Source of the DNA: a virus
DNA length: 64,000 bases
IMG/VR virus record: IMGVR_UViG_3300020578_000011
Strand: one strand, 5' to 3'
Part shown: positions 1 through 64,000 of the stretch, in pieces
Layout: every line of letters starts with the position of its first letter
Numbering within the stretch: the stretch's first letter is position 1
The notes under the pieces: model-generated
The model's database searches: none
Told to the model about the DNA's origin: nothing
The model's input: the letters and a program-made list of their open reading frames with translations, nothing else
Position numbers and translations under genes: made by a program

Positions 1-1746
1 GTAGGCCCTCAAGGTCCTCAAGGTCCTCAAGGCCTTCAAGGCCCTCAAGGTACCCAAGGTGCCCAGGGTGCCAAGGGCGACCAAGGAGAAGTAGGTCCTC
101 AAGGTCCTCAAGGTCCTCAAGGTACTAAGGGAGATCAGGGCGACACAGGTCCTCAAGGTGCTCAAGGCGACACAGGCCCTCAAGGCCCTCAAGGTACCCA
201 GGGTGCCCAGGGCGATAAGGGCGACCAAGGAGAAGTAGGTCCTCAAGGTCCTCAAGGTCCTCAAGGTCCTCAAGGTCCTCAAGGTCCTCAAGGTCCTCAA
301 GGTCCTCAAGGCGCTCAAGGTGCCCAGGGTGCCAAGGGCGACCAAGGAGAAGTAGGTCCTCAAGGTCCTCAAGGTCCTCAAGGTACCCAGGGTGCCACTG
401 GTGATGCTGGCCCGCAAGGTCCGCAAGGTGTTACTGGTGCGCGAGCATACACTGTTACAGATGCGGGTGGAGTATTTGTAATTGATGGCACTAATAATCC
501 AGTCTTAAATTTGCTTCTGGGTTTCACTTATACTTTTAATATCACAGCTACGAATCATCCCTTCTATATTCAAACAAGCAGTGGATCTTTTAATTCAGGA
601 AATTTATATGACACCGGCGTAACAGGTAACGGCACACAGAACGGAACTCTTACCTTTGCAGTTCCGTATAATGCTCCTTCCACGCTCTATTATACTTGCG
701 GCATTCATAGTGGAATGGGGAATACAATTAATATAACCAGTGTGGGTCCTCAAGGCGACACAGGTCCTTCTGGGTTGGGCGGAGAAGAATTAGGAAGTCC
801 GGTTGGGTTTTTTAAAGCAAGTGACACATCGATATCTATAGATGAATCTTCAAGAATTTTTACAATAACACCAAATTTTTCATCATATGTATTTTATTCA
901 GCTGGTAAAAAGTTTGAAAAAACAACATCACTTTCAATATCATGGGCAAATAATCACGGTATTCACTTTTTTTATTTTGATGATAATGGAATTCTTTCTA
1001 CAACTGAAACGTTTGTAGAAGAATTAATAACAAAATATACTTTTATATCAATATTATATTGGGATTCTACGGCTCAAAAAGCAATATATTTTGGAGATGA
1101 AAGACATGGGATAAATATGGGAACAAGTACTCATATGTATCTCCACACGACACGAGGTGCTCAGTTTGATAAAGGTTTAAAACTTGTAAACTTTGTAGTA
1201 GATGGAGATGGTTCGCTAAGTTCGCATGCTCAATTCTCAGCTCAATCTGGAGTTATTTGGGATGAAGATATAAAAATAAATATTCCAGCACAATCTGTTT
1301 TTCCAGTTTTTTATAGATCTGGTTTGGTCTGGAAATCAAAAAATCCAGATTCTTTTCCATTGATATATTCAGGTCAAGAAGGATATTCTGGATTAACAAT
1401 TGCTTACAACATGCAGAGCGAGGGATCCTGGTCTCTTCAGCCGGTTGATTCAAACAAATTTGCACTGGTTCATGTATTTGCAACAAACAACATACAGTAT
1501 CCATTTGTTGCAATTTTAGGGATAAGTCAATACGCAAACAAAACCGCTGCAAGACAAGGTATTAAAATAGAAACTCAACAATTGGGTGGATTGCCTTTTT
1601 CTGAATTTGCGCCTGTTGGATCTATTATATTTGAAACTAGAAATGGTTTTACTAATATACCAAAGGCAGCTATAGTCTCAACAGATCTTGGCATGAATTA
1701 TCAAGATGAAAGAGGCGAGTCTTTTAGACCAGGTACTTTAGATTAA
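1..1746 (+). CDS. Collagen-like virion fibre protein with a cupredoxin-like domain (5' end outside window)
   Basis: Frame 1 is open from base 1 ([10 protein letters not shown]..., G-X-Y repeats to ~435) and continuous with ORF 511..1746. Contains HPFYIQ...[12 protein letters not shown]. Confidence 0.85.
238..309 (+). repeat. Tandem 9-mer GGTCCTCAA x8 (GPQ collagen repeat)
   Basis: Eight perfect copies read directly; degenerate copies span 1-430. Confidence 0.95.
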
Positions 1747-1772
1747 AAGACCCATCCATAGGTCTTGTTTTA
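1747..1772. terminator. Putative bidirectional terminator between convergent genes
   Basis: AAGACC-N8-GGTCTT stem flanked by A-rich and T-rich tracts. Confidence 0.5.
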
Positions 1773-2291
1773 TTAACCAAGAAGAGCTTTAAGTTCTTCT
1801 GGCAAAAGTGTTACATTAACTTGAGTTTTAGGTTTCTTCTTTTGTCCTAATTCTTGTTGACGTGTTTCAATTGCCTCGTCTACAGATGCAATTGATTGAG
1901 AATCAGCGTTGCGCTCAACAAGGGCCTTACGAAGTAATTTTAGTTCTTTTAGTTGAGCATCACTTGCATTTTGTCGCGAACCTGGACTCTTAGCTTGATA
2001 CGCAGCGCCGGCGTTTAATGCTTTGTCTTTATTGTGCCAATTACTAACCAGTCCGCTTACATATTTACGAAGCTCTGACTTGTCAGACAGCTTTTTGCGA
2101 TTTGATTCTGTATCTGAAAAAACAACTTGACCTTTTTGAAACATAGAAGTTACAACTTCTAAAATCTGAGCTCGATATTCTTTAGTCATAACAGAATGAA
2201 TATCTGTTTGATTTGCGACAAACTCAATTCCAGCTTCTTGCAAAACTTGAATTGTTGCATTAAAAACGGCCTCACGTTGAGAAATAGTCAT
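1773..2291 (-). CDS. Unknown early protein, paralogue A (AT-rich copy)
   Basis: Shares YVxGxVxNW..K..LN.G..Y..K.PG.RQ..D.QLKELKLL.KAL.ERNA with 8486..8977 and 9732..10226; AAGGAG RBS. Confidence 0.9.
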   Translation of the reverse strand: MTISQREAVFNATIQVLQEAGIEFVANQTDIHSVMTKEYRAQILEVVTSMFQKGQVVFSDTESNRKKLSDKSELRKYVSGLVSNWHNKDKALNAGAAYQAKSPGSRQNASDAQLKELKLLRKALVERNADSQSIASVDEAIETRQQELGQKKKPKTQVNVTLLPEELKALLG

Positions 2292-2345
2292 AACCTGACT
2301 CCTTATAACAAGTATTGAAAAGAGAAACCACTCCTCTTTTCAAAT

Positions 2346-2750
2346 TCAATTAGAATCGGATATTGTTAGTGAATTGGCATTTGTTGTAAAGTCTGAAAAA
2401 GACATTGTACTTCTACCTAGCCAAGCTAAACATTCGAGCGTTTTTTCATATATTACATTTTTAGGGTTTTTATTTTTAAGCAAACCTGGACTTACGGCAA
2501 TTCCAATTTTTTCCACATTGGGTTCTGCTGTGTAGATTGCAGTCCAACAAATCCAACCATAATGATTCTCGTTTGGATCTAATAACTTAGCAACATAGGG
2601 TTTTGGCATCTGAGTTGCACAATTTGTTTTTTCGCAAAGCAATGCAAATTCCTTAAACCCGTCATTCAACTCATCTTGTAATCTGTCTTCTTCGGTTTCG
2701 TGTCCGCAGCTAGATATTAAAAACAAAGCAAACAATAAACTTTTTTTCAT
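2346..2750 (-). CDS. Predicted lipoprotein
   Basis: MKKSLLFALFLISS-C signal II/lipobox. Confidence 0.75.
   Translation of the reverse strand: MKKSLLFALFLISSCGHETEEDRLQDELNDGFKEFALLCEKTNCATQMPKPYVAKLLDPNENHYGWICWTAIYTAEPNVEKIGIAVSPGLLKNKNPKNVIYEKTLECLAWLGRSTMSFSDFTTNANSLTISDSN
2353..2360 (-). promoter_or_regulatory. TCCGATTC early promoter-like motif upstream of paralogue A
   Basis: Copy of the recurrent motif; followed by a TTGAAAAGAG/CTCTTTTCAA hairpin and the RBS. Confidence 0.7.
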
Positions 2751-2759
2751 ACAACACCC

Positions 2760-2924
2760 TCAATGAAGAATCTCCGGAATCGACTCTGTCATACTTTCAT
2801 TTGCAATGATTACATAATCAATGTATTCATCTATCATTGTTACAAGCATCTCATCTGGAGTTGTTACTATTTTTGTTTTATCTTTTACATTGTTTAAAAG
2901 AGCAATGAGTTGTTCAACAGTCAT
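2760..2924 (-). CDS. Small hypothetical protein (54 aa, MTVEQLIALL...)
   Basis: Hand-translated; AGGGG RBS and TCCGATTC motif 21 nt upstream. Confidence 0.7.
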   Translation of the reverse strand: MTVEQLIALLNNVKDKTKIVTTPDEMLVTMIDEYIDYVIIANESMTESIPEILH

Positions 2925-2945
2925 GTATTTCCCCTGATTTTAATA

Positions 2946-2953
2946 GAATCGGA
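2946..2953 (-). promoter_or_regulatory. TCCGATTC early promoter-like motif
   Basis: 21 nt upstream of the ATG at 2924. Confidence 0.7.
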
Positions 2954-2955
2954 AA

Positions 2956-3222
2956 TCAATGATAAACTCTGCCACAGGTAGCTTTTTTAACAATTAGTGG
3001 ATTATGACCTGCTTTTTCTAATTCTTTAGCCAGTTTTTTAACAGCCTCGCATTTGTTTTTTCCGTGCGCAGCAAAATCATCATTATCTATTTTTAACAGA
3101 CAAAGATGAGGATCCACTACAGTAACGCACAGCTCTGGTAGTTTTGGTTCTTGTTTTGGTTCTTGTTTTGGAATTGTACTGCATGAACTCAATACAAATG
3201 ATAACAATAGTATTTTTTTCAT
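2956..3222 (-). CDS. Predicted small lipoprotein
   Basis: MKKILLLSFVLSS-C lipobox; PKQE repeat; four further Cys. Confidence 0.75.
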   Translation of the reverse strand: MKKILLLSFVLSSCSTIPKQEPKQEPKLPELCVTVVDPHLCLLKIDNDDFAAHGKNKCEAVKKLAKELEKAGHNPLIVKKATCGRVYH

Positions 3223-3305
3223 TTGACACCTTCAAAATATCCACTTATAACTAATATTAAAAAACTAATCATAATAAATACAACTATATAATCAATGTAA
3301 ATCAT
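3219..3305 (-). CDS. 28-aa single-TM peptide
   Basis: Hand-translated MIYIDYIVVFIMISFLILVISGYFEGVK; ATGA overlap with the next gene. Confidence 0.5.
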   Translation of the reverse strand: MIYIDYIVVFIMISFLILVISGYFEGVK

Positions 3306-3605
3306 ATCTACGAAAATCCCCTGTTGATAATATTTTTAAACCATGGTTGGTGTTTTATGTTTTTGATATTTTTATTAAAAACATAAACAATATGACCATA
3401 AAATGAAATTTTATGACTGGGGCAATACCTAAATATAACGTAATATACCTTTTTTAGTTATTTTATATTAATTATACAAAAGTTCATCGAGTACGGGGGT
3501 GTGTTAATCATCCTTCAGTATTTGATTCAAGTCGTAAACATCCACATCCATTCCGTGCTTGATGATTTTTGTGTCATAATCGAAATGCTGCTTTTTATAA
3601 AAATA

Positions 3606-3740
3606 TTAGAATTCATCTTTAAGTTCTTTACTAATATCATTTAATGTTTTTTTAGGTTTTATAAAAAAGTTAATTATTAAATCAGTAATAGTTAAAAACA
3701 ACACGACTGAAATTGTAATTATTAGTAAATTTAATAACAT
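3606..3740 (-). CDS. 44-aa membrane peptide, similar to 9572..9670
   Basis: Hand-translated MLLNLLIITISVVLFLTITDLIINFFIKPKK... Confidence 0.55.
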   Translation of the reverse strand: MLLNLLIITISVVLFLTITDLIINFFIKPKKTLNDISKELKDEF

Positions 3741-3955
3741 ATTTCACTACTTTCAATAAACTTATTAAAAATCTCGGGATATCTGCCTACATAACCATTG
3801 TCTTCAAAGAAATAATAAAGAGCCTCACCAGGACGAAGACCGTCTTCAAAACTATCACGCCAGTGATAATCTTCAAAACTATTGGCATCAAGTCCCACTG
3901 CCTCAACGCAGAGACGATTAACTTCTTTCATCCAGATTTTGAAATTCATCTTCAT
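3731..3955 (-). CDS. Hypothetical protein
   Basis: GGGAG RBS; co-oriented in the early cluster. Confidence 0.7.
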   Translation of the reverse strand: MKMNFKIWMKEVNRLCVEAVGLDANSFEDYHWRDSFEDGLRPGEALYYFFEDNGYVGRYPEIFNKFIESSEICY

Positions 3956-4061
3956 TAGCTTCTCCCAAAAGATTTACTTAATCATCACTCTCGGCTTTAG
4001 CTTCACCAAAATCGCGTTGTTCTTGGGCTTGATTGGTAACCGCGCTTCCGGTATCGAGTTT

Positions 4062-4247
4062 TTAAGAATTTCTTTTTTGATTCACTTCTTGCAGCTGCGC
4101 AAGAAGACCATTGATTCTTTGAATGCTTTGCTTAATTTTCTCATGTCTTTCTTCAAGAGTGATTTCTCGTTTCTCGTTTTGAGGTTGCTTTTGCTGCACT
4201 TGTTGTTTGTTTCGAAAGCTGTTGATATCGATGACGTTGTCATTCAT
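4062..4247 (-). CDS. Small coiled-coil hypothetical protein
   Basis: AAGGAG RBS; MNDNVIDINSFR start. Confidence 0.7.
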   Translation of the reverse strand: MNDNVIDINSFRNKQQVQQKQPQNEKREITLEERHEKIKQSIQRINGLLAQLQEVNQKRNS

Positions 4248-4258
4248 AACGATCTCCT

Positions 4259-4594
4259 TTAGGGTTTGAGAGCATCGAACAAAACCTTAGCATACGGAGA
4301 CATTTCTTCTTTTTCATATGAAGCCTCATAGGCTTTGTAAAACTCTTTATCTAAAGCTTCTTTCTCGTCTTCATCTTCATCGTGATAAGTTCCGTCTTGA
4401 TGTTCAAAGATGCGGAAATCTCCTATTTCATAATCAAGCCATTCATTAAATCCTTGATTATATGCAACTTTATCTAATTCTTTTAAGGCATATGAGGTAG
4501 AGAAAGAATAAGTTGCCACCTTTACTTGCTCGGGATACACTTCATCAAGAAATTCGTCATACATCTTTTCAAGATCTTGCATATCTAGTTCCAT
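4259..4594 (-). CDS. Highly acidic hypothetical protein
   Basis: GAGGAGG RBS; D/E- and aromatic-rich; own TCCGATTC motif upstream. Confidence 0.8.
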   Translation of the reverse strand: MELDMQDLEKMYDEFLDEVYPEQVKVATYSFSTSYALKELDKVAYNQGFNEWLDYEIGDFRIFEHQDGTYHDEDEDEKEALDKEFYKAYEASYEKEEMSPYAKVLFDALKP

Positions 4595-4620
4595 GTTGTC
4601 CTCCTCTTTGTAATAAATAA

Positions 4621-4628
4621 GAATCGGA
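4621..4628 (-). promoter_or_regulatory. TCCGATTC early promoter-like motif
   Basis: Intergenic, 26 nt upstream of the ATG at 4594. Confidence 0.7.
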
Positions 4629-4638
4629 TTTAACCATT

Positions 4639-4884
4639 TTAGTCTTCAATAAAACCAATATATACATCTATTTGATATCCGTATGCCCAGCATTGATTAT
4701 CTAGAGTAAAGATAGCATCTTTTTTATCAACAATAGAAATAGTATCAACAGGTTGACGTTGACCATGTCTCAAACCTAACCCTATGTTTTTTTCAATAGA
4801 TACTATTTTTGCCTTTTCTGGCGGCAAGCTTCCCCAACAACCGCTCCACAGTACGTCATCTCCAATGCTTAAAAAAGCTGTCAT
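4639..4884 (-). CDS. Hypothetical protein
   Basis: GAGG RBS; ORF track. Confidence 0.7.
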   Translation of the reverse strand: MTAFLSIGDDVLWSGCWGSLPPEKAKIVSIEKNIGLGLRHGQRQPVDTISIVDKKDAIFTLDNQCWAYGYQIDVYIGFIED

Positions 4885-5006
4885 AACAACCTCTTATTTG
4901 TCATACGACAATCTTTACAAATCGACATCAATAATGTCACAATCCGAATCTGTAGTTTTTCTAAAGGTCGCATAGTCCATTTAAGAATCCCTTATTGCTG
5001 ATTTGT

Positions 5007-5174
5007 TTACTCAGTGCGAGTTCTTTTGGTCAAGGCATATTTCTTTTTCATCCTACATATTCCTGTCCAAGACATATCGTTCTGAATACATAACTTATAA
5101 AGAACATAGTGTAAGTCGTTTAAAGCTTTAAATTTTTTCTCTATCTTTAAATCGCATACTCGTATGTCTCTCAT
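5007..5174 (-). CDS. Hypothetical protein
   Basis: ORF track 5007..5216; probable ATG start at 5174. Confidence 0.45.
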   Translation of the reverse strand: MRDIRVCDLKIEKKFKALNDLHYVLYKLCIQNDMSWTGICRMKKKYALTKRTRTE

Positions 5175-5230
5175 GCAATTCTCGCTCTGTGTAGCAGTGT
5201 CAGCGGTCATGACCACTTAATATTAGTGAT

Positions 5231-5452
5231 TTACTTCTTAAGTAAAGAATATTTTATTTTAAGAAACACTAATAAGATACTAAACCTTGTTATGCTAATG
5301 AAAGAAGTCTCTTTTAGAGATGGGTTCCAAGCTAATAGATTGTCTATCTGCCGTTGTTGGTGGTGTGTTTTTTGCAAATCTACCCCAGGCATTTTTTCCT
5401 GCAAGTCCGCGATTCGAAGATTTCTTCTTCTTCTCAAATCGTCGTGCATCAT
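5231..5452 (-). CDS. Hypothetical protein
   Basis: Abuts the stop of the upstream gene. Confidence 0.55.
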   Translation of the reverse strand: MMHDDLRRRRNLRIADLQEKMPGVDLQKTHHQQRQIDNLLAWNPSLKETSFISITRFSILLVFLKIKYSLLKK

Positions 5453-5454
5453 TG

Positions 5455-5952
5455 CTATACAATCCTGTAAGTATCAAATTGACTAAAATATGGATAAACA
5501 AGCTCATATCCAAGTTGATTAACTATATCTTCGACAACTGAGACTAGCATATAATAACCATGGCATTGATAGCCCGTTTTTTGATCTATAAACGCTATCT
5601 CAATGGTATGTGGAAATACTTCATTCATTGCACTTGTTCCACTTGACCAAGGGCCTTTAATGTTGCAGGTCGAACCGTCCGTCATTGTTAGATTAAACGT
5701 GTGGCCATAGAAACCACTTGAATCATTAAGTCGTTTGTAATAAAACTGAACAAAGCCAATTTCATTCTTTCCCCAGTATAGATCACCAACATGCTTGCCG
5801 TTGTCGCGATCATGGTCTTCTATCTTTTGAAATAAGATATCACTCGGCTCTCTTCCTCTAATATAAAGACGAAGTTTGTTAGTTGAGACCGTATCGATCC
5901 AGAATTCATAGCCATTAGAATATAATCTGTTTGGTTTTGCGACTTGTTCCAT
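5455..5952 (-). CDS. Hypothetical protein
   Basis: GAGGTGA RBS; 165 aa. Confidence 0.8.
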   Translation of the reverse strand: MEQVAKPNRLYSNGYEFWIDTVSTNKLRLYIRGREPSDILFQKIEDHDRDNGKHVGDLYWGKNEIGFVQFYYKRLNDSSGFYGHTFNLTMTDGSTCNIKGPWSSGTSAMNEVFPHTIEIAFIDQKTGYQCHGYYMLVSVVEDIVNQLGYELVYPYFSQFDTYRIV

Positions 5953-6136
5953 GGCTCACCTCGTGAATGGATTTTAGGATTTCATCGAAATAATGATTCT
6001 TATTTGTTACTTTTGCTATTCGCAAAATACCTAATAGCATTTTAAATCTCTGTTTACTTCTTAAACCTTCAACGGTTACAACTAGTTTGTCAAATTCATC
6101 GTACTTATTTTCAGAAACAGATTTGTTAGATTTCAT
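5915..6136 (-). CDS. Hypothetical protein
   Basis: Abuts the upstream stop. Confidence 0.6.
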   Translation of the reverse strand: MKSNKSVSENKYDEFDKLVVTVEGLRSKQRFKMLLGILRIAKVTNKNHYFDEILKSIHEVSHGTSRKTKQIIF

Positions 6137-6574
6137 TTATAAAACTTTTTCTTCAATAGTTTCAAACTCAATTAATTGATTTAGATAATTGAGAATATCT
6201 TGCTCATCCACACCTGCTATTATTGCGAACTTTATACAATTAGAAATATCAGACACATGTCCGCATTTCATTTCAGTAATCAAAAAAAACCTATCTGTTC
6301 CCATGTGTGCATCTTGAGCACAACTTGAAATTGCCCCAGAGGCAAAATAAAACGCATGATTGAGAATATTTGCATCTGCAATTTTACGTGCTAAATTACT
6401 TGCTATCTCACATTCTTTTTTTGAAGAAAGACCATTGATATAATTATCTATAACTTTAATAACATTAGTTAAATCATCATCAGGGCATATTTTACTTGCC
6501 AAAATGGCAGAAAATAAATTAAGTCTATTGATTTGTTTATTAGTAAGCTTGCGGCCACAATAGTAAATATTCAT
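6137..6574 (-). CDS. Hypothetical protein
   Basis: GGGAG RBS; 145 aa. Confidence 0.75.
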   Translation of the reverse strand: MNIYYCGRKLTNKQINRLNLFSAILASKICPDDDLTNVIKVIDNYINGLSSKKECEIASNLARKIADANILNHAFYFASGAISSCAQDAHMGTDRFFLITEMKCGHVSDISNCIKFAIIAGVDEQDILNYLNQLIEFETIEEKVL

Positions 6575-6595
6575 AATAAATCTCCCTAAGATTTA

Positions 6596-7000
6596 CTATA
6601 GATTCGAATTTAATTGCTTTTCAACAGCGCAACGAAACAAGTAATTCATAGCTAACATTTTTATTTGCTCTCGTTCTACTACTCTCGCCCCGTCGAGCGA
6701 CCAGCTAAATGTAGAATAGGGTTCTGGATAGAATCGGATCTGACAATAGCCCGCACTTCTATCTGAGATAAGTTTACCATTGGTTTGTTTAAGAAGACGT
6801 TTTAACTTAAATGAATGCTTATTCAAATCATGTCGAAGTTTGTTGTGCGCTTCGAATTCACGTTTTAATTTGTTAATTATTTCAATAGGTTTTCTATTAT
6901 CAACTGCATACATAAGTTTATAACGCAATGAGCTACGTTTGCGAGCCCATTCGTTTCTAGCATTAACTATGAAGCAGATCTCTTCATATACAGAGTTCAT
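6596..7000 (-). CDS. Basic hypothetical protein
   Basis: GAGG RBS; TCCGAATC motif at 7028-7035 upstream. Confidence 0.75.
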   Translation of the reverse strand: MNSVYEEICFIVNARNEWARKRSSLRYKLMYAVDNRKPIEIINKLKREFEAHNKLRHDLNKHSFKLKRLLKQTNGKLISDRSAGYCQIRFYPEPYSTFSWSLDGARVVEREQIKMLAMNYLFRCAVEKQLNSNL

Positions 7001-7221
7001 AAAACCTCTGACCTACACGTTGAAATAGATTCGGATAATACTTTATTTTATAAAATCCTCAACATCTACAAAGGATAGGTTTACTTTACTGTTTTTTATA
7101 ACTACTAATCTCATCAACACCCAAGTTAGGTGTATTCTAGTTGTAGTTCTATTGTTCCACTCTATTGGTCTAAAGTAACTCATTTAATCATGTATTCGAA
7201 GTTGGGATTGATCAACGTGGT

Positions 7222-7443
7222 TCATAAATCACATACCTCTTCTAAAGTCATCTCTTCTGTCGTGACTAATTCTAGTTCGTCTATTGCATAGAAGTGAGAA
7301 TAGCTTTTTGCATGGGCATCTGCTGCCTGGGCGTCAGTTGCATTTATCAGTCTTTGCATATCTTTTTCCGCCTGAGCGCGAACGGTATAGACCTTATCCA
7401 CGGCGATTTCGACGTCATTAAATACTATGATATAGACTTTCAT
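7222..7443 (-). CDS. Hypothetical protein
   Basis: Likely start MKVYII at 7443 after AAGGA. Confidence 0.7.
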   Translation of the reverse strand: MKVYIIVFNDVEIAVDKVYTVRAQAEKDMQRLINATDAQAADAHAKSYSHFYAIDELELVTTEEMTLEEVCDL

Positions 7444-7519
7444 CTGTCTTCCTTGAGACGACCTGAGTCCGCGCCGACACTGTTCACACAATGAAGAAAA
7501 AAACTATGAAGCATGTTGT

Positions 7520-7723
7520 TCATTCAGAGCTCCAAAAGAACTTGGAGATGCTCTGCAGCATCCCCATCTTCAAGGCTTCGGCTTTCTCTATCGCTACCAA
7601 CAAAGCTCTGCTGGCTGCTTTGAGGGAGTCTATGTCCTTGTAATCAGAGGAACTTAGTAAGTTTTCAGCTTCCCATATCAAGGTTCTAATAGTTTCTATT
7701 TCGTCTGAATTGTTAGGTTTCAC
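7520..7723 (-). CDS. Hypothetical protein
   Basis: AAGGAG RBS, GTG start. Confidence 0.65.
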   Translation of the reverse strand: MKPNNSDEIETIRTLIWEAENLLSSSDYKDIDSLKAASRALLVAIEKAEALKMGMLQSISKFFWSSE

Positions 7724-7866
7724 ACCTTATCTCCTTTAAACTCACCACAAGCGCATCCTCAAAAAAAAACGCGTTTGCAACTCAAAATATGATTACGAAT
7801 AGACGGTACTCTCCAAAAAACAGTTACACACCAAACCAAAGAACCACAATTGAAATCAACGGAGTA

Positions 7867-8112
7867 TTAAACGGGGTTGTCTTCTAGCAAGAACTCAATC
7901 AATCCATTGAGCTGTCTCTCATTAAGACGGCCAATGATTGAAGTCCGATAGTCATCTGCATCATAAGAGCAACCGTAAGTGTATTCGATCACACCCAGTT
8001 CCAAAAGCATCTCTAAGCCCTTCTCGCCAGGGAATCTAGCACTAAACATTCTATCAACCATACGAGCAACAGGAGTAAGCTCACGATCACCAGAGACCAT
8101 AAGTACTGTCAT
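7867..8112 (-). CDS. Hypothetical protein
   Basis: GGAGGT RBS before the ATG at 8112. Confidence 0.7.
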   Translation of the reverse strand: MTVLMVSGDRELTPVARMVDRMFSARFPGEKGLEMLLELGVIEYTYGCSYDADDYRTSIIGRLNERQLNGLIEFLLEDNPV

Positions 8113-8124
8113 ACCCACCTCCAA

Positions 8125-8310
8125 TCATCTACGTAGTTTAATAATTGGATGACCTTCGTCTGTTACGTCAGATGTAGCGTCTGACAACTCAAGATCTACA
8201 CAGCCAGCACCAAAGTATTCATCTTGCTCTAGATCAAGAATGGTTACATGATTGTTTAACTGATTTTCACTTAAAAGACTAAGGGCTTCTAGCAGTTCTT
8301 TATAGGTCAT
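8125..8310 (-). CDS. Small acidic hypothetical protein (MTYKELLEAL...)
   Basis: GGAGGT RBS; TCCGATTC at 8338-8345. Confidence 0.75.
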   Translation of the reverse strand: MTYKELLEALSLLSENQLNNHVTILDLEQDEYFGAGCVDLELSDATSDVTDEGHPIIKLRR

Positions 8311-8485
8311 AGTGACACCTCCATCTATGGATGTAGAGAATCGGATGGAACGCTTCGCTGTCCCAGATTGCCCCAGTGAAAATGGGATAAAATGAGTTAA
8401 AAGTGGGTGGGTGGTGGCCGCGCACTCTCTCACTCAACTTTCCACTTAAATTTTATTAGTGCACTTCCATGTGCACCTATCTCAC

Positions 8486-8977
8486 TCAGAGCAAGTCTCT
8501 TAGGTGCTCTGGGATTTTACTAAGATCCACTTCGATTTTGCTTTGTGGCTTGATCTCGCTGAGACGCTGCGCAATTGCTTCATCGACCTTGGCAACTGCT
8601 TCAGGCTGGGCATTGCGCTCGATGAGAGCCTTGCGCAGTAGCTTTAGCTCTTTCAGCTGTGGATCACTTGAACCCTGGCGAACACCCGGGTTTTTGGGTG
8701 CATACTTTGTTCCACCATTGAGCTCGGTCGACTTGCGGAACCAGTTGTTCACCATACCTACTACGTAGGTACGGACCTTAGATGGTGAGTCGTACTTGAT
8801 TCGAGCACCTGGACTAAAATCAGTCCCATGCTCGAGGATCGACTGGGTCACTAGATCGACCACCTGCTTAGTCTGATCCTTGGTGATGTACTCCAAGACT
8901 GGAGTACCGGGTTTGAACGACTCACCGAGAACTTCTTGAGTAGCTGCAACAACTGACGCTGACTGTGACATAGTCAT
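8486..8977 (-). CDS. Unknown early protein, paralogue B
   Basis: Aligns end-to-end with 9732..10226; GGAGGT RBS; CCCGATCC motif at 9022-9029. Confidence 0.9.
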   Translation of the reverse strand: MTMSQSASVVAATQEVLGESFKPGTPVLEYITKDQTKQVVDLVTQSILEHGTDFSPGARIKYDSPSKVRTYVVGMVNNWFRKSTELNGGTKYAPKNPGVRQGSSDPQLKELKLLRKALIERNAQPEAVAKVDEAIAQRLSEIKPQSKIEVDLSKIPEHLRDLL

Positions 8978-9075
8978 AAAACACCTCCAATAGTTGAGCT
9001 CAGGCCCAACATATATATAAAGGATCGGGAGAGACTGGGACCGTCCCAGCGTTCGCAGTGCTTCGGGTGCCGCTA

Positions 9076-9471
9076 CTACCGTTGGCCCGCGAACAATATA
9101 TTATAGAGTCGGTTGACGGCGTAGCGGTGTCGGAGCTGTTGGCTCCGACTGGGGGAGCTAGCGAGGACTAAGTCCTCGCTTTCCCCTGGTGTTCTCACTA
9201 TGCTCTCGGCTCGCCAGCGGACTGGAGAGCCGTCGTGTGGCTTGTGCCAGTTGGCCGTGTATTCCACGGTCTCGAACTCGTCTTCGAGTTCGACCAAGTT
9301 CGAGAGCATTTGGAGATGCTCTGCGAGTTCTGGATCGTGGTTGCCAACTAGTTCGTCGCTATCTTGGTACCTGAAGGCGCCGCCATCGATGGCGTAGTAC
9401 TCGGTGTACTCGCTGTCTGTGATGTCAGTGATGAATGCATTTACCGCGCCTTCGAGTCTTACATTGTACAT
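9076..9471 (-). CDS. Acidic hypothetical protein
   Basis: GAGGTGA RBS; 131 aa. Confidence 0.75.
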   Translation of the reverse strand: MYNVRLEGAVNAFITDITDSEYTEYYAIDGGAFRYQDSDELVGNHDPELAEHLQMLSNLVELEDEFETVEYTANWHKPHDGSPVRWRAESIVRTPGESEDLVLASSPSRSQQLRHRYAVNRLYNILFAGQR

Positions 9472-9606
9472 AAGTCACCTCATTGTTAATATATAAGCTA
9501 TATTTAATTATATAGCTTATTATTAACAATATATTATAGAGTCGATTGACGGCGTAGCAGTGTCGGAGCATTCAGCGCCGACTGATTCTCTCTAGAACGA
9601 AGTCCT
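9092..9606. repeat. Imperfect ~85-bp direct repeat (9092-9176 and 9525-9606) carrying a hairpin and promoter-like motif
   Basis: AACAATATATTATAGAGTCGRTTGACGGCGTAGCRGTGTCGGAGC...CCGACTG...AAGTCCT in both copies. Confidence 0.9.
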
Positions 9607-9670
9607 TTATTACATCGGAGATAGTTAGTAAGATATATCCGAACACGAAGATAATAAGTAAACTAGTCAT
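9572..9670 (-). CDS. 32-aa membrane peptide
   Basis: GGAGGA RBS; MTSLLIIFVFGYILLTISDVIKDFVLERISRR. Confidence 0.7.
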   Translation of the reverse strand: MTSLLIIFVFGYILLTISDVIKDFVLERISRR

Positions 9671-9693
9671 GATCGTATCCTCCTAGTTTAGGG

Positions 9694-9720
9694 AAAGGTT
9701 GGGCTCAGAAGAGCCCAACC
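9694..9720 (-). terminator. Hairpin downstream of paralogue C (terminator or processing site)
   Basis: GGTTGGGCTC-N4-GAGCCCAACC perfect 10-bp stem followed by only TTT on the minus strand. Confidence 0.6.
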
Positions 9721-9731
9721 GGAACGGAACC

Positions 9732-10226
9732 TCAGACGAGGTCCCGGAGGTGATCTGGGATCAGATCCAGATTCACTTCGACCTTCTTGGCTGCGGGTTG
9801 GATCTCGGAGATTCGCTGGTCGATCGCTTCCTGCACCTTGGCCAGAGCATCTGGTGCTGCGTTCCGCTCGGTCAAGGCCTTCATCAGGAGCTTGAGCTCC
9901 TTGAGCTGGGGGTCGGTCGAACCTTGGCGAGATCCTGGGTTCTTGATCTCGTACTTGGTTCCACCGTTCAACTCCTTGCCTTTGCGGAACCAGTTGTTGA
10001 CCATACCAACCACGTAGCTTCTCAGCTTCTTGGGATCGGCGAACTTCTCACGAGCCTGAGCGGAGAGATCGGTCTCGAACTCTTGGATCGACTGAGTCAC
10101 AAGGTCAACAACCGAGGCAGTCTCGTCCTTCGAGATGTACTCGAGGATCGGAGCACCTGGACGGAAGGATTCACCGAGAACTTGCTTGGTATAGAACACT
10201 ACTGATTCGGATTGTGACATAACCAT
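9732..10226 (-). CDS. Unknown early protein, paralogue C (GC-rich copy, first gene of the leftward unit)
   Basis: AGGAGGT RBS; homologous to 1773..2291 and 8486..8977. Confidence 0.9.
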   Translation of the reverse strand: MVMSQSESVVFYTKQVLGESFRPGAPILEYISKDETASVVDLVTQSIQEFETDLSAQAREKFADPKKLRSYVVGMVNNWFRKGKELNGGTKYEIKNPGSRQGSTDPQLKELKLLMKALTERNAAPDALAKVQEAIDQRISEIQPAAKKVEVNLDLIPDHLRDLV

Positions 10227-10257
10227 ATAACACCTCCTGGTTGAACAAACAGATAGA

Positions 10258-10431
10258 GTATCGGATCAAACGCCGTACACTATCGATAACAGAATCGTAA
10301 GACAAAGATAGAATAGTATCGGAATCTCCACATTCACCTCCAGTTTCGGGTGGGTGCTTTCCATAATACTTTATAGAATCGGATACCCGGTAGCCTTTCC
10401 TTTTTAGGGGACCTCTTATTATAGTATCGGT
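10258..10431 (-). promoter_or_regulatory. Four tandem (T/A)CCGATWC promoter-like motifs
   Basis: Copies at 10258-10265, 10316-10323, 10376-10383 and 10424-10431, all facing paralogue C. Confidence 0.75.
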
Positions 10432-11060
10432 ACCGCGGCGCAAATAATCCCTAGCTGGGGCATTGCAAATACAAGGGCCCGGGCCCTCAATACAGAAACA
10501 GGCCCGGTAGCTTGTAGAAAAAAGTCAGGTACCAGTACTTGATTTGCACACAATAGTATAGTGTGATTTATAGAGCGTGCATTTTAAAAACACATTGTAT
10601 ATTCATACAATTAATCAGTTTTGCTTATTCTATACTTCCTGTAACCTACAACTGCCACCACATAGGGTGCATATAGTCGCCACAACTGCCACCATATAGG
10701 GTGCACATTCTCCTATTCCCTTGTCAAAGATCCACTCCTATTATACCCGCCCAGGGCCTGCGCGGACGCCCACTACATCGTTGACATCATTGAAATAAGT
10801 GAGAAAGTTATAGTTAAATTACGTCGTTTACTTCGCTGATATAAAGCGCGATATCGCGCTAGGATCTTCAGCGAATAGACTCGACGAGGATAGGTGGTGC
10901 TTTAGTTGTAGGTTAGGCGCGGCATCATAGGTGCAGTGGATTACAGGCGCTGGCATAAGGCATGATTGATAAAAAATATGGGTTGATTTAAAATTAGTGA
11001 AAGTTAAGTGTGTGCACTTAAAAAAGCATAGTGTTTTCATGGGGTTCTAAAAAAACTTAA
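10432..11060. other. Non-coding palindrome/repeat-rich junction (candidate genome end or packaging site)
   Basis: Palindromes 10474-10487 and 10845-10860; 24-bp direct repeat at 10648/10682; 12-bp inverted repeat at 10642/10904. Confidence 0.45.
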
Positions 11061-11064
11061 AAAA

Positions 11065-11856
11065 TCAAGAAAGAAACAATCTTCGTTCAGCTTCTCTACG
11101 ACGAGTTAAACCAGCCATAACTTGACCACGGGACTTGTTGTATTTTAAAAACTCTTCTGCGGCAAGAACAAAGTTACGTTGATTAACGAGCTTAAGAAGA
11201 GTCGATTGCTTTAGATTACCAGCACCGACGTTGTAGGTAAACGAAACTAGAGCGGCAAATTGATTGTCATTGACTTCTACTTTTAGAAGCTTGCTTACTT
11301 GATCGCAAAAGCTTTGAAGATGATGGACGAGTGCTTGCTCAGCTTGCTCCTGTGTCCATACTGTCTTTGGACCAATTGGTGAGTGTTTTCCGTCTACCAG
11401 CGGAGAGAATTGATCAAGACCAGTTGCACCGTAGCCAATTGTCCAAGGATCACCTGGAAGAGATTTCCAACCTTCTTTTCTGGCGTTTTGTGTTTTTAAC
11501 AACTCTTTACCTAGAGGAGAGGCAGGATCGGCATATGCCTTTAACTTACAACCTTCGAAAGATTTTATTAGGTCAACACCATCTTTGTTTATCTTTTTCA
11601 TATTTTCTTCTCCAAATTTTTGTTCTATAGCAAAATCTAAAATTTTTTGCTTAGCTGCTTGTTTGTAGATTTCTGCAACTTCATATTCTGATCTTGCACG
11701 AAGAGCTCCGGTGGCTTCCCAACAACTCATCCAACCAGTTCCATCTTGCCTTTCTGTTAATTTAGCAAGAGGACAAATTTTACATGGATTATTTCTGAGA
11801 TCTTCACAATCACCAGTCGAAGCTATATGCTCTAATATCTTAGAGACGCGATTCAT
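11065..11856 (-). CDS. GH24 lysozyme (endolysin) with a Cys-rich N-terminal extension; probable internal start at 11601
   Basis: LIKSFEG..KAY.D...WTIGYG...NQFAALVSFTYNVG...GLTRRREAERRLF. Confidence 0.9.
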   Translation of the reverse strand: MNRVSKILEHIASTGDCEDLRNNPCKICPLAKLTERQDGTGWMSCWEATGALRARSEYEVAEIYKQAAKQKILDFAIEQKFGEENMKKINKDGVDLIKSFEGCKLKAYADPASPLGKELLKTQNARKEGWKSLPGDPWTIGYGATGLDQFSPLVDGKHSPIGPKTVWTQEQAEQALVHHLQSFCDQVSKLLKVEVNDNQFAALVSFTYNVGAGNLKQSTLLKLVNQRNFVLAAEEFLKYNKSRGQVMAGLTRRREAERRLFLS

Positions 11857-11903
11857 CGCAATACTCCATGTATAATAGGTTATACCTAGGAGAGGATTTT
11901 ATC

Positions 11904-12710
11904 ATGTCACAAAAGATGACCAAACCTTCAGCCACTTTTCCAAATAGCTCTACTTCTTCAAGTAGTCAGTTTCCAATAAACTTACCCGATCCAAGTATGT
12001 TTGGACAAAACTTTGATCAACTAATTCAAAGACGCGGAATCAGATTTGTTCATCATAGGGCTTTGCCATGTCCTAACATGAACTCTCTTAATGACAATTC
12101 ACATTCTCCAATTTGCCCACACTGTGATGGATCTGGTATCTTTTACTATGAGCCAAGAGAGATAGTTGGCGTATTTATTTCTAATTCTGTAGAGAAAAAC
12201 TTTGAATATCAAGGAGTGTGGGAAGTTGGAACTGCCACTATTACTTTTCCAGTTGAATACGACAATGGAGATCAGGCTGAATTTTCTATGTATGATAAAT
12301 TAGTAATAACTGATTATACAGTGAGAATGTGGGAAAAGAAAGAATACGAACCCAGACCAGGCGACACTCAACAGCTTAGGTATCCAATTGAAAAAGTAGA
12401 ATATATGATAACAGCAACCGATACACTTGTTAAAGAATATAAACAAGGTGAAGATTTTACTGTAGAAAATGGATTAATAAAATGGATTTCTGGAAAAACT
12501 CCACCTTACGATACTCTTAACGAAATCGGTGATACTTTTGCTGTTAGTTATTTTGCAAATCCAGTTTATATTGTTCTTCAACCATTAAGAGAACTGCGTG
12601 TATCTCAACAAATGGTTGACGGTGTTAAGACAACCAAAAGACTACCTCAACATATAGTAGTTAAAAGAGACTTTTTTGTTAACAAACCAGAAAAAATATC
12701 TGGAATGTGA
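11904..12710 (+). CDS. Head-tail joining/neck protein
   Basis: AGGAG RBS; CP...CPHCDGSG motif; first gene of the structural operon. Confidence 0.6.
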   Translation: MSQKMTKPSATFPNSSTSSSSQFPINLPDPSMFGQNFDQLIQRRGIRFVHHRALPCPNMNSLNDNSHSPICPHCDGSGIFYYEPREIVGVFISNSVEKNFEYQGVWEVGTATITFPVEYDNGDQAEFSMYDKLVITDYTVRMWEKKEYEPRPGDTQQLRYPIEKVEYMITATDTLVKEYKQGEDFTVENGLIKWISGKTPPYDTLNEIGDTFAVSYFANPVYIVLQPLRELRVSQQMVDGVKTTKRLPQHIVVKRDFFVNKPEKISGM

Positions 12711-12768
12711 TTCACTAAGCTAATAGAGGGCTTATAATTGATATTGTGTGATTTTAAGAGGATAGAAA

Positions 12769-14280
12769 ATGCCACATTTTGCAAGTAAAAAACAATATCG
12801 CATGATGATGGCCATTTTGCATGGAAAGAAAAAAGGCTCTACTGCAAGAGGAGACAGTGGTCCTCCAAAAAGTGTTGCCGAAGAATATTCAGGTGATAGT
12901 AAAAACATCCCAGACAGTAAAGGCAAAGAACACAAAGGTGGAAAATGGGATGAACATAAGCAAAAAAAGCATAGTGAAGCAAAAGAATATAAAAATAAAA
13001 TTAAAGAAAAATTAGAACAACAAACTAAAAAATCAGAAAATAAACCTGGTTTTGGTGTGGTTGTAGTAGATGAAAACAATCATGTGCTAATGGGCAGGCA
13101 TACTAAAACAAATGAACTTGCTTTTCCAGGCGGCTCTGCAGAAGATGGAGAAAAACCAGAACAAACAGCAGCAAGAGAACTTGAAGAAGAATCTGGTTTA
13201 AAAATACACCCATCTAAACTTCAACCTTTAGATGACAGAACTTTTTATATAAAAATAAACTCTAAAGATCCAGATGTCTATTTGTCAAATACTTCTGAGT
13301 TGTCAGATGTTGGTTTTAAAGATCCATATAGTATAGATATGTCAGAAGTAAGAGATTGCTGTATTCCATCTTTAAAGTCATGGATAAAATCATCACACCA
13401 AGATGATATTAAAAAATCTGAAATAATAGATAGAATACACAAAGAAGAAGATCAACTTAAACTTCATCCAGTTTTTGATATGCCAATTAGAGATTGTTTA
13501 ACTTTAATTGCAAACGCTTTACACAGACACATAGATCCGCATGTTTCAGGTCTTGATGAAAATGATGTTGCTAAAATTCCATTAAGTTCTTATGTTGTAA
13601 CTATTAGAAAACACAAAGATGGAAAGAAGTCTGGACACATAGATGATGGTGGAAAAACAATACATAGATTTATGGGGTTGGAAGACAATGAAATGACAAA
13701 AGACATAATGAGTCTTTTTGAATGGTTTGATTCTAAACATATGCATAAGATAAAAATAATATCACCAGAAAAATTATCTGATGACACAATAGAAGATGGA
13801 ATGTCAAAAATGATCGATAACTATCGTTCCTATAATATAGGCGATATTTATGATGAGATGGAGAATATTCGTCAAGAGATACGGCAGGGAAACGCTGTAG
13901 ATTTACAGCAAGCAGAAGCTAAAATTTTATCTATATTTGATAAAATGGAAGATAGACTTTTAAATGTAGAAAAAAAACATAATTCTTTAGCAGGAAGAGC
14001 TGGAGATGAAATAGATCAAATTGAAGCCAAGTTAAGAGAACTTCAATCAAAAATAGAATCTATAAACAAAAAACCCTCAGTAATAGAAGCAATATCATCA
14101 GATAACATAAATCCTAGTAAGATATCAAAAGAATTTTACCCTTACTTATCAAAGCCGATGGTTACAATAAAACCAAATGGTCATATTACAATCCATTTTA
14201 AAGAAGATTGGACAGATGATGAGAAGTCTAATTTTCTTACAGATCTTAAAGCAAAGACTTTAAAGAAAAAGAAAAAATGA
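12769..14280 (+). CDS. Nudix hydrolase domain protein with coiled coil
   Basis: Intact Nudix box G-SAEDG-E-KPEQTAA-RELEEESGL. Confidence 0.85.
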   Translation: MPHFASKKQYRMMMAILHGKKKGSTARGDSGPPKSVAEEYSGDSKNIPDSKGKEHKGGKWDEHKQKKHSEAKEYKNKIKEKLEQQTKKSENKPGFGVVVVDENNHVLMGRHTKTNELAFPGGSAEDGEKPEQTAARELEEESGLKIHPSKLQPLDDRTFYIKINSKDPDVYLSNTSELSDVGFKDPYSIDMSEVRDCCIPSLKSWIKSSHQDDIKKSEIIDRIHKEEDQLKLHPVFDMPIRDCLTLIANALHRHIDPHVSGLDENDVAKIPLSSYVVTIRKHKDGKKSGHIDDGGKTIHRFMGLEDNEMTKDIMSLFEWFDSKHMHKIKIISPEKLSDDTIEDGMSKMIDNYRSYNIGDIYDEMENIRQEIRQGNAVDLQQAEAKILSIFDKMEDRLLNVEKKHNSLAGRAGDEIDQIEAKLRELQSKIESINKKPSVIEAISSDNINPSKISKEFYPYLSKPMVTIKPNGHITIHFKEDWTDDEKSNFLTDLKAKTLKKKKK

Positions 14281-14981
14281 TAGATAGAGGATTGGACACA
14301 TTAAAATGGAGTCTCTCATCAAGAGGCTATGACGACGACGATGTTCGCACCATATTGCTGCTTGCAAAAGATGAAATGACAGATGGAATTAAAGCACTTA
14401 TTGAGTCTTGTGTTCAAGAAATAGTTGATAATGCAAATTCTATGGAATCTGATGATTTCTTATCTCAAGTTAAATTAATATCAGAAAATGGATATGTTCA
14501 GATATCTACAGATAGTGGATTAACTGATTTTAGTAAACCAGCTATTCCAATGCTTTCATCTATATTGAAAAATGGAAAAACATCAAAAGATGGTTCTATA
14601 TACAAAGTTGTTCCAATAGGAAAAAATCCTTTTAATAAACAAGATAATAAATTAATAAAAAATACTGATGCAGGTATAAAAGCATTATCTTCCGTATCTA
14701 GAGAAGGAAAATCTTTAGAGCAGACAACAGTAGACATGGCTGTTTCTTTTGGCATGGCCGCAAGTAGTATGATCTCTTCTAAAAAAGATAGTTCATCTTT
14801 ACAAGATAATTCTATTAGTTTTAGAACAGCATCTAGTAATCAAGATCCAAATTCTAGCTGGGTGATTCCTAGAAAAGAAGAAAATATGACAAACTTAGTA
14901 TATGAAATTAATAATAAAATTAGATACGGCACAGATGATATAATAGAAAATGTTGTAAGAAAATACGAAAGAGAATATTAA
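14277..14981 (+). CDS. Putative neck/virion morphogenesis protein
   Basis: Operon position, overlapping start/stop. Confidence 0.5.
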   Translation: MIDRGLDTLKWSLSSRGYDDDDVRTILLLAKDEMTDGIKALIESCVQEIVDNANSMESDDFLSQVKLISENGYVQISTDSGLTDFSKPAIPMLSSILKNGKTSKDGSIYKVVPIGKNPFNKQDNKLIKNTDAGIKALSSVSREGKSLEQTTVDMAVSFGMAASSMISSKKDSSSLQDNSISFRTASSNQDPNSSWVIPRKEENMTNLVYEINNKIRYGTDDIIENVVRKYEREY

Positions 14982-15619
14982 TGTCGCAAGTGATGCCAGA
15001 AATAGCTGTTCAAAGAATAATTCAACATGGTCTAAAGCAACTTAGATTAAGTAAACCTATGTTTGATGATATTTTTGCATATGTTAAAGAGCATCCGTTA
15101 ATGGTTGGGGCATATGGACCAACATACGTTGATCGTATATGGCAATGGTTTACTACAGAAAAACTACCAGTGGTTCAAGCTTTTTTACTCACGCCAGAAC
15201 GTATTCCTTGTTATAGTGTTCATCTATCGGCAGAAAGTGAAGATGAATCAAAAGCCTCTATTGGTGATTTTTATGGAGAAGAATTAGAATCTGAATTAAG
15301 CATATCTAGTTTTAGTGTAACTTTAGACATAGGCATACACGGCAGCAAGACAGCAGATCAAGTTTTGTGGATGTATTATATTCTTTCATACATATTGTTT
15401 AAAAATAAACTATTAGCTCAAGATCTTGGGATTGAGATGCAGACTTTTTCTGCTACTGATTGGCAAAAAGATACAGCAAAAATGCCTGAAAACATATATA
15501 CTCGCTGGGTTAAGATGCGATGTACAGTATTTAATACATGGTCAACTGAGCCGTTTTCCGGTCCATACGATATGGAAACTGAGCTTAATTTCGAAAGGGT
15601 GGTAGACACAGATGGCTAA
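14981..15619 (+). CDS. Putative tail terminator/completion protein
   Basis: Position two genes before the sheath; size and beta-rich pattern. Confidence 0.55.
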   Translation: MSQVMPEIAVQRIIQHGLKQLRLSKPMFDDIFAYVKEHPLMVGAYGPTYVDRIWQWFTTEKLPVVQAFLLTPERIPCYSVHLSAESEDESKASIGDFYGEELESELSISSFSVTLDIGIHGSKTADQVLWMYYILSYILFKNKLLAQDLGIEMQTFSATDWQKDTAKMPENIYTRWVKMRCTVFNTWSTEPFSGPYDMETELNFERVVDTDG

Positions 15620-15890
15620 AAGTAGGCAAATTGAAAAAGAAAGTATAGAACCAGATCTCAAAGCGATAGCTGATTTTGAAAAATCACAAAGAAAAAATAA
15701 TGTTAAAAAAGAAGTAGATTCTTTAGTTGATTTTGATAAATGGTGGGCCGAAAGATCATCGGTCCTTTGTCAGCCAGCTCATATGAAAGAAATTTTAAGA
15801 GCTGATGCAAAAGGCAGGGGACTTGCAAACAAAGAATCAATGGAAAGATGGGATTGGGCCGCTAAGATGTTTGGATTAGTTGTTAAATAA
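15612..15890 (+). CDS. Hypothetical protein
   Basis: Overlaps the upstream gene. Confidence 0.7.
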   Translation: MAKSRQIEKESIEPDLKAIADFEKSQRKNNVKKEVDSLVDFDKWWAERSSVLCQPAHMKEILRADAKGRGLANKESMERWDWAAKMFGLVVK

Positions 15891-15961
15891 AATATTAAGC
15901 TATAGGCACGTGTTATAATTACTAATGACATTTTCTGAACTCGCACTGGAGGTTATTTACA

Positions 15962-18133
15962 ATGGCAATAAGCGTCAGCTTTAACGGAGCGACAATAAAA
16001 AAGCCAGGTAGTTATTCAAAAACAGAAGTGGACGTGGGTGGGAATTTGCCACTTGGCCCAGCTGGATTAGTTGTCATTGTTGGAGAGGCAGATGCAGGCG
16101 CTCCAGTTACGGCTGAGATTGATGCTTCTAGAAATGTATACACAGCAGATCAATTAAGTGAAATTAGAGCTAAATATCGCTCAGGTCCTATTGTTGATGC
16201 TGCTAATTTTTTATTTTCTCCATCTATCGATGGCGCTATTCCCAATGGAGCACAGGCTGTTTGGGTTCTTAAAACAAATGCTTCTGTAAAAGCATCTTTG
16301 GCTCTTGCTTCTTCTTATGGAACTCTTAGAGCTAGAGAATGGGGCGTTGGTGGAAATCAAGTAAGTGCAAAAATTGTCTCTTCTTCAGAGGTTCCTCCTG
16401 CTAAACTTGGAACACCTCTTGCTTTTGGGGCTTCTTTAAATGCAGCTTCTTTTAGTGTAAGAGTAAATGGCGGAGCTGCTTCAGTTGTTACTCTTAGTTC
16501 AACTTCGGATGATCATTCAGATTTAACTTCTTTAGTTTCTGAATTAGAAACTAAACTACCTGCAGGAGTTTCCGCTTTTGTTTCCTCTGGTTCTTTAAAA
16601 ATAGAACTAGATACACAATCAAATCAACATCTTCTTGGTTTTGGTCGATCATTAGAATTAGTTGATTCTACTATTGGTGATTTAGCAAAACTAGGCATGA
16701 CGGCTGGATTAGCTTCTAGCTCTGCAGAGCCTTCTGTTACAGTATCTTTTTCACAAAAAAGAGATCTTTTAGTAGAAGAAGATGCAATTGGTGGCAATGT
16801 TGTCTTAACAATAGGTCATGATGGTTCTGGGGGCGTTTCTTCTGCTTCTGTTTCAATAAATGAAACTTCTATTGTCTTAAATACTTCAGCTGGTTCTGTT
16901 AGTATTCAGAAATCAGAATATTTAACATTAGGAAAAATCGCTGAAGCAATCGACTTTCAACCTGGATGGTCTGCATCTGTGTCAAATGTGCTTTATGCAA
17001 ATCTATCTCCTTCTTGTCTAGATCATGTTTCGTCAGCTGGAGCTTTGTCATCAGTTGCAGCAAAACCTGCTCGTATTAAAAAAGATTCTTTTGAAATGTC
17101 TAAACTGGTATCGGAGTCTCTGCTTGTTCAATTTGTAAATCAATCAAAAGTAGGATTGCCTGCAGCAATGTCTGAAATGATGTTGTCAAATGGAGCTAAG
17201 GGCGCAACTACTTCTTTAAGTTTTGTTGAAGCTCTTGCCAAGGCTGAGAAGTTTCATTGCAATTTTGTAATTCCTCTTTTTTCTAGAGACGCATCTGCAG
17301 ATGTTGCAGATTCATTAACAGATGCTGGTTCTACATATACAATAGATGGTATTCATCAAGCTGTTAAAACACATATTAGTTTAATGAAAACTACTCTTAA
17401 AAAGAGTGAGCGACAAGGATTCTTATCTCTTAAGGCAAGTTTTGATACTTGTAAAGAAAAAGCAGCTTCAGTTTCAGATGCACGTATGCAACTTGTTGTT
17501 CAAGATGTTCGCCAAGCAGATGCTCAAGGAAATATAAAATGGTTTCAACCATGGGCATTAGCTTGTCTTCTTGCTGGGTCTAGAAGTGGAGCGCCAATAG
17601 GTCTTCCTATGACATTTAAATTTATGAACTGTGCTGGAATTCGTCATACAGCTCAGTCCATGACAACAGCTGAACAAGATATTGCTATAGATTTTGATCC
17701 AGATGTTGAATTTGCAGAAGCCATTGATGCGGGTATTACTTTCTTAGAATCGCCAAGAACAGGTGGCTTTAGAGTAGTTGTTGACAACACCACATATGGG
17801 CTTGATAGTAACTGGGTTTACAATCGTGCAAATGTTATATATTCTGGCGATATCGTTTCTTATAATTTCAGAAACACGATGGAACTTCGTTATGTTGGTG
17901 TTAAGAATAATATTAGAGCAGCAGAAGTAAAATCTACAGCTGAATCTGTTCTTAATACATTCTTAGCCCAGGGAATAACCGTATCTACATCAGATGCTCC
18001 GCAAGGATTTAAGGATCTAAGCGTGAGAATGGAAGGAAATGTTATTTATATTAGCGTGACGGTTAAACTTGTTGAAGGTATTGATTTCATCTTGTCTGAG
18101 ATCACTCTACAAAGAGCAACTCAATCGGCTTAA
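15962..18133 (+). CDS. Tail sheath protein
   Basis: MAISVSFNG..IKKPGSYS N-terminus; C-terminal AGIT.LE...RVVVDNTTY...ISVTVKLVEGIDFI. Confidence 0.9.
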   Translation: MAISVSFNGATIKKPGSYSKTEVDVGGNLPLGPAGLVVIVGEADAGAPVTAEIDASRNVYTADQLSEIRAKYRSGPIVDAANFLFSPSIDGAIPNGAQAVWVLKTNASVKASLALASSYGTLRAREWGVGGNQVSAKIVSSSEVPPAKLGTPLAFGASLNAASFSVRVNGGAASVVTLSSTSDDHSDLTSLVSELETKLPAGVSAFVSSGSLKIELDTQSNQHLLGFGRSLELVDSTIGDLAKLGMTAGLASSSAEPSVTVSFSQKRDLLVEEDAIGGNVVLTIGHDGSGGVSSASVSINETSIVLNTSAGSVSIQKSEYLTLGKIAEAIDFQPGWSASVSNVLYANLSPSCLDHVSSAGALSSVAAKPARIKKDSFEMSKLVSESLLVQFVNQSKVGLPAAMSEMMLSNGAKGATTSLSFVEALAKAEKFHCNFVIPLFSRDASADVADSLTDAGSTYTIDGIHQAVKTHISLMKTTLKKSERQGFLSLKASFDTCKEKAASVSDARMQLVVQDVRQADAQGNIKWFQPWALACLLAGSRSGAPIGLPMTFKFMNCAGIRHTAQSMTTAEQDIAIDFDPDVEFAEAIDAGITFLESPRTGGFRVVVDNTTYGLDSNWVYNRANVIYSGDIVSYNFRNTMELRYVGVKNNIRAAEVKSTAESVLNTFLAQGITVSTSDAPQGFKDLSVRMEGNVIYISVTVKLVEGIDFILSEITLQRATQSA

Positions 18134-18154
18134 AATCAATATATATAACACTTA

Positions 18155-18185
18155 AAGGACTGAATAATTATTCAGTCCTTTTTTA
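18155..18185 (+). terminator. Rho-independent terminator after the sheath gene
   Basis: AAAGGACTGAAT/ATTCAGTCCTTT stem followed by a T run. Confidence 0.85.
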
Positions 18186-18286
18186 TTAATGTATTTTGTT
18201 TTATAACTATATTTATGATAATATAAAAACAGCTCTCATAGTGAGAGTCTCTAACGTAGTGGGTTCTAGAGCCCTAGGAGAAGAAG

Positions 18287-18835
18287 ATGGCAGATAAGAA
18301 GACTAGTTTAATAACAGGTAGTAATGCTAAAATCAAGATCAACGGCGTTACTCTTGCATACGCAACAGATGTTCAGTACGATGTTTCGGTTCAAACAATT
18401 CCAATCGAAACAATGGGACGCTACGAAGTGCTGGCAAATGAGCCAATCGCAACTATCGTAAGTGGTTCGTTTTCTGTTGTTCGCTATACTAAGGCAGCAG
18501 CAGATGGAAAAATATCTGGAGCAGCTGCCAGTGGCAACGGTGTTGGAAATTGGAAAGCAGGTACTGGAGTTGGCTTACATACACACTTCAATCCTGCTGA
18601 CATACTGAAATCTGCAACAGTTGATATCGAACTTTTTAGAAAAACACAGAACGAACCAACCGCAGCAGAAGGCGTAGAATCTTTTAAGAAAATACTAGAT
18701 GCTAGATTGACTAGGATGGGTGGAAGTGTTAACAAGCGCGGTATTCTTATGGAATCTTTCGCCTTTGTTGCTGAAGCAATTCAGGACGATTCATTTACTC
18801 ACGGCAAGTCCGGTGAAAACGATCTTTCAGATTAA
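18287..18835 (+). CDS. Tail tube protein 1
   Basis: Follows the sheath; ITGSNAKIKINGVTLAYATD; strong RBS. Confidence 0.8.
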   Translation: MADKKTSLITGSNAKIKINGVTLAYATDVQYDVSVQTIPIETMGRYEVLANEPIATIVSGSFSVVRYTKAAADGKISGAAASGNGVGNWKAGTGVGLHTHFNPADILKSATVDIELFRKTQNEPTAAEGVESFKKILDARLTRMGGSVNKRGILMESFAFVAEAIQDDSFTHGKSGENDLSD

Positions 18836-18845
18836 GAGGCAATAG

Positions 18846-19412
18846 GTGGCAGGTAAGAAGCCGTTTTTTATAACAGGTTCTAACTGTAAAATAAAAGTAA
18901 ACGGCGTAACTCTTGCTTATGCTACTGATCTTTCTTATACTGTTACTATAAATCACGCACCAGTTAAGGTTCTTGGCGTTTATGAATCAGACACTATAGA
19001 ACCATTGTCCTATTCCGTATCTGGCAGTTTTACATTAATTAGATATATAGACAGTGCCATTGACAGTCTTGGATATGTAAATGGAGCAAATGGATACGGC
19101 AACGGTGTTGGTTCTTTTGCTCAACCTTATCAATTCACAAGACCCGATTTATTAAGAACAGATGGTAAAGCTGATCAAAGCGCCAACCCAGCAAAACTTG
19201 GAGATGCAACTGGTTTTGATATAGAGATGTATCAAAAAGTACCAAACAATTCACTAGGAATTGCAAAAATAAGAAATTGTAGAATTGTTGCTATAAATTC
19301 TCAAATATCTAAAAGATCTCCAATGATACAACAATTTCAATTTGTTGCAAATTACCTAGATGAAGATAGTTATATAGCAGAAACTTCGGGCCAGGGGCAG
19401 CAGTTCTCTTGA
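18846..19412 (+). CDS. Tail tube-like protein 2
   Basis: Paralogue of tube 1 (ITGSNCKIKVNGVTLAYATD). Confidence 0.75.
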   Translation: MAGKKPFFITGSNCKIKVNGVTLAYATDLSYTVTINHAPVKVLGVYESDTIEPLSYSVSGSFTLIRYIDSAIDSLGYVNGANGYGNGVGSFAQPYQFTRPDLLRTDGKADQSANPAKLGDATGFDIEMYQKVPNNSLGIAKIRNCRIVAINSQISKRSPMIQQFQFVANYLDEDSYIAETSGQGQQFS

Positions 19413-19420
19413 GGTGTTAG

Positions 19421-20041
19421 ATGAGTAAAAGACGGGGATTTGATAGGGGCACTGGTTTTTCGGGATTTGCATCTCGAACTGCTGAGAATTTGGTATCTTC
19501 AGTAGGTACTATTAATTCTTTAAAACCTACTGCTAAATACATGTCAGGCGCAAGAGCTGTTTTAAAAGTTAATGGAAGCATTGTTGGTTTTGCTATGCAA
19601 ATATCTTGGACAATTAACACAGAGCAAGTAGAAATAAATACAATAGATGATTATATGCCATATGAAATAGCACCAAGAAGAATTTCCGTAAATGGAACAA
19701 TTGGAACATTTGTAATTCCTGGCAGATCACCAACTGCTGAATTAATACAATCTGATAGTCTTAGTTTTTTATTTAATAAATACATAACTATAGAAATAAG
19801 AGATTCAGTAACGGACAATATGCTATTTAAAACAAATAAAGCAGTCATCACATCCTCATCGTCTGATCTAAGGGCTGAACAACTTGGATCTACTACTTTA
19901 CAATGGAAGGCAATAGGTTGGGTTAATGAATCTGCTCCAGGTTTACCAAGTGGATATAACGATGCATCTGATAAGGCATCTGCCGATCCAAGTGGGATTA
20001 TAGATAAATTAAAAAAGAAAATTCCAAAACTTCCATTTTAA
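19421..20041 (+). CDS. Tail tube-like protein 3
   Basis: MSGARAVLKVNGSIVGFA...EIAPRRISVNGTI aligns with tubes 1 and 2. Confidence 0.7.
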   Translation: MSKRRGFDRGTGFSGFASRTAENLVSSVGTINSLKPTAKYMSGARAVLKVNGSIVGFAMQISWTINTEQVEINTIDDYMPYEIAPRRISVNGTIGTFVIPGRSPTAELIQSDSLSFLFNKYITIEIRDSVTDNMLFKTNKAVITSSSSDLRAEQLGSTTLQWKAIGWVNESAPGLPSGYNDASDKASADPSGIIDKLKKKIPKLPF

Positions 20042-20078
20042 ATTGGTATAATTATTTAGTAAATTACGGAGGCTTGTT

Positions 20079-20447
20079 ATGGATCTTCCAAAGCGTGAAA
20101 AAACTTTTTATTTTGATTACGAAGGCGAATCTGGCTTTAGATATGAAGGCAGTTTCACTGTTAAGTGTAGATTGACAGTTGCTGAAAAATATGCATCTGA
20201 ATTAGAAAAAACTCGCTTACAAGGCGACACTTCAAATCCATCTGCTGGATTGTCTGGTATGGCAATTGCAATATCCACTCTTCGATCTCGTGTTGTAGAT
20301 GGTCCAAACTGGTGGAAACAAGGACTTGGATTAGGTATAGAAGACGAGGACGCATTGGTTGAACTATATTCAAAAGTTGAAGAAATAGCCGCAGAATGGG
20401 CTTTAGATGTCAAAAAAACATCTAAAGAAGAAAAATTGGGAAACTAA
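20079..20447 (+). CDS. Tail assembly chaperone (G-like)
   Basis: Between the tubes and tape measure; ends in slippery G GGA AAC TAA. Confidence 0.8.
   Translation: MDLPKREKTFYFDYEGESGFRYEGSFTVKCRLTVAEKYASELEKTRLQGDTSNPSAGLSGMAIAISTLRSRVVDGPNWWKQGLGLGIEDEDALVELYSKVEEIAAEWALDVKKTSKEEKLGN
20438..20444 (+). other. Programmed -1 ribosomal frameshift site GGGAAAC
   Basis: X XXY YYZ heptamer in frame before the stop; the -1 frame is open into ORF 20552..20893. Confidence 0.85.
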
Positions 20448-20893
20448 CTGACGGAGATCTTGACGAAATCTCCGTTTATCAAGCAATAGACAATTTAATA
20501 GCTAAAAATGCTAGAGATGTCGATTCTGAAAAGGGTCGACTATTATTTTTAATGTCCTGGTGGAGTAAGACCTATAATCGCCCATTAAAAGATCCAATTT
20601 TACAAACATATACATTAGAAGAACTTTATTATGAATATCGCGATAAAATAGAAAGAGATATCGCAGTAAGAGAAATGTCAGAAAAAGAAACTGATAAGAT
20701 AGAACAAGATAAGATAGATGATGCAATGGCATGGGCAGACGCTGAAGAACAAAAAGAAAAAGAGCAAACAGGGGAATATTCTGTATCTGAAAATGACATA
20801 GAATGGATGAATGCTCAAATGAAAAAAGCCAAAGAAGAATTTGGTGAAGATTTTGGTGAAGATATAAACGAGGATTTTGGAAATGGCAGATGA
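20444..20893 (+). CDS. Tail assembly chaperone frameshift extension (T-like)
   Basis: The -1 frame reads LTDGDLDEISVYQ...LLFLMSWWSKTY... without stops. Confidence 0.8.
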   Translation, partial: LTDGDLDEISVYQAIDNLIAKNARDVDSEKGRLLFLMSWWSKTYNRPLKDPILQTYTLEELYYEYRDKIERDIAVREMSEKETDKIEQDKIDDAMAWADAEEQKEKEQTGEYSVSENDIEWMNAQMKKAKEEFGEDFGEDINEDFGNGR

Positions 20894-23678
20894 TAATGAC
20901 ATTAAAAATAAACTAAGATCAAGACTTCAAGATGTCAATACTCTGCCATCTAGATTAGCATCTGGTGTTGAAAGCATATTTGAAAGATCACAAGTAAAAA
21001 CAAAGGCTCAATTAGATCTTGAGGCTGGTCTTGAAAGAACTAGACAACAAAGAGCACAAGTAAATTCATTAGCATCATCTACATATGATGCAGATGAAAG
21101 AGAATCATTAAGAAGAAGACAGGTGGCATTAGTAAGGAGAGAAGCTAGGGCAAATGAAAGAATAGAAACTGAAGAATTTAATAGAACAAGTGCTGCAAGA
21201 CGCGAGGCATTTCAAAAAACTTCTTCAATGCTTTCTTCAGAAAGGCTTGAAAGAGAAACTGGCAGAATTGGAAGAGCACCCGAGGCAAGGTTTCTAGCTG
21301 GACAATATGCTCAAGGTATGGCTCAATCTGAATTAGAAAATCGTAGATTTCAAAACTTAAAACATCAAGAAGAAACTGCAGCACAGATAACTGGATTATC
21401 TGCAAATATTGACGACCCTAGATCTGCAGCAAGAATGAGATATCTTACTGGTAAATTATCTAGACAACAAATATATGGCGGTCAGATTTCTGCAGCTCTT
21501 TCTCTTCAGAGAGAAATGGGAATAGATGATATAAGTGTAAGAAGACAATCCGCGTCTATATCTGAGAGAATAAATAAAGAAACAATGCGAGAAGGAATTT
21601 CTTCTGATATTCAATCTGGTCAAACTAGATCCTTTAAAGAAGAATTAGATACATATAGAAAATTACGAGATGTAGTAAAAGAAACTGCAGAAAAAATATC
21701 TTCTCTTGGCGAAGTTAGTGCTGATTTAAGACAAACTCAGCAAGATCAAGTTAGAGAACTTGAAAAACAGGGTGAAAAAGTTAGACAAATGAAAGCCGCT
21801 GGAATGGGTGGAGACGGCGGTGGTTTAAGTACTATTGAAAAAATTCAACTTGGCGCTGCAGGTTTTAAAGCAGCAGCAGGCATCGCTGGTTATGCAGCTG
21901 TCGGTTCTGAAATAGAGCAAATGAGAGCAAGAGCAGGAATTGCCGCTGTAATGAATCAGCAATTTTTTGATCAAAAAGCAGCATTATCTGGAGATATGAG
22001 CGCGCTATTAATGACAAGTGGCGGAATAAATGCAGCTGTCCTAAGTGAAGCTGAAAATTTCAGAATCTCAGCTCGTCTTGCTGCTGGCGCTGATATTGCC
22101 GGCAGTGCAGTCGGAACAGTGGCAGATGTTGTAGGAAACGCAAGGACAGGAAACGCTGGTGCTGCTGTTAGCTCAGCTATATCTGGAGTAAGTGATGCTG
22201 CAAAGGGAACTATTGCATTATCAAAAGGAATAACTCAAACAAATGCTGCCTTAGAGGCATACTCAGCAAGAAGACAACTGTCTCAAGAAGAAATAAGAAT
22301 AAGATCTCAATCTATGCAGGATTTTTACAATGATAGAGTTTCTGCATATAGAGCCTCTATTGGAGCGGGTGGCCTTTCTTCTAGTCTAATGGACGAAATG
22401 ACTAATGCTCAATTTGCTGCTGGAATTGGACATATAGATTTAAATAGACAAAAATCATTATTTTCAATGGGTATGGGGGCTGGAGGAAGAGCCTTTAGAT
22501 CTGGTGCACAAGAAAGAGCTGCAACTATAAAAGCAGCAGCAGAATTTGAAAGAACTGGTATTGGAACAGCAGAACAATACATGAGCGGTCTTGATAGAAT
22601 GGTCTCAGCTGGTGGATCTAGAAAAGATTTAGAAGACATAATGAGAAACGCAATAGCAGCTGGCGTTGGAGATGCTGAGAATATAAACAAAATGGTTGAA
22701 TCTACTGCTAATTTAGCAGAATTAATAAACCAGGGTAGAGGAATAGGTGGAGCTGCGACCGCAGCCCAAGCGTTGACATTGGGTCTTCAATCTTATCAAG
22801 GTACATCTTTAGAAGAAGAGCAAAAAAGACAAGGTGTTGCATATGGTCTTCAAAACCTTCAATCATTAACTGGTGGATCTGGGTTGAATCTAGAAACAGT
22901 ATCTCAAATTGCTTATTTAAACAAAGCAATTCCAGGTCTTAAAGGAATGGGGCTTCAAAATGTTGTAAAACTTGGAGCAACAGGTGCAGCTGATGTTCTT
23001 AGTTTAATAAGAAGTAATAAAGATACTAAAACAAAAGCCAGATTATTGGAAGAAAGAGGGCTTTCTAGTGCTTTTATAAATGAAAGTGGAGATATTAGAC
23101 CAGATGCTGAAGATACGGCATTTAAGATTTTTCAATCTGAAATTGCAGGCGTTGCAGGAGGAGCAGGGGCTGTAATAAGTGCACCAGCTAGTACGGCAAT
23201 TTATAAATTATTAAATGCTAAAGATTTTAATCAATTTAAAAACATGTATCGCAAAATGCCAGGCGAAGCAAAAGATTATTTAACTGGTGCTGGAGTTAAT
23301 AGAGCAGCAATGGAAGGTGTGTTTGGGGTTGGTTTTGGAGCAACAGGTCCAATAGGTGAGTCTCCAACTCCATCTGGTAATTTTGCACAAGCTCAAGAGA
23401 TATTATCAAAAAGCACTCAAATGTCTATAAAAAACATGGAAGCTTTTGGTAATTCTTTGCAAGAAATAAATGAAAGAATGAAAAAAGTTTTAAGTGAATT
23501 TAATCCAGAGCAATCTTTTTCTAAAACACAACAAGCAAAAGAAGCCATGCATCTTGATGTTAAAGAGTTTAATAATTCTGTAATTGATTTTAAAACTGCT
23601 GTTAGTGTTTTTGCTAAAACCGTTGGATCTAAAGGCACTGAACAACCAGATTCAGACAATCCTGCTAACTGGAGATAA
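20877..23678 (+). CDS. Tape measure protein
   Basis: 933 aa, Ala/Gly-rich helical, directly after the chaperone pair. Confidence 0.8.
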   Translation: MEMADDNDIKNKLRSRLQDVNTLPSRLASGVESIFERSQVKTKAQLDLEAGLERTRQQRAQVNSLASSTYDADERESLRRRQVALVRREARANERIETEEFNRTSAARREAFQKTSSMLSSERLERETGRIGRAPEARFLAGQYAQGMAQSELENRRFQNLKHQEETAAQITGLSANIDDPRSAARMRYLTGKLSRQQIYGGQISAALSLQREMGIDDISVRRQSASISERINKETMREGISSDIQSGQTRSFKEELDTYRKLRDVVKETAEKISSLGEVSADLRQTQQDQVRELEKQGEKVRQMKAAGMGGDGGGLSTIEKIQLGAAGFKAAAGIAGYAAVGSEIEQMRARAGIAAVMNQQFFDQKAALSGDMSALLMTSGGINAAVLSEAENFRISARLAAGADIAGSAVGTVADVVGNARTGNAGAAVSSAISGVSDAAKGTIALSKGITQTNAALEAYSARRQLSQEEIRIRSQSMQDFYNDRVSAYRASIGAGGLSSSLMDEMTNAQFAAGIGHIDLNRQKSLFSMGMGAGGRAFRSGAQERAATIKAAAEFERTGIGTAEQYMSGLDRMVSAGGSRKDLEDIMRNAIAAGVGDAENINKMVESTANLAELINQGRGIGGAATAAQALTLGLQSYQGTSLEEEQKRQGVAYGLQNLQSLTGGSGLNLETVSQIAYLNKAIPGLKGMGLQNVVKLGATGAADVLSLIRSNKDTKTKARLLEERGLSSAFINESGDIRPDAEDTAFKIFQSEIAGVAGGAGAVISAPASTAIYKLLNAKDFNQFKNMYRKMPGEAKDYLTGAGVNRAAMEGVFGVGFGATGPIGESPTPSGNFAQAQEILSKSTQMSIKNMEAFGNSLQEINERMKKVLSEFNPEQSFSKTQQAKEAMHLDVKEFNNSVIDFKTAVSVFAKTVGSKGTEQPDSDNPANWR

Positions 23679-23680
23679 AA

Positions 23681-25297
23681 GTGATTAAACAACCACAGGC
23701 AGGAATAAAAATTTATAACTACGAAGATAGACTTGGTAGTAGTTTTTATAATGGTAAAAAAGAAACACAAAATATAGAAAAAATAATAAAAATAAAAAGT
23801 GAAATAATATCTATATCTACTTTAAAACACAAAGCGCAACCTGCTGGAGAGTTTCAAATAACATTAGCTCCAACTAAAAATTGGATAGCAACAATATCTC
23901 CCGGCAGTTGGTTGTCAATTCACATGACCTCAGATAAGACAACTGATGATATTCTTTTTTCATTTAATGAAAAATCTTTAAAAATGATTGGACGTATAGA
24001 TACAATTAGAATGAGTATGCGTGTAGATCAAACAACAGGCGCAAGACAAACTGTTTATACAATATCTGGAAAAGATTGGGGTCAGATTTTTGAGTCAATA
24101 TTATACATAGACCCAATGGTATACGAGACCCTGAGTAATAATCAAACTGCTATATTTTCATCGGTAGATACGCTTCTTGGTAGCGTATTAGAAACTTCAA
24201 AAAATGGAGCATCTTCTACTACGAATTTAATTAGAGCAATGTTGCAAGTTTGGGGATCTGTTCCACTAATTCCACAAGGCCAAACTGGTGGATTATCTAG
24301 TGGTAGTTTTATAAATACACAAGTTCCATTTGAAATACCAAAAGAATTATCTCAAGATTTAAATTTAAAAACAAGCAGCTTATCTAAGTCAATTAATTTA
24401 AAAACAGGTAGATTAATTGCAAATAATATATACGATGAAAGTAGACCTGAGGCTTATGGCGGGATTATTCCACAAAGTCTTTTTGGATCTAATGCTATTT
24501 GGCAAGTTATGTCTGCACATAGTTGTGAGCAGGTTAATGAAATGCTATGTGATATAATATGGGAATCCGATATTCCTAAATTGACTCTTTTTAAAAGAAT
24601 AAAACCTTTTGCTTTAAACTGTGTATCTTACAAAGATAATAGAATTGAATCTAAATTTGTAAATTTATTTAAAACTGAAATAAAAAAAGAATCGATAATA
24701 TCAATAGACTGTGGTGATAACTGGAGAGATAAGATAAATGCTGTAGAAATATTACCGGCTTTTCCTCCTGGCTCCCCTGTAACTCAAGGACTCCAAGTGA
24801 TTGCAAAACCAAGAGCGCAAAAAGCAGATCATACGGCAATTAAAAGAGAGGGAATAAGACCTTTACTAATGCAATCTTATTTTTTTCCATATGCTGGAAA
24901 ATCAGAAGATGTTGTTAATTGGATACCTGCTTTTATTGATTGGTATTTTAATACTCACAAAATGTTAAATGGAAATATATCTTTTTTAGGTTGTTCTAAT
25001 TATATACCAGTTGGTAGTAATATAGTTTTAGATTCTTCTGTTTTTGCAAAAGCTAAATACGTATCGAATCAGACAGAGCAAAACAAACTACTTGCGCACG
25101 TCGAATCTGTTTCTCATAATTTTTCAGTAGAAATTAACGGAGCTAGGTCTTTTGTAACTGGAATTAATTTTGTTCGTGGTGTTTTTGTTGATTCGCAAAT
25201 AAAAGATTTAATAAACAAAGAATCTTTTGCAATAGATTCATCTGCCACATCAATGTCAGATAGTGATGAGATTGTAAAAGGAATATACGAGATTTAG
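23681..25297 (+). CDS. Baseplate hub-like protein
   Basis: Position after the TMP; ISGKDWGQIF and HVESVSHNF motifs typical of hub proteins. Confidence 0.65.
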   Translation: MIKQPQAGIKIYNYEDRLGSSFYNGKKETQNIEKIIKIKSEIISISTLKHKAQPAGEFQITLAPTKNWIATISPGSWLSIHMTSDKTTDDILFSFNEKSLKMIGRIDTIRMSMRVDQTTGARQTVYTISGKDWGQIFESILYIDPMVYETLSNNQTAIFSSVDTLLGSVLETSKNGASSTTNLIRAMLQVWGSVPLIPQGQTGGLSSGSFINTQVPFEIPKELSQDLNLKTSSLSKSINLKTGRLIANNIYDESRPEAYGGIIPQSLFGSNAIWQVMSAHSCEQVNEMLCDIIWESDIPKLTLFKRIKPFALNCVSYKDNRIESKFVNLFKTEIKKESIISIDCGDNWRDKINAVEILPAFPPGSPVTQGLQVIAKPRAQKADHTAIKREGIRPLLMQSYFFPYAGKSEDVVNWIPAFIDWYFNTHKMLNGNISFLGCSNYIPVGSNIVLDSSVFAKAKYVSNQTEQNKLLAHVESVSHNFSVEINGARSFVTGINFVRGVFVDSQIKDLINKESFAIDSSATSMSDSDEIVKGIYEI

Positions 25298-25298
25298 T

Positions 25299-26285
25299 AT
25301 GGTTGGAATAATAAAAGACTCATCAATATGGAAGACTCCAATATCTAATTTAAAAGAAAAAGAAATAAATAGAGTAGATATTGGAACTGTAATAAATGAA
25401 AGATATTCTAAAGAATTAGATTCAATTATTTACTCTGTTGAAGTATACTCTGGACAACGAAGATCAGTTGTTGAATGTATACAAATGGTTAAAAACGGAG
25501 ACATTTATAATTATGAAGAAATAAAATTAAGATATCAATTAAATAGAAATAACAAAAACACTAACATGTCAATGAAAACTCGATTTGGAGAAATGGTATT
25601 GGTAACATATGTTAGTGGGATTGGATCTTTTGGAGTGATAATTGGCTCTATAAAACACTCTGCTAGAAAAAGTAAATTAATTTCAAAAGATATTGCATAT
25701 GTATCTGAATATAATGGAATAGAAACATCAATAGATAAAGATGGTGCGTATAAATTAAAGTTTCAGGGAACACCTATAAATATTAAAAATGCAAAAGATG
25801 GTTTTCCGCTTCCTTCACCAAAATACGATGGCTCTATTGCTGGATCTTTTTTATCATTTGATAAAATTGGTAATTTTACTTTAACTGATGCTAATAAAGA
25901 AAAACCACAAACTATTAAAATAGATAAAAAAAATGGATCAATACATGTAATATCTGGCGATGTGTCTTTGACAATAGAGAAAAATTCAAAAAAAATATCA
26001 ATAAAAAGCGAAGACATAAACATCGATTCTAAAAAGAAAGTTTCAATAAAAACACCAGAATACTCTATAGATTCATCTAAAGCTATTAAAATAAAAGGTC
26101 AAAAAATAGCCATAGGATATGGCGGAAATGAATTATTAGATATATTGACAAATTTAATAGACGAAATTGGTCTTTTGGTAATAACTTCTCCTGTAGGGCC
26201 TTGCACTCCTATTCAAGGCTCTCCTACTTGGGTTAAGATTTTAGCACTTAAAACTAAGATATCCACTATAAAAGGTAGTCTCTAA
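25299..26285 (+). CDS. Baseplate spike (gpV/gp5-like) protein
   Basis: OB-like GEMVLVTYVSG...VIIG, then short beta repeats. Confidence 0.65.
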   Translation: MVGIIKDSSIWKTPISNLKEKEINRVDIGTVINERYSKELDSIIYSVEVYSGQRRSVVECIQMVKNGDIYNYEEIKLRYQLNRNNKNTNMSMKTRFGEMVLVTYVSGIGSFGVIIGSIKHSARKSKLISKDIAYVSEYNGIETSIDKDGAYKLKFQGTPINIKNAKDGFPLPSPKYDGSIAGSFLSFDKIGNFTLTDANKEKPQTIKIDKKNGSIHVISGDVSLTIEKNSKKISIKSEDINIDSKKKVSIKTPEYSIDSSKAIKIKGQKIAIGYGGNELLDILTNLIDEIGLLVITSPVGPCTPIQGSPTWVKILALKTKISTIKGSL

Positions 26286-26334
26286 TGTTTTTAATGATAA
26301 AATATTAAAATAAACTAATATAACGGATTTTATC

Positions 26335-27279
26335 ATGTCAATACCTTCTCTTTCTAGTATTAAAAACAATGCTACAGATTTAGCAAGATCAGCTATTTCT
26401 CAAGTTTTGCCTAGTAAGAAAAAAGAAGAAAATAAAAATGATAAAAATTCAAATGCTTATTATCCAATAGAGGAAAACTGGTATAAAGCGCTTCCTTATG
26501 CCTTTAAGACAAATAATGGCATAATATATCTTCCAATATCGCCACAGAATATATCAATCAATACTTATTTTGCAACAAATACAATAACAACTTTATACTC
26601 AACTGTAGAAGAACATTCTGAAGTTAGATATTTTGATATTGTAATACAAGGAACAACGGGCTTCTCTCCAAAATATATAGGAACACAGTCCAAACAAGAT
26701 CCCACTAAAAAACCACCAGATGGAAGAATCTCATATGGATCTGGTGCCATAATAGACACCGGTATATTAGGTGGTTTTGGTTCTAGTACTATAAATAAAA
26801 TAAATGCTAGTTTAAATAAAATAACAGATGCAATTAGACTTGGTGAAAACAGACCTCATGAGTCTGGTGTTTTTAAAGACAGAACAGGTTATATGGCATT
26901 TCATAAATTATATCTTTTTTTACTAAAATATAAAAAAGACACTGCAAGTGGCTTGTTTAAAGAAGAAGCTAATCAAAAATCTCCACTTATTTTTATAAAT
27001 TATAAAGATAATAATCAATATTCATGTACTGTTCAGCGGTTTTCTTTAGAAAAAAGCGCAGACAATCCAATGTTATATAATTATATTATTCAATTAAGAG
27101 CATATAATTTAAGTTCAATATCTACAAAGGCACCTGCAGAAGAACTTTTGAATAGATTAAATCAACTTGGTTTAGATAAAGAAAAAGCCTCTGTACTGGC
27201 AAGAGCAAGAAATACAATATCAAATGCTAGATCAGCAGTTAATTCAACCGTATCTGCTGTCTCAGGAGCAGGAAGATGA
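26335..27279 (+). CDS. Baseplate/tube-initiator-like protein
   Basis: LPISPQNISI...IQGTTG...YNYIIQLRA pattern and position. Confidence 0.55.
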   Translation: MSIPSLSSIKNNATDLARSAISQVLPSKKKEENKNDKNSNAYYPIEENWYKALPYAFKTNNGIIYLPISPQNISINTYFATNTITTLYSTVEEHSEVRYFDIVIQGTTGFSPKYIGTQSKQDPTKKPPDGRISYGSGAIIDTGILGGFGSSTINKINASLNKITDAIRLGENRPHESGVFKDRTGYMAFHKLYLFLLKYKKDTASGLFKEEANQKSPLIFINYKDNNQYSCTVQRFSLEKSADNPMLYNYIIQLRAYNLSSISTKAPAEELLNRLNQLGLDKEKASVLARARNTISNARSAVNSTVSAVSGAGR

Positions 27280-28868
27280 GTGTATTAACAACTGCCTATG
27301 TTGCATTAGCAGATTTAAATCTATGGGTAAAGTCTGGCCTTAATGAAGAATTAAGTTTAGCGGATGTTCCCTCTATAATTCCTAGTCGTTTTTATTATAT
27401 AGTTGAAAACTGGTCTGTGTTTAAAAATAAATTATTAAATATATCTGAAAATTATTCTAATCCATCTAGGCTTAGGGATGAAATGGATTCGTTTGTTGAA
27501 ATTGTTAATATATATAAAACAGATACTACTAAAAGAATTCCAAATATATCTAATTTAATGTCTAATTATTTTACTGTGTTTGATTCCATTTTAATAAACG
27601 ACATACCAACATCTTTAATTGAACAAAAACAAATAGATGCTGAAATAAAAAGAGTAACATCTTTTAATAAAAATGATTTTATAGCTATACGAAAAAGATT
27701 GCAAGATGGAAGAGATGCCGTTGCAGATTCTATTGGAGCATCTGATAAAGACTATAATAGAATATATACAAGATCGTCTCTTCCGACTTTGTTAAGCAGA
27801 TCGATACCGCAGATTCAAGTATCTTTGGCTTTTCATCAGGGTGCTCAGATCGTTGACGATATACTTGCTAATCAAAATATTCTAAAAACAGAAGCCTTCA
27901 TAGATCCATTTGCCTTCGCAAGATCAAATGCCAACAATCCAGATATAGATATAAGATCATACTCATCTGGAAGATTGGTTAAGTTAAATTACGGCGAGAC
28001 CTTGCAAACACTTGCATATAGAACAATGGGTGATCAAAATAGATGGATTGAAATTGCGATATCAAATGGTCTAAAACCCCCATATATAGATGAAACGGGA
28101 GAAAAAGTTCCTTTATTAGTAAATGCTAAAAATAACATTATAAATTTATCTAAAACTGATACAAATGGAAATGCTAATAAAGAAAAAATATATGTAAATC
28201 AAATAGTTATATTGCAATCAAATATAGAAAGAACTCCAGATCAAAGAGTTGTTGTCAGTATCAAAGAAGTTCCTGTTTCGGGTGAGCTTATAATAGAATT
28301 AAGTGGAAAATCTGATTTAGAAAAATATAAAATAACAGATCAAGCTCATGTTAGAGTTTTTAAACCAAATACAATAAATAGTAATTTTTATATATTAATA
28401 CCATCTACAGATGCTGTTCAGCAAAAATTTAAAGAAGATCCTTGGTTTTTAAAAAGCAATGCAGAAGATGAAAAAAGAGCTGGTGTTGATTTGTTAATAG
28501 ATAACGACTCAGACATTGTACTCACTCCACTGGGTGAGATATTGTTAAGTTATGGTGTTAACAATGCTAGTCAAGCTGTTAAAATACTTATGAGTACTAT
28601 TAAGGGTTCTTTAACTAAATATCAAGATTACGGTGTTCCTGCCTTAATAGGCACAAGAAATCAAGAACCTGAGTTGATAAAACAACAACTATCAGAAGAT
28701 ATAGCAAATCAAATATTAAATGACAATCGTTTTGAAAGATTAGACTCTTTATCGGTAGAATATATAGGTAACCAAGATGCAGCTAGTGCATATAGAATAA
28801 CAATGAGTGTTGTCTTGTCAGGTGGCTCTGTTGTTATTCCGATAAGCTTTAGTGTAAACATCTCGTAA
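27276..28868 (+). CDS. Baseplate wedge protein with LysM-like and gp25-like domains
   Basis: GETLQTLAYRTMGDQNRWIEIAISNGL; C-terminal STIKGSL..YQDYG...ILNDNRF. Confidence 0.7.
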   Translation: MSVLTTAYVALADLNLWVKSGLNEELSLADVPSIIPSRFYYIVENWSVFKNKLLNISENYSNPSRLRDEMDSFVEIVNIYKTDTTKRIPNISNLMSNYFTVFDSILINDIPTSLIEQKQIDAEIKRVTSFNKNDFIAIRKRLQDGRDAVADSIGASDKDYNRIYTRSSLPTLLSRSIPQIQVSLAFHQGAQIVDDILANQNILKTEAFIDPFAFARSNANNPDIDIRSYSSGRLVKLNYGETLQTLAYRTMGDQNRWIEIAISNGLKPPYIDETGEKVPLLVNAKNNIINLSKTDTNGNANKEKIYVNQIVILQSNIERTPDQRVVVSIKEVPVSGELIIELSGKSDLEKYKITDQAHVRVFKPNTINSNFYILIPSTDAVQQKFKEDPWFLKSNAEDEKRAGVDLLIDNDSDIVLTPLGEILLSYGVNNASQAVKILMSTIKGSLTKYQDYGVPALIGTRNQEPELIKQQLSEDIANQILNDNRFERLDSLSVEYIGNQDAASAYRITMSVVLSGGSVVIPISFSVNIS

Positions 28869-28880
28869 TAAAGGTGAGAT

Positions 28881-31800
28881 ATGGCTGTTACTATTAGTTC
28901 ATACAACGAGATACTAGGCAAATTAGTTCGTAAAATAATAGCAGATACACCAGTGAATGATTTAAACCGGGGATCTGTTCTTTTAACATTGCTTGAAGCT
29001 GTGGCGTCTCAAGATTTTGAAAATAGCGCCAACATTCTTGGCGTACTAGAGTCTCTTAGTATAGATGCGTTAAAAAATTCAGATTTAGATCAAAGAGCTG
29101 CAGATTATGGTTTGACTAGGATTCCAGCTGGAAAAGCAACTGGATTTGTAAATATTAAAGATACATCCATAACAAAAAGATCTACATCATTGTATGCTGT
29201 AAAACAAGCACCAATAGCAGGTTCTACTGTTATATATGTTAACGATGCTTCAGATTGGGACGCCTCTGGAGGTAGTCTTTATATAGGTAGAGGCACTCAA
29301 CAGTTTGAGGGGCCGATTAATTATTCTTCTATAACTAATAATACTAGTTTTTATACTATAAATTTATCTTCATCTCTTCAATACGATCATTTGATATCTG
29401 ATTCTGTTGTCGATGCACAAGGAACAGTTGATCGTGAAATATCATCTGGAACACTTGTAAAAATTCCAGCAAATAATCAAAATCCAGAAATATTATATTC
29501 AATACTCAGGGATGCGGTATTGCCAGCAGGTGAAGATGTCGTAAACAATATATTAATTATTGCCAATCAAGTTGGCTCATCTAGCAACACTGGTATCAAT
29601 ACAATTGTAGAGTTCTCATCTCCGCCTTTTACAAATGCTGCAGTTAGCAACTCAAATTCACTAACAGATGGAGTGGATACCGAATCTGATGATGATTTTA
29701 GAGAAAGAATTAAATCATACACTTCAACACTTGCAAGAGGAACAAGAGAAGCTATACTTAGTTCTGTTGTAGGAATTTCGGATTCAACAGATGGAAAGCA
29801 AGTATCATCTGCAACGATCACAGAGCCAGCAGTAATAAGTGATCCTTCTATAGTTTATGTAGATGATGGAAGCGGATTTCAGCCTACATATAAAGGACAA
29901 AGTGTTGACGTTATTCTATCATCTGCAACTGGTGATGAAGAATTTCTTCAATTAGCAAATTTTCCATTACCAAGACCGCAAGTAATAAACCAAGCAGATG
30001 GTCCTTATTCGTTAATTGACCAATGTGCTCTTTCTGTTGTTGTGGACAATTCTGAAGAAGAAATTTTATTTAAATCTTCTCAATTTAAAAATATAGCATC
30101 TGCAACATTACAAGAAATAGCTACTGTAATAAATGATAATTCTATTAATTTTAAATGTAGACTTACTGAAAACTCAACTCGTTTATTACTATATCCAACT
30201 GCACATGATACAGAGTTTATTCAAGTATCATTATCTAATTCTAATTTAGATGCAAATACTTATTTAAAATTTCCAACTAACAAATATTCATATATAACTT
30301 TATATAAAAACAATACTCTTTTGTCTGAAAAAGAATTTTCAGCAACACTTAGAACAATACCAAAATCTTCGTGGGGAATAACTTCGATAGGTAGTCTTAT
30401 AATAGAGGTAGATGGAACGCCAGCTCAGAGTCGTACTTTTTCAAGTTTAGATTTTGACGGTCAATCTTTTGATGTGCTAACATCTTCTGATTGGGCTTCT
30501 GCTTTTAATAAAAAATTTGCCGGAATACGAGCATTAGCAACTTCTTCTGATCAAATAGAAATATCATCAAACTTAATTGGATATGAATCTTCTTTAAAGA
30601 TATCTGGAGGAACTTATTTAAATAACATGTTCTCTGGTGTCGATACCTATGCAGAGGGCAAAACTTCTGACTTTGCATTAAATAGACAAACTGGCAATCT
30701 TCAAATGAAAACTCAAATTTCTTCTGGAGACACAATAACAGCGGGATCTGTTGATGCAAAGGGAAATATAATATCAAATGCAGCAAGCGGAGTTTATAAT
30801 CTAAATTTAGATGCTTTTGGCAGATCAGCAGAGATTGTAGTTGTTGCAGATGGCAATGATTCTGTTTTTAGAAATGAAGTAAACCCCATAGTTGGAACAA
30901 CTCTTTTAATAACAGCATCATCTAATAAGATGAAAGTTATTTCAAATGTAAATACTTTATTTGAAAAAGCTCAAATTGGGGATTTTTTATATATTGCAAA
31001 CAGAGGCAATGATGCGGTAAATTGGTTTGATTCTAAAAATTGTGGAATATTTAAAATAAGAGCAAAAGGAAACCACACTGATATCGGCACAGCTTGGGTG
31101 GAGGTCGATAATAAAGATGCAGTTAATAGCGGATCTGTTCGTTTGATTCAGTCATCTGAAGATATACAAGTTTTCTATGCAAATGTATATCCACAGCTTT
31201 GGAAAAGTTCTTATTTATCAAGTTTAGGAGACGCTACTATAAAAGCAATAGTAGATTCTATAAATTTAAAACTTGAAAATGTAAAAAGCTCGATATATAA
31301 AACTAATTTAATAAAACTAACTAGCTCAACTGAAAATAATGGATCTATATCATTGCCCATTTCTGCTGGCCTTATGACTAATGTCTTCGATTCTGGCATA
31401 GATGCTCAATTAGGTAATCAATCTAATATTGCAACAAAAATAACTCAAAAAGATATGATTAGCTTTTTTAAGAGAACTGAACCAAGTTCTTCTAATGTCT
31501 GGCTTAATAGATATGTATACAAAGATCTTAAAGGTTCTTTATCATCTGGATCTACAGATGTTTTTGGTTACAGTGAACAATTTATATTAAATCCATCTGG
31601 TTTGTTAAATAATACGACCATTTCTAATGACAATATCTTAAGCATAACCAGTGGATCTAATAAGTCTCATTTTAGAAATATTAAAGAATTCAATTCTGAG
31701 TTTGATCTTGGAACTCAAACAGAGACACCTTTTACTATTTTTGATTATTTACCTAATGATGAGTTGAATATTGTAGAATCACTTGACATCTCATCTGATG

Positions 31801-34800
31801 ACTCAATTGTTTTTATATTAGATGGAGACTCTGTAAATAAAACTATAAATGTTAATTTTTGGAGAACTGGAAAAGTAAATACCAATCATTCTGCTTCGAA
31901 TACATCTTTCTCTGCAGATGACATGGATAACGAAGCTGGGATTGATTTTAGTAATTTACAAATATGGAATAAAGAAAACAATTATACAGAATTTAAAGAT
32001 TATGCAATTTGGTTTAGAAGTAGAAATTGGTATAGAACAGGTGGAACATTAGGTTCTGGTGCTACTCTTTTATTAAGAGCAAAAGAATATGGTCCCAATG
32101 GAGATAAGTTATTTTTTAACATTGAATATCCAACAGCTCCAAATCAAGATTTTAATATAGATCACATAACCTCACCAGATGGATCTTTGTCTACCTATAC
32201 GTTAGCAAGTGGCGATACGATTCCTACTGGAATAACTAGTGGAAATACTTTTTCTATAACAAAAAATGGAAACGAATGTACTTTAGATTTTAAAGAATCA
32301 AACATAGATTTGTCTGCATTAAATCCGGCCGGTGGAGATATCATATCAATAACAGATCAGAGTGTGTCTGCTTCAAATAGAGGTTCTTTTAGAATCAATT
32401 CATTTAATTCTATTAATAAAACTTTAACAATAACCAATGCAGCAGGATTTGCTACAACTCAAGGTTCTCCTGAGATATACAATATACAAACAATAGCAGA
32501 TGTGGTGGGTACGCAAGGAAACATAACGATAACTTGTACTTCCGAAGGAAATACTTCTAATAAAGTTGGCAGCGGTGATTATTTAATATTAAAAGATAAT
32601 CAAGGAAATAAAATTGTATATTGGTATGCAGTTAATAATAGTGGATCTGCTCCATCTTTAACTGGAATTTATCAATATATAAAAATAGCAACAATAGTAA
32701 CTGGAGACACTGCAGCAGATGTTGCATCTAAAACCGCTGCTGTAATAAATGGTTCATATTCAGATTTTACAGCAAATTATTCTTCTGGAAATTCTGGAAA
32801 TTCGTTTACTGTATTTAATACTTTTAATGGACCTGTTGTGTTGGATGAAAGTGGAAACTCTGGTACTGGTTTTGTTTATTCAAAAATAGATGGAAATCCT
32901 AATCAAACACTTGGTGGAAAATATTTTACAATACACGACACAAATGGAAGCGTTGCGGTTTGGATGAATGTATATTCAAACACAGAGCCTGCACATGGTG
33001 CTGATAGGTCGATTCAAGTAGTGATTCCTTCTGGTAGTAGTTCTAATAATGTTGCTGATTTAATTGCTTCTGCTTTAGATTTAGATACTCAATTCTCTTG
33101 TACATATCTAAGCAATGTTGTCACTATAACAAACATATATAATGGAAGTCTTGAAAACGCGAACACTAACACAAGTGGCTTTACTATACAGACAGGAACA
33201 AATGGACAAAACGATGGAGTAGAAACAATAAATTCAGCTGAAGGTATTAAAGTATTTCCATTAATAGAAAATGATGCACAAACAATAGCTGAAAATATTA
33301 ATAATAATTCATTAATAATGACAGCTGTTTCAATTGGTGATTCCTCTAAACTTTTCACAAGATCTACTAAAGAAGAAACATCATCTATTGCATATGATCA
33401 TGCTTCGATCGATGGAAAAGTAAAAATGTTTGATGGTGAATCTTTTATAAAAATATTTGATAACGTAAATCCAAATTTTATACTTAAAAAAGATTTAGAA
33501 TTACAAAACGTTCAACCATCAATATATAATATGTCAAATTGTCCAAATCCAAACTCTTCTGAACTTGGTGAGTTTTTTAAATTAATTCCAAAAACAATTA
33601 AAAATGTAAAACATCACTTAAATCATAGAGCTCTTTCTCAACTTCCCATCGTAGCAGATGTTGATATTTGTAATAATTTTAGAAGAATTCAAATTAAATC
33701 TAAAAAACTTGGAACAGCTGGATCTGTTGAAGTCGTTGGTGGTCGAGCTAATTTAGGTGAATTTAGTATTTTTGGAGATAGTCAAATTTCAAGTAGTTCT
33801 TCTTCCAATATGTTAGAAACTAAAATATCAGCATATCCATCTACTATAAATTCAAATGATATAATTAAAGTTTATAATGAAAAATCTGCAAAAAGACTTT
33901 CTCGTTTAAAATCAACAGATACAGTAGATGTTGCTGTAGTTTCTAATACCGAGTCTGAGTATTATTTTAATAAAAAAGATATTAATTCTTATTTCTTTGT
34001 ACCATGGACAGTTACTGATGTTTCTTCTTTATACGGGAAGGCAAATGGGATTGTTTGGAGATGGCAACACGGTGATGCTGGAAAAACATTAAACATAACA
34101 TCTTTAACAAATGGATTAATATCAGATCTTGCTTTTGTAAATGAATACGCATCAGATGGATCCACTGGTTCTGTTTCTTTAGAAGTTTTTTCTAAAACAA
34201 ATGGAACTTTTTCTACTAAATTAAGTTTTAGTTTATCTACTAATTCAACACCTACAAATGGTGATTATTTTACTTTTAGAAATGCAGATAATGATACGTT
34301 TGCTGTGTGGTTTAAAATAGGGAGTGGATTTAGTCCCAGTGGTACTACTTATACAGATGCTTCATATAAAATACAAGTAGATATATTAAACACAGATTCT
34401 GCAAATCAAGTAATAGAAAAACTTAAATCAACACTTTTATCAAATCCTGAATTTGCATTGAAATTCTCATCATCAGATCTTCCTGCGACTTCGTTAGAGA
34501 ATGTCTACGCCGGTGACTCATTGGGTGTTTGGGGAACTGAAAATTTTACTCAATGCAATATGAAAAACCAATCACAATCAACAGGCGAGGGAGAGATCTC
34601 TAATTTTCCTATAATAGCAGTAAATGCATTAAATAGATATATAGATGTAGTAAATCCTAATGGTGTTGCTACATCTTTTAGACCTTTAGAAAATATAGGT
34701 AATATAGAAATCTTTCCTTCTCTTGGAATAAGATGGAGATTGAAACATTCTGCTTATTTTTCAATAACAAGTATTCAAGTTGTATCAGGAATAGCTAAAG

Positions 34801-36323
34801 TAATAACTTCTTCTTCACACGGTCTTGGACTTGGTGACACTGTTACAATTGCAAATACGGGTATTGTAGGATTAAATGGTGATAAAGTTATTCAATTAAC
34901 ACCTGATTCCAATTCTTTTACTTTTAATACGACAGTGAGCGACGGTATCTATGCAGGTGGTATTGCAATTGCCCAAGGAAGGCAAAGAACTCGATATAAA
35001 ATAGAAAGTTTAGGTTTTAATAATTTAGTTAGAATAAGTAGAAAAAATGGAGATTCTCCATATTTTACAGACTGCGGTGTTGCAGTTGATGATTTTGTAA
35101 AAATAAGTGGATTTACTTTTTCATCTGTTAATAATGGTTTTTTTAGAATTTTAGCAGTTGATAATGACTCTTTTGTTATTGAAAATCCAAACTTTAAAGA
35201 AGAATTAGATACCTATGTAAAATTTAACAACTTAGATAATGTTGTGACATGGGTTGCCAATGACACTAAGATAACAGGAATTGCTGGATCTTTTGCGAAC
35301 TTAAGTAATGGCATTTGGGTAAAGAAAAAAGAAGACTCAAATGAATATTTAGTACAAGTTATATCTTGCGACACTGGCAACTACTCAACTGCAACTATTG
35401 TAAATCTTGGATCTAGATATCTTGGTTCTGATTCTTTATCTGCTGGTCTTGCTATAGATCAAGAGCTTTCAATAGATCAAGGTGTCTATTTACAAGATGT
35501 TAATGATATTATTTTTTATGAAGCAGACTCTATTATTGCTGGAGATTATTTAGTAATAGATAATATATCAAATCCATATTGGTTTAATTCCTCAAACTCT
35601 GGTGTGTTTAAGGTTCAAAAATTTGGAACAAATTCAAGTTCAAAATCTCAATATATAAGAATTCAAAATAATGCAGCAGTTGCACAGTCTTCTGTTCAAA
35701 TGTCTGTTAGCTTAAATGGATTGTATTTACTTGAAAATGAAAATTACAAATATGAATCAATAAGAAAAGTAGAATATGCTTGTATAAATGAGTCAAATCC
35801 AAATCAAAGACTTGTTTATTTAACACCAGATCATCAGCTTAATAAAATAACAAGTCTATATGGTTCTAAAATAAAATCACTTGGAAAATTAGGCTTTGAT
35901 GTTGGTGTTACTTCTGGGGTGGATGGCTATATCTATTACACTGGATTAATGCAAACTGTTCAGAGAATAATTGACGGATATGAGCCAGATCCCACAAACT
36001 ATCCTGGAAGAAGAGCCGTTGGATCTGCGATAGAGGTTCTTCCTCCTCTTATTAGACAAATAAGTATAACGCTTGATATAACTACTAAAGATGGTGTCAA
36101 CTTAACAGATGTTACTAATGACATCAAGTCTATCGTAATTAATTATGTAAACTCACTGGGAGTTGGAGATGATGTTGTTCTTTCAGAAATAATATCAAGA
36201 GTCATGTCTATAAATGGAGTATATTCAGCCACTTTTACAAACCCAGTTCCTTCTGAACAAACCATACCTATATATGATGATCAGAAGGCTTTCATATCTC
36301 CAGAGTTAATAAGCTTGTCTTGA
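28881..36323 (+). CDS. Giant baseplate J-like (gp6-like) wedge protein
   Basis: DLDQRAADYGLTR; DGVDTESDDDFRER; C-terminal YVNSLGVGDDVVLSEIISRVMSINGVYS. Confidence 0.85.
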   Translation: MAVTISSYNEILGKLVRKIIADTPVNDLNRGSVLLTLLEAVASQDFENSANILGVLESLSIDALKNSDLDQRAADYGLTRIPAGKATGFVNIKDTSITKRSTSLYAVKQAPIAGSTVIYVNDASDWDASGGSLYIGRGTQQFEGPINYSSITNNTSFYTINLSSSLQYDHLISDSVVDAQGTVDREISSGTLVKIPANNQNPEILYSILRDAVLPAGEDVVNNILIIANQVGSSSNTGINTIVEFSSPPFTNAAVSNSNSLTDGVDTESDDDFRERIKSYTSTLARGTREAILSSVVGISDSTDGKQVSSATITEPAVISDPSIVYVDDGSGFQPTYKGQSVDVILSSATGDEEFLQLANFPLPRPQVINQADGPYSLIDQCALSVVVDNSEEEILFKSSQFKNIASATLQEIATVINDNSINFKCRLTENSTRLLLYPTAHDTEFIQVSLSNSNLDANTYLKFPTNKYSYITLYKNNTLLSEKEFSATLRTIPKSSWGITSIGSLIIEVDGTPAQSRTFSSLDFDGQSFDVLTSSDWASAFNKKFAGIRALATSSDQIEISSNLIGYESSLKISGGTYLNNMFSGVDTYAEGKTSDFALNRQTGNLQMKTQISSGDTITAGSVDAKGNIISNAASGVYNLNLDAFGRSAEIVVVADGNDSVFRNEVNPIVGTTLLITASSNKMKVISNVNTLFEKAQIGDFLYIANRGNDAVNWFDSKNCGIFKIRAKGNHTDIGTAWVEVDNKDAVNSGSVRLIQSSEDIQVFYANVYPQLWKSSYLSSLGDATIKAIVDSINLKLENVKSSIYKTNLIKLTSSTENNGSISLPISAGLMTNVFDSGIDAQLGNQSNIATKITQKDMISFFKRTEPSSSNVWLNRYVYKDLKGSLSSGSTDVFGYSEQFILNPSGLLNNTTISNDNILSITSGSNKSHFRNIKEFNSEFDLGTQTETPFTIFDYLPNDELNIVESLDISSDDSIVFILDGDSVNKTINVNFWRTGKVNTNHSASNTSFSADDMDNEAGIDFSNLQIWNKENNYTEFKDYAIWFRSRNWYRTGGTLGSGATLLLRAKEYGPNGDKLFFNIEYPTAPNQDFNIDHITSPDGSLSTYTLASGDTIPTGITSGNTFSITKNGNECTLDFKESNIDLSALNPAGGDIISITDQSVSASNRGSFRINSFNSINKTLTITNAAGFATTQGSPEIYNIQTIADVVGTQGNITITCTSEGNTSNKVGSGDYLILKDNQGNKIVYWYAVNNSGSAPSLTGIYQYIKIATIVTGDTAADVASKTAAVINGSYSDFTANYSSGNSGNSFTVFNTFNGPVVLDESGNSGTGFVYSKIDGNPNQTLGGKYFTIHDTNGSVAVWMNVYSNTEPAHGADRSIQVVIPSGSSSNNVADLIASALDLDTQFSCTYLSNVVTITNIYNGSLENANTNTSGFTIQTGTNGQNDGVETINSAEGIKVFPLIENDAQTIAENINNNSLIMTAVSIGDSSKLFTRSTKEETSSIAYDHASIDGKVKMFDGESFIKIFDNVNPNFILKKDLELQNVQPSIYNMSNCPNPNSSELGEFFKLIPKTIKNVKHHLNHRALSQLPIVADVDICNNFRRIQIKSKKLGTAGSVEVVGGRANLGEFSIFGDSQISSSSSSNMLETKISAYPSTINSNDIIKVYNEKSAKRLSRLKSTDTVDVAVVSNTESEYYFNKKDINSYFFVPWTVTDVSSLYGKANGIVWRWQHGDAGKTLNITSLTNGLISDLAFVNEYASDGSTGSVSLEVFSKTNGTFSTKLSFSLSTNSTPTNGDYFTFRNADNDTFAVWFKIGSGFSPSGTTYTDASYKIQVDILNTDSANQVIEKLKSTLLSNPEFALKFSSSDLPATSLENVYAGDSLGVWGTENFTQCNMKNQSQSTGEGEISNFPIIAVNALNRYIDVVNPNGVATSFRPLENIGNIEIFPSLGIRWRLKHSAYFSITSIQVVSGIAKVITSSSHGLGLGDTVTIANTGIVGLNGDKVIQLTPDSNSFTFNTTVSDGIYAGGIAIAQGRQRTRYKIESLGFNNLVRISRKNGDSPYFTDCGVAVDDFVKISGFTFSSVNNGFFRILAVDNDSFVIENPNFKEELDTYVKFNNLDNVVTWVANDTKITGIAGSFANLSNGIWVKKKEDSNEYLVQVISCDTGNYSTATIVNLGSRYLGSDSLSAGLAIDQELSIDQGVYLQDVNDIIFYEADSIIAGDYLVIDNISNPYWFNSSNSGVFKVQKFGTNSSSKSQYIRIQNNAAVAQSSVQMSVSLNGLYLLENENYKYESIRKVEYACINESNPNQRLVYLTPDHQLNKITSLYGSKIKSLGKLGFDVGVTSGVDGYIYYTGLMQTVQRIIDGYEPDPTNYPGRRAVGSAIEVLPPLIRQISITLDITTKDGVNLTDVTNDIKSIVINYVNSLGVGDDVVLSEIISRVMSINGVYSATFTNPVPSEQTIPIYDDQKAFISPELISLS

Positions 36324-36330
36324 GGTTTGT

Positions 36331-38466
36331 ATGACGAATAATCGCAAAGCAAAAGATTCAATATCAGATCAGATGAATCCATATTTTAGGGTTCAGTTGA
36401 ATCCTAATTGGAAAGCATTAATAGAAGCAATTGGAGAATCTGATCAAGAAATAGCTGATCTTGTTCAAGAAGTTAGAAAACAATTTTTTGTAAGCACATC
36501 TACTCGTCCATATATAGATAAATTAGCATCTAATGTTAAAATTAGTAGACCTAAAGTTGTTGGAATGGATGATCAAACTATGCGTAAATACATTCCAATA
36601 CTGGCATATCAACCAAAACAAGTAAAATTAGTATTAGATCAATTATTAGATATTTTCTTTTTTAAAGAATCAACTACTGCTTTTGCAGAATCTTCAGTTA
36701 GTGAGCCTTTCTTATTAAAAAACGGATGGGATCTTACTTATCTTGTTGATAATTCAATTTTAGAAGAAATATATTTTAAAAGTGAAGATTTTGCAGATAT
36801 ATCTAATGCAACTGTCGACGAGGTTGTAGCTTGCATAAATCGTCAAGCTAAAAAATCATTTGCAGTTGCATTTGATAATCGTATACAAAAAAAGAAATTT
36901 ATAAGAATATTTACAAACACAATTGGATCAAAGGGATCTGTAGAAGTCACGGGCGGAAGAGCAAATATATCTATAAATTTTCCAGGTTTTATAGAAAATG
37001 CAGGATCTGGTTCTAGTACTAAATGGCAATTTTCAAAAATAGGTGATACTATAAAAATGCAACATGTACAAGGCTCGTCTCCTAGTTTAGAGTTTGTACA
37101 AGCTGGTGATGTTGCGATATTGGATTTTCCAAATAATTTTAAAAACAGTGGAAGTTTTATTATAAAAGAAGTAAATTTAAGTGATAACTATATTAAATTT
37201 ACTAATTTATTTAGTACAGAAGGTATTTTTGATCATTCTTTAGTTCCAGGATATTTTGTAAGATTTATTTCACCTAGAAAAAGTGTTGTCTATACTAGAG
37301 ATAATAGATCAGTTGTTTGGGAAGCAGCTCCTGGTGAGATTGTTATAGAAATGCCATCCACTCCTCCGGTTGTTAGAAGAAAACTAAAAGGATCGGCCCA
37401 CATAAATGGCCTAGTTGCTCCAATGATTAATAGAATCTCAGACACATCTTTAGAGTTGGATGATGCATCTGATTGGCCTAATTCTGGCAAAATAGTAATC
37501 GAACCAACGCAAGAAATAAAAACACATATTTTAACATCAATAGAAGATGATATTATATCTAAAAAAATAGAAGGAAGATATGATTGCACTGAATTAATTT
37601 TTAATTATACTAATAAAAATGGAAATGTATTAAGTGGTATATCTCCAAATTTGCCATTTTCTGCAGACATTTTTGAATTAGATATTTCTAGTTTACAAAG
37701 AGATTCTAATAATATAGTAACAGTTACAACAACAACTAATCATAATTTATCAGCTGGAACAGCCATTAGAATATATTCTGTAACAGAAACAACAAATGCA
37801 AATAATTTTAATGGAACATGGTTAGTTGACTCTGTTGTTAATTCTAATTCATTTAAATACAAATCCCTAGGTTCTCCTTCAGTTTTAAATGATGGAAAAG
37901 TAAGAATAGAAAAAATAGGCTTATCTAATAATGGAAGTCGTATTTATTTAAATTCAGCAATTATTAATACTAAAATAATAGGCCCAATGCTATGGGACAC
38001 TGGGGCACCTTTTGTGCTTTCTTCTTATACCGGTAAGACTATTACAGATATAAAATCTGGAAATATAGTATTAAACTTATCTATTGATCCATCAAACAAC
38101 ATACCTCAAGATCAGGGTTTTTTAATTTTTGATTATGGACTAAAAACACAAGAAGGACCTGTTAGGTATCTTTACAAAGCCTCTAACTCTACCATTGTAA
38201 TGGATCCTGCATATGTTTTTCAATATAATCACCTGCCAGGATCTGAAATTGTCGCAATAAGAAGAAAAGGTGCACATGTATTAGATGGCCTTGGAAAGGA
38301 ATACGGTTTTTATGTATCTGATCCTAGTGCGGCCAGAGAGGTTTTAAAAAGCTTAATATCGTCTGTAAAAAGCGTGGGAGTATATCTTAGATACATAATA
38401 AAATATCCAAATGTTGTCTATTCGGAATACGATCTATATGGAGAAACTTCTAATTTATTAGATTGA
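36331..38466 (+). CDS. Baseplate wedge (gpI/gp7-like) protein
   Basis: Follows J; MDDQTMRKYI N-terminus, SVKSVGVYLRY C-terminus. Confidence 0.6.
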   Translation: MTNNRKAKDSISDQMNPYFRVQLNPNWKALIEAIGESDQEIADLVQEVRKQFFVSTSTRPYIDKLASNVKISRPKVVGMDDQTMRKYIPILAYQPKQVKLVLDQLLDIFFFKESTTAFAESSVSEPFLLKNGWDLTYLVDNSILEEIYFKSEDFADISNATVDEVVACINRQAKKSFAVAFDNRIQKKKFIRIFTNTIGSKGSVEVTGGRANISINFPGFIENAGSGSSTKWQFSKIGDTIKMQHVQGSSPSLEFVQAGDVAILDFPNNFKNSGSFIIKEVNLSDNYIKFTNLFSTEGIFDHSLVPGYFVRFISPRKSVVYTRDNRSVVWEAAPGEIVIEMPSTPPVVRRKLKGSAHINGLVAPMINRISDTSLELDDASDWPNSGKIVIEPTQEIKTHILTSIEDDIISKKIEGRYDCTELIFNYTNKNGNVLSGISPNLPFSADIFELDISSLQRDSNNIVTVTTTTNHNLSAGTAIRIYSVTETTNANNFNGTWLVDSVVNSNSFKYKSLGSPSVLNDGKVRIEKIGLSNNGSRIYLNSAIINTKIIGPMLWDTGAPFVLSSYTGKTITDIKSGNIVLNLSIDPSNNIPQDQGFLIFDYGLKTQEGPVRYLYKASNSTIVMDPAYVFQYNHLPGSEIVAIRRKGAHVLDGLGKEYGFYVSDPSAAREVLKSLISSVKSVGVYLRYIIKYPNVVYSEYDLYGETSNLLD

Positions 38467-38535
38467 TAGTTTACAATGTATAATTATTAAAGTTAACAGC
38501 ACAAAATATAATAAAGTGCTTAATGGAGTTTGAAT

Positions 38536-41500
38536 ATGGCTGTATTATCTCGATTGCTGGTTGGTTCTCAACAACGTCTTGATTTGCCAGATGTTTTAGC
38601 AATCGAGTCGTATGTATCATCAGATTTTAAGAATTTAATAAAATCTTTTGTTGGATCATCGCCAATGATTCTTAAAGGATTTGAAGTAATAGACGCACCG
38701 CTTAGCATAAATCAGACAAATGTATCTATACGTGTTGCAGGTTCTGTTTTATACAATTCTCAATCATCTGCTGGCAGTTTCTTTTGTGGATTGGAAGAAG
38801 GACATCCATTAGCAACTCCACTTGTCCCTGATTTAAAAAACAATTCTACAAATTATGTCTATCTAACTCTCTCATCAGAGGGCTATGCTCAAGATACAAG
38901 AGCTTTTTGGGATGTTGACTTAAACAGTGGAGAGGGTGGTGAATTTAATCAAATAGTCAATACTCAATCTGTATTAAAAGTAGATATTAATGTATCTGTT
39001 TCAACTTTTCCAGATGGGACAATACCAATAGCAAAAATAGTAAAAGACGGATCCAGCATTAAAGAAATAATAGACTGTAGAAATATGATGTTTAGACTTG
39101 GATCTGGAGGCGTGTCTCCAGATCCAACAAATAAATTTTCTTTTAGATCACTGCCATCTTTAACATATACAAGAGACGAGCCGCCTATTTCTGTGGCAGG
39201 AACATCTGCGCCATCTCCGTTTTTTGGAGGAGATAAAAACATCTTTTCATTAAAAGAATGGATGGATGTTGTAATGACTAAAATATTAGAACTTTCTGGA
39301 ACAACATATTGGTATGAATCGTCTGCTGCTATAAGTTTACTTAATCTTTTTGATGACACGGTAGGAAGTTCAATAAAATCAAAAGGTCAATGGACACATG
39401 ATTCTAGTGTAGCTGGAAAAGTAACATGGTCAGAAGATATTATTTATCGCAAAATGAACGACCCAAGAGAGATAATAATAAGATCAAACGCAACAGGTAT
39501 AACGCTCGACAATGATGAAGTTATGTTTGTGCAAATGATTAGAAATGAAAAAATAAATTCATTTAACACAAGTGTTGGTTTTGAAAATAATAAAAACTAT
39601 ATTAATGGAATACAAGGTTCTTTTTCCAATTTAAAAAAAGGTGATTGGGTAAAGAAAAATAGTGATAATGATAATTTATACTTAAGAGTAGAAGAATTTT
39701 ATACAACCGAAGATTTAGCAAGCGGAGCTGGAGAGTCTGCGAATCTAGCTAGATCTGTTAAACTTAGCTCGACATATCAAGGAACAACTGAAACCTCTGT
39801 TCCAGCTGTGTATACAAGAGGCGTGTACGAAAATCTTGATATACAAAAAGCAAATAGATCCACTTCAACAATGTGGCTTCTTGGTGGTGGTTTTTACTGG
39901 TTGGCAAATAGATCAGATACTGTGCAAAATATACAATCTATAACCCCTGTTTATTTAACAAATGTTAATATAAAAGAGTCAGATGGAAAAAGAGCAAAAT
40001 TAGAATTTGCATCTAATCATGGTTTGTCTGATGGAGATAGGATTGTAGTATCTAATGCAGCAGCATATAATGGACTATATCAAGTAGAGGTTCAATCTTC
40101 TACTGTTGTAATAATAGAAACAGCAATAACTACAAATTTATCTAATATTACAGTTAGTTGGGCTGTTGTAACTACTAAAGAAAGATACTCTGATGGACAA
40201 TCTGGTGGCATATTGCTAGAATCTGCAAATCACGGATTTGAATCAAATCAAACAATTAAAATTACATCAACCGGAACTAACTATGATAGTTATAATTCTG
40301 GTTATTATAAAATAAATGTATTAAGCAATACTCAATTTCAAATTCCATATGATTCAAATACTACATATGTCGCACCCACTATTGGAATTGTAAATCAAGG
40401 CGTGGCTTCATGTGCTAGAATTAACTTAAGAACAGAATTTGGAGCTGTTAAGGTTATCCAAGGAGAATCTATTGATATCAATGAGCCAGATAGTGTCAAT
40501 ATATTAAGATTTATTGGCATGGATTCGTTATCTCAATCTTCTCCAGTTTATTCAATTCCTACTACAGATAACACTCTTCAAGGTTTTCAAAATTTCAATT
40601 CAGAATCTACAGATAGCGTAACAAGAAGACTTTCTAGATTGACATCCATGATGGCAGATCGAGTACAAGATCGTGGATCTATAACACATGGAAGAGTTAC
40701 TTTTAGAAACGAAACATCTGGATCAGATCAAATAATAAGCTCAAATGGCAATTTATATATAGAAAAACCCGGATCACCAAAACAAATAATTGATATTCCA
40801 GATTCTTTTAATTTATCAACAAATCAAGCATTAGTTGCTTCTATTAATAGAGAGTCCAATTCTACTATAATTCCAGTTGTAGAAACCCTGTACGATCCAT
40901 TTTTGCTAGATGAAAATAAAATAATATTATTTTATAGATTCAGCGACACATCAGTGTACTCATGGCAAGGTGTTGAGATAAAAAATTCTAGCTCATGGAC
41001 ATCTAATGATCATGAGAATGCTCAGAATAAAAATATCACAGTAATAGACAAGGCTGGTGTTTCTTTTACAAAAACAACATCTAGTAGCGGTTATTTTTAT
41101 TACAACAGTTCAAGCGGCATAATTACCGTATCTATAAACGGATCTTCTTCAGATAACACCATAAATGTATCTGCTATTAATGCACTTTCACAAGCAACTA
41201 GAACATTATCAAATGGACAATGTGTCTGGTTAAGAATTAATAGAGTTAATAGTAAGACTTTCAACAATATTAATACAAGCTCAACATATCAAGACAGCGA
41301 TACAAATGGTACCTTGTATATAACAAATAAAGCAGATGTCCCTGTTGATGAGGACGTTTTTGTAATCTATGCTTTAGATAATTTAGTTCTTTCTACTCTT
41401 AATCACACATCTGCCGTTGGCAACATATATGAAGAAAAAAAGATAATAGGTATCGGCGGACTTTCTTTAGGTTCTTTAATAAAACTTCCACATGATTCTA

Positions 41501-42402
41501 GAAATAATAACGAACCTCAAGCATACTCAAAAGGAGCTGGTCAATTAGAGGTTTATTTAAATGGTCAAAAATTAGTTAGAACAATTGACTGGGACGAAGA
41601 CCCCTCGACGTCTAATTTTGATTTAGCAGACCAGATAATTATAAATCAAAACTTAGTAGAAGAAGATGTTTTAGTTTTTAGAATAGCATCTACTGGTGGT
41701 GTTTATTTCTCAAATGTAACAAATTTTACAGATTTACAAGATGCATATGATAATGAAAGATCAATAACAACAATTCCTGGTTTACCTGTTTTAATAGACG
41801 GGGGATCTGATGTTGCTCTTAAAATAGTTGGAAAAATAGAAATTGGAAACACCGATCCAGGAGAAAACTATAATTTAAATGTAAATGGAACTGCAAAATT
41901 TTATAATTCAAACGCCGGTGTGTCAATTGAAGACGGCGGTATTAGATTTAACGAAACTGGTTCTTCTCCAAACTCTGTTTTATTAAAAGCATCTGATTCA
42001 ATGCTTACTAATGTAACAATAAAACTTCCATCTACATCTGGACTTAATAATCAGATAATATCAACTGATGGACTAGGTTCTCTTGTTTGGATAGATAAAA
42101 ATCCAAATATATTAGGACAGATGTCTAGTAATTTAGCATCTGGAACAATAGCAACAATAGATCCATTGGTTTATAGGAGTTTTATAGGACAGGTATCGAT
42201 ATTTATATCTTCAGTTAATAAGGCAGAAACTTTTCATTTAGTTGGCTCTAATAATGGAGTATCTTGGAAAATGAGTCAAACAACAGCTGGAGATTCTACT
42301 AATATAACAATTGCAATTGATAATAGTGGTTCTTTAACTTTTTCTGATCCAGTTTCTCAAGATAAAAATATTAAATTTGACTTATCAACACTGTTGATTT
42401 AA
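38536..42402 (+). CDS. Baseplate/tail fibre protein
   Basis: GGAG RBS; NHGLSDGD-type repeats; LEVYLNGQKL module; fibre-type C-terminus. Confidence 0.65.
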   Translation: MAVLSRLLVGSQQRLDLPDVLAIESYVSSDFKNLIKSFVGSSPMILKGFEVIDAPLSINQTNVSIRVAGSVLYNSQSSAGSFFCGLEEGHPLATPLVPDLKNNSTNYVYLTLSSEGYAQDTRAFWDVDLNSGEGGEFNQIVNTQSVLKVDINVSVSTFPDGTIPIAKIVKDGSSIKEIIDCRNMMFRLGSGGVSPDPTNKFSFRSLPSLTYTRDEPPISVAGTSAPSPFFGGDKNIFSLKEWMDVVMTKILELSGTTYWYESSAAISLLNLFDDTVGSSIKSKGQWTHDSSVAGKVTWSEDIIYRKMNDPREIIIRSNATGITLDNDEVMFVQMIRNEKINSFNTSVGFENNKNYINGIQGSFSNLKKGDWVKKNSDNDNLYLRVEEFYTTEDLASGAGESANLARSVKLSSTYQGTTETSVPAVYTRGVYENLDIQKANRSTSTMWLLGGGFYWLANRSDTVQNIQSITPVYLTNVNIKESDGKRAKLEFASNHGLSDGDRIVVSNAAAYNGLYQVEVQSSTVVIIETAITTNLSNITVSWAVVTTKERYSDGQSGGILLESANHGFESNQTIKITSTGTNYDSYNSGYYKINVLSNTQFQIPYDSNTTYVAPTIGIVNQGVASCARINLRTEFGAVKVIQGESIDINEPDSVNILRFIGMDSLSQSSPVYSIPTTDNTLQGFQNFNSESTDSVTRRLSRLTSMMADRVQDRGSITHGRVTFRNETSGSDQIISSNGNLYIEKPGSPKQIIDIPDSFNLSTNQALVASINRESNSTIIPVVETLYDPFLLDENKIILFYRFSDTSVYSWQGVEIKNSSSWTSNDHENAQNKNITVIDKAGVSFTKTTSSSGYFYYNSSSGIITVSINGSSSDNTINVSAINALSQATRTLSNGQCVWLRINRVNSKTFNNINTSSTYQDSDTNGTLYITNKADVPVDEDVFVIYALDNLVLSTLNHTSAVGNIYEEKKIIGIGGLSLGSLIKLPHDSRNNNEPQAYSKGAGQLEVYLNGQKLVRTIDWDEDPSTSNFDLADQIIINQNLVEEDVLVFRIASTGGVYFSNVTNFTDLQDAYDNERSITTIPGLPVLIDGGSDVALKIVGKIEIGNTDPGENYNLNVNGTAKFYNSNAGVSIEDGGIRFNETGSSPNSVLLKASDSMLTNVTIKLPSTSGLNNQIISTDGLGSLVWIDKNPNILGQMSSNLASGTIATIDPLVYRSFIGQVSIFISSVNKAETFHLVGSNNGVSWKMSQTTAGDSTNITIAIDNSGSLTFSDPVSQDKNIKFDLSTLLI

Positions 42403-42414
42403 TGGAGAAAAGCG

Positions 42415-44223
42415 ATGGCTGATAATTTTATAAATATAAAAAGTGGATTAAACATACCATCGTATCCAGATTTAATTTCATTAAATGCAATTTCAAATCC
42501 AAAGCCAGGTGATTGTGCTTTAGTAAATGGTTTTTTATATATATACAACGACACAGTGTGGAATTCTATTGGAGCTGTTTATTCTGTTAATGAAAAAATT
42601 GGAAACGTAAATCTTACTACTATAGATATACCAGAAGATCCATCTGGTCTTTACTATACAGATACTAGAGCAAAAACAGCCGCGATTGTTGATTCAACAT
42701 CTGGATCACAAACAGATCAAGCTGCATCTGTTTCTGCTATGAAGAATTATATAAATAGTGAAATTGGTATTGAAACTTCCAATAGAACATTGGCAGATTC
42801 TGCTTTGGTTAGCAAAAGCGGCGATTCTATAACTGGTAATTTAACTTTTTCTAATGGATCTGGCATTGAATCTACTTCTGATAATTCTGAATTAAATATT
42901 GGAACAACTTCTTATACTCACTCTGTAAATATAGGAACAGGCTCTCATGCTAGTTCTATAAATATAGGAACGGGAACAGGAACATCTACTATAAATATCG
43001 GAGCAGCTGGCGATACTGTAAATATCAATGGAGAGCTTACGTATGTTGGTGTTTCAAATTTAAATGTAACCGATAAAGATATAAATTTAAATGTTGGTGG
43101 GCCAGTTGCCTCTGGTGAAAGTTCTGGTGTTCATGTTGAAGAGGGTGGGATTATAACTGGTTATGTTCATGTTGCAAATTCTAGAAATAGCTGGGAAATA
43201 AAATCTCCAGCTAAAACCGGAACTATTCAAATAACACCTTCTAATAATGCTTTTAATACAGAAATTGTTTCATCTTCAACTTCAAATAGAACAATAACGC
43301 TTCCAGATTTAACGGGCACGATTGCTTTAACGTCTCAATTAAATAATTATATTTTAAATTCTGAAAAAGCAACAGCATCTGGCATTGCTACACTTGGTGT
43401 TGATAGTAAATTAATATTATCTCAATTGCCAAATCTTACAACTGCAAATATACCAGAAGATCCATCTGGTCTTTACTATACAGATGCTAGAGCAAAAACA
43501 GCTGCAGTTGTTAATTCAACCTCTGGAACACAAACAGATCAATCTGCATCTGTTTCTGCTATGAAGAATTATGCAATTTCAATATCTGAAAAAGCAGCAG
43601 CATCTGGCATTGCTACACTTGATATCAATAGCAAATTAACATTATCTCAATTTCCAGATTCAATTGCAAAACCAATAATCGCAGATCCTATTGGCAGTTC
43701 TAGTGGATCTTCGGGCTCTATAAGATTAAAAGAATTAGCTGCTAATGGTAATAATTATGTTTCCTTTAAAGCACCTGATTTAATAAATGCAGATACAGCA
43801 TGGACACTTCCTTCCCAAGATGGCACAATAGGCCAGGTGCTTGCAACAGATGGTGCAGGAATATTGGAATGGAGAACAAGTGGAACCATTGCATCTACAG
43901 ATACTGTAGCAGCAGCTGGTTATGCATTGAATCCATCATCGGTTAATACAAAAACAACATCATATACTCTTACTTCTTTAGATAATGGAAAAGTAATTGT
44001 AATGGATAGTTCTTCTCCAGTAAATCTAACAATACCATCTGGTTTATCTGTTGGTTTTAATTGTATGATAATACAAACTGGAGCAGGCCAGGTTACACTT
44101 GTTGCAAGCGGTACAACGTTAAATTCTGTAAATGGTTTAAAAATAAGTGTACAACATGGTTCTGTTTCGGTAATGAGTTATGCTTTTAATGTTTTTAATA
44201 TCTCTGGAAATGTTACATTTTAA
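42415..44223 (+). CDS. Tail fibre protein with internal duplications
   Basis: IPEDPSGLYYTD.RAK repeat twice; TLPSQDGTIGQVLATDGAG.L.W; C-terminal TSYTLTSLDNGKVI domain. Confidence 0.75.
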   Translation: MADNFINIKSGLNIPSYPDLISLNAISNPKPGDCALVNGFLYIYNDTVWNSIGAVYSVNEKIGNVNLTTIDIPEDPSGLYYTDTRAKTAAIVDSTSGSQTDQAASVSAMKNYINSEIGIETSNRTLADSALVSKSGDSITGNLTFSNGSGIESTSDNSELNIGTTSYTHSVNIGTGSHASSINIGTGTGTSTINIGAAGDTVNINGELTYVGVSNLNVTDKDINLNVGGPVASGESSGVHVEEGGIITGYVHVANSRNSWEIKSPAKTGTIQITPSNNAFNTEIVSSSTSNRTITLPDLTGTIALTSQLNNYILNSEKATASGIATLGVDSKLILSQLPNLTTANIPEDPSGLYYTDARAKTAAVVNSTSGTQTDQSASVSAMKNYAISISEKAAASGIATLDINSKLTLSQFPDSIAKPIIADPIGSSSGSSGSIRLKELAANGNNYVSFKAPDLINADTAWTLPSQDGTIGQVLATDGAGILEWRTSGTIASTDTVAAAGYALNPSSVNTKTTSYTLTSLDNGKVIVMDSSSPVNLTIPSGLSVGFNCMIIQTGAGQVTLVASGTTLNSVNGLKISVQHGSVSVMSYAFNVFNISGNVTF

Positions 44224-44240
44224 TATAAAGAGAAAATATT

Positions 44241-46589
44241 ATGTTTTCTATACCAACCATGCACGGATCTTTGAGTAAATTGCTTCAAAAAGATTATAGT
44301 AATTTATTATTTAATGGAAGTATATATTGCTCGACACAAGACGATCAGCATATTTATCTTGGTGGTGATTTTACAAATATAATTAATACAACACTTACAA
44401 AATCATATAGAAATGCATTAATTAATAAATTAGATGGATCTTTAGTTAATTCTGTAGTTAGATCATATTTAAATGGAGATGTTAATTCTTACGCCATAGA
44501 TGGCGAGTATATGTATATAGGTGGAAGTTTTACTAGTTATAATAATGTAACTAGAAATCGCATAGCTAAAATTAATATCCAAACTGGAATATTAGATTCC
44601 GTTTTTGATCCTGGAGACGGCTTTAGTAATAATGTTTTTTCAATTATTTTAGATGGGAATGATTTATATATATGTGGAAGTTTTAGTAGGTATAATAATA
44701 TAATGGCACAAGGTTTGGTTAAAATAAACAAAACAACTGGTGCATATGATAGTTCTTTTAATACATCTACTGGTTTTGATTCTAGTGTTTATTCGATGTT
44801 ATTAAATGGAAATGATTTATATATTGGTGGAGCTTTTAGCAGCTATAAAGGACAAACAAGAAATCGTTTAGTTAAAATTAATAAACTCACAGCAGCAGTT
44901 GATCCTGTTTTTGATATTTCTGGTGGATTTAGTTCTAGTATATATACATTGGCTTTAGATGGCAATAATTTATATGTTGGTGGAGCTTTTAGCAGCTATA
45001 AAGGACAAACAAGAAATCGTTTAGCTAAAATTAATAAAGACACAGCTATTGAAGTGGATACAGTCGGTACTGGTTTTAGTACTACTAGTGGATTTGATTC
45101 CTCTGTTAATTCATTATTATTAGATGGAAACAATCTATATGCAGGTGGTATGTTTACAGCTTACAAAAATAAAGTAAGAGAAAGAATAGTCAAGATAGAT
45201 AAAACAACAGCCGCAGAAGTAGATGCATCTGGTACTGGTTTTAGTACTACTAGTGGATTTAGTTTTCAAATTAAAACCATGATGGTTGACGGCAATAATC
45301 TATATGTTGGTGGAGCTTTTAGCAGCTATAAAGGAAACACCAGAGGGCATATAGTTAAAATAAACAAAGACACAGCAGCAGAAGTAGATGCATCTGGTAC
45401 TGGTTTTAGTACAACTAGTGGGTTTAATAATGCTGTTTATTCAATGGCAAGCACACCATATGGTTTGTATGTTAGTGGTTCTTTTACCACTTATAAATTA
45501 GATAATTTTTTTAATCGTTCTCGTATTGTTAAAATAAATAAAAAAACATCATTAATAGATACTGATTTTAATACATCTAGTGGTTTTAATAGTAGCGTTC
45601 TTTCAATACTTGTAAATGAAAATGATCTATATGTTGGTGGTTCTTTTTCAGGTTATTCGTCAAATGATAGACAATATTTAGCTAAAATAAACAAAATTAC
45701 AGCAGCAATTGATCCTGTTTTTGATATTTCTGGTGGATTTAGTTCTAGTATATATACATTGGCTTTAGATGGCAATAATTTATATGTTGGTGGTCAGTTT
45801 ACTTTCTACAAAGAAAACGCTAGACAACGAATTGTTAAAATAGATAAAATAACAGCAGCAGAAGTAGATCCCAATGGCACTGGCTTTAGTACTACTAGTG
45901 GGTTTAACAATACAGTAAGATCGATATTGTTAGATGGAAATAATTTATATGCGGGTGGTGTGTTTACAGCTTACAAAAATAAAGTAAGAGGAAGAATAGT
46001 CAAGATAGATAAAACAACAGCAGCAGAAGTAGATGCATCTGGTACTGGTTTTAGTAAAGGCGGAGACGTTGATCTCTCGTCTCCATTCGATCCAATTGTT
46101 TCTTATGGTTTTACTGATTATGTTACAAGTTTACTTATAGATGGAAATAATATATATGTTGGCGGCGGTTTTAGCGGATACATGGATGGATTATCAACTA
46201 TCATAACAAGCAATCTTGCAAAAATAAATAAAAACACAGCTATTTTAGAATCTTTTGGTGCTAGTTCAAAATTTAATAATCCAGTTAACTTGATTGCAAT
46301 AGATGGTAATAATTTATATATTGGTGGTTTATTTACCTCATATTTATCTAACACTAGACAACGAATTGTTAAAATAGATAAAACAACAGCAGCAGAAGTA
46401 GATGCATCTGGTACTGGTTTTAGTACAACTAGTGGGTTTAGTGCTCAAGTTTCATCTATTTTATTAGATAATAATTATATTTATATAAGTGGTAGTTTTA
46501 CTACATATAAAAACAATTCAAAAACACATTTTATCGTTCTTGATAAAAATAATATTTCTACTTCATTAAAATATTTTATATTAGGTTAA
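44241..46589 (+). CDS. Beta-propeller repeat protein (candidate receptor-binding protein)
   Basis: About 13 repeats of ~51-58 aa: LDGNNLYVGG.F..Y....R..IVKI.K.T. Confidence 0.8.
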   Translation: MFSIPTMHGSLSKLLQKDYSNLLFNGSIYCSTQDDQHIYLGGDFTNIINTTLTKSYRNALINKLDGSLVNSVVRSYLNGDVNSYAIDGEYMYIGGSFTSYNNVTRNRIAKINIQTGILDSVFDPGDGFSNNVFSIILDGNDLYICGSFSRYNNIMAQGLVKINKTTGAYDSSFNTSTGFDSSVYSMLLNGNDLYIGGAFSSYKGQTRNRLVKINKLTAAVDPVFDISGGFSSSIYTLALDGNNLYVGGAFSSYKGQTRNRLAKINKDTAIEVDTVGTGFSTTSGFDSSVNSLLLDGNNLYAGGMFTAYKNKVRERIVKIDKTTAAEVDASGTGFSTTSGFSFQIKTMMVDGNNLYVGGAFSSYKGNTRGHIVKINKDTAAEVDASGTGFSTTSGFNNAVYSMASTPYGLYVSGSFTTYKLDNFFNRSRIVKINKKTSLIDTDFNTSSGFNSSVLSILVNENDLYVGGSFSGYSSNDRQYLAKINKITAAIDPVFDISGGFSSSIYTLALDGNNLYVGGQFTFYKENARQRIVKIDKITAAEVDPNGTGFSTTSGFNNTVRSILLDGNNLYAGGVFTAYKNKVRGRIVKIDKTTAAEVDASGTGFSKGGDVDLSSPFDPIVSYGFTDYVTSLLIDGNNIYVGGGFSGYMDGLSTIITSNLAKINKNTAILESFGASSKFNNPVNLIAIDGNNLYIGGLFTSYLSNTRQRIVKIDKTTAAEVDASGTGFSTTSGFSAQVSSILLDNNYIYISGSFTTYKNNSKTHFIVLDKNNISTSLKYFILG

Positions 46590-46591
46590 AA

Positions 46592-46792
46592 ATGTTAAAA
46601 ATATTATACTCAAGAAGAACATTAATAGCAATTGTATCAATGACTTATTTATTAATATTAGGATTGGTTGTAAAGGCAGATGTTGTTGGAGCAATGGTTA
46701 TGATTGCAACATCTTTGGCTCTTGGTAATGCTGCAGAAGGTATTTTTAGTCAAGTTGGTATCAAACAAAAAAATAAGTCCGATATGGAATAA
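46592..46792 (+). CDS. Small two-TM protein (holin-like)
   Basis: Two hydrophobic segments and a basic C-terminus. Confidence 0.5.
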   Translation: MLKILYSRRTLIAIVSMTYLLILGLVVKADVVGAMVMIATSLALGNAAEGIFSQVGIKQKNKSDME

Positions 46793-46901
46793 ACTATTAT
46801 TGTGATATGATAATAAAGACACACACTTGGGGAGTTAACAAGTTGTGATATTAGTGCCATAAGTACTTGTCGTCTCCCTTTGGTTATAATAAGAGGTTGA
46901 G

Positions 46902-49409
46902 ATGACTATAAATAATAAATTAGATAATCGCCAATCGAGACAGAGAGCAGCATTAGATCAGGTTAGTAATGAGACAGATCTTCGTCTTGATACTATATTA
47001 AATCTTGTTAATGATGAACTAACTCCACCTCTAAGATTAAGAGCTGATATTCCAGGAACAAGATATGTTTACATAGATTCATATCAAGTACAAACCGCAG
47101 ATGGATCAAGTGGTCATAAAAGAAACAAATCAATACCACCCTTACAAGACAAGATTCCATCTTTCACTGGTGGAAACTTTCAATTGCCAAGCACAAGTGG
47201 TGGAAATATAACGGGTAGTGTTTTTCCAGTTGGTGTAACTTATACACTAAATATAACATCTGGTTTTTTTAGAAAAATGATTGTATCATTAGACTCTGAT
47301 GGTAAGATTGTTCTTTCTTTTGGAACAACGGAGTCTGTGACGGAAAGTTTAGCATCCATTCCGGCATCTGATTCTTCTACCTTTCCAATTGGAATTGTTG
47401 TTTTAAAAAATGAAGGTGGAACAATTAGAAATGTCTCTAGTGAACACATATATCAATTTACTGGAAACACTAATGCAGGCGCAGATGCAAATATAGTTAG
47501 AGTTAATAAATCAAATCATAATTTTGTAATTGGCGATGTTCTGTATTATAGCGGTTCTCAATATGAGAAAGCATTAGCTACTGTTTCTAACACATCTAAT
47601 GTTGTCGGAATGGTTTCTAAAATAGTAGATACTAATAATTTTGAATTAACAACCGATGGAAGGGTTGTTGGAAGCATACTAGCTGAAAATGCAGGAGTTG
47701 CATTGACTCCGGGTTCAAAATATTTTTTAAGCGATTCTACTGCAGGTAGGGTAACTACAACTGCTCCAACTGTTGTTGGAAGAATGAGGGTAGAGCTAGG
47801 TCAGGCACTTGGTGCAACTTCATTTGCAATATCTCCTAAACTTGGAATCGTTGTTGGAAGTGTTTATGACAGTCCAAATTTAAGAACACAAGTGAACTTA
47901 ACAGGTTCTTCGTCTGTTGAATCTACAACTGTTATTCAAAATGTAAGTGGATATGATGGAGGCGAATTAGTTGGATTTGTAACTTTAGACGCCAATACGG
48001 ATTATAAGTTTTATGTACAAGCTCAATTCATTAAAAATAGTTCAAATATTTATGACATGGCTCGTCAAGTAACGGGCGATACTCCTCCACTAGGTTTTTC
48101 TATAACCATCACACCCGCAGGTGTTATTCAAATAATACTTCCTACAATGGATGGATGGGTAAGTGGAAATATAGTTTATGCATTAAATGCACCCGCAATA
48201 GGAACAAGTTTTCCTTTAACAGTAAACACCTCTAATATAACAACTAATTATAGAGAAGTAACATCTGCATACTCGTTGACTATTAATGATTATATGGTTG
48301 TAGCATCCGGAAGCAGTACCTATTCTCTTACTCTTCCCATTATTTCTGGTTCGGGTGTTTCTTATATCATTAAATCAAACATGAATTCTGGTATTGGTTT
48401 AACAGTCAATAGAAGCGGAAGCGATACTTTTGGAGATGGGACCATATCTAAAGCCCTGTCAGCTGGAGAGGTTTTAAAGATAACAAGTAGTTCTAACAAA
48501 TGGATAATTACTGATTTTTCACAAGACATTGCTGCGGTGTCTAGTCCATCTTTAACTGGAGCAAAGATAACTGGATTAACCGCATCCAGAGCTGTTCAGG
48601 CGGATGCTAGTAAAAATTTAGTAAGTGCACCCTTTGCTCTTCCTGTTGGAGCAGGTTCTCTTTTACAGATTTTATCCTCTGGCGGAGATGGGACTTCTTC
48701 TTGGGTAACTCGTCCAAAAATAAGAACTCAGACTTTCACATCTAATGGAAATTGGACGTGTCCTGCTGGTGTTGATACTGTATTAGTTTTTGGATGCGGA
48801 GGAGGGGGAGGTGGAGGTGGAGCTCAGTCAAGTTCACAAGGTCCACAGGGAGGAGGAGGATCTGGTTTTCAATCATATATTTCCTCTACCATACCGGGTC
48901 AGCTCTACTCGATCATAATAGGGGTGGGGGGAAGTGGAGGTGGAGCTAGTGGTTTTAATGCTTCGTCTAATGGAGGTAACGGAGGATCTTCTTCATTTGG
49001 GTCTTCTGTTACTTTTCTAGGAGGAAAAGGTGGACGATATGTATTATGGATTCCAAATGGAACAGCAGGAGGAGGAGATGGCGGTGCTGGTTCTGATTGG
49101 GAGCCTATGTACAATGTAAGTTCATGGAACACTAGGGCTCAAGATGGGCAAAGAGGTTTTAATTCTGAAGGCGGTAGTGGTGGAGCAAATTATTCTTCGG
49201 CAAGCGGTGGCGGCGGCGGTGGCGGCTATACTGGAAGCGGTGGACATGGAGCTTATACCGTTTATACAGGATATCCTAATTATAATTATTTTTACTATCC
49301 AGCTACCAATGGAACCGGATACGGAAGCGGCGGAGGCGGTGGTGGAACTAATTATTCTACAGGCGGAAATGGCTCCTCTGGAATAGTAATAGTATGTTGG
49401 GTTGAATAA
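46902..49409 (+). CDS. Tail fibre/adhesin with Gly-rich C-terminal domain
   Basis: TFTSNGNWTCPAGV..V..CGGGGGG...GGNGSSGIVIV. Confidence 0.75.
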   Translation: MTINNKLDNRQSRQRAALDQVSNETDLRLDTILNLVNDELTPPLRLRADIPGTRYVYIDSYQVQTADGSSGHKRNKSIPPLQDKIPSFTGGNFQLPSTSGGNITGSVFPVGVTYTLNITSGFFRKMIVSLDSDGKIVLSFGTTESVTESLASIPASDSSTFPIGIVVLKNEGGTIRNVSSEHIYQFTGNTNAGADANIVRVNKSNHNFVIGDVLYYSGSQYEKALATVSNTSNVVGMVSKIVDTNNFELTTDGRVVGSILAENAGVALTPGSKYFLSDSTAGRVTTTAPTVVGRMRVELGQALGATSFAISPKLGIVVGSVYDSPNLRTQVNLTGSSSVESTTVIQNVSGYDGGELVGFVTLDANTDYKFYVQAQFIKNSSNIYDMARQVTGDTPPLGFSITITPAGVIQIILPTMDGWVSGNIVYALNAPAIGTSFPLTVNTSNITTNYREVTSAYSLTINDYMVVASGSSTYSLTLPIISGSGVSYIIKSNMNSGIGLTVNRSGSDTFGDGTISKALSAGEVLKITSSSNKWIITDFSQDIAAVSSPSLTGAKITGLTASRAVQADASKNLVSAPFALPVGAGSLLQILSSGGDGTSSWVTRPKIRTQTFTSNGNWTCPAGVDTVLVFGCGGGGGGGGAQSSSQGPQGGGGSGFQSYISSTIPGQLYSIIIGVGGSGGGASGFNASSNGGNGGSSSFGSSVTFLGGKGGRYVLWIPNGTAGGGDGGAGSDWEPMYNVSSWNTRAQDGQRGFNSEGGSGGANYSSASGGGGGGGYTGSGGHGAYTVYTGYPNYNYFYYPATNGTGYGSGGGGGGTNYSTGGNGSSGIVIVCWVE

Positions 49410-49420
49410 GGAGAAATAAA

Positions 49421-50074
49421 ATGGCAGATAAATCTTTATTAGGTAGTTATAGCGATCCAACTGGTACATATACTTTTACGGGTCTTGGTCTTGTTCCAAT
49501 TGGAACAATTTTGGCTATTGGTGATGCGGGAGCATGGGCGTTGCCGGCGAATGGTGCAATCAAAGATGGCTATGCACTATGCAATGGTCAAGAAAAACCC
49601 GCAGGAAGTGCGGCTGGGCTTGCGGCAAACTTGCCCAACTTAACCGACGATCGTTTTTTGCATGGATCAACGGCTATAGGAGGCACGGGCGGTTCCACGT
49701 CAAAAACGACCACGGGAATTGCCGCAAGTTTCGATAAAAACGTAATGAATACGAATCAAAACGCACATTTTCATAAATTGCCGTTCTGGGGATACACAAA
49801 CGAGAGTGGTACGTTTGGTCAACTAAACTTTACTATGAATACAAACCAAAATGGTCGTGGATATTATGGTGAAACTAATGTTGGTGGAAGTGCGGGTGCT
49901 ATTGCATCTACTTCTTCTGTTATTATCACACCTGCTAATGTAACTAATGTTAACTCGTCATCAGAATCAATTACATGGAACTCAGCCACCGTAACTACGA
50001 CAATTACGCAAGGTACAATCGCCGATATTCGTCCCAACTATTTCAATGTTGTTTATGTCATGCGGGTTGCATAA
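49421..50074 (+). CDS. Tail collar domain protein
   Basis: PIGTILA...GYALCNGQ...LPNLTDDRFLHG...IRPNYFNVVYVMRV. Confidence 0.8.
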   Translation: MADKSLLGSYSDPTGTYTFTGLGLVPIGTILAIGDAGAWALPANGAIKDGYALCNGQEKPAGSAAGLAANLPNLTDDRFLHGSTAIGGTGGSTSKTTTGIAASFDKNVMNTNQNAHFHKLPFWGYTNESGTFGQLNFTMNTNQNGRGYYGETNVGGSAGAIASTSSVIITPANVTNVNSSSESITWNSATVTTTITQGTIADIRPNYFNVVYVMRVA

Positions 50075-50310
50075 TGGAATATAAAATTAAGTTTAAGCAT
50101 ATGACATCTTGGTTTTGGAAAAAAATACAAGCAGCTGGTCATTCTTATAATAAAGAAATTGATAAGTTAATTATCTTTAAAAAAGATGGATCTATTGAAG
50201 AGATACCAGAATGGTCTAAATGCTATGTGAAACTTGATACTGATTTTATCTTAGCTCAAAAAAAGGATATGGAAAAAGAATCTGGCATTGATATTAAATT
50301 AAATGTTTAA
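50074..50310 (+). CDS. Hypothetical protein
   Basis: TAATG coupling with the upstream gene (start corrected from 49975). Confidence 0.7.
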   Translation: MEYKIKFKHMTSWFWKKIQAAGHSYNKEIDKLIIFKKDGSIEEIPEWSKCYVKLDTDFILAQKKDMEKESGIDIKLNV

Positions 50311-50375
50311 TTATTTACAATATGTTTAATGTGTTTATTTGTTAGTATAACAATACTAATCAATGGAGAACTTTC

Positions 50376-50489
50376 ATGAGTAATATTATAGTCAAAGATA
50401 CAACAACTGCTGTTTCTAATATACTTGAAACAATCAGACCCATGTCTGTGATTAAAAAAGAAGATCAACAGTTTTTAGTTGCTCAGTAG
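50376..50489 (+). CDS. 37-aa hypothetical peptide
   Basis: GGAG RBS and upstream TATAAC; hand-translated MSNIIVKDTT... Confidence 0.4.
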   Translation: MSNIIVKDTTTAVSNILETIRPMSVIKKEDQQFLVAQ

Positions 50490-50884
50490 CTTTTTAACAA
50501 TCCCCAAGTTATATCAATATACAGATTTTCTTCTATATTGTTTTTTTCAACATAATCTCTTCCCCAGATTATATTTATGCCTTTAAGTCTCATATCATAT
50601 ATTATTTCTGATTCTGTAAAATCTAAAACCATCTTAGATTCATAATCAATCACATGTAGTCTTCTTTCAAGATCTTTGCAAAACTCATATATCCCTTGTC
50701 TAATTATCCAAAGACTGTTTGGTTGTATTCTGTTACTTTTTATTAAAAGATCGTTTATATGATTTATTGTTTGATATATATGACTTTCAATATCTTCATT
50801 TTTAGTATTTTCTTTAGCGATTTTATTTCTTTCCATCTTTCTTTTTATCATTCTATTTACAGAGTCTCTGCTTGTCCAACTCAT
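50483..50884 (-). CDS. Hypothetical protein in the replication operon
   Basis: ATGA overlap with the helicase gene. Confidence 0.7.
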   Translation of the reverse strand: MSWTSRDSVNRMIKRKMERNKIAKENTKNEDIESHIYQTINHINDLLIKSNRIQPNSLWIIRQGIYEFCKDLERRLHVIDYESKMVLDFTESEIIYDMRLKGINIIWGRDYVEKNNIEENLYIDITWGLLKSY

Positions 50885-51957
50885 ATAATATCCTCTGTGT
50901 TTGATATTTTATCTTCAATACTTGAAGTTAATTCTTTTAACTTATCTAGATTCATCTTATCTCGAAGATCCTTTAACTCTTCCTTTGTAACATGTGAGAA
51001 CATGCCGTTCTCGTATTTACATGATATAGTAACTTCATTCTTAAAGAATCGACCTTTTGCAAGATAGAAATTAGAAACAGGCATACCTTTGACCTTTATT
51101 ACTTCTATGACAGCTGCTGCTGCTTCATATAGACCTCTTGCCCATTTAACACGTTGTTCAAAGTTTCTTTCGGTCTCGTCTGAATTTAATGGAACCAATT
51201 GTGTCATCAATACTACGGGTGTTTTTGCATGTTGTGCGTAATCAGTTATCATGTCTTTAAAATTATATAAAGCCATAGTTCTTTCTATAGTTGGATTTTT
51301 AACTGATTTAACAATTCGTTGAGCAAAATCTATAACTATACAAGAATACGAACCGGACCTATCTATTTCATGCAATAGTTTTTCTATTGCTTCTATTGTC
51401 GTAGATCCAACAGGATCATCTGCAATAGTTATATTTGGTTCTATTTTTATAATTTCCATAGCTACCATTTTGCGAATAGATGCTGGCAACTTATCTTGAA
51501 CATATTGATTAAAATCAATACCTAATTCTGCACATGCAATTCGTGCATATATTTTTGCAGCTGTCTCTTCGTTTGAGATTACGAATGTTTTCTTTCCCTG
51601 CTTCATCAAGGCGTGCGCAATCGCTGCTGTTGTTGTTGATTTACCAGTACCAGATGCTGCACCTATTAAATACAAAGCACCGGGACATAATGGACAAACT
51701 GCTGACAAAGTTGGATTAATAAAAGTTACACTCTGCCTAATTAGAGCAGCGTCTCTCTCTAGAACGCCGATCATCTTTTTCGCATGTTCAGCACCTTTAT
51801 TTGCCTCTATCTCTGAGAGAGAAAAATCTCTCAATCTTTTATTTCTCTTCTCTGCTTCTTCAAATTTATTTACTTCAGCTTCTATTTTAGCTTGTTTAAT
51901 TTTTTGTTCTTTTTCATATAACTCAGCACGAGACATTAGTTTAACAGCATCAGTCAT
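50881..51957 (-). CDS. DnaB-like replicative helicase
   Basis: Walker A GAASGTGKS; ISNEE; IVIDFAQ; VLMTQL. Confidence 0.8.
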   Translation of the reverse strand: MTDAVKLMSRAELYEKEQKIKQAKIEAEVNKFEEAEKRNKRLRDFSLSEIEANKGAEHAKKMIGVLERDAALIRQSVTFINPTLSAVCPLCPGALYLIGAASGTGKSTTTAAIAHALMKQGKKTFVISNEETAAKIYARIACAELGIDFNQYVQDKLPASIRKMVAMEIIKIEPNITIADDPVGSTTIEAIEKLLHEIDRSGSYSCIVIDFAQRIVKSVKNPTIERTMALYNFKDMITDYAQHAKTPVVLMTQLVPLNSDETERNFEQRVKWARGLYEAAAAVIEVIKVKGMPVSNFYLAKGRFFKNEVTISCKYENGMFSHVTKEELKDLRDKMNLDKLKELTSSIEDKISNTEDII

Positions 51958-52870
51958 TGTTGTCTCCCGTCAACTTCTTAAACTCGCGCATTATAGACTC
52001 AATAGCTGAATCTTCTGACAACATTGATATCGCGGCATCCAAAGATAATTCTCCGTTCTTCTGAGGCTGTCTCTGTGATTCTTTTGATGCTTTCTTCTCA
52101 GGAGCATGTTTGATTTCTACGGGTGTTAACACGGCCATCGCAATTTCATAATCATCTGTTGCGAGTTTTACCGCAATGTCCTTACTCTTAGGTCCTATCC
52201 AAGGAGATAGGGCATCTTCTCTAAATTTTCTAGGAAGATCGTTCTCTCCATATCCATGTGTGCGAATTGTTTCTAATAAATCTTCTAACAAAGATCTTCT
52301 TAAGTCAAAAGGTGGTCGCGGCGGAAGATTTGATTTCCAAGAAGCTAAAATCGCCCTAATTGACGGTTTGTCTTCTTTTGAATTTTTATTTTCTTCTCTC
52401 TCCTCTCTATTCTTATTCTCTTTATTCTTATTAGAGGCTGCTTTTTCAGCCCAGTACTGGGCGTCTTTTTCATCCCTGTACTGGGCTGCTTTTTCAGCCC
52501 ACTGAAAATTATTAGACTTTTTATCATCTCCTAGCATCTCTAAAATCTTAGAGTCTTGAATATAATAGAAATTTTTTGAAGGAAGACCTTTTTTCACTAT
52601 ATGAACAAGATTCATGGTCTGAAGTAGTTTGGTAGCTTGCTGTCTCATTTCCTTAGATAGATTAAGATCCATTTCTATTTGATCAGAAAGAACAAAAAAA
52701 CCGCCATCTGAATCTAATTCATTATGGTTTTTAAAATAGTCTCTTCTTGAAAGAAGATCGGCTAATAAAAGAGCTGCGTCATTACTTTTTAATAATTTTG
52801 CTATTTTTTTATTAACCATCCAAAAAGCACCTTGATTTAAGGTGCTTGTTACAATATTAAAATCAATCAT
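51950..52870 (-). CDS. Replication initiator (lambda O/replisome-organiser-like)
   Basis: N-terminal wHTH-like region (..KKGLPSKNFY), central repeat plus NKNKENKN linker, upstream of the helicase. Confidence 0.75.
   Translation of the reverse strand: MIDFNIVTSTLNQGAFWMVNKKIAKLLKSNDAALLLADLLSRRDYFKNHNELDSDGGFFVLSDQIEMDLNLSKEMRQQATKLLQTMNLVHIVKKGLPSKNFYYIQDSKILEMLGDDKKSNNFQWAEKAAQYRDEKDAQYWAEKAASNKNKENKNREEREENKNSKEDKPSIRAILASWKSNLPPRPPFDLRRSLLEDLLETIRTHGYGENDLPRKFREDALSPWIGPKSKDIAVKLATDDYEIAMAVLTPVEIKHAPEKKASKESQRQPQKNGELSLDAAISMLSEDSAIESIMREFKKLTGDNND
52437..52508. repeat. Three 24-bp iterons, probable replication origin
   Basis: GCTGCTTTTTCAGCCCAGTACTGG / GCGTCTTTTTCATCCCTGTACTGG / GCTGCTTTTTCAGCCCACTGAAAA next to a pyrimidine tract at 52370-52432. 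Confidence 0.75.
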
Positions 52871-52878
52871 AAAAACCT

Positions 52879-53766
52879 CTATGATCTTTTAACTTTTTCT
52901 AAAAAGAATTTAGCTAATTCTTCTTCGCCATTTTTTAAAAGATCGTTCCAATCTTTGTTATCTTCATCAATTAAAGCATAATGAGTACAGCAATTTTTAT
53001 TTCTCATTTTATCAAGCATTTTAAAACCAGCTTGATCACTATCGGGTGCGGCAATTACCTTATAACCAAGGTTTATAAGTTCTTTAAGTTTATCTGATTG
53101 ATGTTCACTTAATCCAGAGCCACTTGTAGCTATACATTTAAAAGGATTTTTTAAAAAACCACCATATAATTGGTTTAATGACTGCTGAAGACTTATTGAA
53201 TTAAAAGCACCTTCGGTGATAACTATAGCTTTTATATTTGACAAAAACTGTCCTTGATTCCAACCATAAAAAAGATAACCGAGTCTTGTGCCTGGTAATG
53301 TTGTTATTTTTACCTCACTACCATCTTCCATTGTCCATGGAGATATTAAACGTATTTGTGCGCCTACAAAAGTGTTTTCATAATAATATGGAAAAACTAT
53401 TCCATTCCATTCTTTATCATAATAAAGATCATTTGTAGGTTTAATTTTTCTCTTATTAAGATAAATTAAACCGTCATTTGATGACGGATCTGATAGACTA
53501 ACAAATCTTTTTGGCCACGAAATAGCATTAACTTCGTTGTTGCCAGCTTCTTCGAAATTTAGATCTGCTTTTAATAGCTCTGATAAAGAAACGCCAGAAA
53601 CATGACAATACTCAAATATAGAGTAGCCTCTTTGACATACGCCTTGACACCACACCCATATTTCTTGAGTGTCTTTGTCTTTATGCCAATAAAGAGTTCT
53701 GTTGGCGTTTTTCTTATGAGCCTTGCAGATCAGACATATTCGTCCGAGTCTTGCAAGATTTTCCAT
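52879..53766 (-). CDS. DNA primase (Zn finger + TOPRIM)
   Basis: CLIC...CQGVC; ITEGAFN; APDSDQAG. Confidence 0.85.
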   Translation of the reverse strand: MENLARLGRICLICKAHKKNANRTLYWHKDKDTQEIWVWCQGVCQRGYSIFEYCHVSGVSLSELLKADLNFEEAGNNEVNAISWPKRFVSLSDPSSNDGLIYLNKRKIKPTNDLYYDKEWNGIVFPYYYENTFVGAQIRLISPWTMEDGSEVKITTLPGTRLGYLFYGWNQGQFLSNIKAIVITEGAFNSISLQQSLNQLYGGFLKNPFKCIATSGSGLSEHQSDKLKELINLGYKVIAAPDSDQAGFKMLDKMRNKNCCTHYALIDEDNKDWNDLLKNGEEELAKFFLEKVKRS

Positions 53767-53960
53767 TATTTATTCTCTTCTTGAGTCTGAGAGATTTCTT
53801 CTTGCTTGCCTGTTTTTAGATTTGTAATTAAGATTCGAACACATCCAGTGTTTTTGTCCATAGCTTGAAGTTCGATTTTATATTCATCGCCAATGAAAAA
53901 TGGACGACGCTTACTTAGCCACCAGTACATTGCGGTTTCTATTTTACGATCTGTAGACAT
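53766..53960 (-). CDS. Hypothetical protein
   Basis: GGAGG RBS; TAATG coupling to the primase gene. Confidence 0.75.
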   Translation of the reverse strand: MSTDRKIETAMYWWLSKRRPFFIGDEYKIELQAMDKNTGCVRILITNLKTGKQEEISQTQEENK

Positions 53961-54015
53961 TTCGTATAACCTCCATTATAAAAACATAATTAAATTATAC
54001 CACGAGATTTAATCC

Positions 54016-55419
54016 ATGAGAATAGAAATCCTTAATCATGTAATAAGGATAGACGATCCAGATAAAGAAATAGAATCGGATTTAATTAAAAAATTAACCT
54101 ATACAGATAAGTCAAAACAATATCAAATAAAAAAAATGCAAAAAAATCCATTTTCAATAAAATCTAAACTTTATCAAAAGTTAATAAATGAAGTTAATGG
54201 ATCTTTAATTGAAAAAGTTGATAATACTATTTTTGTCCCATCTGGTTTTGCTAAATATGTTATTGACTTAGTATCTAAAATTAAATCTGTTGAAATTATT
54301 GATTCAAGATACGAAACAGGTTCAAACATTGCCCTACCGTGGGCAAGTGGTTCTTATTTACTTGAATTGAGAGATTATCAAAAAGAAGCCATCGACATAG
54401 CAGTATCAAATTGGCGAGGCATAATAAACTTTGCAACAGGTCTTGGAAAAACTAAAACAGCAATATCTTTAATACGAACACTAAAAAAAAAGACACTTAT
54501 AATATGTCCATCAAACTCTGTTGCAAATCAATTTAAAGACGAATTAATTCTTGCATTTGGTCAGAATAGAATTGGTTTTATAGGCGATAGTAAATTTAAA
54601 CCTTCAGATATAACCGTATGTATAGCTGCATCTGCTAATAATCACATAGATAAAATAAAGAAATTTGATTTAGGTTTAGTTATATTTGACGAATGTCATC
54701 ATTGTCCTGCCAATACCTTTTATTCTATATCACAGGGATTGTCGCATGTTGGACGTATGTACGGATTAACTGCCACTTCTTTTAGATCTGATGGTAAAGA
54801 TGTCATGATAACAGCAGATTGTGGAGACATATTGGTTAAAAGAGATGCAGCATGGGGAATTGCAAATAACTGGTTAGCTCAACCATATTTTATAGTTAGA
54901 AAAGTAAATACAACAGGTTTTGATTTTAAAGATGACAAATTAAAATCATATAAAAATCATGTTTTAAATTCAAAAGAAATGACATCAAGAATAGAATCAG
55001 ATGCTAAAAACTTTATACAAGCAAACAAATCAGTACTTATATTAGTAGATGAGGTTGAGCATGGAGAATCTTTATCAAAAGCTCTAAAAATTCCTTTTGC
55101 TCAAGGTGAAGATAAACAATCAAATGAATATGTCGATCAATTAAACAAAGGTCTTATTCCTGGTCTTGTTGGAACAGATGGAAAAATATCAGAAGGAACA
55201 GATACTAGAAATGTAGATATTCTTATATTAGCTAATTTTAGTGCATCTAAAGGAGCCGTTTTACAAGCCGTAGGTAGAGGTCTGAGAAAAACAGATACAA
55301 AAAATCATGTTATAATTTTAGATTATATCCCAGCTGGATCTACTATGTTAAGTAGACATGCTAATCAACGTATTTCTTTTTATCAAGAAATTACGTCTAA
55401 TATAAAATTGGTAGAATAA
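54016..55419 (+). CDS. Superfamily 2 DNA helicase (UvsW-like)
   Basis: LRDYQ; ATGLGKT; DECHH; GLTAT; QAVGRGLR. Confidence 0.9.
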   Translation: MRIEILNHVIRIDDPDKEIESDLIKKLTYTDKSKQYQIKKMQKNPFSIKSKLYQKLINEVNGSLIEKVDNTIFVPSGFAKYVIDLVSKIKSVEIIDSRYETGSNIALPWASGSYLLELRDYQKEAIDIAVSNWRGIINFATGLGKTKTAISLIRTLKKKTLIICPSNSVANQFKDELILAFGQNRIGFIGDSKFKPSDITVCIAASANNHIDKIKKFDLGLVIFDECHHCPANTFYSISQGLSHVGRMYGLTATSFRSDGKDVMITADCGDILVKRDAAWGIANNWLAQPYFIVRKVNTTGFDFKDDKLKSYKNHVLNSKEMTSRIESDAKNFIQANKSVLILVDEVEHGESLSKALKIPFAQGEDKQSNEYVDQLNKGLIPGLVGTDGKISEGTDTRNVDILILANFSASKGAVLQAVGRGLRKTDTKNHVIILDYIPAGSTMLSRHANQRISFYQEITSNIKLVE

Positions 55420-55430
55420 CATTTATCAAG

Positions 55431-55680
55431 ATACATCCCTCTTGGTGGCTTCCGTCGTCTTGGAGCTAGAAAAAAATGTTAGAGACATGGGGCATCGGTG
55501 CTCCAATGAAAGCTGATAGGTTATGTGTGTTCTGGTCTTTTCATCGCAAGATCCGTTGGCTTGGATATGTTTTAGGACCTTGTTATGGGTTTGGTCAGGC
55601 TTAAAAGCGGACCTCAGACGCAGCAACCGAGCACAAATAGAAAAGACGTGCACACAAGGGTAAGTGTATAAAATGCCCAT
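55431..55680 (+). ncRNA. Candidate structured non-coding RNA
   Basis: 46% GC by hand count (55441-55680) in an AT-rich context; 5'/3' ends complementary; internal stems and a possible pseudoknot. Confidence 0.5.
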
Positions 55681-55703
55681 TATATTTACTTAGGAGATTT
55701 TAA

Positions 55704-56132
55704 ATGAATCCAGAAAACAAATGTGCTAAACTTTGGAATCAAGAAGTCCCTAAATTAGAACACGATCAACAATCTTTAAATAAGATTTTTGAAATGCAAA
55801 AATCTCTACAACTTCGTCTTGGTCAAGATTTTTCTAAAATGACTCTTCATGAAAAAGTATCTTTAATAAAGGACAATTGGACTTCTTTAACATCAGAATA
55901 TGTTGAATTATTAGAACGTCTTCCATGGAAAGCATGGAAAAAATACTCTGATGAACAAAAAACAGATTGGATTTCCGAAGAACAAAAATTAGAAACATAT
56001 TATGAAGTATGCGATATGATGCATTTTATGATAAATATTTGTTTATTAGTAGGCGTAGATGCAGATACAATGTGGAAGCTTTACTATACAAAGAATGCAG
56101 AAAATTTTGCTAGACAAGACAGAGGTTATTAA
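55704..56132 (+). CDS. Dimeric dUTPase/dCTPase (all-alpha NTP pyrophosphatase)
   Basis: EYVELLERLPWKAWK; EVCDMMHF; KNAENFARQDRGY. Confidence 0.85.
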   Translation: MNPENKCAKLWNQEVPKLEHDQQSLNKIFEMQKSLQLRLGQDFSKMTLHEKVSLIKDNWTSLTSEYVELLERLPWKAWKKYSDEQKTDWISEEQKLETYYEVCDMMHFMINICLLVGVDADTMWKLYYTKNAENFARQDRGY

Positions 56133-56156
56133 TTTTTACTTTATTGAGGTAAATGA

Positions 56157-56870
56157 ATGTCTTGTCTTTTTAATTCATCAATTAAAATATTTAACACAGA
56201 TCCTATGGACAATTCTTCTATATGGCCTCATTCAGTTGAAATCTGCATAACTAGAGTACCTATAAGAAAAAGAGATGGGTATTCAGTAGATTTTATGAAA
56301 AATTTAGCCAATAAATTAAAAAATTCTATGGCACCAAATGGAATAGTTTTTCTTATATGCTACGCTCCGATGGAATGTAAATTTAGACCTTTTGAAATTG
56401 GAAGCGAAATGGCAAAAGTTGGTTTTAATCATATTGATAATATTGTTATAGAAAAAACTTGGTTACCTGGAAAAAGATCAGAAAATAATTTAGTAAATTC
56501 TCATGATTATGTTTTGTTTTTTTGTAATGGTGATGTTTGGAAGATAGACAGATCTCCAATAAAACAATATTTAATGCTAGATGACTCAACTTCCTGTGTT
56601 GGGAATACGTGGCTGGTCGAAACAGGATCTTTAGATGAAAGTTGCTCAGATGATCTCGCTACTTTGCTAATTAGAATGTCAGATCTTCTTCCAGGCAGTT
56701 CTGTTTTTGATCCATTTATGGGCAATTCTGCAATATTAAAAGCCTGTCTTACAATGGGTCATTCTTTAATTGGATTTGAAACTGATAAAAGAAAAACAAA
56801 ACAATATCAAAAAATAGTTGATGATTTTAAGAGAAAGGAACAAGATGCTATACGTGAAGTCCAAGACTAA
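56157..56870 (+). CDS. Beta-class N4/N6 DNA methyltransferase-like protein, catalytic motif degenerate
   Basis: PGSSVFDPFMGNS...IGFE; TRVPI where (D/S/N)PP(Y/F) is expected. Confidence 0.7.
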   Translation: MSCLFNSSIKIFNTDPMDNSSIWPHSVEICITRVPIRKRDGYSVDFMKNLANKLKNSMAPNGIVFLICYAPMECKFRPFEIGSEMAKVGFNHIDNIVIEKTWLPGKRSENNLVNSHDYVLFFCNGDVWKIDRSPIKQYLMLDDSTSCVGNTWLVETGSLDESCSDDLATLLIRMSDLLPGSSVFDPFMGNSAILKACLTMGHSLIGFETDKRKTKQYQKIVDDFKRKEQDAIREVQD

Positions 56871-58545
56871 GGATATTATTTCTTCATCAAATGATCTAGA
56901 AAAAATAGTTTTAGAAACTATTTCTAAAATAGCAGAAATAGCTGGAAGAACCTTAGGACCAGGAGGAAGACCAGTCTTGATTGAAAGAGAAGGTCTTCCT
57001 CCTCTAGTGACCAAGGATGGAGTAACTGTTGTTAAAGCATTAGGATTGCCTAGTGCTTCTCATAATATAGTTTTAGATACATGTAAAGAAATCTCTTTAA
57101 ATACAGCAAGAGATGCGGGAGATGGTACTACAACTGCAATTGTTTTAGCTGATGCATTAGTTAAAGCTGGCAAGCAATTTATGAAAGAAAACCCTAAATA
57201 TAATCCCCAGAGATTTGTAAATGAATTAAAAGAATGTTATAAAAAAGTAGTTATTCCATATTTAAAAAATGTAGCAATATCTGTTAAAGACGAAGATCTT
57301 AAAAAGGTCGCGATGATCTCTGCAAACGGAGATGATGAGATTGCAGACGTTGTTGTTAAAGCAGTATTGGCAGCTGGAGACGATGGGACAGTCTTAATAC
57401 AAGAAGATCAAGGCGGAGGGATGAGAGTAGAGACAATAGATGGATATATAGTAACATCTGGCCTTCGTGATGTTGGTTCTATTGGTACTTCTTTTATAAA
57501 CGACAGAGCAGGACAACGAGTAAGAATGGATGAGGGTCTCGTTGTCTTGTTTGATGGAACATTAAATGACTTAGTTCTTCCTGCAGCAATTCAAACAGCT
57601 ATAGAAAATGATCCATCTTATTTTGGAAGGCCAATAATAGTAATGGCTCATGGTTTTGCCGATCCTGTTATTGAGAAGTTTTTAGTTACATCAAAAGGCG
57701 GGGTTTCAGTTGTTCCCGTAATAGTTCCAAAATCTTCATTGGCAAATTCAAGAACAATGTTTTTATTTGACATGGCAGCGTATACGTCGGCCATGGTTAT
57801 GAATCCCGCAACTGCTAATTCATTTGATGTAAATAATTTTGGACACTTTACATCTGCTCGTATAAATACTTATGAAACATTTTTACAATGTGATTCTGAT
57901 TCTGAACTTCTTGAAAATAGAGTAAATGAATTAAAAGCCATATTAAATGATGCACACTCAGAGCATGATAGGTCTCATTTAAGGGCATCTATTGGCAAAT
58001 TAACAGGTGGAATATCAACTGTATGGGTAGGAGGAATGACCGATGCAGAAGTTAGAGAAAGAAGAGATCGTGTTCAAGATGCTGTCGAAGCTGTTAGATC
58101 AGCCGTCGCAGAAGGAATTGTCGCTGGAGGAGCAGGTACGCATTTGGGGATTGTGGTGTGTATTTCTTCGATTAAAGATAGACCCAATTCCTGGAATGTA
58201 ATGAGTCAAGCTTTGATGGCTCCATTTAAATTACTCATGCAAAATTGCGGAGAAGAAGATCAACTTGAAAAAGCTATAGAAAAAATAAAACAAAACATGG
58301 ACTCTCAATGCAAGCCTTCTATTATCTTTGACGCCTCTGATCATAAATATACAAATCCGTATTCTTCGGGGATAATAGAGCCTGCAAAAGTTCACCGTGT
58401 GGCAATTGGAAATGCTATATCTGTGGCGTCTTTGCTTACAACACTAGGTGGATTGGTAGTCTCTCCTAGAGATTATAATTTGGAAACTCAATTAGAAGTA
58501 TCTAGAGCAGCTTTTAAAGACATGATTTCAGATACTGGAGAATAA
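56845..58545 (+). CDS. groEL: Phage-encoded GroEL-like chaperonin
   Basis: TLGPGGRPV; TKDGVTV; AGDGTTTA; ISANGD; EGIVAGGAG; GIIEPAKV. Confidence 0.92.
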   Translation: MLYVKSKTKDIISSSNDLEKIVLETISKIAEIAGRTLGPGGRPVLIEREGLPPLVTKDGVTVVKALGLPSASHNIVLDTCKEISLNTARDAGDGTTTAIVLADALVKAGKQFMKENPKYNPQRFVNELKECYKKVVIPYLKNVAISVKDEDLKKVAMISANGDDEIADVVVKAVLAAGDDGTVLIQEDQGGGMRVETIDGYIVTSGLRDVGSIGTSFINDRAGQRVRMDEGLVVLFDGTLNDLVLPAAIQTAIENDPSYFGRPIIVMAHGFADPVIEKFLVTSKGGVSVVPVIVPKSSLANSRTMFLFDMAAYTSAMVMNPATANSFDVNNFGHFTSARINTYETFLQCDSDSELLENRVNELKAILNDAHSEHDRSHLRASIGKLTGGISTVWVGGMTDAEVRERRDRVQDAVEAVRSAVAEGIVAGGAGTHLGIVVCISSIKDRPNSWNVMSQALMAPFKLLMQNCGEEDQLEKAIEKIKQNMDSQCKPSIIFDASDHKYTNPYSSGIIEPAKVHRVAIGNAISVASLLTTLGGLVVSPRDYNLETQLEVSRAAFKDMISDTGE

Positions 58546-58546
58546 A

Positions 58547-59233
58547 ATGACATTAGAATTTTTAAAATATATATTATCAAATCAATACATAAGATCTGCT
58601 TTATTGGTATTTTCTGGCATCCTAATTGGATTAGCTTTTTATCCATCTAATGATAAAGTGGTTGAACTTGAATCTAAACTTTTACAAAAACAAACAGAAA
58701 TAGCAAATCTTAAAATAGTAAATCAAGAAAAATTAGATGAATTAGAATCAAAACATAGACAAATAGAAACAATGTCTCAAGAAAGAATAAGAACATTAGA
58801 ATCAGAAAATCAAAAATTAATAAAGAAAAAAAGATTCAAAAAAGTAGTAACTACTTTACCAGATGGTACTAAAAAAGAAGAAATTATAATAATAACAGAT
58901 GAAATTGAAATAACAGAAAAACTTAAAAAATTAGAACAAGATTTATTTGAGAAACATCAAGAAGAGGTTTTTGTTTTAAAATCAAAACATAGACAAGCTA
59001 TTTCTGAATTAAATAAATCGCATAGAAAAGAACTAGAAAAAAATATAGAAGAAAAAAATAAACAAATATCATCTTCTAAAAAAATAGGTCTTGGTTTGAG
59101 ATATTCTTCTGATAATGCAATTGGTGGACACGTTCATTATCATGTGCTTGGTAATATATTCATGATGTCTGGACTTGATCTTGTTGATAAAACAAAACTT
59201 AGATATTCAATAGGTGTGGGATTGAGTTTATAA
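58547..59233 (+). CDS. Membrane-anchored coiled-coil protein (possibly spanin-like)
   Basis: N-terminal TM, long coiled coil, amphipathic beta C-terminus YSIGVGLSL. Confidence 0.5.
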   Translation: MTLEFLKYILSNQYIRSALLVFSGILIGLAFYPSNDKVVELESKLLQKQTEIANLKIVNQEKLDELESKHRQIETMSQERIRTLESENQKLIKKKRFKKVVTTLPDGTKKEEIIIITDEIEITEKLKKLEQDLFEKHQEEVFVLKSKHRQAISELNKSHRKELEKNIEEKNKQISSSKKIGLGLRYSSDNAIGGHVHYHVLGNIFMMSGLDLVDKTKLRYSIGVGLSL

Positions 59234-59580
59234 TGCCTAAGTACACATATAAATGTGATGATTGTAAAAATAAAAAACAATTATATAAAAAATCTAATGT
59301 TCTAAATATAGAATGCAACTGCGGAGGTCTTATGAACAGAGATGTTCCTATGACAACCTCTGCTTCTGTTAAAGAAAAAATAGATGATTATACAAATATA
59401 TCAGTAGATCCAAATAATAAAGAAATACTTAACGAAAGATCTTTAGAGCACTTTTGGACTGTGTTGGTTCCAAGGCTATGCCAAGAGCATTCAATGGAAC
59501 ATTGTTTAAAAGAAGGATGGATGTATATAGACGAAAAAGGTCATGTTCAAATGCATACAAAACCTCCCCATAGGAGATGA
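59233..59580 (+). CDS. FmdB-like zinc ribbon protein
   Basis: MPKYTYKCDDC...CNCGG.M.R. Confidence 0.75.
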   Translation: MPKYTYKCDDCKNKKQLYKKSNVLNIECNCGGLMNRDVPMTTSASVKEKIDDYTNISVDPNNKEILNERSLEHFWTVLVPRLCQEHSMEHCLKEGWMYIDEKGHVQMHTKPPHRR

Positions 59581-59581
59581 T

Positions 59582-61327
59582 ATGCGAATCGTTTCTATTG
59601 ATATTGAAAATTTTTTAAGTATAGAAAAAGCACATATTGACTTTAAAAATAATGGAACTCTTTTAATAGAAGGATGGAATCACGATACAAATTCCGCAAA
59701 TGGAGCAGGTAAGACATCTATTGTTACTGCTATATCTTTTATTTTATATGGCAAATCTCCTAGAATATCTGGATCTGGCTTTGTACGTAAAAACTGTAAA
59801 AATTCAACATGTAGTGCCATATTGCATAAGAAAAATGATATTTATTTTGTTAAAAGAACAAAACCAGGTAGGTTTTTTGCTACAAAAAACAATTTAGAAA
59901 TATCTGAAGAAGAATTTTATAAAGATTTAATTTTAGATTATGATACTTTTTTATTGGTTCAATACTTTGCTCAAGGTCTTGGTCAACGCTTCTTAGATCT
60001 AAATGATACAGATCGTAAGGATCTTTTTATTAGGTTAACTAATTCATATAATTTTTCTAAAATAAAAGAAAACATAGACTTAGAGATAAAAGACTTAAAT
60101 ATAAAAAATAATGATCTTATTATTAAAGAGTCTTCTATATTGGCAAAAATTAATACATATAAAGAATCTGAGCAAAACATTGATGCATTATTGAAAGCAC
60201 AGCAAAAAAATACGACATGCATAGATGAAACTTTGATAAAAATAAAAGATTTAGAAAAAATAAAGAAACCAGATATTTCTAAAATAATAGATCTTCAAAA
60301 CAAAACTCAATTAGAAATTGATAAAATAACTCAAAACAAAGGAGCTTCTCAGCTTCTACGTAGAAAATTAAAACAAATAGAATTAGAACAACCACCAGAA
60401 GACCTGTGCGATGGTATTTGTCCATCTTGTTCGCAGGCAATAGATATAGTTAATGGAGATTTCTACAGACACGATTCCTCGTCCTTTGAGGCAAAAATAA
60501 AATCTTGGAACTTAAATAAAAAAAATAAACTATTAGAAATGACAGAATCTATAAAAGAATTAGAATCTTCATTAAGCAAAGAAGAAGATTATAAAAACAT
60601 AATAGACAAATGCCAAGATAAGATAAAAGAATTAAAAGATAGTTATATTAAAACAGAATCAAGACTTTTAGAATTAAAAAGTTTTATAAAATTAAAATAC
60701 CAAGAACTTGAATCTATTAAGTCATCCATAGATTTTCAAAACAATTTATTAAACAATATTACTAAAAATCAAAATATTTTATTAAAAATATCAGAAGAAA
60801 AAAATGAAACAACAAATAAAATCAATATATTACAGACAGTTTCTCAAATAGTATCGCCAACTGGTATTCAGGCATATATACTTGATTCTGTTGTTGATAC
60901 TTTTAATGATAAAATCAATTCAAATTTACAAGTTTCGTGGCCAAACTGCTCGTATGAGCTTAAAACATTTAAGGAAAACAAATCTGGCTCTGTTGTTGCA
61001 AAAATGTCGGATAATTTAACAATAAACGGCGAATCTATGTCAGTAGGTGCTCTATCAGGAGGAGAGAGAAGAAACCTAGCACTTTCTATAGATCTTGCTT
61101 TATTAGATACTTATATTTCTTATTCTGGATTAGATTTAAATCCAATAATACTAGACGAACCATTTGATCATTTAGATTTTTCAAATAGATCAAGAATATT
61201 CGAGCTTTTGCAAGAGTCTTCAAAGAATAGACAAATAATAGTAATAGACCATTCCTCTGAATTTAAAGCTCTTTTTGATAATATAATAACTGTTTCTAAG
61301 AAAAATGATATATCAACCCTATTGTGA
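59582..61327 (+). CDS. SbcC/Rad50-like ATPase (gp46-like)
   Basis: IENFLS; NGAGKT; CPSC zinc hook; LSGGE; ILDEPF; VIDH. Confidence 0.92.
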   Translation: MRIVSIDIENFLSIEKAHIDFKNNGTLLIEGWNHDTNSANGAGKTSIVTAISFILYGKSPRISGSGFVRKNCKNSTCSAILHKKNDIYFVKRTKPGRFFATKNNLEISEEEFYKDLILDYDTFLLVQYFAQGLGQRFLDLNDTDRKDLFIRLTNSYNFSKIKENIDLEIKDLNIKNNDLIIKESSILAKINTYKESEQNIDALLKAQQKNTTCIDETLIKIKDLEKIKKPDISKIIDLQNKTQLEIDKITQNKGASQLLRRKLKQIELEQPPEDLCDGICPSCSQAIDIVNGDFYRHDSSSFEAKIKSWNLNKKNKLLEMTESIKELESSLSKEEDYKNIIDKCQDKIKELKDSYIKTESRLLELKSFIKLKYQELESIKSSIDFQNNLLNNITKNQNILLKISEEKNETTNKINILQTVSQIVSPTGIQAYILDSVVDTFNDKINSNLQVSWPNCSYELKTFKENKSGSVVAKMSDNLTINGESMSVGALSGGERRNLALSIDLALLDTYISYSGLDLNPIILDEPFDHLDFSNRSRIFELLQESSKNRQIIVIDHSSEFKALFDNIITVSKKNDISTLL

Positions 61328-61340
61328 TATAATAAACACT

Positions 61341-61769
61341 ATGAACAAGCTAGATGAAATTAAAGAAAAATTAAATTTATTAAAAGCAAACCTAATGCCA
61401 AGTCTGCGCATGCCCGGCCCTTCTATTCCAAAACCTAAAACACCATCAATGGCTGCGTCTAGTAAAAAAAATCCAATAAAAGTAGCAGAGCAAATAAAAT
61501 CACCAGAGGCAAAGCAATTTGCAATGAGAAGTGCTATTGCCCAAGTAAAATCTCAAACAAATCAATTAGCATTTAAATCTGAAGATTCAAATCAAAAATT
61601 TCATGTACTTATTGATAATCAACTAGTAAATCAAGAACCTATTAGTCAAGATGAAATAAAATCTAAGTATAAACCTGAAATAGAAACAGGCAGAATACAA
61701 ATTGTTCCAATCGTACAGGAACAATTAAGCATGTCTCCTAGTGGACAGTGGCGGCTTAAAAAGGTGTAA
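61341..61769 (+). CDS. Hypothetical protein
   Basis: ATG at 61341 after TGATATAAT. Confidence 0.65.
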   Translation: MNKLDEIKEKLNLLKANLMPSLRMPGPSIPKPKTPSMAASSKKNPIKVAEQIKSPEAKQFAMRSAIAQVKSQTNQLAFKSEDSNQKFHVLIDNQLVNQEPISQDEIKSKYKPEIETGRIQIVPIVQEQLSMSPSGQWRLKKV

Positions 61770-61770
61770 T

Positions 61771-62409
61771 TTGAAAATAATATTAAGCTTTGATCCTGCA
61801 GAGTCAACTGGATTTGCTGTTGCTCATGTAGATCAAAATGTTTGTAACATTGTAGAATATGGTTTTATCGATATAGACACCTCTTCCGTCTATATGGGAG
61901 ATTGGTGCATCGATTTACAAAATAAAATAGAAGAAATATCAAATAGAATCAAGCCAGATCAAATAGTTGTAGAGGATTATTTTTTTGGCAGTAGATTTTC
62001 TTCAGGGGCAAATGTAAACCCAGCGTATAGAGCAGCTATACATATATGGTGTAGAAAAAAGAATCTTCATTATGAAATTTTAAACATATCTAATTGGAAA
62101 ATTTTTATAGCAGGAAGAACGACTCCAACTAAAGAGCAAAAACAAAAATGGGGAAAAGAACCTGCAAAAAAACTAATGATTGTAGAATCTCTTTGGAAGA
62201 GATGGGGAATTAGATTTCCAAATCATTCAATATCTTCAAGAACAAATAAACCAATAATTTTTAGATATGATATAGCAGATGCTGTTTCTCAAGCAATGTA
62301 TGGAGCTTTTTTATTATATAAAACAAATGTTTTTAATTGTCTAGTTGATGTCCCACAAGATATCGAGTTTAAGAAAAATAGCAAAAGAACATACACATAT
62401 ATTGAATAG
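61771..62409 (+). CDS. RuvC-like Holliday junction resolvase
   Basis: ILSFDPAESTGFA; IVVED; DIADAV. Confidence 0.8.
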   Translation: MKIILSFDPAESTGFAVAHVDQNVCNIVEYGFIDIDTSSVYMGDWCIDLQNKIEEISNRIKPDQIVVEDYFFGSRFSSGANVNPAYRAAIHIWCRKKNLHYEILNISNWKIFIAGRTTPTKEQKQKWGKEPAKKLMIVESLWKRWGIRFPNHSISSRTNKPIIFRYDIADAVSQAMYGAFLLYKTNVFNCLVDVPQDIEFKKNSKRTYTYIE

Positions 62410-62447
62410 GTATAACAAAAATAGATCTTAAAAGGAGGATTTGTGAA

Positions 62448-62762
62448 ATGGCTAAGGAAAAGAAAATCAATTTAGGTAAAGCAGAACAGGTTCTTAGTAA
62501 AACCTTTTGTGATAATCACAAAGACGTAACCGAGGACGAGGCCGCGGATCTTGTTGTAAAAGCAGAGATGCGAGTTAAGGCATTAAAAGAAGAACGAGAC
62601 AATGATGAAAAGCTAAAAGCCGCAAAGCAAATTGTCGCAGATCTGGGCTCTGGATACAAAGCTGCTATTGATTATGAAAAGGCAAAGATAGATTTCTTGT
62701 TAGAAAGAATTAGTGAAATTCAGAATGATGAAGCAAATCCATCTTCTAGTTTAAAAGGATAA
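62448..62762 (+). CDS. Hypothetical coiled-coil protein
   Basis: AGGAGG RBS. Confidence 0.8.
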   Translation: MAKEKKINLGKAEQVLSKTFCDNHKDVTEDEAADLVVKAEMRVKALKEERDNDEKLKAAKQIVADLGSGYKAAIDYEKAKIDFLLERISEIQNDEANPSSSLKG

Positions 62763-62765
62763 TCT

Positions 62766-63002
62766 ATGTTTTATAGATTTTTTTTAATATATTTATTATT
62801 ATTGTCTTCTAATGTTTTTGCAAAACCTGTAAAAGAAACACCAAACAATTCCAAACCAACAGATTTACATTGCTATTATTCTTCATATAAATTAAAAAAG
62901 AATGAAGAAATGAAAGATGTAAAAGTGAAAATTTGTAGTACAGGTTCTGTTAAAACAGAAAAAAGTAAAAAATCATCACTTTCAGATAGAAAATCTAAAT
63001 AG
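62766..63002 (+). CDS. Small exported protein
   Basis: Signal peptide ending VFA. Confidence 0.6.
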   Translation: MFYRFFLIYLLLLSSNVFAKPVKETPNNSKPTDLHCYYSSYKLKKNEEMKDVKVKICSTGSVKTEKSKKSSLSDRKSK

Positions 63003-63051
63003 TTTTTGTTTTACTTTTAAATACTTAAAAACATTTATTTGATGTATAATG

Positions 63052-63078
63052 ACCCTGTATGTAAAATACAGGGTTTTT
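63052..63078 (+). terminator. Rho-independent terminator
   Basis: ACCCTGTAT-GTAAA-ATACAGGGT followed by TTTT. Confidence 0.8.
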
Positions 63079-63132
63079 AATTTTGTTTATTATATAATAA
63101 ATATAATATTGTATGTTATTAAGGAAAAATAA

Positions 63133-64000
63133 ATGAAAAAAGCAGATAAAAAAATTTCTATAATAAAATGTTATGCAAAATTAGCAAAACAATTAAAAAG
63201 ACATGTACAAAATGAAGATTTAAATTCTGTTGGAATAACCAGAGATATGGTTTCCCATCATTTTGGATCTCTGTCGAATTTAGAAAAAATAGCAAGAGAA
63301 AAACATCCAGGATATTTTTTTGATGTAACAGTAGAGTCTCTTCATTCACCAAAGGCTCTGCAAGATCTTAGAGATATAGTTAAAAATAAAAAGAAATTTA
63401 TAATAACAACGGCTGTCCAAGGGTGCGAAGTTCATAAAGACTTTTATAAGTCAATAAAACAATACTGCAATATGAACGATGCTCATTTATTAGTTATCGT
63501 TGCCTCTGACCCAGCAGCCTCTCATGGAGGAAAATGGGGAACAATATCTGCTCAGTTAGCAAATGAAACTATAATAATAGAAGATACTAGATTAAATTCC
63601 AATGTTTTTATTAGTACCATAAAACTATCTGCAAAGCATATAGATCCCACAACCGGGCTTGGACGAATAGGTCAGAGAAATGGAACTTTCATATATGCTT
63701 CTCCTAAACAAAGGCTTAAACCCGTTCCCGTTAGTAATTCTAAACTACCTCATTTTATGATGACCACAGGGGCCATAACTTCTCCGGATTACAATACAGA
63801 ATCATACATGTCACAACGCACTGCGTATATCGCACAACATGATCATGTAATGGGTGCTGTTGTTTTTGAGATAGAAGACGATGAAACATATCACTTTACT
63901 CAAATACAAGCAGATTCAAGAGGTCATTTTATAGATCGTGGTTATATATATAGACCAACAGGAAGATCCATAGTAAGACCAGAAGGTTTTGTGCTTGGAG
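63133..64000 (+). CDS. T5 A1-like protein (3' end outside window)
   Basis: Hand-translated open frame: FIITTAVQGCEVH..F..SIKQYC...SPKQRLKPVP...MMTTGAIT...HDHVMGAVVFE. Confidence 0.65.
   Translation, partial: MKKADKKISIIKCYAKLAKQLKRHVQNEDLNSVGITRDMVSHHFGSLSNLEKIAREKHPGYFFDVTVESLHSPKALQDLRDIVKNKKKFIITTAVQGCEVHKDFYKSIKQYCNMNDAHLLVIVASDPAASHGGKWGTISAQLANETIIIEDTRLNSNVFISTIKLSAKHIDPTTGLGRIGQRNGTFIYASPKQRLKPVPVSNSKLPHFMMTTGAITSPDYNTESYMSQRTAYIAQHDHVMGAVVFEIEDDETYHFTQIQADSRGHFIDRGYIYRPTGRSIVRPEGFVLG

Follow-up and report, generated by a model that had tools for sequence, protein, structure and literature searches.

Three copies of one gene in an early unit

The window, that is the whole stretch of 64,000 nucleotides that was analysed (IMG/VR virus record IMGVR_UViG_3300020578_000011), carries a leftward early unit in which one protein is encoded three times. 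An earlier note, made from the sequence, had proposed this triplication, and it is borne out by three open reading frames (ORFs):

9732..10226, minus strand: copy c1, 164 aa, first long gene of the leftward early unit
8486..8977, minus strand: copy c2, 163 aa
1773..2291, minus strand: copy c3, 172 aa

The three ORFs are paralogous and align end to end. Copies c1 and c2 are 70% identical, while c3 is 43% identical to c1 as aligned; tblastn gives it about 42% to both c1 and c2. The alignment has 59 invariant columns, and it contains the two motifs that had been quoted: the almost invariant core YVxGxVxNW...LNxGxxY..KxPGxRQ...D.QLKELKLL.KAL.ERNA and the C-terminal peptide V(N/D)..(I/L)P..L..L. 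Spread over 8 kb, the copies stand at the head, the middle and the end of the early genes. Their described order needs some correction: c3 is indeed the last gene of the unit, converging on a collagen-like fibre gene, but c1, the first long gene, is immediately preceded by a conserved mini-ORF of 18-21 codons, and c2 is the fourth gene only when a 32-codon ORF (9572-9670) is counted. Copy c3 is 74% identical to positions 18882-19397 of L004, a related phage, and is part of an old lineage, the 'distal copy', that related phages share.

Signals and codon use around the copies

The intergenic regions of the early unit are punctuated by short repeated elements:

10254..10430, minus strand: array of CCGA(T)nCTATA-type boxes 5' of c1 (10420-10430, 10372-10382, 10314-10323, 10254-10264)
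9697..9720, minus strand: hairpin after the c1 stop codon, 10 bp, GC, then CUUUCCC
9525..9584, minus strand: putative regulatory cassette, copy 1; short hairpin, 14-mer GACACTGCTACGCC (9551-9564), then CGACTCTATAAT
9092..9151, minus strand: putative regulatory cassette, copy 2; hairpin, GACACCGCTACGCC (9118-9131), then CCGACTCTATAAT (9102-9112)
9018..9028, minus strand: CCGATCCTTTA box, 41 nt 5' of the c2 ATG
8458..8477, minus strand: hairpin after the c2 stop codon, 7 bp with GUGCAC arms, z -4.1
2351..2360, minus strand: TCCGATTCTA box, 60 nt 5' of the c3 ATG
1747..1766, unstranded: weak hairpin resembling a terminator, common to c3 and the collagen-like fibre gene that converges with it, z -1.4

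A CCGAT motif had been noticed upstream of each copy. Boxes do precede c1, c2 and c3, but they are not specific to the paralogues, since the same box precedes many early genes. The pattern CCGAYNCTNTA occurs 6 times where 0.42 is expected, always on the minus strand between 8334 and 10430. Allowing at most one mismatch, TCCGATTCTA is found 14 times against 3.7 expected, 8 of these within the early unit, mostly just 5' of ORF starts (one is intragenic). The blocks of the array upstream of c1 are kept in the relatives L004 and L009, and its box at 10314-10323 falls within the mini-ORF, here of 21 codons. The TCCGATTCTA box and the start codon of c3 are separated by a 13-bp hairpin (2315-2343). 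The claim of a hairpin downstream of each copy holds for c1 (-23.5 kcal/mol, z -3.1) and c2, and for c3 with a weak hairpin that the fibre gene shares. The two cassettes form a 60-nt repeat, 88% identical, the first lying 5' of ORF 9076-9471 and the second 141 nt 5' of the c2 start codon. In all, this phage has three 14-mers, two of them perfect and one degenerate. Among relatives there are many cases of family genes flanked by near-identical cassettes of 40-60 nt.

Base composition follows the order of the copies, with GC of 0.55, 0.50 and 0.37 for c1, c2 and c3, and GC3 of 0.68, 0.53 and 0.21, the last value being the genome baseline. This gradient had been read as a property of the paralogues. 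The gradient stands, but it belongs to the region: the unrelated ORF 9076-9471 has a GC3 of 0.67, after which GC3 drops gene by gene to the baseline of about 0.2 across the whole early unit. Beyond composition, the effective number of codons (Nc) lies 8-13 under the GC3 expectation in c1 (45.8 vs 54.1), in ORF 9076-9471 and in c2 (49.7 vs 60.4), with ATC, AAG, CTC, GGT and AAC as preferred codons. The family copies of related phages have a higher GC3 than their own genomes. Tandem boxes, low Nc and the strong Shine-Dalgarno sequences of the early unit are, as read from the DNA, signs of high early expression. The products differ in charge, with pI values of 5.9 (c1), 9.1 (c2) and 9.2 (c3), so that the c1 protein is not strongly basic overall.

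A family of uncultured aquatic myoviruses

The family had not been recognised by the earlier note, and searches agree, with no match in Pfam, PHROGs, PADLOC or PDB sequences, nor in a sequence search of 50,697 isolate phage genomes. When 41 members were compared with Pfam, none reached threshold, the best stray hit being PKMT_2nd (winged helix; E 0.022, one member). Pfam and PADLOC searches gave no similarity to Tad2, DUF2829 or DUF7235 either. The family, of proteins of about 165 residues, is large (831 clusters at 50% identity), and in its atlas clusters the viral share is 92-100%; judged by these comparisons, it is virus-only and undescribed. Its phages are uncultured myoviruses, mostly from aquatic metagenomes and distant to SPO1 and Mx1: the closest relative of their sheath is that of Myxococcus phage Mx1 (31.6%), while SPO1 gp6.4 and CP-51 give the nearest matches to a virion protein. 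Within 4 kb of the copies, the only early-region protein common across the clade is the family itself, which marks the early region of this large clade.

In relatives, the copies are neither single nor randomly placed, the two observations that would have spoken against the earlier note. There are 2-3 same-strand copies per 20 kb, adjoining the endolysin gene at the junction between endolysin and structural genes, a conserved position. At least two copies are present in 22/26 long non-redundant loci, and five genomes of 153-176 kb, 91-100% complete, have 4-6 family matches each. The tree shows many phage-specific duplicate pairs, lineage-specific duplications having recurred independently, while the distal-copy lineage was kept across several phage groups. 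The ratio dN/dS, proposed earlier as a check, is 0.035-0.17, with purifying selection on all copies tested. In the window, dS between c1 and c2 is 1.7, hence both copies have long been retained. A selected gene dosage fits the recurrent lineage-specific duplications, the purifying selection and the codon bias of the head copies beyond the GC3 expectation.

A 16-mer that accompanies the family

The family co-occurs with a sharply bounded, non-palindromic 16-mer, cTGACACTGCTACGCc, and this co-occurrence is new. All 166 occurrences of the form GACACYGCTACGC are on the family strand, with none on the opposite one, and they come from 59/65 non-redundant family loci. When IMG/VR was scanned with the motif alone, 31 of the 32 stretches having at least three motifs encoded the family, and the contigs of multi-motif stretches without it carry it elsewhere. 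In the five genomes that are 91-100% complete, the motif appears only 3-7 times each, never off the family strand and never outside the region that holds the family matches. It is conserved across phages whose proteins share only 35-45% identity.

Its placement is peculiar. The motif follows the stop codon within 300 nt in 55/120 copies, mostly at 33-60 nt. It lies at most 300 nt upstream of 25/46 later copies, compared with 7/60 first copies; 53 of 60 loci lack it over the 3 kb that precede the first copy. Between 16-mer and CCGA/TATA box there are 4 to about 40 nt, the distances peaking at 6, 15-16, 25-29 and 37 nt. At a period of 10.5 bp the vector strength reaches 0.44, where the 99.9th percentile of a uniform null is 0.235; this statistic is inflated to an undefined degree because the cassettes are related by descent. 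Such phasing is what would be expected of a DNA site that has to lie on one face of the helix with respect to a core promoter.

Protein architecture

The predicted protein starts with a small four-helix N-terminal domain, continues with a rigidly conserved basic/aromatic segment and a helical hairpin, and ends in a short peptide (..IP..L..L). The conserved segment combines the end of helix 4 with the loop NW..K...LNGG..Y..KNPGSR.G..D; predictions place no strands in loop 83-105. Nine basic residues (K61, R81, K82, K91, K95, R100, K109, R138, K146) and three acidic ones (D83, D105, E141) are conserved, with Y71, W79, Y92, N78, N87 and N96 interspersed among charged residues. Variation is found mostly in the first ~70 residues, where the N-terminal helices lie, and in the second hairpin helix, the core being nearly identical across copies.

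The N-domain was modelled with pLDDT 89 and pTM 0.77. The structural comparison that the earlier note had called for gave Foldseek matches all with E above 1, and no significant family. With VIA, Z reached at most 5.0 for the N-domain and 5.9 for the hairpin, all below significance. Weak winged-helix matches of the N-domain were E2F-DP (Z 4.9), MukF (4.7), JetA (4.7), Fkh1 (4.2), DpnI (4.2) and SAMD1 (4.0), standing among unrelated folds, with L11-type nucleic-acid binders also as weak neighbours. Helical models often reach such fold scores by chance. Several assignments were set aside. A curated helix-turn-helix or winged-helix family was rejected at profile level, with no Pfam threshold match in the 41 members. 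Acyl or peptidyl carrier proteins, the top Foldseek rows, match with E 1.1-3, an rmsd of about 9 Å and TM of 0.3-0.4, and among 194 members a Ser/Thr near residue 32 never reaches 60% conservation, although carrier proteins keep a Ser where helix 2 begins. The K-N-P-G-S-R stretch superficially resembles the R-N-P-x-T arm of HU/IHF, and Bac_DNA_binding of Pfam matches no member. A signal sponge, by contrast, may still be concealed: Tad1, Tad2 and Acb2 are absent from the Foldseek and VIA lists, but weak or missing fold matches say little here.

What the protein may do

From these features we infer, tentatively, an abundant early nucleic-acid-binding regulator that would work through the 16-mer cTGACACTGCTACGCc as its target and set off a cascade. 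The first copy would be expressed at once from CCGA/TATA promoters devoid of the 16-mer. Its product would then act on the hairpin-plus-16-mer cassettes that lie behind family genes and ahead of the next promoters, either activating these promoters or permitting read-through of the hairpins. Later copies, often with a cassette upstream, would amplify the signal. The complete picture, a self-contained module in which a new nucleic-acid-binding fold, encoded by the first early gene, reads a clade-wide operator behind its own copies, switches on or antiterminates into delayed-early genes and is amplified by operator-driven paralogues, is possible but doubtful. To be sure, family and motif could both merely mark one clade, and the 16-mer could be read by a factor of the host or by some other protein of the phage. 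The phage of the window holds few 14-mers, the pI of c1 is 5.9, and fold and sequence matches are below significance. Furthermore, with 3-7 sites per genome, a sequence-specific regulator would hardly need 3-6 codon-optimised copies, a dosage better suited to a stoichiometric binder.

Such a binder, acting in host takeover or against host defences, is nearly as likely as a regulator working through the 16-mer. It could bind an abundant host protein or a small anionic ligand (e.g. a nucleotide signal) via the basic/aromatic loop, paralogues with differing N-terminal surfaces would widen its targets, and the 16-mer would be a local promoter element. A gene that comes first among the long ones, after tandem promoter-like boxes, and has a strong Shine-Dalgarno sequence, optimised codons and several copies suits this role, as do independent recurrent duplications, expected if dosage is selected, and an invariant core next to variable first ~70 residues and second hairpin helix. 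The conserved peptide at the C-terminus follows a flexible Lys-rich linker and resembles a docking motif. However, the family matches neither PADLOC, nor Pfam anti-defence families, nor solved sponge or inhibitor structures, and the 16-mer directly after family genes clade-wide is left unexplained. Counter-defence genes are usually patchy and fast-evolving, whereas this family is clade-wide, fixed in position and constrained (dN/dS 0.035-0.17).

Bulk demand would also account for gene dosage and codon optimisation if the protein were a general, non-sequence-specific one, histone-like, DNA-coating or an RNA chaperone, that protects, compacts or organises incoming and replicating phage DNA. We find this unlikely. 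The conserved charge (nine basic residues to three acidic, aromatics interspersed), the basic c2 and c3 (pI 9.1 and 9.2) and the winged-helix and L11-type neighbours speak for it. Yet c1, at pI 5.9, has a net charge near zero, unlike HU, H-NS and histone-like proteins, neither Bac_DNA_binding nor any other nucleoid-protein profile of Pfam matches, and a tightly kept 35-residue loop suggests a specific ligand over generic contacts with the backbone. It is very improbable, finally, that copy number has no adaptive meaning, unequal recombination simply adding and removing copies of a gene caught between repeated promoter/terminator cassettes. The near-identical 40-60 nt flanks, the 88% repeat of 60 nt in the window and the many phage-specific pairs in the tree would allow it, and shuffling mediated by promoter-early stem-loops (PeSL) is documented (PMC2839356, PMC4122927). 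But all tested copies are under purifying selection, with a c1/c2 dS of 1.7, the distal lineage is conserved across several phage groups, at least two copies are present in 22/26 long loci and at least four matches in 5/5 complete genomes. Cassette recombination may account for the origin of copies, not for their persistence.

Comparison with known systems

Early regions of large lytic phages consist mostly of unexplained ORFans. Here is a candidate pair of protein and DNA site, rare and directly testable, for phages with no cultured member. If the link between family and 16-mer is true, this would be a new family of phage transcription control, and a sequence signature by which metagenomes could be searched for the early regions of the clade. 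Should the link not hold, the family would, by its dosage and placement, be a strong candidate for a factor made in abundance for host takeover or counter-defence.

The early protein MotA of T4, together with AsiA, activates middle promoters via a MotA box upstream of the -10 element. The regulator proposed here would similarly be an early gene product reading a phage-specific box ahead of a -10-like element without a normal -35, in a cascade from immediate-early to delayed-early genes, and its predicted layout also has two parts, a small helical N-domain and a second module. By contrast, there is no sequence or fold match to MotA (Pfam, PHROG, PDB sequences, Foldseek, VIA), the spacing of the 16-mer is variable and roughly 10-bp phased where the MotA box is fixed near -30, and the family has 3-6 copies, with no AsiA-like partner identified.

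In T4-type phages, repeated PeSL cassettes of hairpin and promoter punctuate a hypervariable early region (PMC2839356, PMC4122927). The layout found here, hairpin, 16-mer and CCGA/TATA box, 3-7 times per genome and always on the coding strand, is of this type, with promoter and terminator roles putative. As with PeSLs, the cassettes flank small genes of unknown function and supply homology for duplication, loss and exchange. However, they add an invariant 16-mer, they are bound to one gene family rather than to arbitrary cargo, and the phages are not T4-like, their sheath being nearest to Mx1 and their virion protein to SPO1 gp6.4 and CP-51.

Phage lambda offers a third parallel, where N, from the first gene of an early operon, acts at nut, made of a hairpin and a conserved linear box. 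Here too a c1-type gene stands first in the early unit with a hairpin behind it, and a conserved linear element, strictly strand-specific, sits beside a hairpin of variable sequence. Unlike N, to which it has no similarity, the family lacks an arginine-rich motif. Because the hairpin sequence is not conserved, recognition of the boxB type is unlikely, and the phasing between 16-mer and promoter box suggests that DNA, not RNA, would be read.

An early gene family present in three copies

The window belongs to a large myovirus. Beyond the tail sheath and the endolysin it codes for baseplate and tail proteins and for a NUDIX protein. Even its closest cultured relatives are distant: its sheath shares 31.6% identity with that of Myxococcus phage Mx1, and a virion protein (11868-12710) shows 27-29% identity to SPO1 gp6.4 and to CP-51. 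Between the endolysin and a converging collagen-like fibre gene, small ORFs without a Pfam match form a leftward block, the early unit, which houses three paralogous genes designated c1, c2 and c3. Recorded contigs that encode the c2 protein reach 149 kb.

Features in and around the early unit
Ends at 1746: collagen-like fibre gene, converging on the early block
1773-2291, minus strand: c3
8486-8977, minus strand: c2
9076-9471, minus strand: ORF for an acidic protein of 131 aa, unrelated to the family
9572-9670, minus strand: 32-codon ORF with a strong Shine-Dalgarno sequence, predicted to make a small hydrophobic peptide
9732-10226, minus strand: c1
11065-11856: endolysin
15962-18133: tail sheath

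The three proteins can be aligned over their full length, c1 and c2 sharing 70% identity and c3 about 42% with both. The common motifs quoted in the earlier note are correct, and the alignment has 59 invariant columns. The same note placed c1 and c2 as first and fourth genes of the unit, a count that holds only if the 32-codon ORF, which directly follows the c1 hairpin, is taken as the second gene. The last 25 or so codons of ORF 9076-9471 traverse the second promoter cassette (hairpin, 16-mer and CCGA/TATA box, see below), and a spurious ORF (9425-9571) reads through the first one; the peptide LRH(R/C)YAVNRLYNIL, which the two ORFs seem to share, is the product of a repeated DNA cassette, not a protein motif.

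It had also been proposed that each copy has its own promoter and a hairpin downstream. Boxes do stand upstream of the copies, but they are a trait of the whole early unit rather than of the paralogues. The pattern CCGAYNCTNTA occurs 6 times (0.42 expected), always on the minus strand between 8334 and 10430. The form TCCGATTCTA, located 60 nt upstream of c3, is found with at most one mismatch 14 times (3.7 expected), 8 of these in the early unit and mostly just upstream of ORF starts. Scanning for the sigma-70 consensus gave neither a canonical promoter before c1, c2 or c3 nor any enrichment. As for hairpins, those following c1 (z -3.1) and c2 (z -4.1) are strong, whereas the one after c3 is weak and common to the fibre gene.

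The graded codon style attributed to the three copies is present, yet it is regional and not specific to them, since the unrelated ORF 9076-9471 has a GC3 of 0.67 (c1 0.68, c2 0.53, c3 0.21) and GC3 declines gene by gene along the early unit to a genome baseline of about 0.2. Codon bias in c1, ORF 9076-9471 and c2 exceeds what GC would produce: their effective codon numbers fall 8-13 under the GC3 expectation, with ATC, AAG, CTC, GGT and AAC as favoured codons, while c3 and the endolysin, sheath and NUDIX genes lie on the expected curve. The pattern resembles translational selection on the genes that are expressed first, and the proposal that the product is dosage-critical gains support. The copies are GC3-rich against their own loci in almost every phage, the first copy usually being highest, and a composite GC profile of 34 loci peaks on that first copy (0.53 versus 0.42-0.44). 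The head of the early unit as a whole (window 8000-10450 and 34 related loci) exceeds its genome in GC and GC3 in almost all relatives. Taken with the excess codon bias seen in the window, this enrichment suggests an adjustment of immediate-early genes to the tRNA pool of the host, with late genes keeping to the AT-rich style of the phage.

Sequence and structure of the family

The author of the earlier note did not recognise the family, and no characterised family has been matched since. Scanned against Pfam, PHROGs and PADLOC, the three copies and 41 family members returned stray sub-threshold matches only, PDB sequence profiles gave nothing for the whole protein or its N-domain, and 50,697 isolate phage genomes contained no tblastn match to c1 or to two divergent members (P0052, P0057), even at E 1. 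Relatives are nevertheless abundant: among 1.84 billion cluster representatives, a profile search yielded 831 at E ≤1e-3 and 280 at ≤1e-30. The best 150 of the 831 are 131-225 aa long, each matching in one stretch; longer fused forms were searched for and none was found, which is weak evidence. In the ESM Atlas the clusters are 92-100% viral and unnamed, with no usable named cluster. In bacterial assemblies, a back-translated pattern scan placed the family on phage-like MAG contigs only. One of these, LNEN01000305.1 (146,658 bp; loci L191, L192 and L194), from a Cytophagales MAG bin, has at least three copies. Since its length equals that of a family-bearing phage contig in IMG/VR, it gives neither a prophage nor a firm host; the bin has probably taken in a phage genome, at best a weak hint of the host.

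Across 194 members the conserved residues are Q5, V9, Y71, G74, N78, W79, K82, N87, G88, G89, Y92, K95, N96, P97, G98, S99, R100, G102, D105, L114, I135, R138, P157 and L160. Nine conserved residues are basic and three acidic, and aromatics are also conserved. AlphaFold confidently models the whole protein with pLDDT 89 and residues 1-105 with pLDDT 89 and pTM 0.77, as helices 5-20, 33-48, 56-61 and 65-82, a hairpin at 106-142 and a short C-terminal helix; the conserved loop 83-105 is modelled at lower confidence. With either model, Foldseek against PDB gave no row under E 1, and ACP-like rows were rejected, with an rmsd of about 9 Å. Against BFVD it gave a single match, the uncharacterised family member A0A6J5KXM4. 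A wide VIA search reached Z ≤5.9 for the hairpin (CsoR, Mediator, designed bundles) and Z ≤5.0 for the N-domain, under the level common by chance for helical models. Several winged-helix DNA binders are among the weak, non-significant fold matches of the N-domain. Homodimer prediction with two copies scored 0.00, which speaks neither for nor against.

Copy number and position in relatives

Single-copy, randomly placed homologues, which the earlier note named as evidence against its reading, are not what the relatives show, since they keep multiple copies at a fixed position. The family HMM was run on 77 loci from IMG/VR, ENA, JGI and Logan. Of the non-redundant loci, 26 measure 18 kb or more: ten of these have three copies, twelve two and four one. 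All copies (119/119) are on a single strand, and the gaps have a median of 2.3 kb. The family is matched 4-6 times in each of five genomes that are 91-100% complete and 153-176 kb in length. The conserved neighbours are the endolysin (44/78 loci), the homologue of 11868-12710 (45) and the NUDIX gene (30), and no other early-region protein is widely common to the family loci. Closer relatives (L001-L006) share the layout of the window: a pair of copies follows the endolysin and a third lies some 7-9 kb downstream, adjoining the collagen fibre gene in L004 and L005. In the tree c3 belongs to an old distal-copy lineage common to several phage groups, c1 and c2 are sisters, and duplicate sets of their own are found in many other phages. 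Where dS is unsaturated, orthologue pairs have dN/dS of 0.035-0.17; c1 and c2 differ by dN 0.275 and dS 1.70; all copies are therefore old and constrained.

The region upstream of the first copy

An ORF-poor gap of 840 nt lies upstream of c1. Blocks of it (window 10500-10760, minus strand; also L004 7950-8300 and L009) are conserved nearly base for base among phages whose proteins are only 65-70% identical. One block, GC-rich, ends in GGGTATAATAGGA, and about 220 nt downstream of it come a hairpin (CAGGTAC..GTACCTG) and a T-run. This stretch resembles a short non-coding transcription unit that runs from promoter to terminator and varies in its middle part. An Rfam search of window 1-12000, this candidate unit included, gave no match. 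Within the candidate unit, at 10648-10708, two 27-nt repeats (93% identical, period 34 nt) stand in tandem; L004 and L009 lack them. Just upstream of c1, a mini-ORF of 18-21 codons (about 10271-10336, minus strand), conserved in both of these loci, reads x-x-P-I-L-F-Y..., is hydrophobic and has its own Shine-Dalgarno sequence, GGAGGTGA. Because its differences between phages are partly synonymous, the CCGAT box at 10314-10323 may be coding sequence rather than promoter.

A strand-specific 16-mer and its cassettes

Counting k-mers upstream of family copies revealed a sharply bounded, clade-wide 16-mer, cTGACACTGCTACGCc, with 166 occurrences on the family strand and none on the other, in 59 of 65 non-redundant loci. 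Family-bearing phages without it were sought as a test of co-variation: the motif is absent from 7 of 77 loci, mostly truncated next to the gene or carrying a site with one mismatch. Conversely, when IMG/VR was scanned for the motif alone, 31 of 32 stretches with at least three motifs encoded the family. In five complete IMG/VR genomes (G001-G005) it occurs 3-7 times each, confined to the early region and strand of the family.

Sites in the window
9551-9564 and 9118-9131: perfect 14-mer, each in a 60-nt repeat, the repeats being 88% identical
5188-5201: degenerate 14-mer

The 16-mer is usually preceded by a hairpin of variable sequence, and a CCGAnnCTATA-type box follows in 55% of cassettes. 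Spacing to the box peaks at 6, 15-16, 25-29 and 37 nt, a phasing of about 10 bp (vector strength 0.44 at 10.5 bp versus 0.235 for the 99.9th percentile of a uniform null), a statistic that is only suggestive because the cassettes are related by descent. A role as sigma-70 -35 element was rejected, TGACA being at least 22 nt from the TATA box. The 16-mer lies within 300 nt after the stop codon in 55 of 120 copies, mostly at 33-60 nt, and upstream of 25/46 later copies versus 7/60 first copies; in 53 of 60 loci none is found within 3 kb upstream of the first copy.

What the family may do

It is established that the family is undescribed, that its multiple copies, constrained and with the look of highly expressed genes, are kept at a fixed place, and that it co-occurs with an invariant strand-specific 16-mer. 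We prefer, tentatively and knowing that it may well be wrong, to see in the protein a nucleic-acid-binding early regulator. Co-distribution, geometry, phasing and the conserved basic and aromatic residues argue for this, as do the weak winged-helix resemblance and the lack of another conserved early gene nearby. In this reading, promoters lacking the 16-mer would drive the first copy, whose product would act at the cassettes following family genes, and later copies would amplify the effect. To be sure, there is no significant fold match, family and motif may both be mere clade markers, and the motif could be read by a host factor or by some other protein of the phage. Furthermore, the few sites per genome are hard to reconcile with a heavy gene dosage. 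That dosage is better explained by a stoichiometric binder involved in host takeover or counter-defence, possible though somewhat doubtful, which leaves the motif linkage and the strong conservation unexplained. A general architectural nucleic-acid binder is unlikely. Neutral, cassette-driven duplication may account for the origin of the copies, by analogy with PeSLs (PMC2839356, PMC4122927), but not for their persistence, and as an overall explanation it is highly improbable.

The 16-mer could serve as a signature for locating early regions in this phage clade. The comparisons made place the protein in no known family, and its likeness to T4 MotA-type activation, as to lambda N-type control, is one of logic only. 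The closest parallel, again in logic only, would join either of these to PeSL-like cassettes.

Follow-up and report, generated by a model that had tools for sequence, protein, structure and literature searches.

A conserved TCCGAWWC signal before early-type genes in an uncultured phage from a lake and its possible recognition by a phage-encoded FliA/WhiG-type mini-sigma factor

A conserved signal before early-type genes

In an uncultured lake phage, a real and conserved signal, TCCGAWWC, precedes the small early-type genes. In the window, i.e., the entire stretch of 64,000 nt analyzed here (IMG/VR record IMGVR_UViG_3300020578_000011), there are ten exact copies of TCCGATWC where 1.95 would be expected; every one is on the minus strand, and none of 100 shuffles reached this number. 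The phage also encodes a short protein related to sigma factors (mini-sigma), which on balance is probably the factor that, on the host core RNA polymerase, fires TCCGAWWC-(t)A promoters, a class that consists of a -10 element only.

Eight of the ten exact copies lie within 2353-10383. Their co-orientation with the early genes, claimed in a first-pass annotation, is borne out, although the label "early" for the respective block (Table 1) is assumed from gene content. The motif divides the block into about nine to ten units; no Pfam family was found for five of its proteins. The most over-represented 9-mer on the minus strand of positions 1700-11900 is TCCGATTCT (6 seen vs. 0.04 expected). The octamer originally proposed as the motif is real, but the true motif is longer (A-TCCGAWWC-TAt in the window), with about 11 nt conserved in total. 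All sites contain the core CCGA(T/A)(T/A), preceded by T as first base and followed by an invariant C as eighth base. Among four genomes, 25 of 57 TCCGAWWC copies are located 12-75 nt 5' of a co-oriented start (p = 5e-19), a zone that makes up only 4.5% of the sequence.

Measured distances agree with the previous observation that five copies (2946, 4621, 7028, 8338, and 10258) stand 21-31 nt before an ATG, with a Shine-Dalgarno sequence (SD) in between, and four copies are indeed stacked in front of the first gene (10258-10431). One of the stacked sites (10316) doubles as the P-I-L codons of a conserved hydrophobic mini-ORF of 20-21 aa. Outside the stack, the sites at 6731 and 2353 fall within coding sequence; the former is possibly an internal promoter, and a hairpin (2315-2343) lies between the latter and the ATG at 2291. 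The site at 54073, which is antisense in the first codons of a divergent helicase gene, precedes a 64-aa ORF that heads the Toprim primase/DnaB operon (53960 down to 50881). The copy at 17108 is probably due to chance. Five variant sites (7028, 9022, 9106, 9539, and 10424) had also been listed; their letters are present as given, but two of them (9106 and 9539) are doubtful members because C stands where true sites have W, and CCGAC variants are never enriched 5' of genes in the four genomes. Both belong to direct-repeat copies that are 88% identical, the first of which contains the box CGACACCGCTAC.

Table 1. Motif sites and associated features, in window coordinates
Feature	Position	Strand	Remarks
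Early-type block	1773..10226	-	~24 small ORFs, function unknown; based on listed ORFs and on genes called in identical metagenome contigs
First stacked site, ACCGATAC, then TATAAT	10424..10431	-	
Second stacked site, TCCGATTC-TAT	10376..10383	-	
Third stacked site, TCCGATAC-TAT	10316..10323	-	
Fourth stacked site, TCCGATAC	10258..10265	-	31 nt 5' of ATG of 164-aa gene (9732-10226)
60-nt repeat, copy 2	9525..9584	-	3' end ATCGACTC-TATAAT (site 9539)
60-nt repeat, copy 1	9092..9151	-	3' end ACCGACTC-TATAAT (site 9106)
Degenerate site, CCCGATCC	9022..9029	-	44 nt 5' of ATG of 163-aa paralogue (8486-8977)
Site TCCGATTC	8338..8345	-	27 nt 5' of ATG at 8310, with SD
Site TCCGAATC-TAT	7028..7035	-	27 nt 5' of ATG at 7000
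Site TCCGATTC-TAT	6731..6738	-	Within gene 6596-7000; 156 nt 5' of ATG at 6574
Site TCCGATTC	4621..4628	-	26 nt 5' of ATG at 4594, with SD
Site TCCGATTC-TAT	2946..2953	-	21 nt 5' of ATG at 2924
Site TCCGATTC-TAA	2353..2360	-	Within gene 2346-2750, at its 3' end; 61 nt 5' of ATG at 2291
TCCGATAC	17108..17115	-	Antisense within tail sheath gene; no TA after, no downstream gene
Site A-TCCGATTC-TAT	54073..54080	-	112 nt 5' of 64-aa ORF
Mini-sigma gene	88,728-89,456 (window-equivalent)		

A -10 element without a -35 element

The short distance to the ATG, with the SD in between, supports the view that TCCGAWWC behaves as a promoter-type -10 element. Among 43 non-redundant sites, TAAA at sigma28 spacing occurs only twice (1.1 expected), which confirms the reported absence of a good -35, and no upstream columns are conserved. 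TGGAG, TGGGA, and TGAAG, previously noticed near the -35 position of four copies, are not a general feature (0-1 of the 43 sites). The motif lacks dyad symmetry, and there is no hairpin signal around the sites. The early-type block shows no enrichment of sigma70-type promoters, and no sigma70 -10 element consistently adjoins the motif.

Promoters of sigma28 (FliA/WhiG) have the structure TAAA-N15-GCCGATAA, with a -10 element composed of C-13 and G-12, followed by ATAA. Binding of sigma28 to the -10 element, whose hallmark is C-13 and G-12, is strong, whereas binding to the -35 element is weak (bioRxiv 10.1101/2020.01.02.893370). The phage motif retains exactly the CCGA of this hallmark. Its description as sigma28-like in the first-pass annotation is appropriate for the CCGA(T/A) core, which is common to sigma28 -10 boxes, but not for the flanks, which are fixed differently (T instead of G before CC, and C instead of A at the eighth base). 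In the four genomes, the canonical sequences are not enriched 5' of genes (GCCGATAA, 1 of 13; GCCGATAT, 0 of 18; vs. TCCGAWWC, 25 of 57).

A second class of signals, GTATAAT, is enriched 5' of genes in this phage and three relatives. GTATAAT(A/T) without a -35 element is located 17-45 nt 5' of the portal, capsid, and sheath genes, and TGGTATAAT-type sites occur also 5' of the relatives' own sigma genes. The earlier assignment of such signals to structural and replication genes holds for the structural and most of the replication genes, but the primase/DnaB operon has the TCCGATWC site at 54073.

Conservation in related phages

Relatives with 55-80% identical tail sheaths and GC contents of 41-54% retain TCCGAWWC-(t)A at a median distance of 30 nt 5' of the start codon; the middle bases of the core TCCGA..C vary among them. 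In an alignment of five lineages 5' of one orthologous gene, the motif is the sole invariant block besides the SD and the ATG. The first stacked site (ACCGATACT) is invariant in three relatives with a 79% identical sheath, where it lies within a strongly conserved non-coding block; at the second, the motif is retained in relatives but has moved by about 6 nt. Relative L011 has a perfect TCCGATAC-TAT at what appears to be the ortholog of the degenerate site at 9022, and the TCCGAATC variant of site 7028 predominates in relatives G002 and G003. In the 67-nt divergent spacer between the sigma and ligase genes of relatives, the ligase side has no candidate promoter element other than the motif.

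A phage-encoded mini-sigma factor

Homologs of the mini-sigma are encoded by this phage and by each of the four large relatives in which the protein was looked for, including G001, G002, and G003. The proteins (130-240 aa in these phages; 105-170 aa for mini-sigmas apart from that of this phage, which has 242 aa including an unrelated tail) comprise sigma region 2 and one helix (the first of region 3) but no region 4, and do not have the full FliA/WhiG architecture (regions 2, 3, and 4); a structure model also yields a region 2 fold without region 4. The best NCBIfam match of the relatives' mini-sigmas is FliA_WhiG (TIGR02479; E = 4e-10 and 2e-9), which covers only model positions 1-89 of 224; the scores of 38-40 bits fall short of the family cut-off (189.6). 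A mini-sigma profile retrieves WhiG (7e-12), E. coli FliA (2.6e-10), and RpoS (1e-4) from the PDB, and 125 clusters, including full-length cellular sigma factors, at E values up to 1e-10. Of the ten full-length cellular proteins closest to the mini-sigma, eight are FliA/WhiG. By sequence, the mini-sigma is classified as a FliA/WhiG-type sigma region 2 protein. It has G where Q437 of sigma70 reads -12T.

Pfam searches with three mini-sigmas (E up to 0.1) returned only Sigma70_r2 and, for one protein, DUF6610, and no gp55 family. A multisubunit phage RNA polymerase was not found in the relatives. A search of three relatives for the T7-type polymerase (PF00940), which lacked a working positive control, gave no match; T7-type promoters are conserved over about 20 nt, reaching the start site.

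We infer from these data that the mini-sigma reads TCCGAWWC; the start sites and timing that follow from this reading are predictions. The protein would bind the core RNA polymerase of the host and recognize TCCGAWWC-(t)A as a -10 element, with no -35 element used. By sigma28 numbering, the motif would span -15 to -6, with its invariant A at -11 and a frequent T at -7, the positions of the bases flipped out by sigma70-family factors. Transcription should start about 7-8 nt past the octamer, producing leaders of 14-30 nt with the SD as their only content. The TCCGAWWC class would drive about ten early-type units, with the fourfold stack at their head, and probably also the primase/helicase operon, whereas the structural and most of the replication genes would be served by the separate GTATAAT class. 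A reader from the sigma28 family, as postulated in the first-pass annotation, is implicated, but it is probably the FliA/WhiG-like protein of the phage rather than host FliA.

Several observations count against the mini-sigma as the reader of the motif. The protein of this phage itself gives only a weak sigma match (TIGR02937 at 1.4e-5) and is joined to the FliA-like family only via its relatives (1e-11; profile, 1.7e-35). Eleven residues of E. coli sigma28 are reported to contact the -10 element (H26, R34, R58, Q63, T69, Q73, R74, R84, R94, R95, and R98; bioRxiv 10.1101/2020.01.02.893370). In the aligned mini-sigmas, few of these appear to be kept (R94 is unchanged, R98 is replaced by K and R34 mostly by K/H, and T69 is mostly unchanged); R58, Q63, Q73, R84, and R95 are not kept, and R74 is retained by many members of the family, whereas this phage has T. 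The sigmas of G002 and G003 are only 35% identical, yet the motif is the same (no covariation), and 17 kb of a distant contig that bears a sigma gene contain no clear TCCGAWWC site. Moreover, the mini-sigma gene of this phage is located inside the late head operon; for its product to reach the early-type genes, packaging may be needed.

Alternative explanations

If GTATAAT were read by the mini-sigma, as TATAAATA is read by gp55 in phage T4, TCCGAWWC would be left to a host polymerase re-targeted by another phage factor or to an unrecognized phage sigma. The gp55 architecture of the mini-sigma fits such an arrangement as well as it fits the recognition of TCCGAWWC, and the enrichment of the -10-only GTATAAT(A/T) before portal, capsid, and sheath genes, the late-operon location of the mini-sigma gene, and a 138-aa head-module protein with a weak sigma region 4-like HTH are all in its favor. 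Nevertheless, we regard it as unlikely: the mini-sigma has no gp55 family match and is FliA/WhiG-like, including the G at the Q437 position of sigma70; TGGTATAAT-type sites before the relatives' sigma genes are expected of host sigma70 extended -10 promoters; and no alternative candidate reader of a CCGA -10 element was found. It is quite unlikely that the motif is read by the host sigma28 (FliA) holoenzyme, as originally suggested, such that infection begins only in motile cells and the mini-sigma acts as a later helper or competitor. The core CCGA(T/A) is common to the motif and GCCGATAA, sigma28 depends mainly on the -10 element, the phage sigma looks descended from a FliA/WhiG gene, and the position of its gene in a late operon may mean that some host factor is needed first. 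However, the lack of enrichment of GCCGATAA and GCCGATAT, the deviating T and C flanks, and the absence of a TAAA -35 element leave host FliA unsupported, and a lineage with its own region-4-less sigma28-type factor and -35-less promoters does not need it. No relatives of the sheath or the sigma were found in 185,579 species genomes, and neither the motile host stage nor the Bdellovibrio-like host considered previously finds support there.

An RNA processing or translational-control site in the leaders, or the operator of a phage repressor, would explain the strand specificity of the motif, its position directly 5' of SD sequences, and the copies within coding sequence (6731, 2353, and 10316) without invoking a promoter. 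This is improbable, given that relatives retain the four stacked copies before the first gene and have back-to-back copies in short divergent spacers without room for another promoter, and that there is neither dyad symmetry, nor a hairpin signal, nor a consistently neighboring sigma70 -10 element to repress. The probability that the motif is a product of chance or of repeated DNA is negligible; sites 9106 and 9539 do belong to the 60-nt repeat, but the shuffles, the mutually unrelated flanks of the non-repeat copies, and the conservation across lineages of widely different GC content rule out a chance origin for the core set of sites.

Comparison with known systems

T4 and SPO1 are known to encode sigma factors that have promoters of their own. 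With sigma28 promoters, the TCCGAWWC class shares the CCGA(T/A) core with C-13/G-12, the reliance on the -10 element, and the sigma family, but, apart from its flanks and the lack of TAAA, it differs in its reader, which is probably a truncated protein without regions 3.2 and 4, and in its regulon, which comprises phage early-type instead of flagellar genes. The late promoters of T4 (TATAAATA) are served by gp55 with gp33 and the gp45 clamp. Like the mini-sigma, gp55 is a region-2-only phage sigma that uses the host core polymerase and -10-only promoters, a likeness of design without shared descent: the mini-sigma has no family link to gp55, its putative motif is different and contains GC, TCCGAWWC precedes early-type genes whereas the T4 class is late, and no co-activator is known here. 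In SPO1, alternative sigmas (gp28 and gp33/34) on the host core set temporal promoter classes, and a host-takeover block contains many small genes and many promoters, but the sigmas use two-part (-35 and -10) promoters of middle and late genes; the early genes depend on host sigmaA. Extended -10 promoters of sigma70 (TGnTATAAT) also manage without a -35 element, thanks to contacts just 5' of the -10 hexamer, where the TCC of the phage motif is situated, but the sequence differs, and presumably also the sigma; TGGTATAAT-like sites represent the other promoter class of this phage group. A sigma28-derived region-2-only factor combined with a -35-less CCGA promoter class is not described in the literature searched.

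A packaged sigma factor?

It is conceivable, albeit doubtful, that the mini-sigma is packaged in the particle and injected with the DNA, sending the host core polymerase straight to the stacked TCCGAWWC promoters. This would require neither a host sigma factor nor earlier synthesis of phage proteins. The sigma domain of this phage lies within a split head-module gene: the 371-aa ORF and the tail portion of the sigma ORF together correspond to a single 502-aa protein of a relative, and the two ORFs overlap by 11 nt. In more distant phages, one protein of 495-535 aa, located in the same gene order, has a head-module-like N-terminal part and a sigma domain at its C-terminal end. Only if the sigma is packaged would there be a likeness to the virion RNA polymerases of N4 (vRNAP) and phiKZ, namely phage-supplied promoter recognition and early genes independent of host sigma; those, however, are complete polymerases, whereas the hypothetical cargo here is a sigma domain of about 115 residues that acts on the host core.

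Implications

If the mini-sigma indeed reads TCCGAWWC, it would show the minimal size of a working sigma factor for a GC-containing -10 element, and factor and promoter would form a compact orthogonal pair. For uncultured myoviruses of this widespread freshwater group, TCCGAWWC located 20-45 nt 5' of a start codon provides a rule for the annotation of transcription units. Should the sigma be packaged, it would represent a new way of starting a viral program.

A strand- and position-locked motif

The motif TCCGAWWC is a real and conserved −10-type element that is locked to strand and position. Its exact form (TCCGATWC) occurs ten times in the window, always on the minus strand, where 1.95 copies are expected and no shuffle reaches ten. 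The most over-represented 9-mer on the minus strand of the early block is TCCGATTCT (six seen, 0.04 expected); TCCGATTCTA is a word of the same CCGAT-type motif. Alignment of the sites on the octamer extends the consensus to A-TCCGAWWC-TAt, with no conservation upstream. None of the plus-strand genes across 92 kb has a co-oriented copy upstream, and the two plus-strand copies lie outside promoter positions, one antisense within the early block and the other intragenic and lacking a downstream TA. The early block shows no enrichment of consensus sigma70 promoters (35 found, 28 expected).

All five variant sites listed in the first-pass annotation are present in the sequence, and its claims that five copies lie 21–31 nt ahead of a Shine–Dalgarno (SD) sequence and ATG and that four copies are stacked were both borne out. 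In its site list, 9106 and 9539 are rated doubtful: each terminates a copy of a 60-nt direct repeat and carries C where real sites have A or T, and CCGAC variants show no enrichment ahead of genes in any case. An exact search for this repeat in IMG/VR gave no match. The copies at 17108, 10204, and 4943 (plus strand) appear to reflect chance or coding sequence. A possible operator or leader hairpin is the near-perfect AT-rich palindrome (~45 nt) that lies between the ATG at 9471 and the end of the repeat at 9539.

Coordinates of features in the phage and its relatives (positions refer to the window unless a contig or relative is named)
Feature	Position	Strand	Remarks
Tail-fibre gene	1-1746		long collagen-like repeats
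Early block	1773-10226	minus	~24 small ORFs
Motif stack	10258-10431	minus	four copies
Motif, full consensus	54073		112 nt ahead of the first ORF of the primase/DnaB operon
Motif, antisense in early block	4943	plus	
Motif, intragenic	70317	plus	
12-mer box CGACACYGCTAC	9121-9132, 9554-9565, 5191-5202	minus	also in relatives G001-G003
Palindrome	9481-9530		
Mini-ORF	10278-10343	minus	includes site 10316
Membrane-like ORF	start near 9671		~33 codons
Paralogous genes	8486-8977, 9732-10226	minus	163 and 164 aa
Conserved block	~10360-10460		
Non-coding stretch	10440-10760	minus	upstream of the promoter stack
27-nt direct repeat	10648-10674, 10682-10708	minus	in the non-coding stretch
GTATAAT site	near 10745	minus	in the non-coding stretch
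GTATAAT(A/T) sites without −35	upstream of 11904, 20079, 38536, 55704	plus	also in G001-G003
Structural module (sheath, tube, baseplate)		plus	long
138-aa head-module protein	L059:20612-21025		window-equivalent 81,721-82,137
Head-module gene with sigma domain	L064:15903-17733		window-equivalent 87,623-89,456
Mini-sigma of this phage	L064:17008-17733 (window-equivalent 88,728-89,456)		
Mini-sigma allele in G002	42750-43247		
Mini-sigma allele in G003	79603-80037		
L059 and L064 are contigs carrying the sequence of this phage beyond the window.

A search of IMG/VR with the tail sheath yielded 36 related contigs (49–80% identity), in many of which the motif recurs upstream of the sheath module with its strand unchanged. 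Three large records of relatives (G001, G002, and G003) were taken in full and their genes called. The enriched upstream words are TCCGA(A/T)(C/T)C-TA in G001 and TCCGAATC-AAT and TCCGAAAC-TAT in G002 and G003; relatives with 79% sheath identity use TCCGATAC-T. The motif scan over genome and relatives that had been proposed as a check places 25 of the 57 TCCGAWWC copies in the four genomes at 12–75 nt upstream of a co-oriented start, a zone that covers 4.5% of the sequence (p = 5e-19), and octamers with other first and last bases show no such enrichment in these genomes. The motif typically lies 30 nt ahead of the start codon (median; interquartile range 27–38). Upstream of one orthologous gene from five lineages, T.TCCGA..C.A is the sole invariant block besides SD and ATG. 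Close relatives keep the fourfold stack but with one copy displaced by ~6 nt, a sign that selection acts on the motif and not on its surroundings.

A −10 element without a −35 element

Because the gap of 21–31 nt between motif and ATG contains the SD sequence, the start of any transcript that uses this SD can be no more than about 12 nt away from the motif, so that the motif, if it is a promoter element, is a −10 element. In a 67-nt divergent spacer of the relatives, the motif stands back to back with the TATATAAT of the neighboring gene, which leaves no space for another promoter. None of the upstream columns is conserved among 43 non-redundant sites, and TAAA at sigma28 spacing occurs in two of them (1.1 expected). 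As −35 candidates, TAAA, TTGACA, TGGAG, TGGGA, GGAAC, and GAAAC were all rejected, as none is enriched at a spacing of 12–20 nt.

In the E. coli sigma28 complex, the corresponding bases are numbered C-13, G-12, and A-11 (bioRxiv 10.1101/2020.01.02.893370). By this numbering, the motif covers −15 to −6, with an invariant A-11 and a T at −7 in 26 of the 43 sites. An A/T pair at −11/−7 is the usual −10 signature of the sigma70 family.

Several other explanations of the sites were rejected. An overlapping sigma70 −10 element just downstream is not indicated, as the hexamers there lack T at −7 and read AAT.. in relatives. Terminator hairpins upstream of the sites, considered as a sign of terminator–promoter junctions, are no different from controls (p = 0.32). 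Although CGACTC-TATA resembles part of a T7 promoter, only ~11 nt are conserved and the CGACTC copies are part of the repeat. Any complementarity of CGAUUC to a conserved 16S segment would be too short to be meaningful.

A phage-encoded sigma factor as candidate reader of the motif

A Sigma70_r2 search of the relatives brought up, as a weak match, a G003 protein that belongs to a family with members of 105–170 aa. These mini-sigmas, which comprise sigma region 2 plus one helix and lack region 4, have homologs in G001, G002, G003, and this phage, whose own protein is a weak sigma match by itself. The best match of the relatives' proteins is FliA_WhiG, at model positions 1–89 only (E = 4e-10 and 2e-9). 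In the PDB, a profile built from 13 members picks out Streptomyces WhiG (7e-12) and then E. coli FliA (2.6e-10), followed by RpoS (1e-4), and eight of the best ten full-length proteins in a library of 1.84 billion are FliA/WhiG by NCBIfam. The AlphaFold model is confident at residues 1–119, and its Foldseek matches are sigma region 2 domains. Of the FliA residues that contact the −10 element, only some are retained: R94, T69, R98 (as K), and R34 (as K or H). A multisubunit phage RNA polymerase (including beta-prime) was not found in the relatives, and a search for a T7-type polymerase gene, run without a control, had no match among them.

The motif would be read by this phage-encoded, sigma28-type mini-sigma, a mechanism that is the best supported and has a slightly better than even chance of being correct. 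The most economical pairing is that of a −35-less promoter class having a sigma28-like core with a sigma28-like factor without region 4, which is present in every lineage examined for it. Covariation lends no support, since TCCGA..C is common to all lineages, even where the sigmas are 35% identical. A clear motif was not found in 17 kb of a distant sigma-bearing contig, and IMG/VR scans for distant sigmas gave nothing useful.

The first-pass annotation had tentatively assigned the motif to the FliA of the host. The phage motif shares CCGA(T/A) with the sigma28 box GCCGATAA, but departs from it in two fixed bases, T at the first and C at the eighth position, and upstream regions show no excess of canonical sigma28 boxes, which makes a host FliA an improbable reader. 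The TATAAT-type signal noticed before structural genes was recovered as a second −10-only class, GTATAAT(A/T), which precedes portal, capsid, sheath, and other genes in all four genomes, 17–45 nt ahead of structural and some replication genes. In the GC-richer relatives, the enrichment of this class is strong (in G001, 12 of 22 copies lie upstream of genes). A T4-like scheme, in which the mini-sigma reads this class instead, would unite a −10-only site with a region-2-only factor; however, TGGTATAAT-type sites also stand ahead of the relatives' own sigma genes and fit extended −10 promoters of the host sigma70, and region 2.4 of the mini-sigma is FliA-like rather than sigma70-like, so that we consider this scheme unlikely. 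An RNA or operator role of the motif seems very unlikely.

The mini-sigma alleles of G002 and G003 are 35% identical, with an almost identical upstream region in otherwise near-identical genomes, which suggests that the gene was replaced while its locus stayed fixed. The 138-aa head-module protein, which has a syntenic homolog in G002, gives a sub-threshold match to the helix-turn-helix of sigma region 4 / region 3 (E = 6e-4) and could be a partner of the mini-sigma or merely a small DNA-binding protein.

Other elements around the early block

The 12-mer box is present in three copies in the window (0.03 expected) and in five to eight copies per relative, in both orientations. Copies often come after a GC-rich hairpin and 7–30 nt upstream of a TCCGA site; as its spacing to TCCGA varies, the box is not a fixed promoter part. 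The mini-ORF has a strong SD and encodes a hydrophobic peptide of 20–21 aa (xPILFYL...) that is kept in three relatives; it would be the true first gene of the early block. The paralogs, which are 70% identical and belong to no Pfam family, each have their own motif copy and lie in a block of ~49% GC within a phage of 32–34% GC. This value matches that of the GC-richer relatives, which makes a recent acquisition possible. The non-coding stretch could have a regulatory role or represent a small RNA, and the block at this stretch is conserved in close relatives.

Genome and host

The window derives from an uncultured myovirus of ~34% GC (32–34%). Many metagenome contigs from JGI and Logan carry genes identical to its own; one 101-kb metagenome record spans the window from position 307 onward, and a walk along identical contigs lengthened the sequence to 92 kb. 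The window also encodes a lysozyme, a primase/DnaB operon on the minus strand, and replication genes on the plus strand. Strong GGAGG SD sequences are used throughout the phage; neither Rfam families nor tRNA genes were found in the window. The word GGTCCTCAAGGT, from the collagen-like tail-fibre gene, dominates the over-represented words of the window.

By tail sheath, the closest cultured match is Myxococcus phage Mx1 (32% identity), and no cultured phage carries the mini-sigma. Host prediction, another check proposed earlier, found no relatives of sheath or sigma in 185,579 GTDB species genomes, and nothing ties the phage to the motile developmental stage or the Bdellovibrio-like host that had been envisaged.

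Timing and possible packaging of the mini-sigma

The sigma gene of the relatives is a solitary gene flanked by those for DNA ligase and ribonucleotide reductase, behind a TATAAT-type site, which would place the genes preceded by TCCGAWWC in a delayed-early or middle class. This phage has its sigma domain within the head module, inserted in a head-module gene. The single 502-aa protein of a relative corresponds to the 371-aa ORF of this phage plus the C-terminal tail of its 242-aa sigma ORF; the two ORFs share 11 nt, read in different frames, and six consecutive A lie ~20 nt ahead of the start of this overlap. More distant phages with the same gene order encode one protein of 495–535 aa that matches the head-module protein in its N-terminal part and ends in the sigma domain. 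Single-ORF fusions (P0050 and P0068) occur in other phages. The head-module context and these fusions suggest that the mini-sigma may travel in the virus particle.

Follow-up and report, generated by a model that had tools for sequence, protein, structure and literature searches.

At the head of a minus-strand cluster of small genes in an AT-rich, ~150-kb freshwater phage lies a stretch of 1423 bp (8978..10401) in which neither AAAA nor TTTT occurs. No gap of this kind in the 64-kb window (that is, the whole stretch of DNA analysed) is longer, the next measuring 534 and 353 bp. The accompanying shift in composition falls almost wholly on third codon positions, and is hence synonymous; it fades along the cluster, recurs at the same place in related phages and is independent of gene lineage. 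The reading we favour, with belief and doubt about evenly balanced, is that the block is the expression-optimised, host-like start of a presumed immediate-early transcription unit, whose genes would be expressed early and highly, in codons that the host would prefer.

Extent and composition of the block

In the direction of transcription the block comprises four stacked promoter-like motifs, gene A, a gene for a 32-aa peptide, gene B and the start of gene C (Table 1). An earlier note, made from the letters alone, had described 8982-10400 as devoid of AAAA and TTTT and in possession of one AATT; the scan agrees, giving 8978..10401 and exactly one AATT. The hand counts of GC in that note were also correct (52% for the line at 9961 and 62% for that at 9841, against 17% for that at 60241), and over the block as a whole GC stands at 0.504 compared with 0.341 for the window. 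Misassembly, which the note had raised as a possible source of the block, is ruled out by eight independent assemblies: contigs from different samples and assemblers that match all or part of the block at 99.9-100%.

Table 1. Features of the small-gene cluster and of the junction upstream of it (positions in the window)
Feature	Position	Strand	Description
Third paralog of A	1773..2291	-	172 aa; far end of the cluster; GC3 0.21; 17 runs
Four small genes	7222..8433	-	Intermediate GC3 (0.33-0.53); fading part of the gradient
Gene C	8486..8977	-	163 aa; paralog of A (70% identity); GC3 0.53; 5 runs
Gene B	9076..9471	-	131-aa reading frame; acidic N-terminal part; GC3 0.67
Hairpin-plus-promoter unit, copy 1	9092..9151	-	60 nt; serves gene C
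AT-rich near-palindrome	9486..9526		AAGCTATATAATT/AAATATAGCTT; between promoter and gene B
Hairpin-plus-promoter unit, copy 2	9525..9584	-	60 nt; GTCGG..CCGAC hairpin, then CGACTCTATAATATATTG; serves gene B
32-aa hydrophobic peptide gene	9572..9670	-	Own Shine-Dalgarno sequence, AGGAGG
GC-rich hairpin after gene A	9697..9720	-	Followed by CTTTCCC, no U-tract; not called by terminator scan
Gene A	9732..10226	-	164 aa; first gene of the cluster; uncharacterised all-helical family; GC3 0.68
Promoter stack (putative)	10251..10440	-	Four CCGATWCT motifs, each followed by a TATAAT-like hexamer, ahead of gene A
Non-coding junction, lysozyme gene to block	10441..11064		A/T-run-rich; 27-nt direct repeat 10648-10674/10682-10708; GGGCCCGGGCCC palindrome

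If bases were independent, 11 runs would be expected in the block where none is seen, and dinucleotide-preserving shuffles give a mean of 7.2 (P(0) = 0.0015, a value that, like every single-window P value here, is post hoc, the gap having been chosen as the window's maximum). When synonymous codons are shuffled in gene A, the peptide gene and gene B, with the protein and codon usage of each gene held constant, expectation falls to ~2.1 runs (P(0) ~0.10), so that in the coding part the absence of runs is explained by codon usage. The four spacers of the block contain no runs against 5.9 expected from base shuffles (P(0) = 0.01), and spacers elsewhere in the window carry them at 1.57 times expectation. 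Among 300-bp windows matched for GC, drawn from the phage and its relatives, those at the head have 30-50% fewer runs than those away from it. GC as the full cause of the depletion, which the note had named as a threat to its own proposal, therefore holds for most of the effect, specifically as GC3, and falls short in the spacers and the GC-matched windows.

A gradient in the third codon position

GC3 is 0.68 in gene A, 0.67 in gene B and 0.53 in gene C, compared with a median of 0.22, and late genes lie between 0.13 and 0.31. Position can be controlled for internally with the third paralog, which lies 8 kb downstream: its GC1 and GC2 equal those of A and C, and its GC3 is 0.21. With distance from the head GC3 declines through 0.62, 0.40, 0.29 and 0.25. 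The gradient extends in one direction only: upstream of the block, junction and lysozyme gene remain AT-rich. Spacers follow suit, with GC of 0.48 at the head vs 0.38 in the tail, and runs at 0.73 vs 1.36 of expectation.

The dialect of the head is one of TTC, ATC, AAC, AAG, CTC and NNC codons generally, with almost no ATA, AGA or TTA; the remainder of the genome is written in AT-ending codons. Gene A uses TTC in 5/5 cases, ATC in 8/8 and AAG in 14/15, and in A and B together ATA accounts for 2/13, AGA for 3/18 and TTA for 1/28; elsewhere in the window the three fractions are 0.55, 0.69 and 0.48. Every codon class is shifted in the head genes, from NNT to NNC in the ACN, GTN, CTN and TCN boxes (C:T 0.74) and from NNA to NNG (0.50); in the same classes the window's putative tube gene has background values of 0.07 and 0.12. 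The shift is strongest for Phe, Ile, Asn and Lys, whose codons are 0.82-0.88 G/C-ending at the head vs 0.62 in four-fold boxes, where C (0.38) exceeds G (0.245). This preference appears to run in the same direction as that of highly expressed late genes, to judge from the putative tube gene (0.50 G/C-ending for Phe, Ile, Asn, Lys and Tyr, vs a median of 0.18) and from the sheath gene of a relative, L017 (TTC 22/25 and ATC 32/42; 1/6 and 1/9 in a neighbouring gene).

Conservation among related phages

Run-free gaps of 1.5-2.2 kb surround the same gene family in seven related contigs (L015, L040, L069, L042, L080, L029 and L032), and in L003 five consecutive 500-bp windows, ~2.5 kb in all, are without a run. 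The depletion in relatives that the earlier note had proposed looking for is thus present, and such replication is stronger support than single-window P values. In four lineages (L013, L015, L018 and the window phage itself) GC3 drops as one moves away from the head, the use of ATA, AGA and TTA climbs likewise in four, and in related phages the pattern fades over 3-8 kb. The family of gene A has two to four copies per genome, and in 16/16 related contigs whose copies are separated by 5 kb or more, it is the downstream one that is lower in GC3 (p = 3e-5). On a family tree built by a quick method rather than a careful search, GC3 class switches at least 22 times, which means that lineage alone does not set GC3. 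All relatives examined are GC3-rich at this position, irrespective of background: GC3 reaches up to 0.95 where GC of the locus is ~0.5, and the gradient is kept across a clade with genome GC of 36-54%. These comparisons, above all the fall of GC3 in four lineages and the 16/16 contigs, point to the position-specific selection proposed at the outset, and the pattern is maintained rather than transient.

Homologs of gene A number 56, all on metagenome contigs and most of these short; on the longer contigs, and where flanks were fetched, the same phage gene order is found. The closest homolog outside this phage has 79% protein identity, and searches of 50,697 phage records returned no match to the block (DNA) or to gene A (tblastn). 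A scan of a genome collection found four loci, two on one 146.7-kb contig also listed as viral and two on short MAG contigs (3.5 and 2.7 kb). In relatives, genes for tRNA-Ile(UAU), tRNA-Arg(UCU) and tRNA-Leu(UAA) occur in the 20-kb stretches around family copies, in L018 with a tRNA ~8 kb downstream of the head copy; a tRNA scan of the window found no tRNA gene.

Genes and signals at the head

Signals for expression are present at the head, where the four stacked motifs are joined by one promoter unit each for genes B and C and by ribosome sites of AGGAGG type, a strong one among them before gene A. The motif CGAYWCTATWR is matched 6 times against 0.41 expected, and YCCGATWCT 9 times against 1.1, always on the minus strand. 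Eight of the minus-strand matches to YCCGATWCT fall between 2352 and 10383, both within the block and beyond it, in keeping with the earlier observation that block and AT-rich part of the cluster share a promoter-like motif. A consensus promoter and terminator scan did not pick up the CCGAT-type motifs or the hairpins without U-tracts. The run-free zone starts at 10401, between the first and second of the stacked motifs, with run-rich DNA just upstream, which suggests that its boundary follows the transcription unit.

None of A, B, C and the third paralog has a match in Pfam or PHROGs, and for the family of gene A nothing informative was found in Pfam, PHROGs or PDB. An AlphaFold2 model of the family (pLDDT 88.7) likewise found nothing in PDB with Foldseek; VIA-align gave helical-hairpin matches only, at Z <=6 and so below the meaningful level for helical proteins, and against BFVD there was one match, to an uncharacterised phage protein. 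The 32-aa gene is also called in an independent assembly, L012. The 3' part of gene B runs through two hairpins and the next promoter unit, and its predicted C-terminus is provisional. Gene C lies just beyond the run-free block, where decay starts, and its protein is found on at least 23 contigs from many samples.

Between the genes, the hairpin after gene A may mark an RNA end, a processing site or a weak terminator. The two hairpin-plus-promoter units form a direct repeat, D2, with copies 88% identical (9525-9584 vs 9092-9151). The near-palindrome, ~85% AT and still without a run of four, is a candidate operator by its sequence, and the spacer 9472-9571 has 0 runs vs 2.7 expected. An Rfam scan of 7000-12000 gave only a match at chance level.

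The upstream junction and the ends of the genome

Between 10227 and 11064 there are 24 runs vs 11.7 expected, all of them upstream of 10401 (~660 bp). Three assemblies break at 10677 or 10694, within the 27-nt repeat, and further breaks occur in the early region at 4778, 5193 (three times), 6610, 7875 and 9621. Clustering of contig ends was considered as a sign of a genome terminus and rejected, for the breaks fall at several places in the early region and those at the junction lie in a short direct repeat. Many contigs continue straight through the junction at 10.4-11.1 kb, and the left end of the window is itself an assembly break within a collagen-like fibre gene. The suggestion that the block is first-entering DNA, or the end held in the tail, accordingly has no basis in these contigs, none of which places a genome end at the block. 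Silencer evasion at the level of DNA, or a mechanical constraint at a DNA end, both advanced earlier as causes, fit poorly with the run-rich 660 bp upstream.

Avoidance of words beyond codon usage

In gene A, AAA or TTT occurs 1 time vs 7.0 expected under synonymous shuffling (P = 0.001), the deficit falling across codon borders. Across head family genes AAA stands at 0.56 and TTT at 0.53 of expectation given codon usage, the A-tract class at 51 vs 146 expected and TpA-containing W4 words at 81 vs 185; AAAT is the most depleted A/T-only 4-mer (11 vs 43.8). Depletion of A/T-rich 3- and 4-mers is about equal for a word and its reverse complement and, being both strand-symmetric and beyond codon usage, looks like a constraint on the nucleic acid. 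GC-rich 4-mers are also scarce in these genes (853 vs 1072). AAA, TTT, CCC and GGG over codon borders are all rarer than the genes' own codon usage predicts. The avoidance of CCC and GGG is at or near the genome-wide level; A/T-rich words reach 0.35-0.56 of expectation in head family genes vs 0.80-0.95 in the phages' other genes. As a head-specific mark of high expression, the avoidance of Shine-Dalgarno-like motifs within genes was tried and rejected, for it is genome-wide and as strong or stronger in tail genes.

Explanations for the pattern

If the block is indeed a host-like, expression-optimised start, its genes would be the first read off a single incoming genome copy, in competition with host messages, and would depend on host tRNAs alone until the clade's tRNAs for ATA, AGA and TTA become available. 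Synonymous sites would be under the strongest selection at the head and under weaker selection downstream, with later or lower expression. The absence of runs would be mainly a by-product of swapping out AAA, TTT, ATT, ATA and TTA codons. Codon junctions and spacers would add a minor share in which A/T runs are avoided directly, in the interest of fidelity, of transcript integrity or of both. The earlier note had not considered translation; it is suggested by the third-position shift itself, which also removes ATA, AGA and TTA, the codons of the clade's tRNAs. Early and late phage genes differ in synonymous codon usage and GC content (PMC5683454), and the avoidance of mononucleotide runs in coding sequence guards against slippage (PMC2585594). 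Besides the genome-wide spread of Shine-Dalgarno-like motif avoidance, three observations count against an explanation by expression. The shift in all codon classes goes beyond the tRNA argument alone unless the host is markedly GC-rich, the GC-richer, run-poorer spacers of the head are something for which translation cannot account, and the strand-symmetric depletion of A/T words beyond codon usage looks like a third difficulty.

These three difficulties are the strength of a proposal in which the first-exposed DNA is kept run-free against silencers of the H-NS, Lsr2, MvaT or Rok kind, or against AT-directed defence sensors or nucleases, until the first phage proteins appear. High GC3 would then be the means and not a by-product. 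It would embrace the GC shift across all codon classes and spacers, a depletion beyond codon usage that is symmetric between strands and present in coding (AAA 0.56, TTT 0.53) and non-coding DNA (head spacers 0.73 vs tail 1.36), the lack of a run of four even in an 85%-AT operator-like spacer and the conservation of the gradient over a clade spanning 36-54% GC; the acidic gene B recalls DNA-mimic anti-defence proteins, though in resemblance only. We think such evasion unlikely nonetheless: the run-rich ~660 bp upstream would set a silencer nucleation site beside the very promoters to be spared, the boundary falls at a putative transcription start and not at any mapped DNA end, the scarcity of GC-rich 4-mers (853 vs 1072) is not predicted, and none of the contigs places a genome end near the block. 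Similarly doubtful is a broader version, a graded nucleic-acid 'stealth' zone over the first 2-8 kb of the early unit in this ~135-177-kb uncultured contractile-tailed clade. There, A/T runs would be selected against in synonymous sites and spacers, hiding the zone from AT-sensing silencers, RNases or defence sensors until the first phage proteins are in place, and the helical family and gene B would be counter-measures that open the AT-rich remainder. Selection could also act on the transcript, keeping the first messages long-lived and free of early termination, given that U-runs after GC hairpins terminate and that A/U-rich single strands admit RNase E-type or toxin-type RNases, and Rho if translation lags. 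The start of the run-free zone at the promoter stack is consistent with this, as are the hairpins without U-tracts after A, the peptide gene and B, the run-free spacers within the unit and the rank of AAAT as the most depleted A/T-only 4-mer. Yet A-runs and T-runs are equally depleted when only U-runs matter for termination, and such a constraint, which we consider improbable, overlaps with our favoured reading rather than excluding it.

Were the origin neutral, with GC-biased gene conversion or some other gradient of mutation spreading from a recombination hot spot where the mosaic early region begins, the effect would reach spacers and all codon classes and decay over a few kb, as observed, and the repeated assembly breaks of the early region (5193 x3, 10677/10694 x3) would fit strain-level mosaicism. 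Such an origin is nevertheless very improbable. The gradient is one-sided, with an AT-rich lysozyme gene and junction upstream; a blind bias predicts neither the far larger shift in Phe, Ile, Asn and Lys (0.82-0.88) than in four-fold boxes (0.62) nor the excess of C over G (0.38 vs 0.245); and run avoidance at codon junctions, given codon usage, needs selection. Least credible of all is a GC-rich cassette acquired from another phage or a host and not yet ameliorated towards AT, for all that the composition is atypical, the cassette modular in its units of promoter, gene and hairpin, and the early region mosaic. The same locus is GC3-rich and run-poor in relatives with the same gene order, the closest non-self homolog of A is 79% identical, and all 56 homologs are on metagenome contigs. 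The 50,697 phage records yield no match by DNA or by protein, and at such divergence synonymous sites are saturated, so that a foreign signature should be gone. Horizontal acquisition thus appears largely refuted on comparative grounds, and the earlier judgement that simple foreign acquisition explains the block poorly is upheld by its conserved position, its use of the phage's own promoter-like motif and the want of a donor match in the collections searched.

A phage usually has a higher AT content than its host, and the way in which it launches its programme despite that handicap is only partly understood. The clade described here offers a clean natural experiment, in which the GC3 of one family tracks distance from the head and not gene ancestry. 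Two questions become addressable with it: the reach of position-dependent, and possibly time-dependent, selection on silent sites along a transcription unit, and the target of that selection, be it translation by host tRNAs or the nucleic acid itself. In the genomes of uncultured phages, a local peak of GC3 could help to show where the early programme starts, and the case cautions that a GC-rich island is not automatically foreign DNA.

Comparison with known systems

Early regions at the leading end of the genome are familiar from T7, with gene 0.3 (ocr) at its left end, from the first-step-transfer DNA of T5 and from SPO1, whose host-takeover module lies in the terminal redundancy. The head of the present cluster resembles them in its small genes, strong promoter-like signals, place at the start of the early programme and plausible role in host takeover or anti-defence. 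It differs in that none of the contigs places a physical end of the genome near the block, and in contractile-tailed viruses such as this phage staged entry is, to our knowledge, not known. None of the block's genes resembles T7, T5 or SPO1 proteins in searches of Pfam, PHROGs and phage records. A possible further parallel lies in the idea, from work on T4 and later, that phage tRNAs read codons which phage genes use often and hosts seldom; here the codons avoided at the head, ATA, AGA and TTA, correspond to tRNA genes carried by the clade.

Closest in kind is the temporal partition of codons described by Mioduser, Goz and Tuller (2017; PMC5683454), in which, as here, presumed early genes differ from late in synonymous codons and GC. 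The contrast in our phage is extreme (GC3 0.68 vs 0.22, and up to 0.95 vs a locus GC of ~0.5 in relatives). It is graded over 3-8 kb of one transcription unit instead of separating two classes, and it includes the spacers and the avoidance of A/T runs at codon junctions. The multi-copy family here allows a paired test, with early timing presumed from sequence. Phages also counter xenogeneic silencing by H-NS, Lsr2, MvaT and Rok, as T4 does with MotB (PMC7827196; see also PMC8501957). An AT-rich invader is the target of such silencing, and a GC-rich, run-free region next to promoters would be a poor substrate for it; the phage responses known so far are proteins that bind the silencer, not a recoding of DNA, and, unlike what evasion of a silencer would lead one to expect, the DNA just upstream of the promoters is run-rich. 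The scarcity of AAA, TTT, CCC and GGG across codon borders recalls the codon-pair avoidance of runs reported by Tats, Tenson and Remm (2008; PMC2585594), from which our case departs in that A/T-rich words are far scarcer in the head family than in other genes. Finally, the block shares with horizontally acquired islands and morons a sharp local excess of GC and self-contained modules of promoter, gene and hairpin; unlike theirs, its excess sits at the same position throughout the clade, tracks position over gene lineage and comes with the phage's own promoter-like motif.

A run-free block at the head of a putative early cluster

The longest stretch of the window free of AAAA and TTTT (hereafter runs) spans 8978..10401, a gap of 1423 bp where the next two reach 534 and 353 bp, and it holds a single AATT at a GC content of 0.504, peaking at 0.59, compared with 0.341 for the window. 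The run-free, GC-rich block described in the earlier note is thus real, and the hand counts of GC offered there proved correct on recount. Dinucleotide-preserving shuffles of the block carried a mean of 7.2 runs, with zero runs in 0.15% of trials.

The source is a large contractile-tailed phage encoding a tail sheath, baseplate proteins, a GroEL-like chaperonin, a helicase and an SbcC-like nuclease. Its closest isolate is Myxococcus phage Mx1, with a sheath identity of only 32%, and the same phage has been assembled many times from freshwater metagenomes (149 kb for the longest contig with gene C). Every gene between 11856 and 1773 is on the minus strand. A lysozyme gene (11065-11856) comes first, then a 620-bp non-coding junction and, beyond it, a row of many small genes with no assigned function, whose layout suggests an early cluster. 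The block forms the first 1.4 kb of this row. Among the independent assemblies, just one has its peptide gene called.

Features of the cluster, the tail module and related loci (window coordinates unless prefixed; L numbers denote loci of relatives or independent assemblies carrying copies of the gene A family)
Feature	Position	Strand	Remarks
Four stacked motifs, CCGATWCT with TATAAT-like hexamer	10251-10440		ahead of gene A
Gene A	9732-10226	minus	
Peptide gene, 32 aa	9572-9670	minus	hydrophobic; own AGGAGG site; between A and B
Gene B	9076-9471	minus	acidic
Gene C	8486-8977	minus	start in block; 70% identical to A
Third paralog of A	1773-2291	minus	far end of cluster
60-nt hairpin-plus-promoter unit, two copies	9092-9151; 9525-9584		ahead of C; ahead of B; 88% identity
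Near-perfect AT-rich palindrome	9486-9526		AAGCTATATAATT / AAATATAGCTT; between promoter unit and gene B start
GC-rich hairpins	9697-9720; 9562-9582; 9160-9180; 9129-9149		after A, peptide gene and B
Putative tail tube gene, 182 aa	18287-18835		after sheath
tRNA genes in relatives	L018:8857-8932; L035:13184-13259; L067:9030-9350; L070:8083-8154		
tRNA genes in relatives	L043:8488-9642		array of ten
tRNA genes in relatives	L074		9 genes

Misassembly is ruled out by eight contigs, taken from different samples and built by different assemblers, which match all or part of the block at 99.9-100%. Searches of 50,697 phage records with the block, as DNA and as protein, returned no match; the 56 protein homologs of A all come from metagenome contigs (the closest non-self one 79% identical), and the longer contigs and flanks around them keep the same phage gene order. 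Import of the block is largely ruled out by this conserved order, the lack of an outside match and the presence of the phage's own promoter-like motif. That motif, YCCGATWCT, has nine matches in the window where 1.1 are expected, all on the minus strand; eight fall within 2352-10383, where they precede small early-cluster genes, and the ninth at 54072. Because it stands both inside and outside the block, the block is wired into the phage's own scheme. We take the motif to resemble the -10 element of a sigma-28 type promoter (GCCGATAA); no conserved -35 box accompanies its copies in the window.

In each 60-nt unit a GTCGG..CCGAC hairpin leads into CGACTCTATAATATATTG, and between the two copies the loops differ with stem pairing mostly kept. 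The AT-rich palindrome is a candidate operator. The GC-rich hairpins are not canonical intrinsic terminators, since no U-tract lies behind them, and the reading frame of gene B passes through two of them and the next promoter unit.

A gradient conserved among relatives

The members of the gene A family are all-helical proteins, 150-200 aa long, that share the conserved core YVxGMVNNWFRK..LNGG..Y..KNPGSR; no relatives of the family were found in Pfam, PHROG or PDB. With a profile search, 112 distinct members were recovered from 68 viral loci, whose contigs measure up to 177 kb; a genome usually holds 2-4 of them, and their GC at third codon positions (GC3) climbs to 0.95 where the locus itself has about 50% GC. 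The comparison of relatives gives the main result. They share a gene order in which a NUDIX gene and a 268-aa gene are followed, divergently, by lysozyme, a gap, one or more A-family genes and small genes; the depletion at the same position that the earlier note proposed to look for is present in all of them with this order, as a GC-elevated, run-poor head fading downstream. LNEN01000305.1 (L020/L022; 146,658 bp), from a Cytophagales MAG, matches in length and coordinates an IMG/VR viral contig of the clade (L061/L084) and probably represents phage sequence placed in a bacterial bin, so the bin is weak evidence of the host at best.

In bins of increasing distance from the first head gene (0-1.5, 1.5-3, 3-5, 5-8 and 8-13 kb), GC3 is 0.62, 0.40, 0.29 and 0.25 in the window phage, whose cluster has no genes at 8-13 kb, and runs 0.59, 0.61, 0.55, 0.41 and 0.30 in L013, 0.75, 0.72, 0.69, 0.67 and 0.50 in L015, and 0.56, 0.68, 0.63, 0.39 and 0.37 in L018; the codons ATA, AGA, TTA, AAA and TTT increase in step with distance. 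Pairing A-family copies that are at least 5 kb apart on one contig keeps protein family and genome constant, and in 16 of 16 such contigs GC3 is lower in the downstream copy (mean difference -0.17, binomial p = 3e-5); between copies closer than 5 kb there is no GC3 trend. Across a quick A-family tree, whose branching is provisional, the high or low GC3 label switches at least 22 times, so gene ancestry alone does not account for it. In one group, itself loosely supported, GC3 is high in the five copies that follow the first family copy of their locus by 2.8-4.0 kb and low in the single copy at 8.7 kb; a neighbouring group has a GC3-rich copy at 1.4 kb and two GC3-poor ones about 8-10 kb along their clusters. 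As silent sites are saturated at these divergences, the pattern must be kept by selection or by a position-tied directional process. The position-specific selection put forward in the earlier note thus gains support from both the gradient and the paired contigs.

Third positions and beyond

The third codon position carries the shift in composition: gene A has GC1, GC2 and GC3 values of 0.60, 0.35 and 0.68 against 0.57, 0.35 and 0.21 in its distant paralog, and the median GC3 of window genes is 0.22. Genes A and B together use TTC over TTT for Phe by 9 to 0, ATC for 11 of 13 Ile, AAG for 15 of 16 Lys and CTC for 16 of 28 Leu, compared with fractions of 0.90 TTT, 0.55 ATA, 0.83 AAA and 0.48 TTA in the rest of the window. 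When the codons of each gene were exchanged at random between sites encoding the same residue, ~2.1 runs were expected across A, the peptide gene and B where none is seen (P ~0.1), so that freedom from A-tracts is mostly a by-product of codon choice.

Two features exceed that effect, namely triplet avoidance in gene A (one AAA or TTT against 7.0 expected from its own codon usage, P = 0.001) and the four run-free spacers of the block (0 runs against 5.9 under base shuffles, P = 0.01; the window's other spacers carry runs at 1.57 times expectation). Head spacers are GC-richer and run-poorer than those far downstream in four lineages. Across 33 head family genes, whose z-scores are inflated because the genes are homologs, AAA occurs 129 times against 232 expected from codon usage, TTT 34 against 64 and the A-tract class 51 against 146, a depletion of A/T-rich words that is equal on both strands. 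Other head genes avoid such words weakly (0.80-0.85 of expectation), and no avoidance beyond codon usage was found in the AT-rich paralogs.

The upstream junction and assembly breaks

The junction (10441-11064) is non-coding and holds an excess of A/T runs, a GGGCCCGGGCCC palindrome and a 27-nt direct repeat (10648-10674 and 10682-10708), where contigs of three assemblies stop (10677 or 10694). The proposal that the block is first-entering DNA gains no support here: the window's left end is an assembly break in a collagen-like fibre gene, since L005 continues beyond it, many contigs cross the junction, and the breaks in the repeat are no sign of such an end, being matched by others in the early region. 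Position 5193, inside the early cluster, is the exact end of three independent assemblies (L006, L010 and L011), which suggests a strain-variable breakpoint. Together the breaks at the junction and elsewhere in the early region look like strain-level mosaicism.

What maintains the regime

Our best explanation, which we hold at about even confidence, is an expression-optimised cassette, in which head genes would be written in host-like codons for immediate-early expression. The run-free zone begins at the promoter-like stack with run-rich DNA adjacent upstream, and head genes carry strong ribosome sites as well as promoter-like units of their own. They drop exactly ATA, AGA and TTA among other codons, and genes for tRNA-Ile(UAU), tRNA-Arg(UCU) and tRNA-Leu(UAA) lie within 20-kb stretches around family copies in several relatives: the first in five loci, including L018, where it lies ~8 kb beyond the head copy, with the other two beside it in L067 and L074 (where ARAGORN also called a tmRNA-like gene). 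Preference for TTC, ATC, AAC and AAG links the head genes with highly expressed late genes, namely the sheath in L015 and L017 and the window's putative tube gene, whose C/G-ending share for Phe, Ile, Asn, Lys and Tyr is 0.50 against a median of 0.18. Promoter-stack boundary, ribosome sites, dropped codons and late-gene preference all favour the expression reading.

Translation as the sole cause is counted against by the spacers, by word depletion exceeding codon choice and by the breadth of the shift: the putative tube gene keeps background usage in the ACN, GTN, CTN and TCN boxes, a bias signature unlike that of head genes, in which no codon class is spared: NNT gives way to NNC, and NNA to NNG, also where the putative tube gene is at background. 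These features point to a component acting at the nucleic-acid level, which could reflect fidelity, transcript integrity or host factors sensing AT-rich DNA or RNA. The main rivals to our explanation are evasion of AT-sensing host factors at the DNA level, which is unlikely, and at the RNA level, which seems quite improbable. The run-rich junction directly upstream fits poorly with the silencer evasion and the mechanical constraint on a DNA end suggested previously.

Relation to known systems

The observation is more general than one window, describing a conserved, position-graded silent-site regime at the early-cluster head of an uncultured phage clade. Its kind is already known, in that early and late genes of phages differ in codon usage and GC (PMC5683454), and run avoidance is likewise known and has been read as fidelity (PMC2585594). 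Compared with that temporal partition, what is new here is the steepness of the gradient, its reach into spacers and run avoidance, and its demonstration by means of paralogs.
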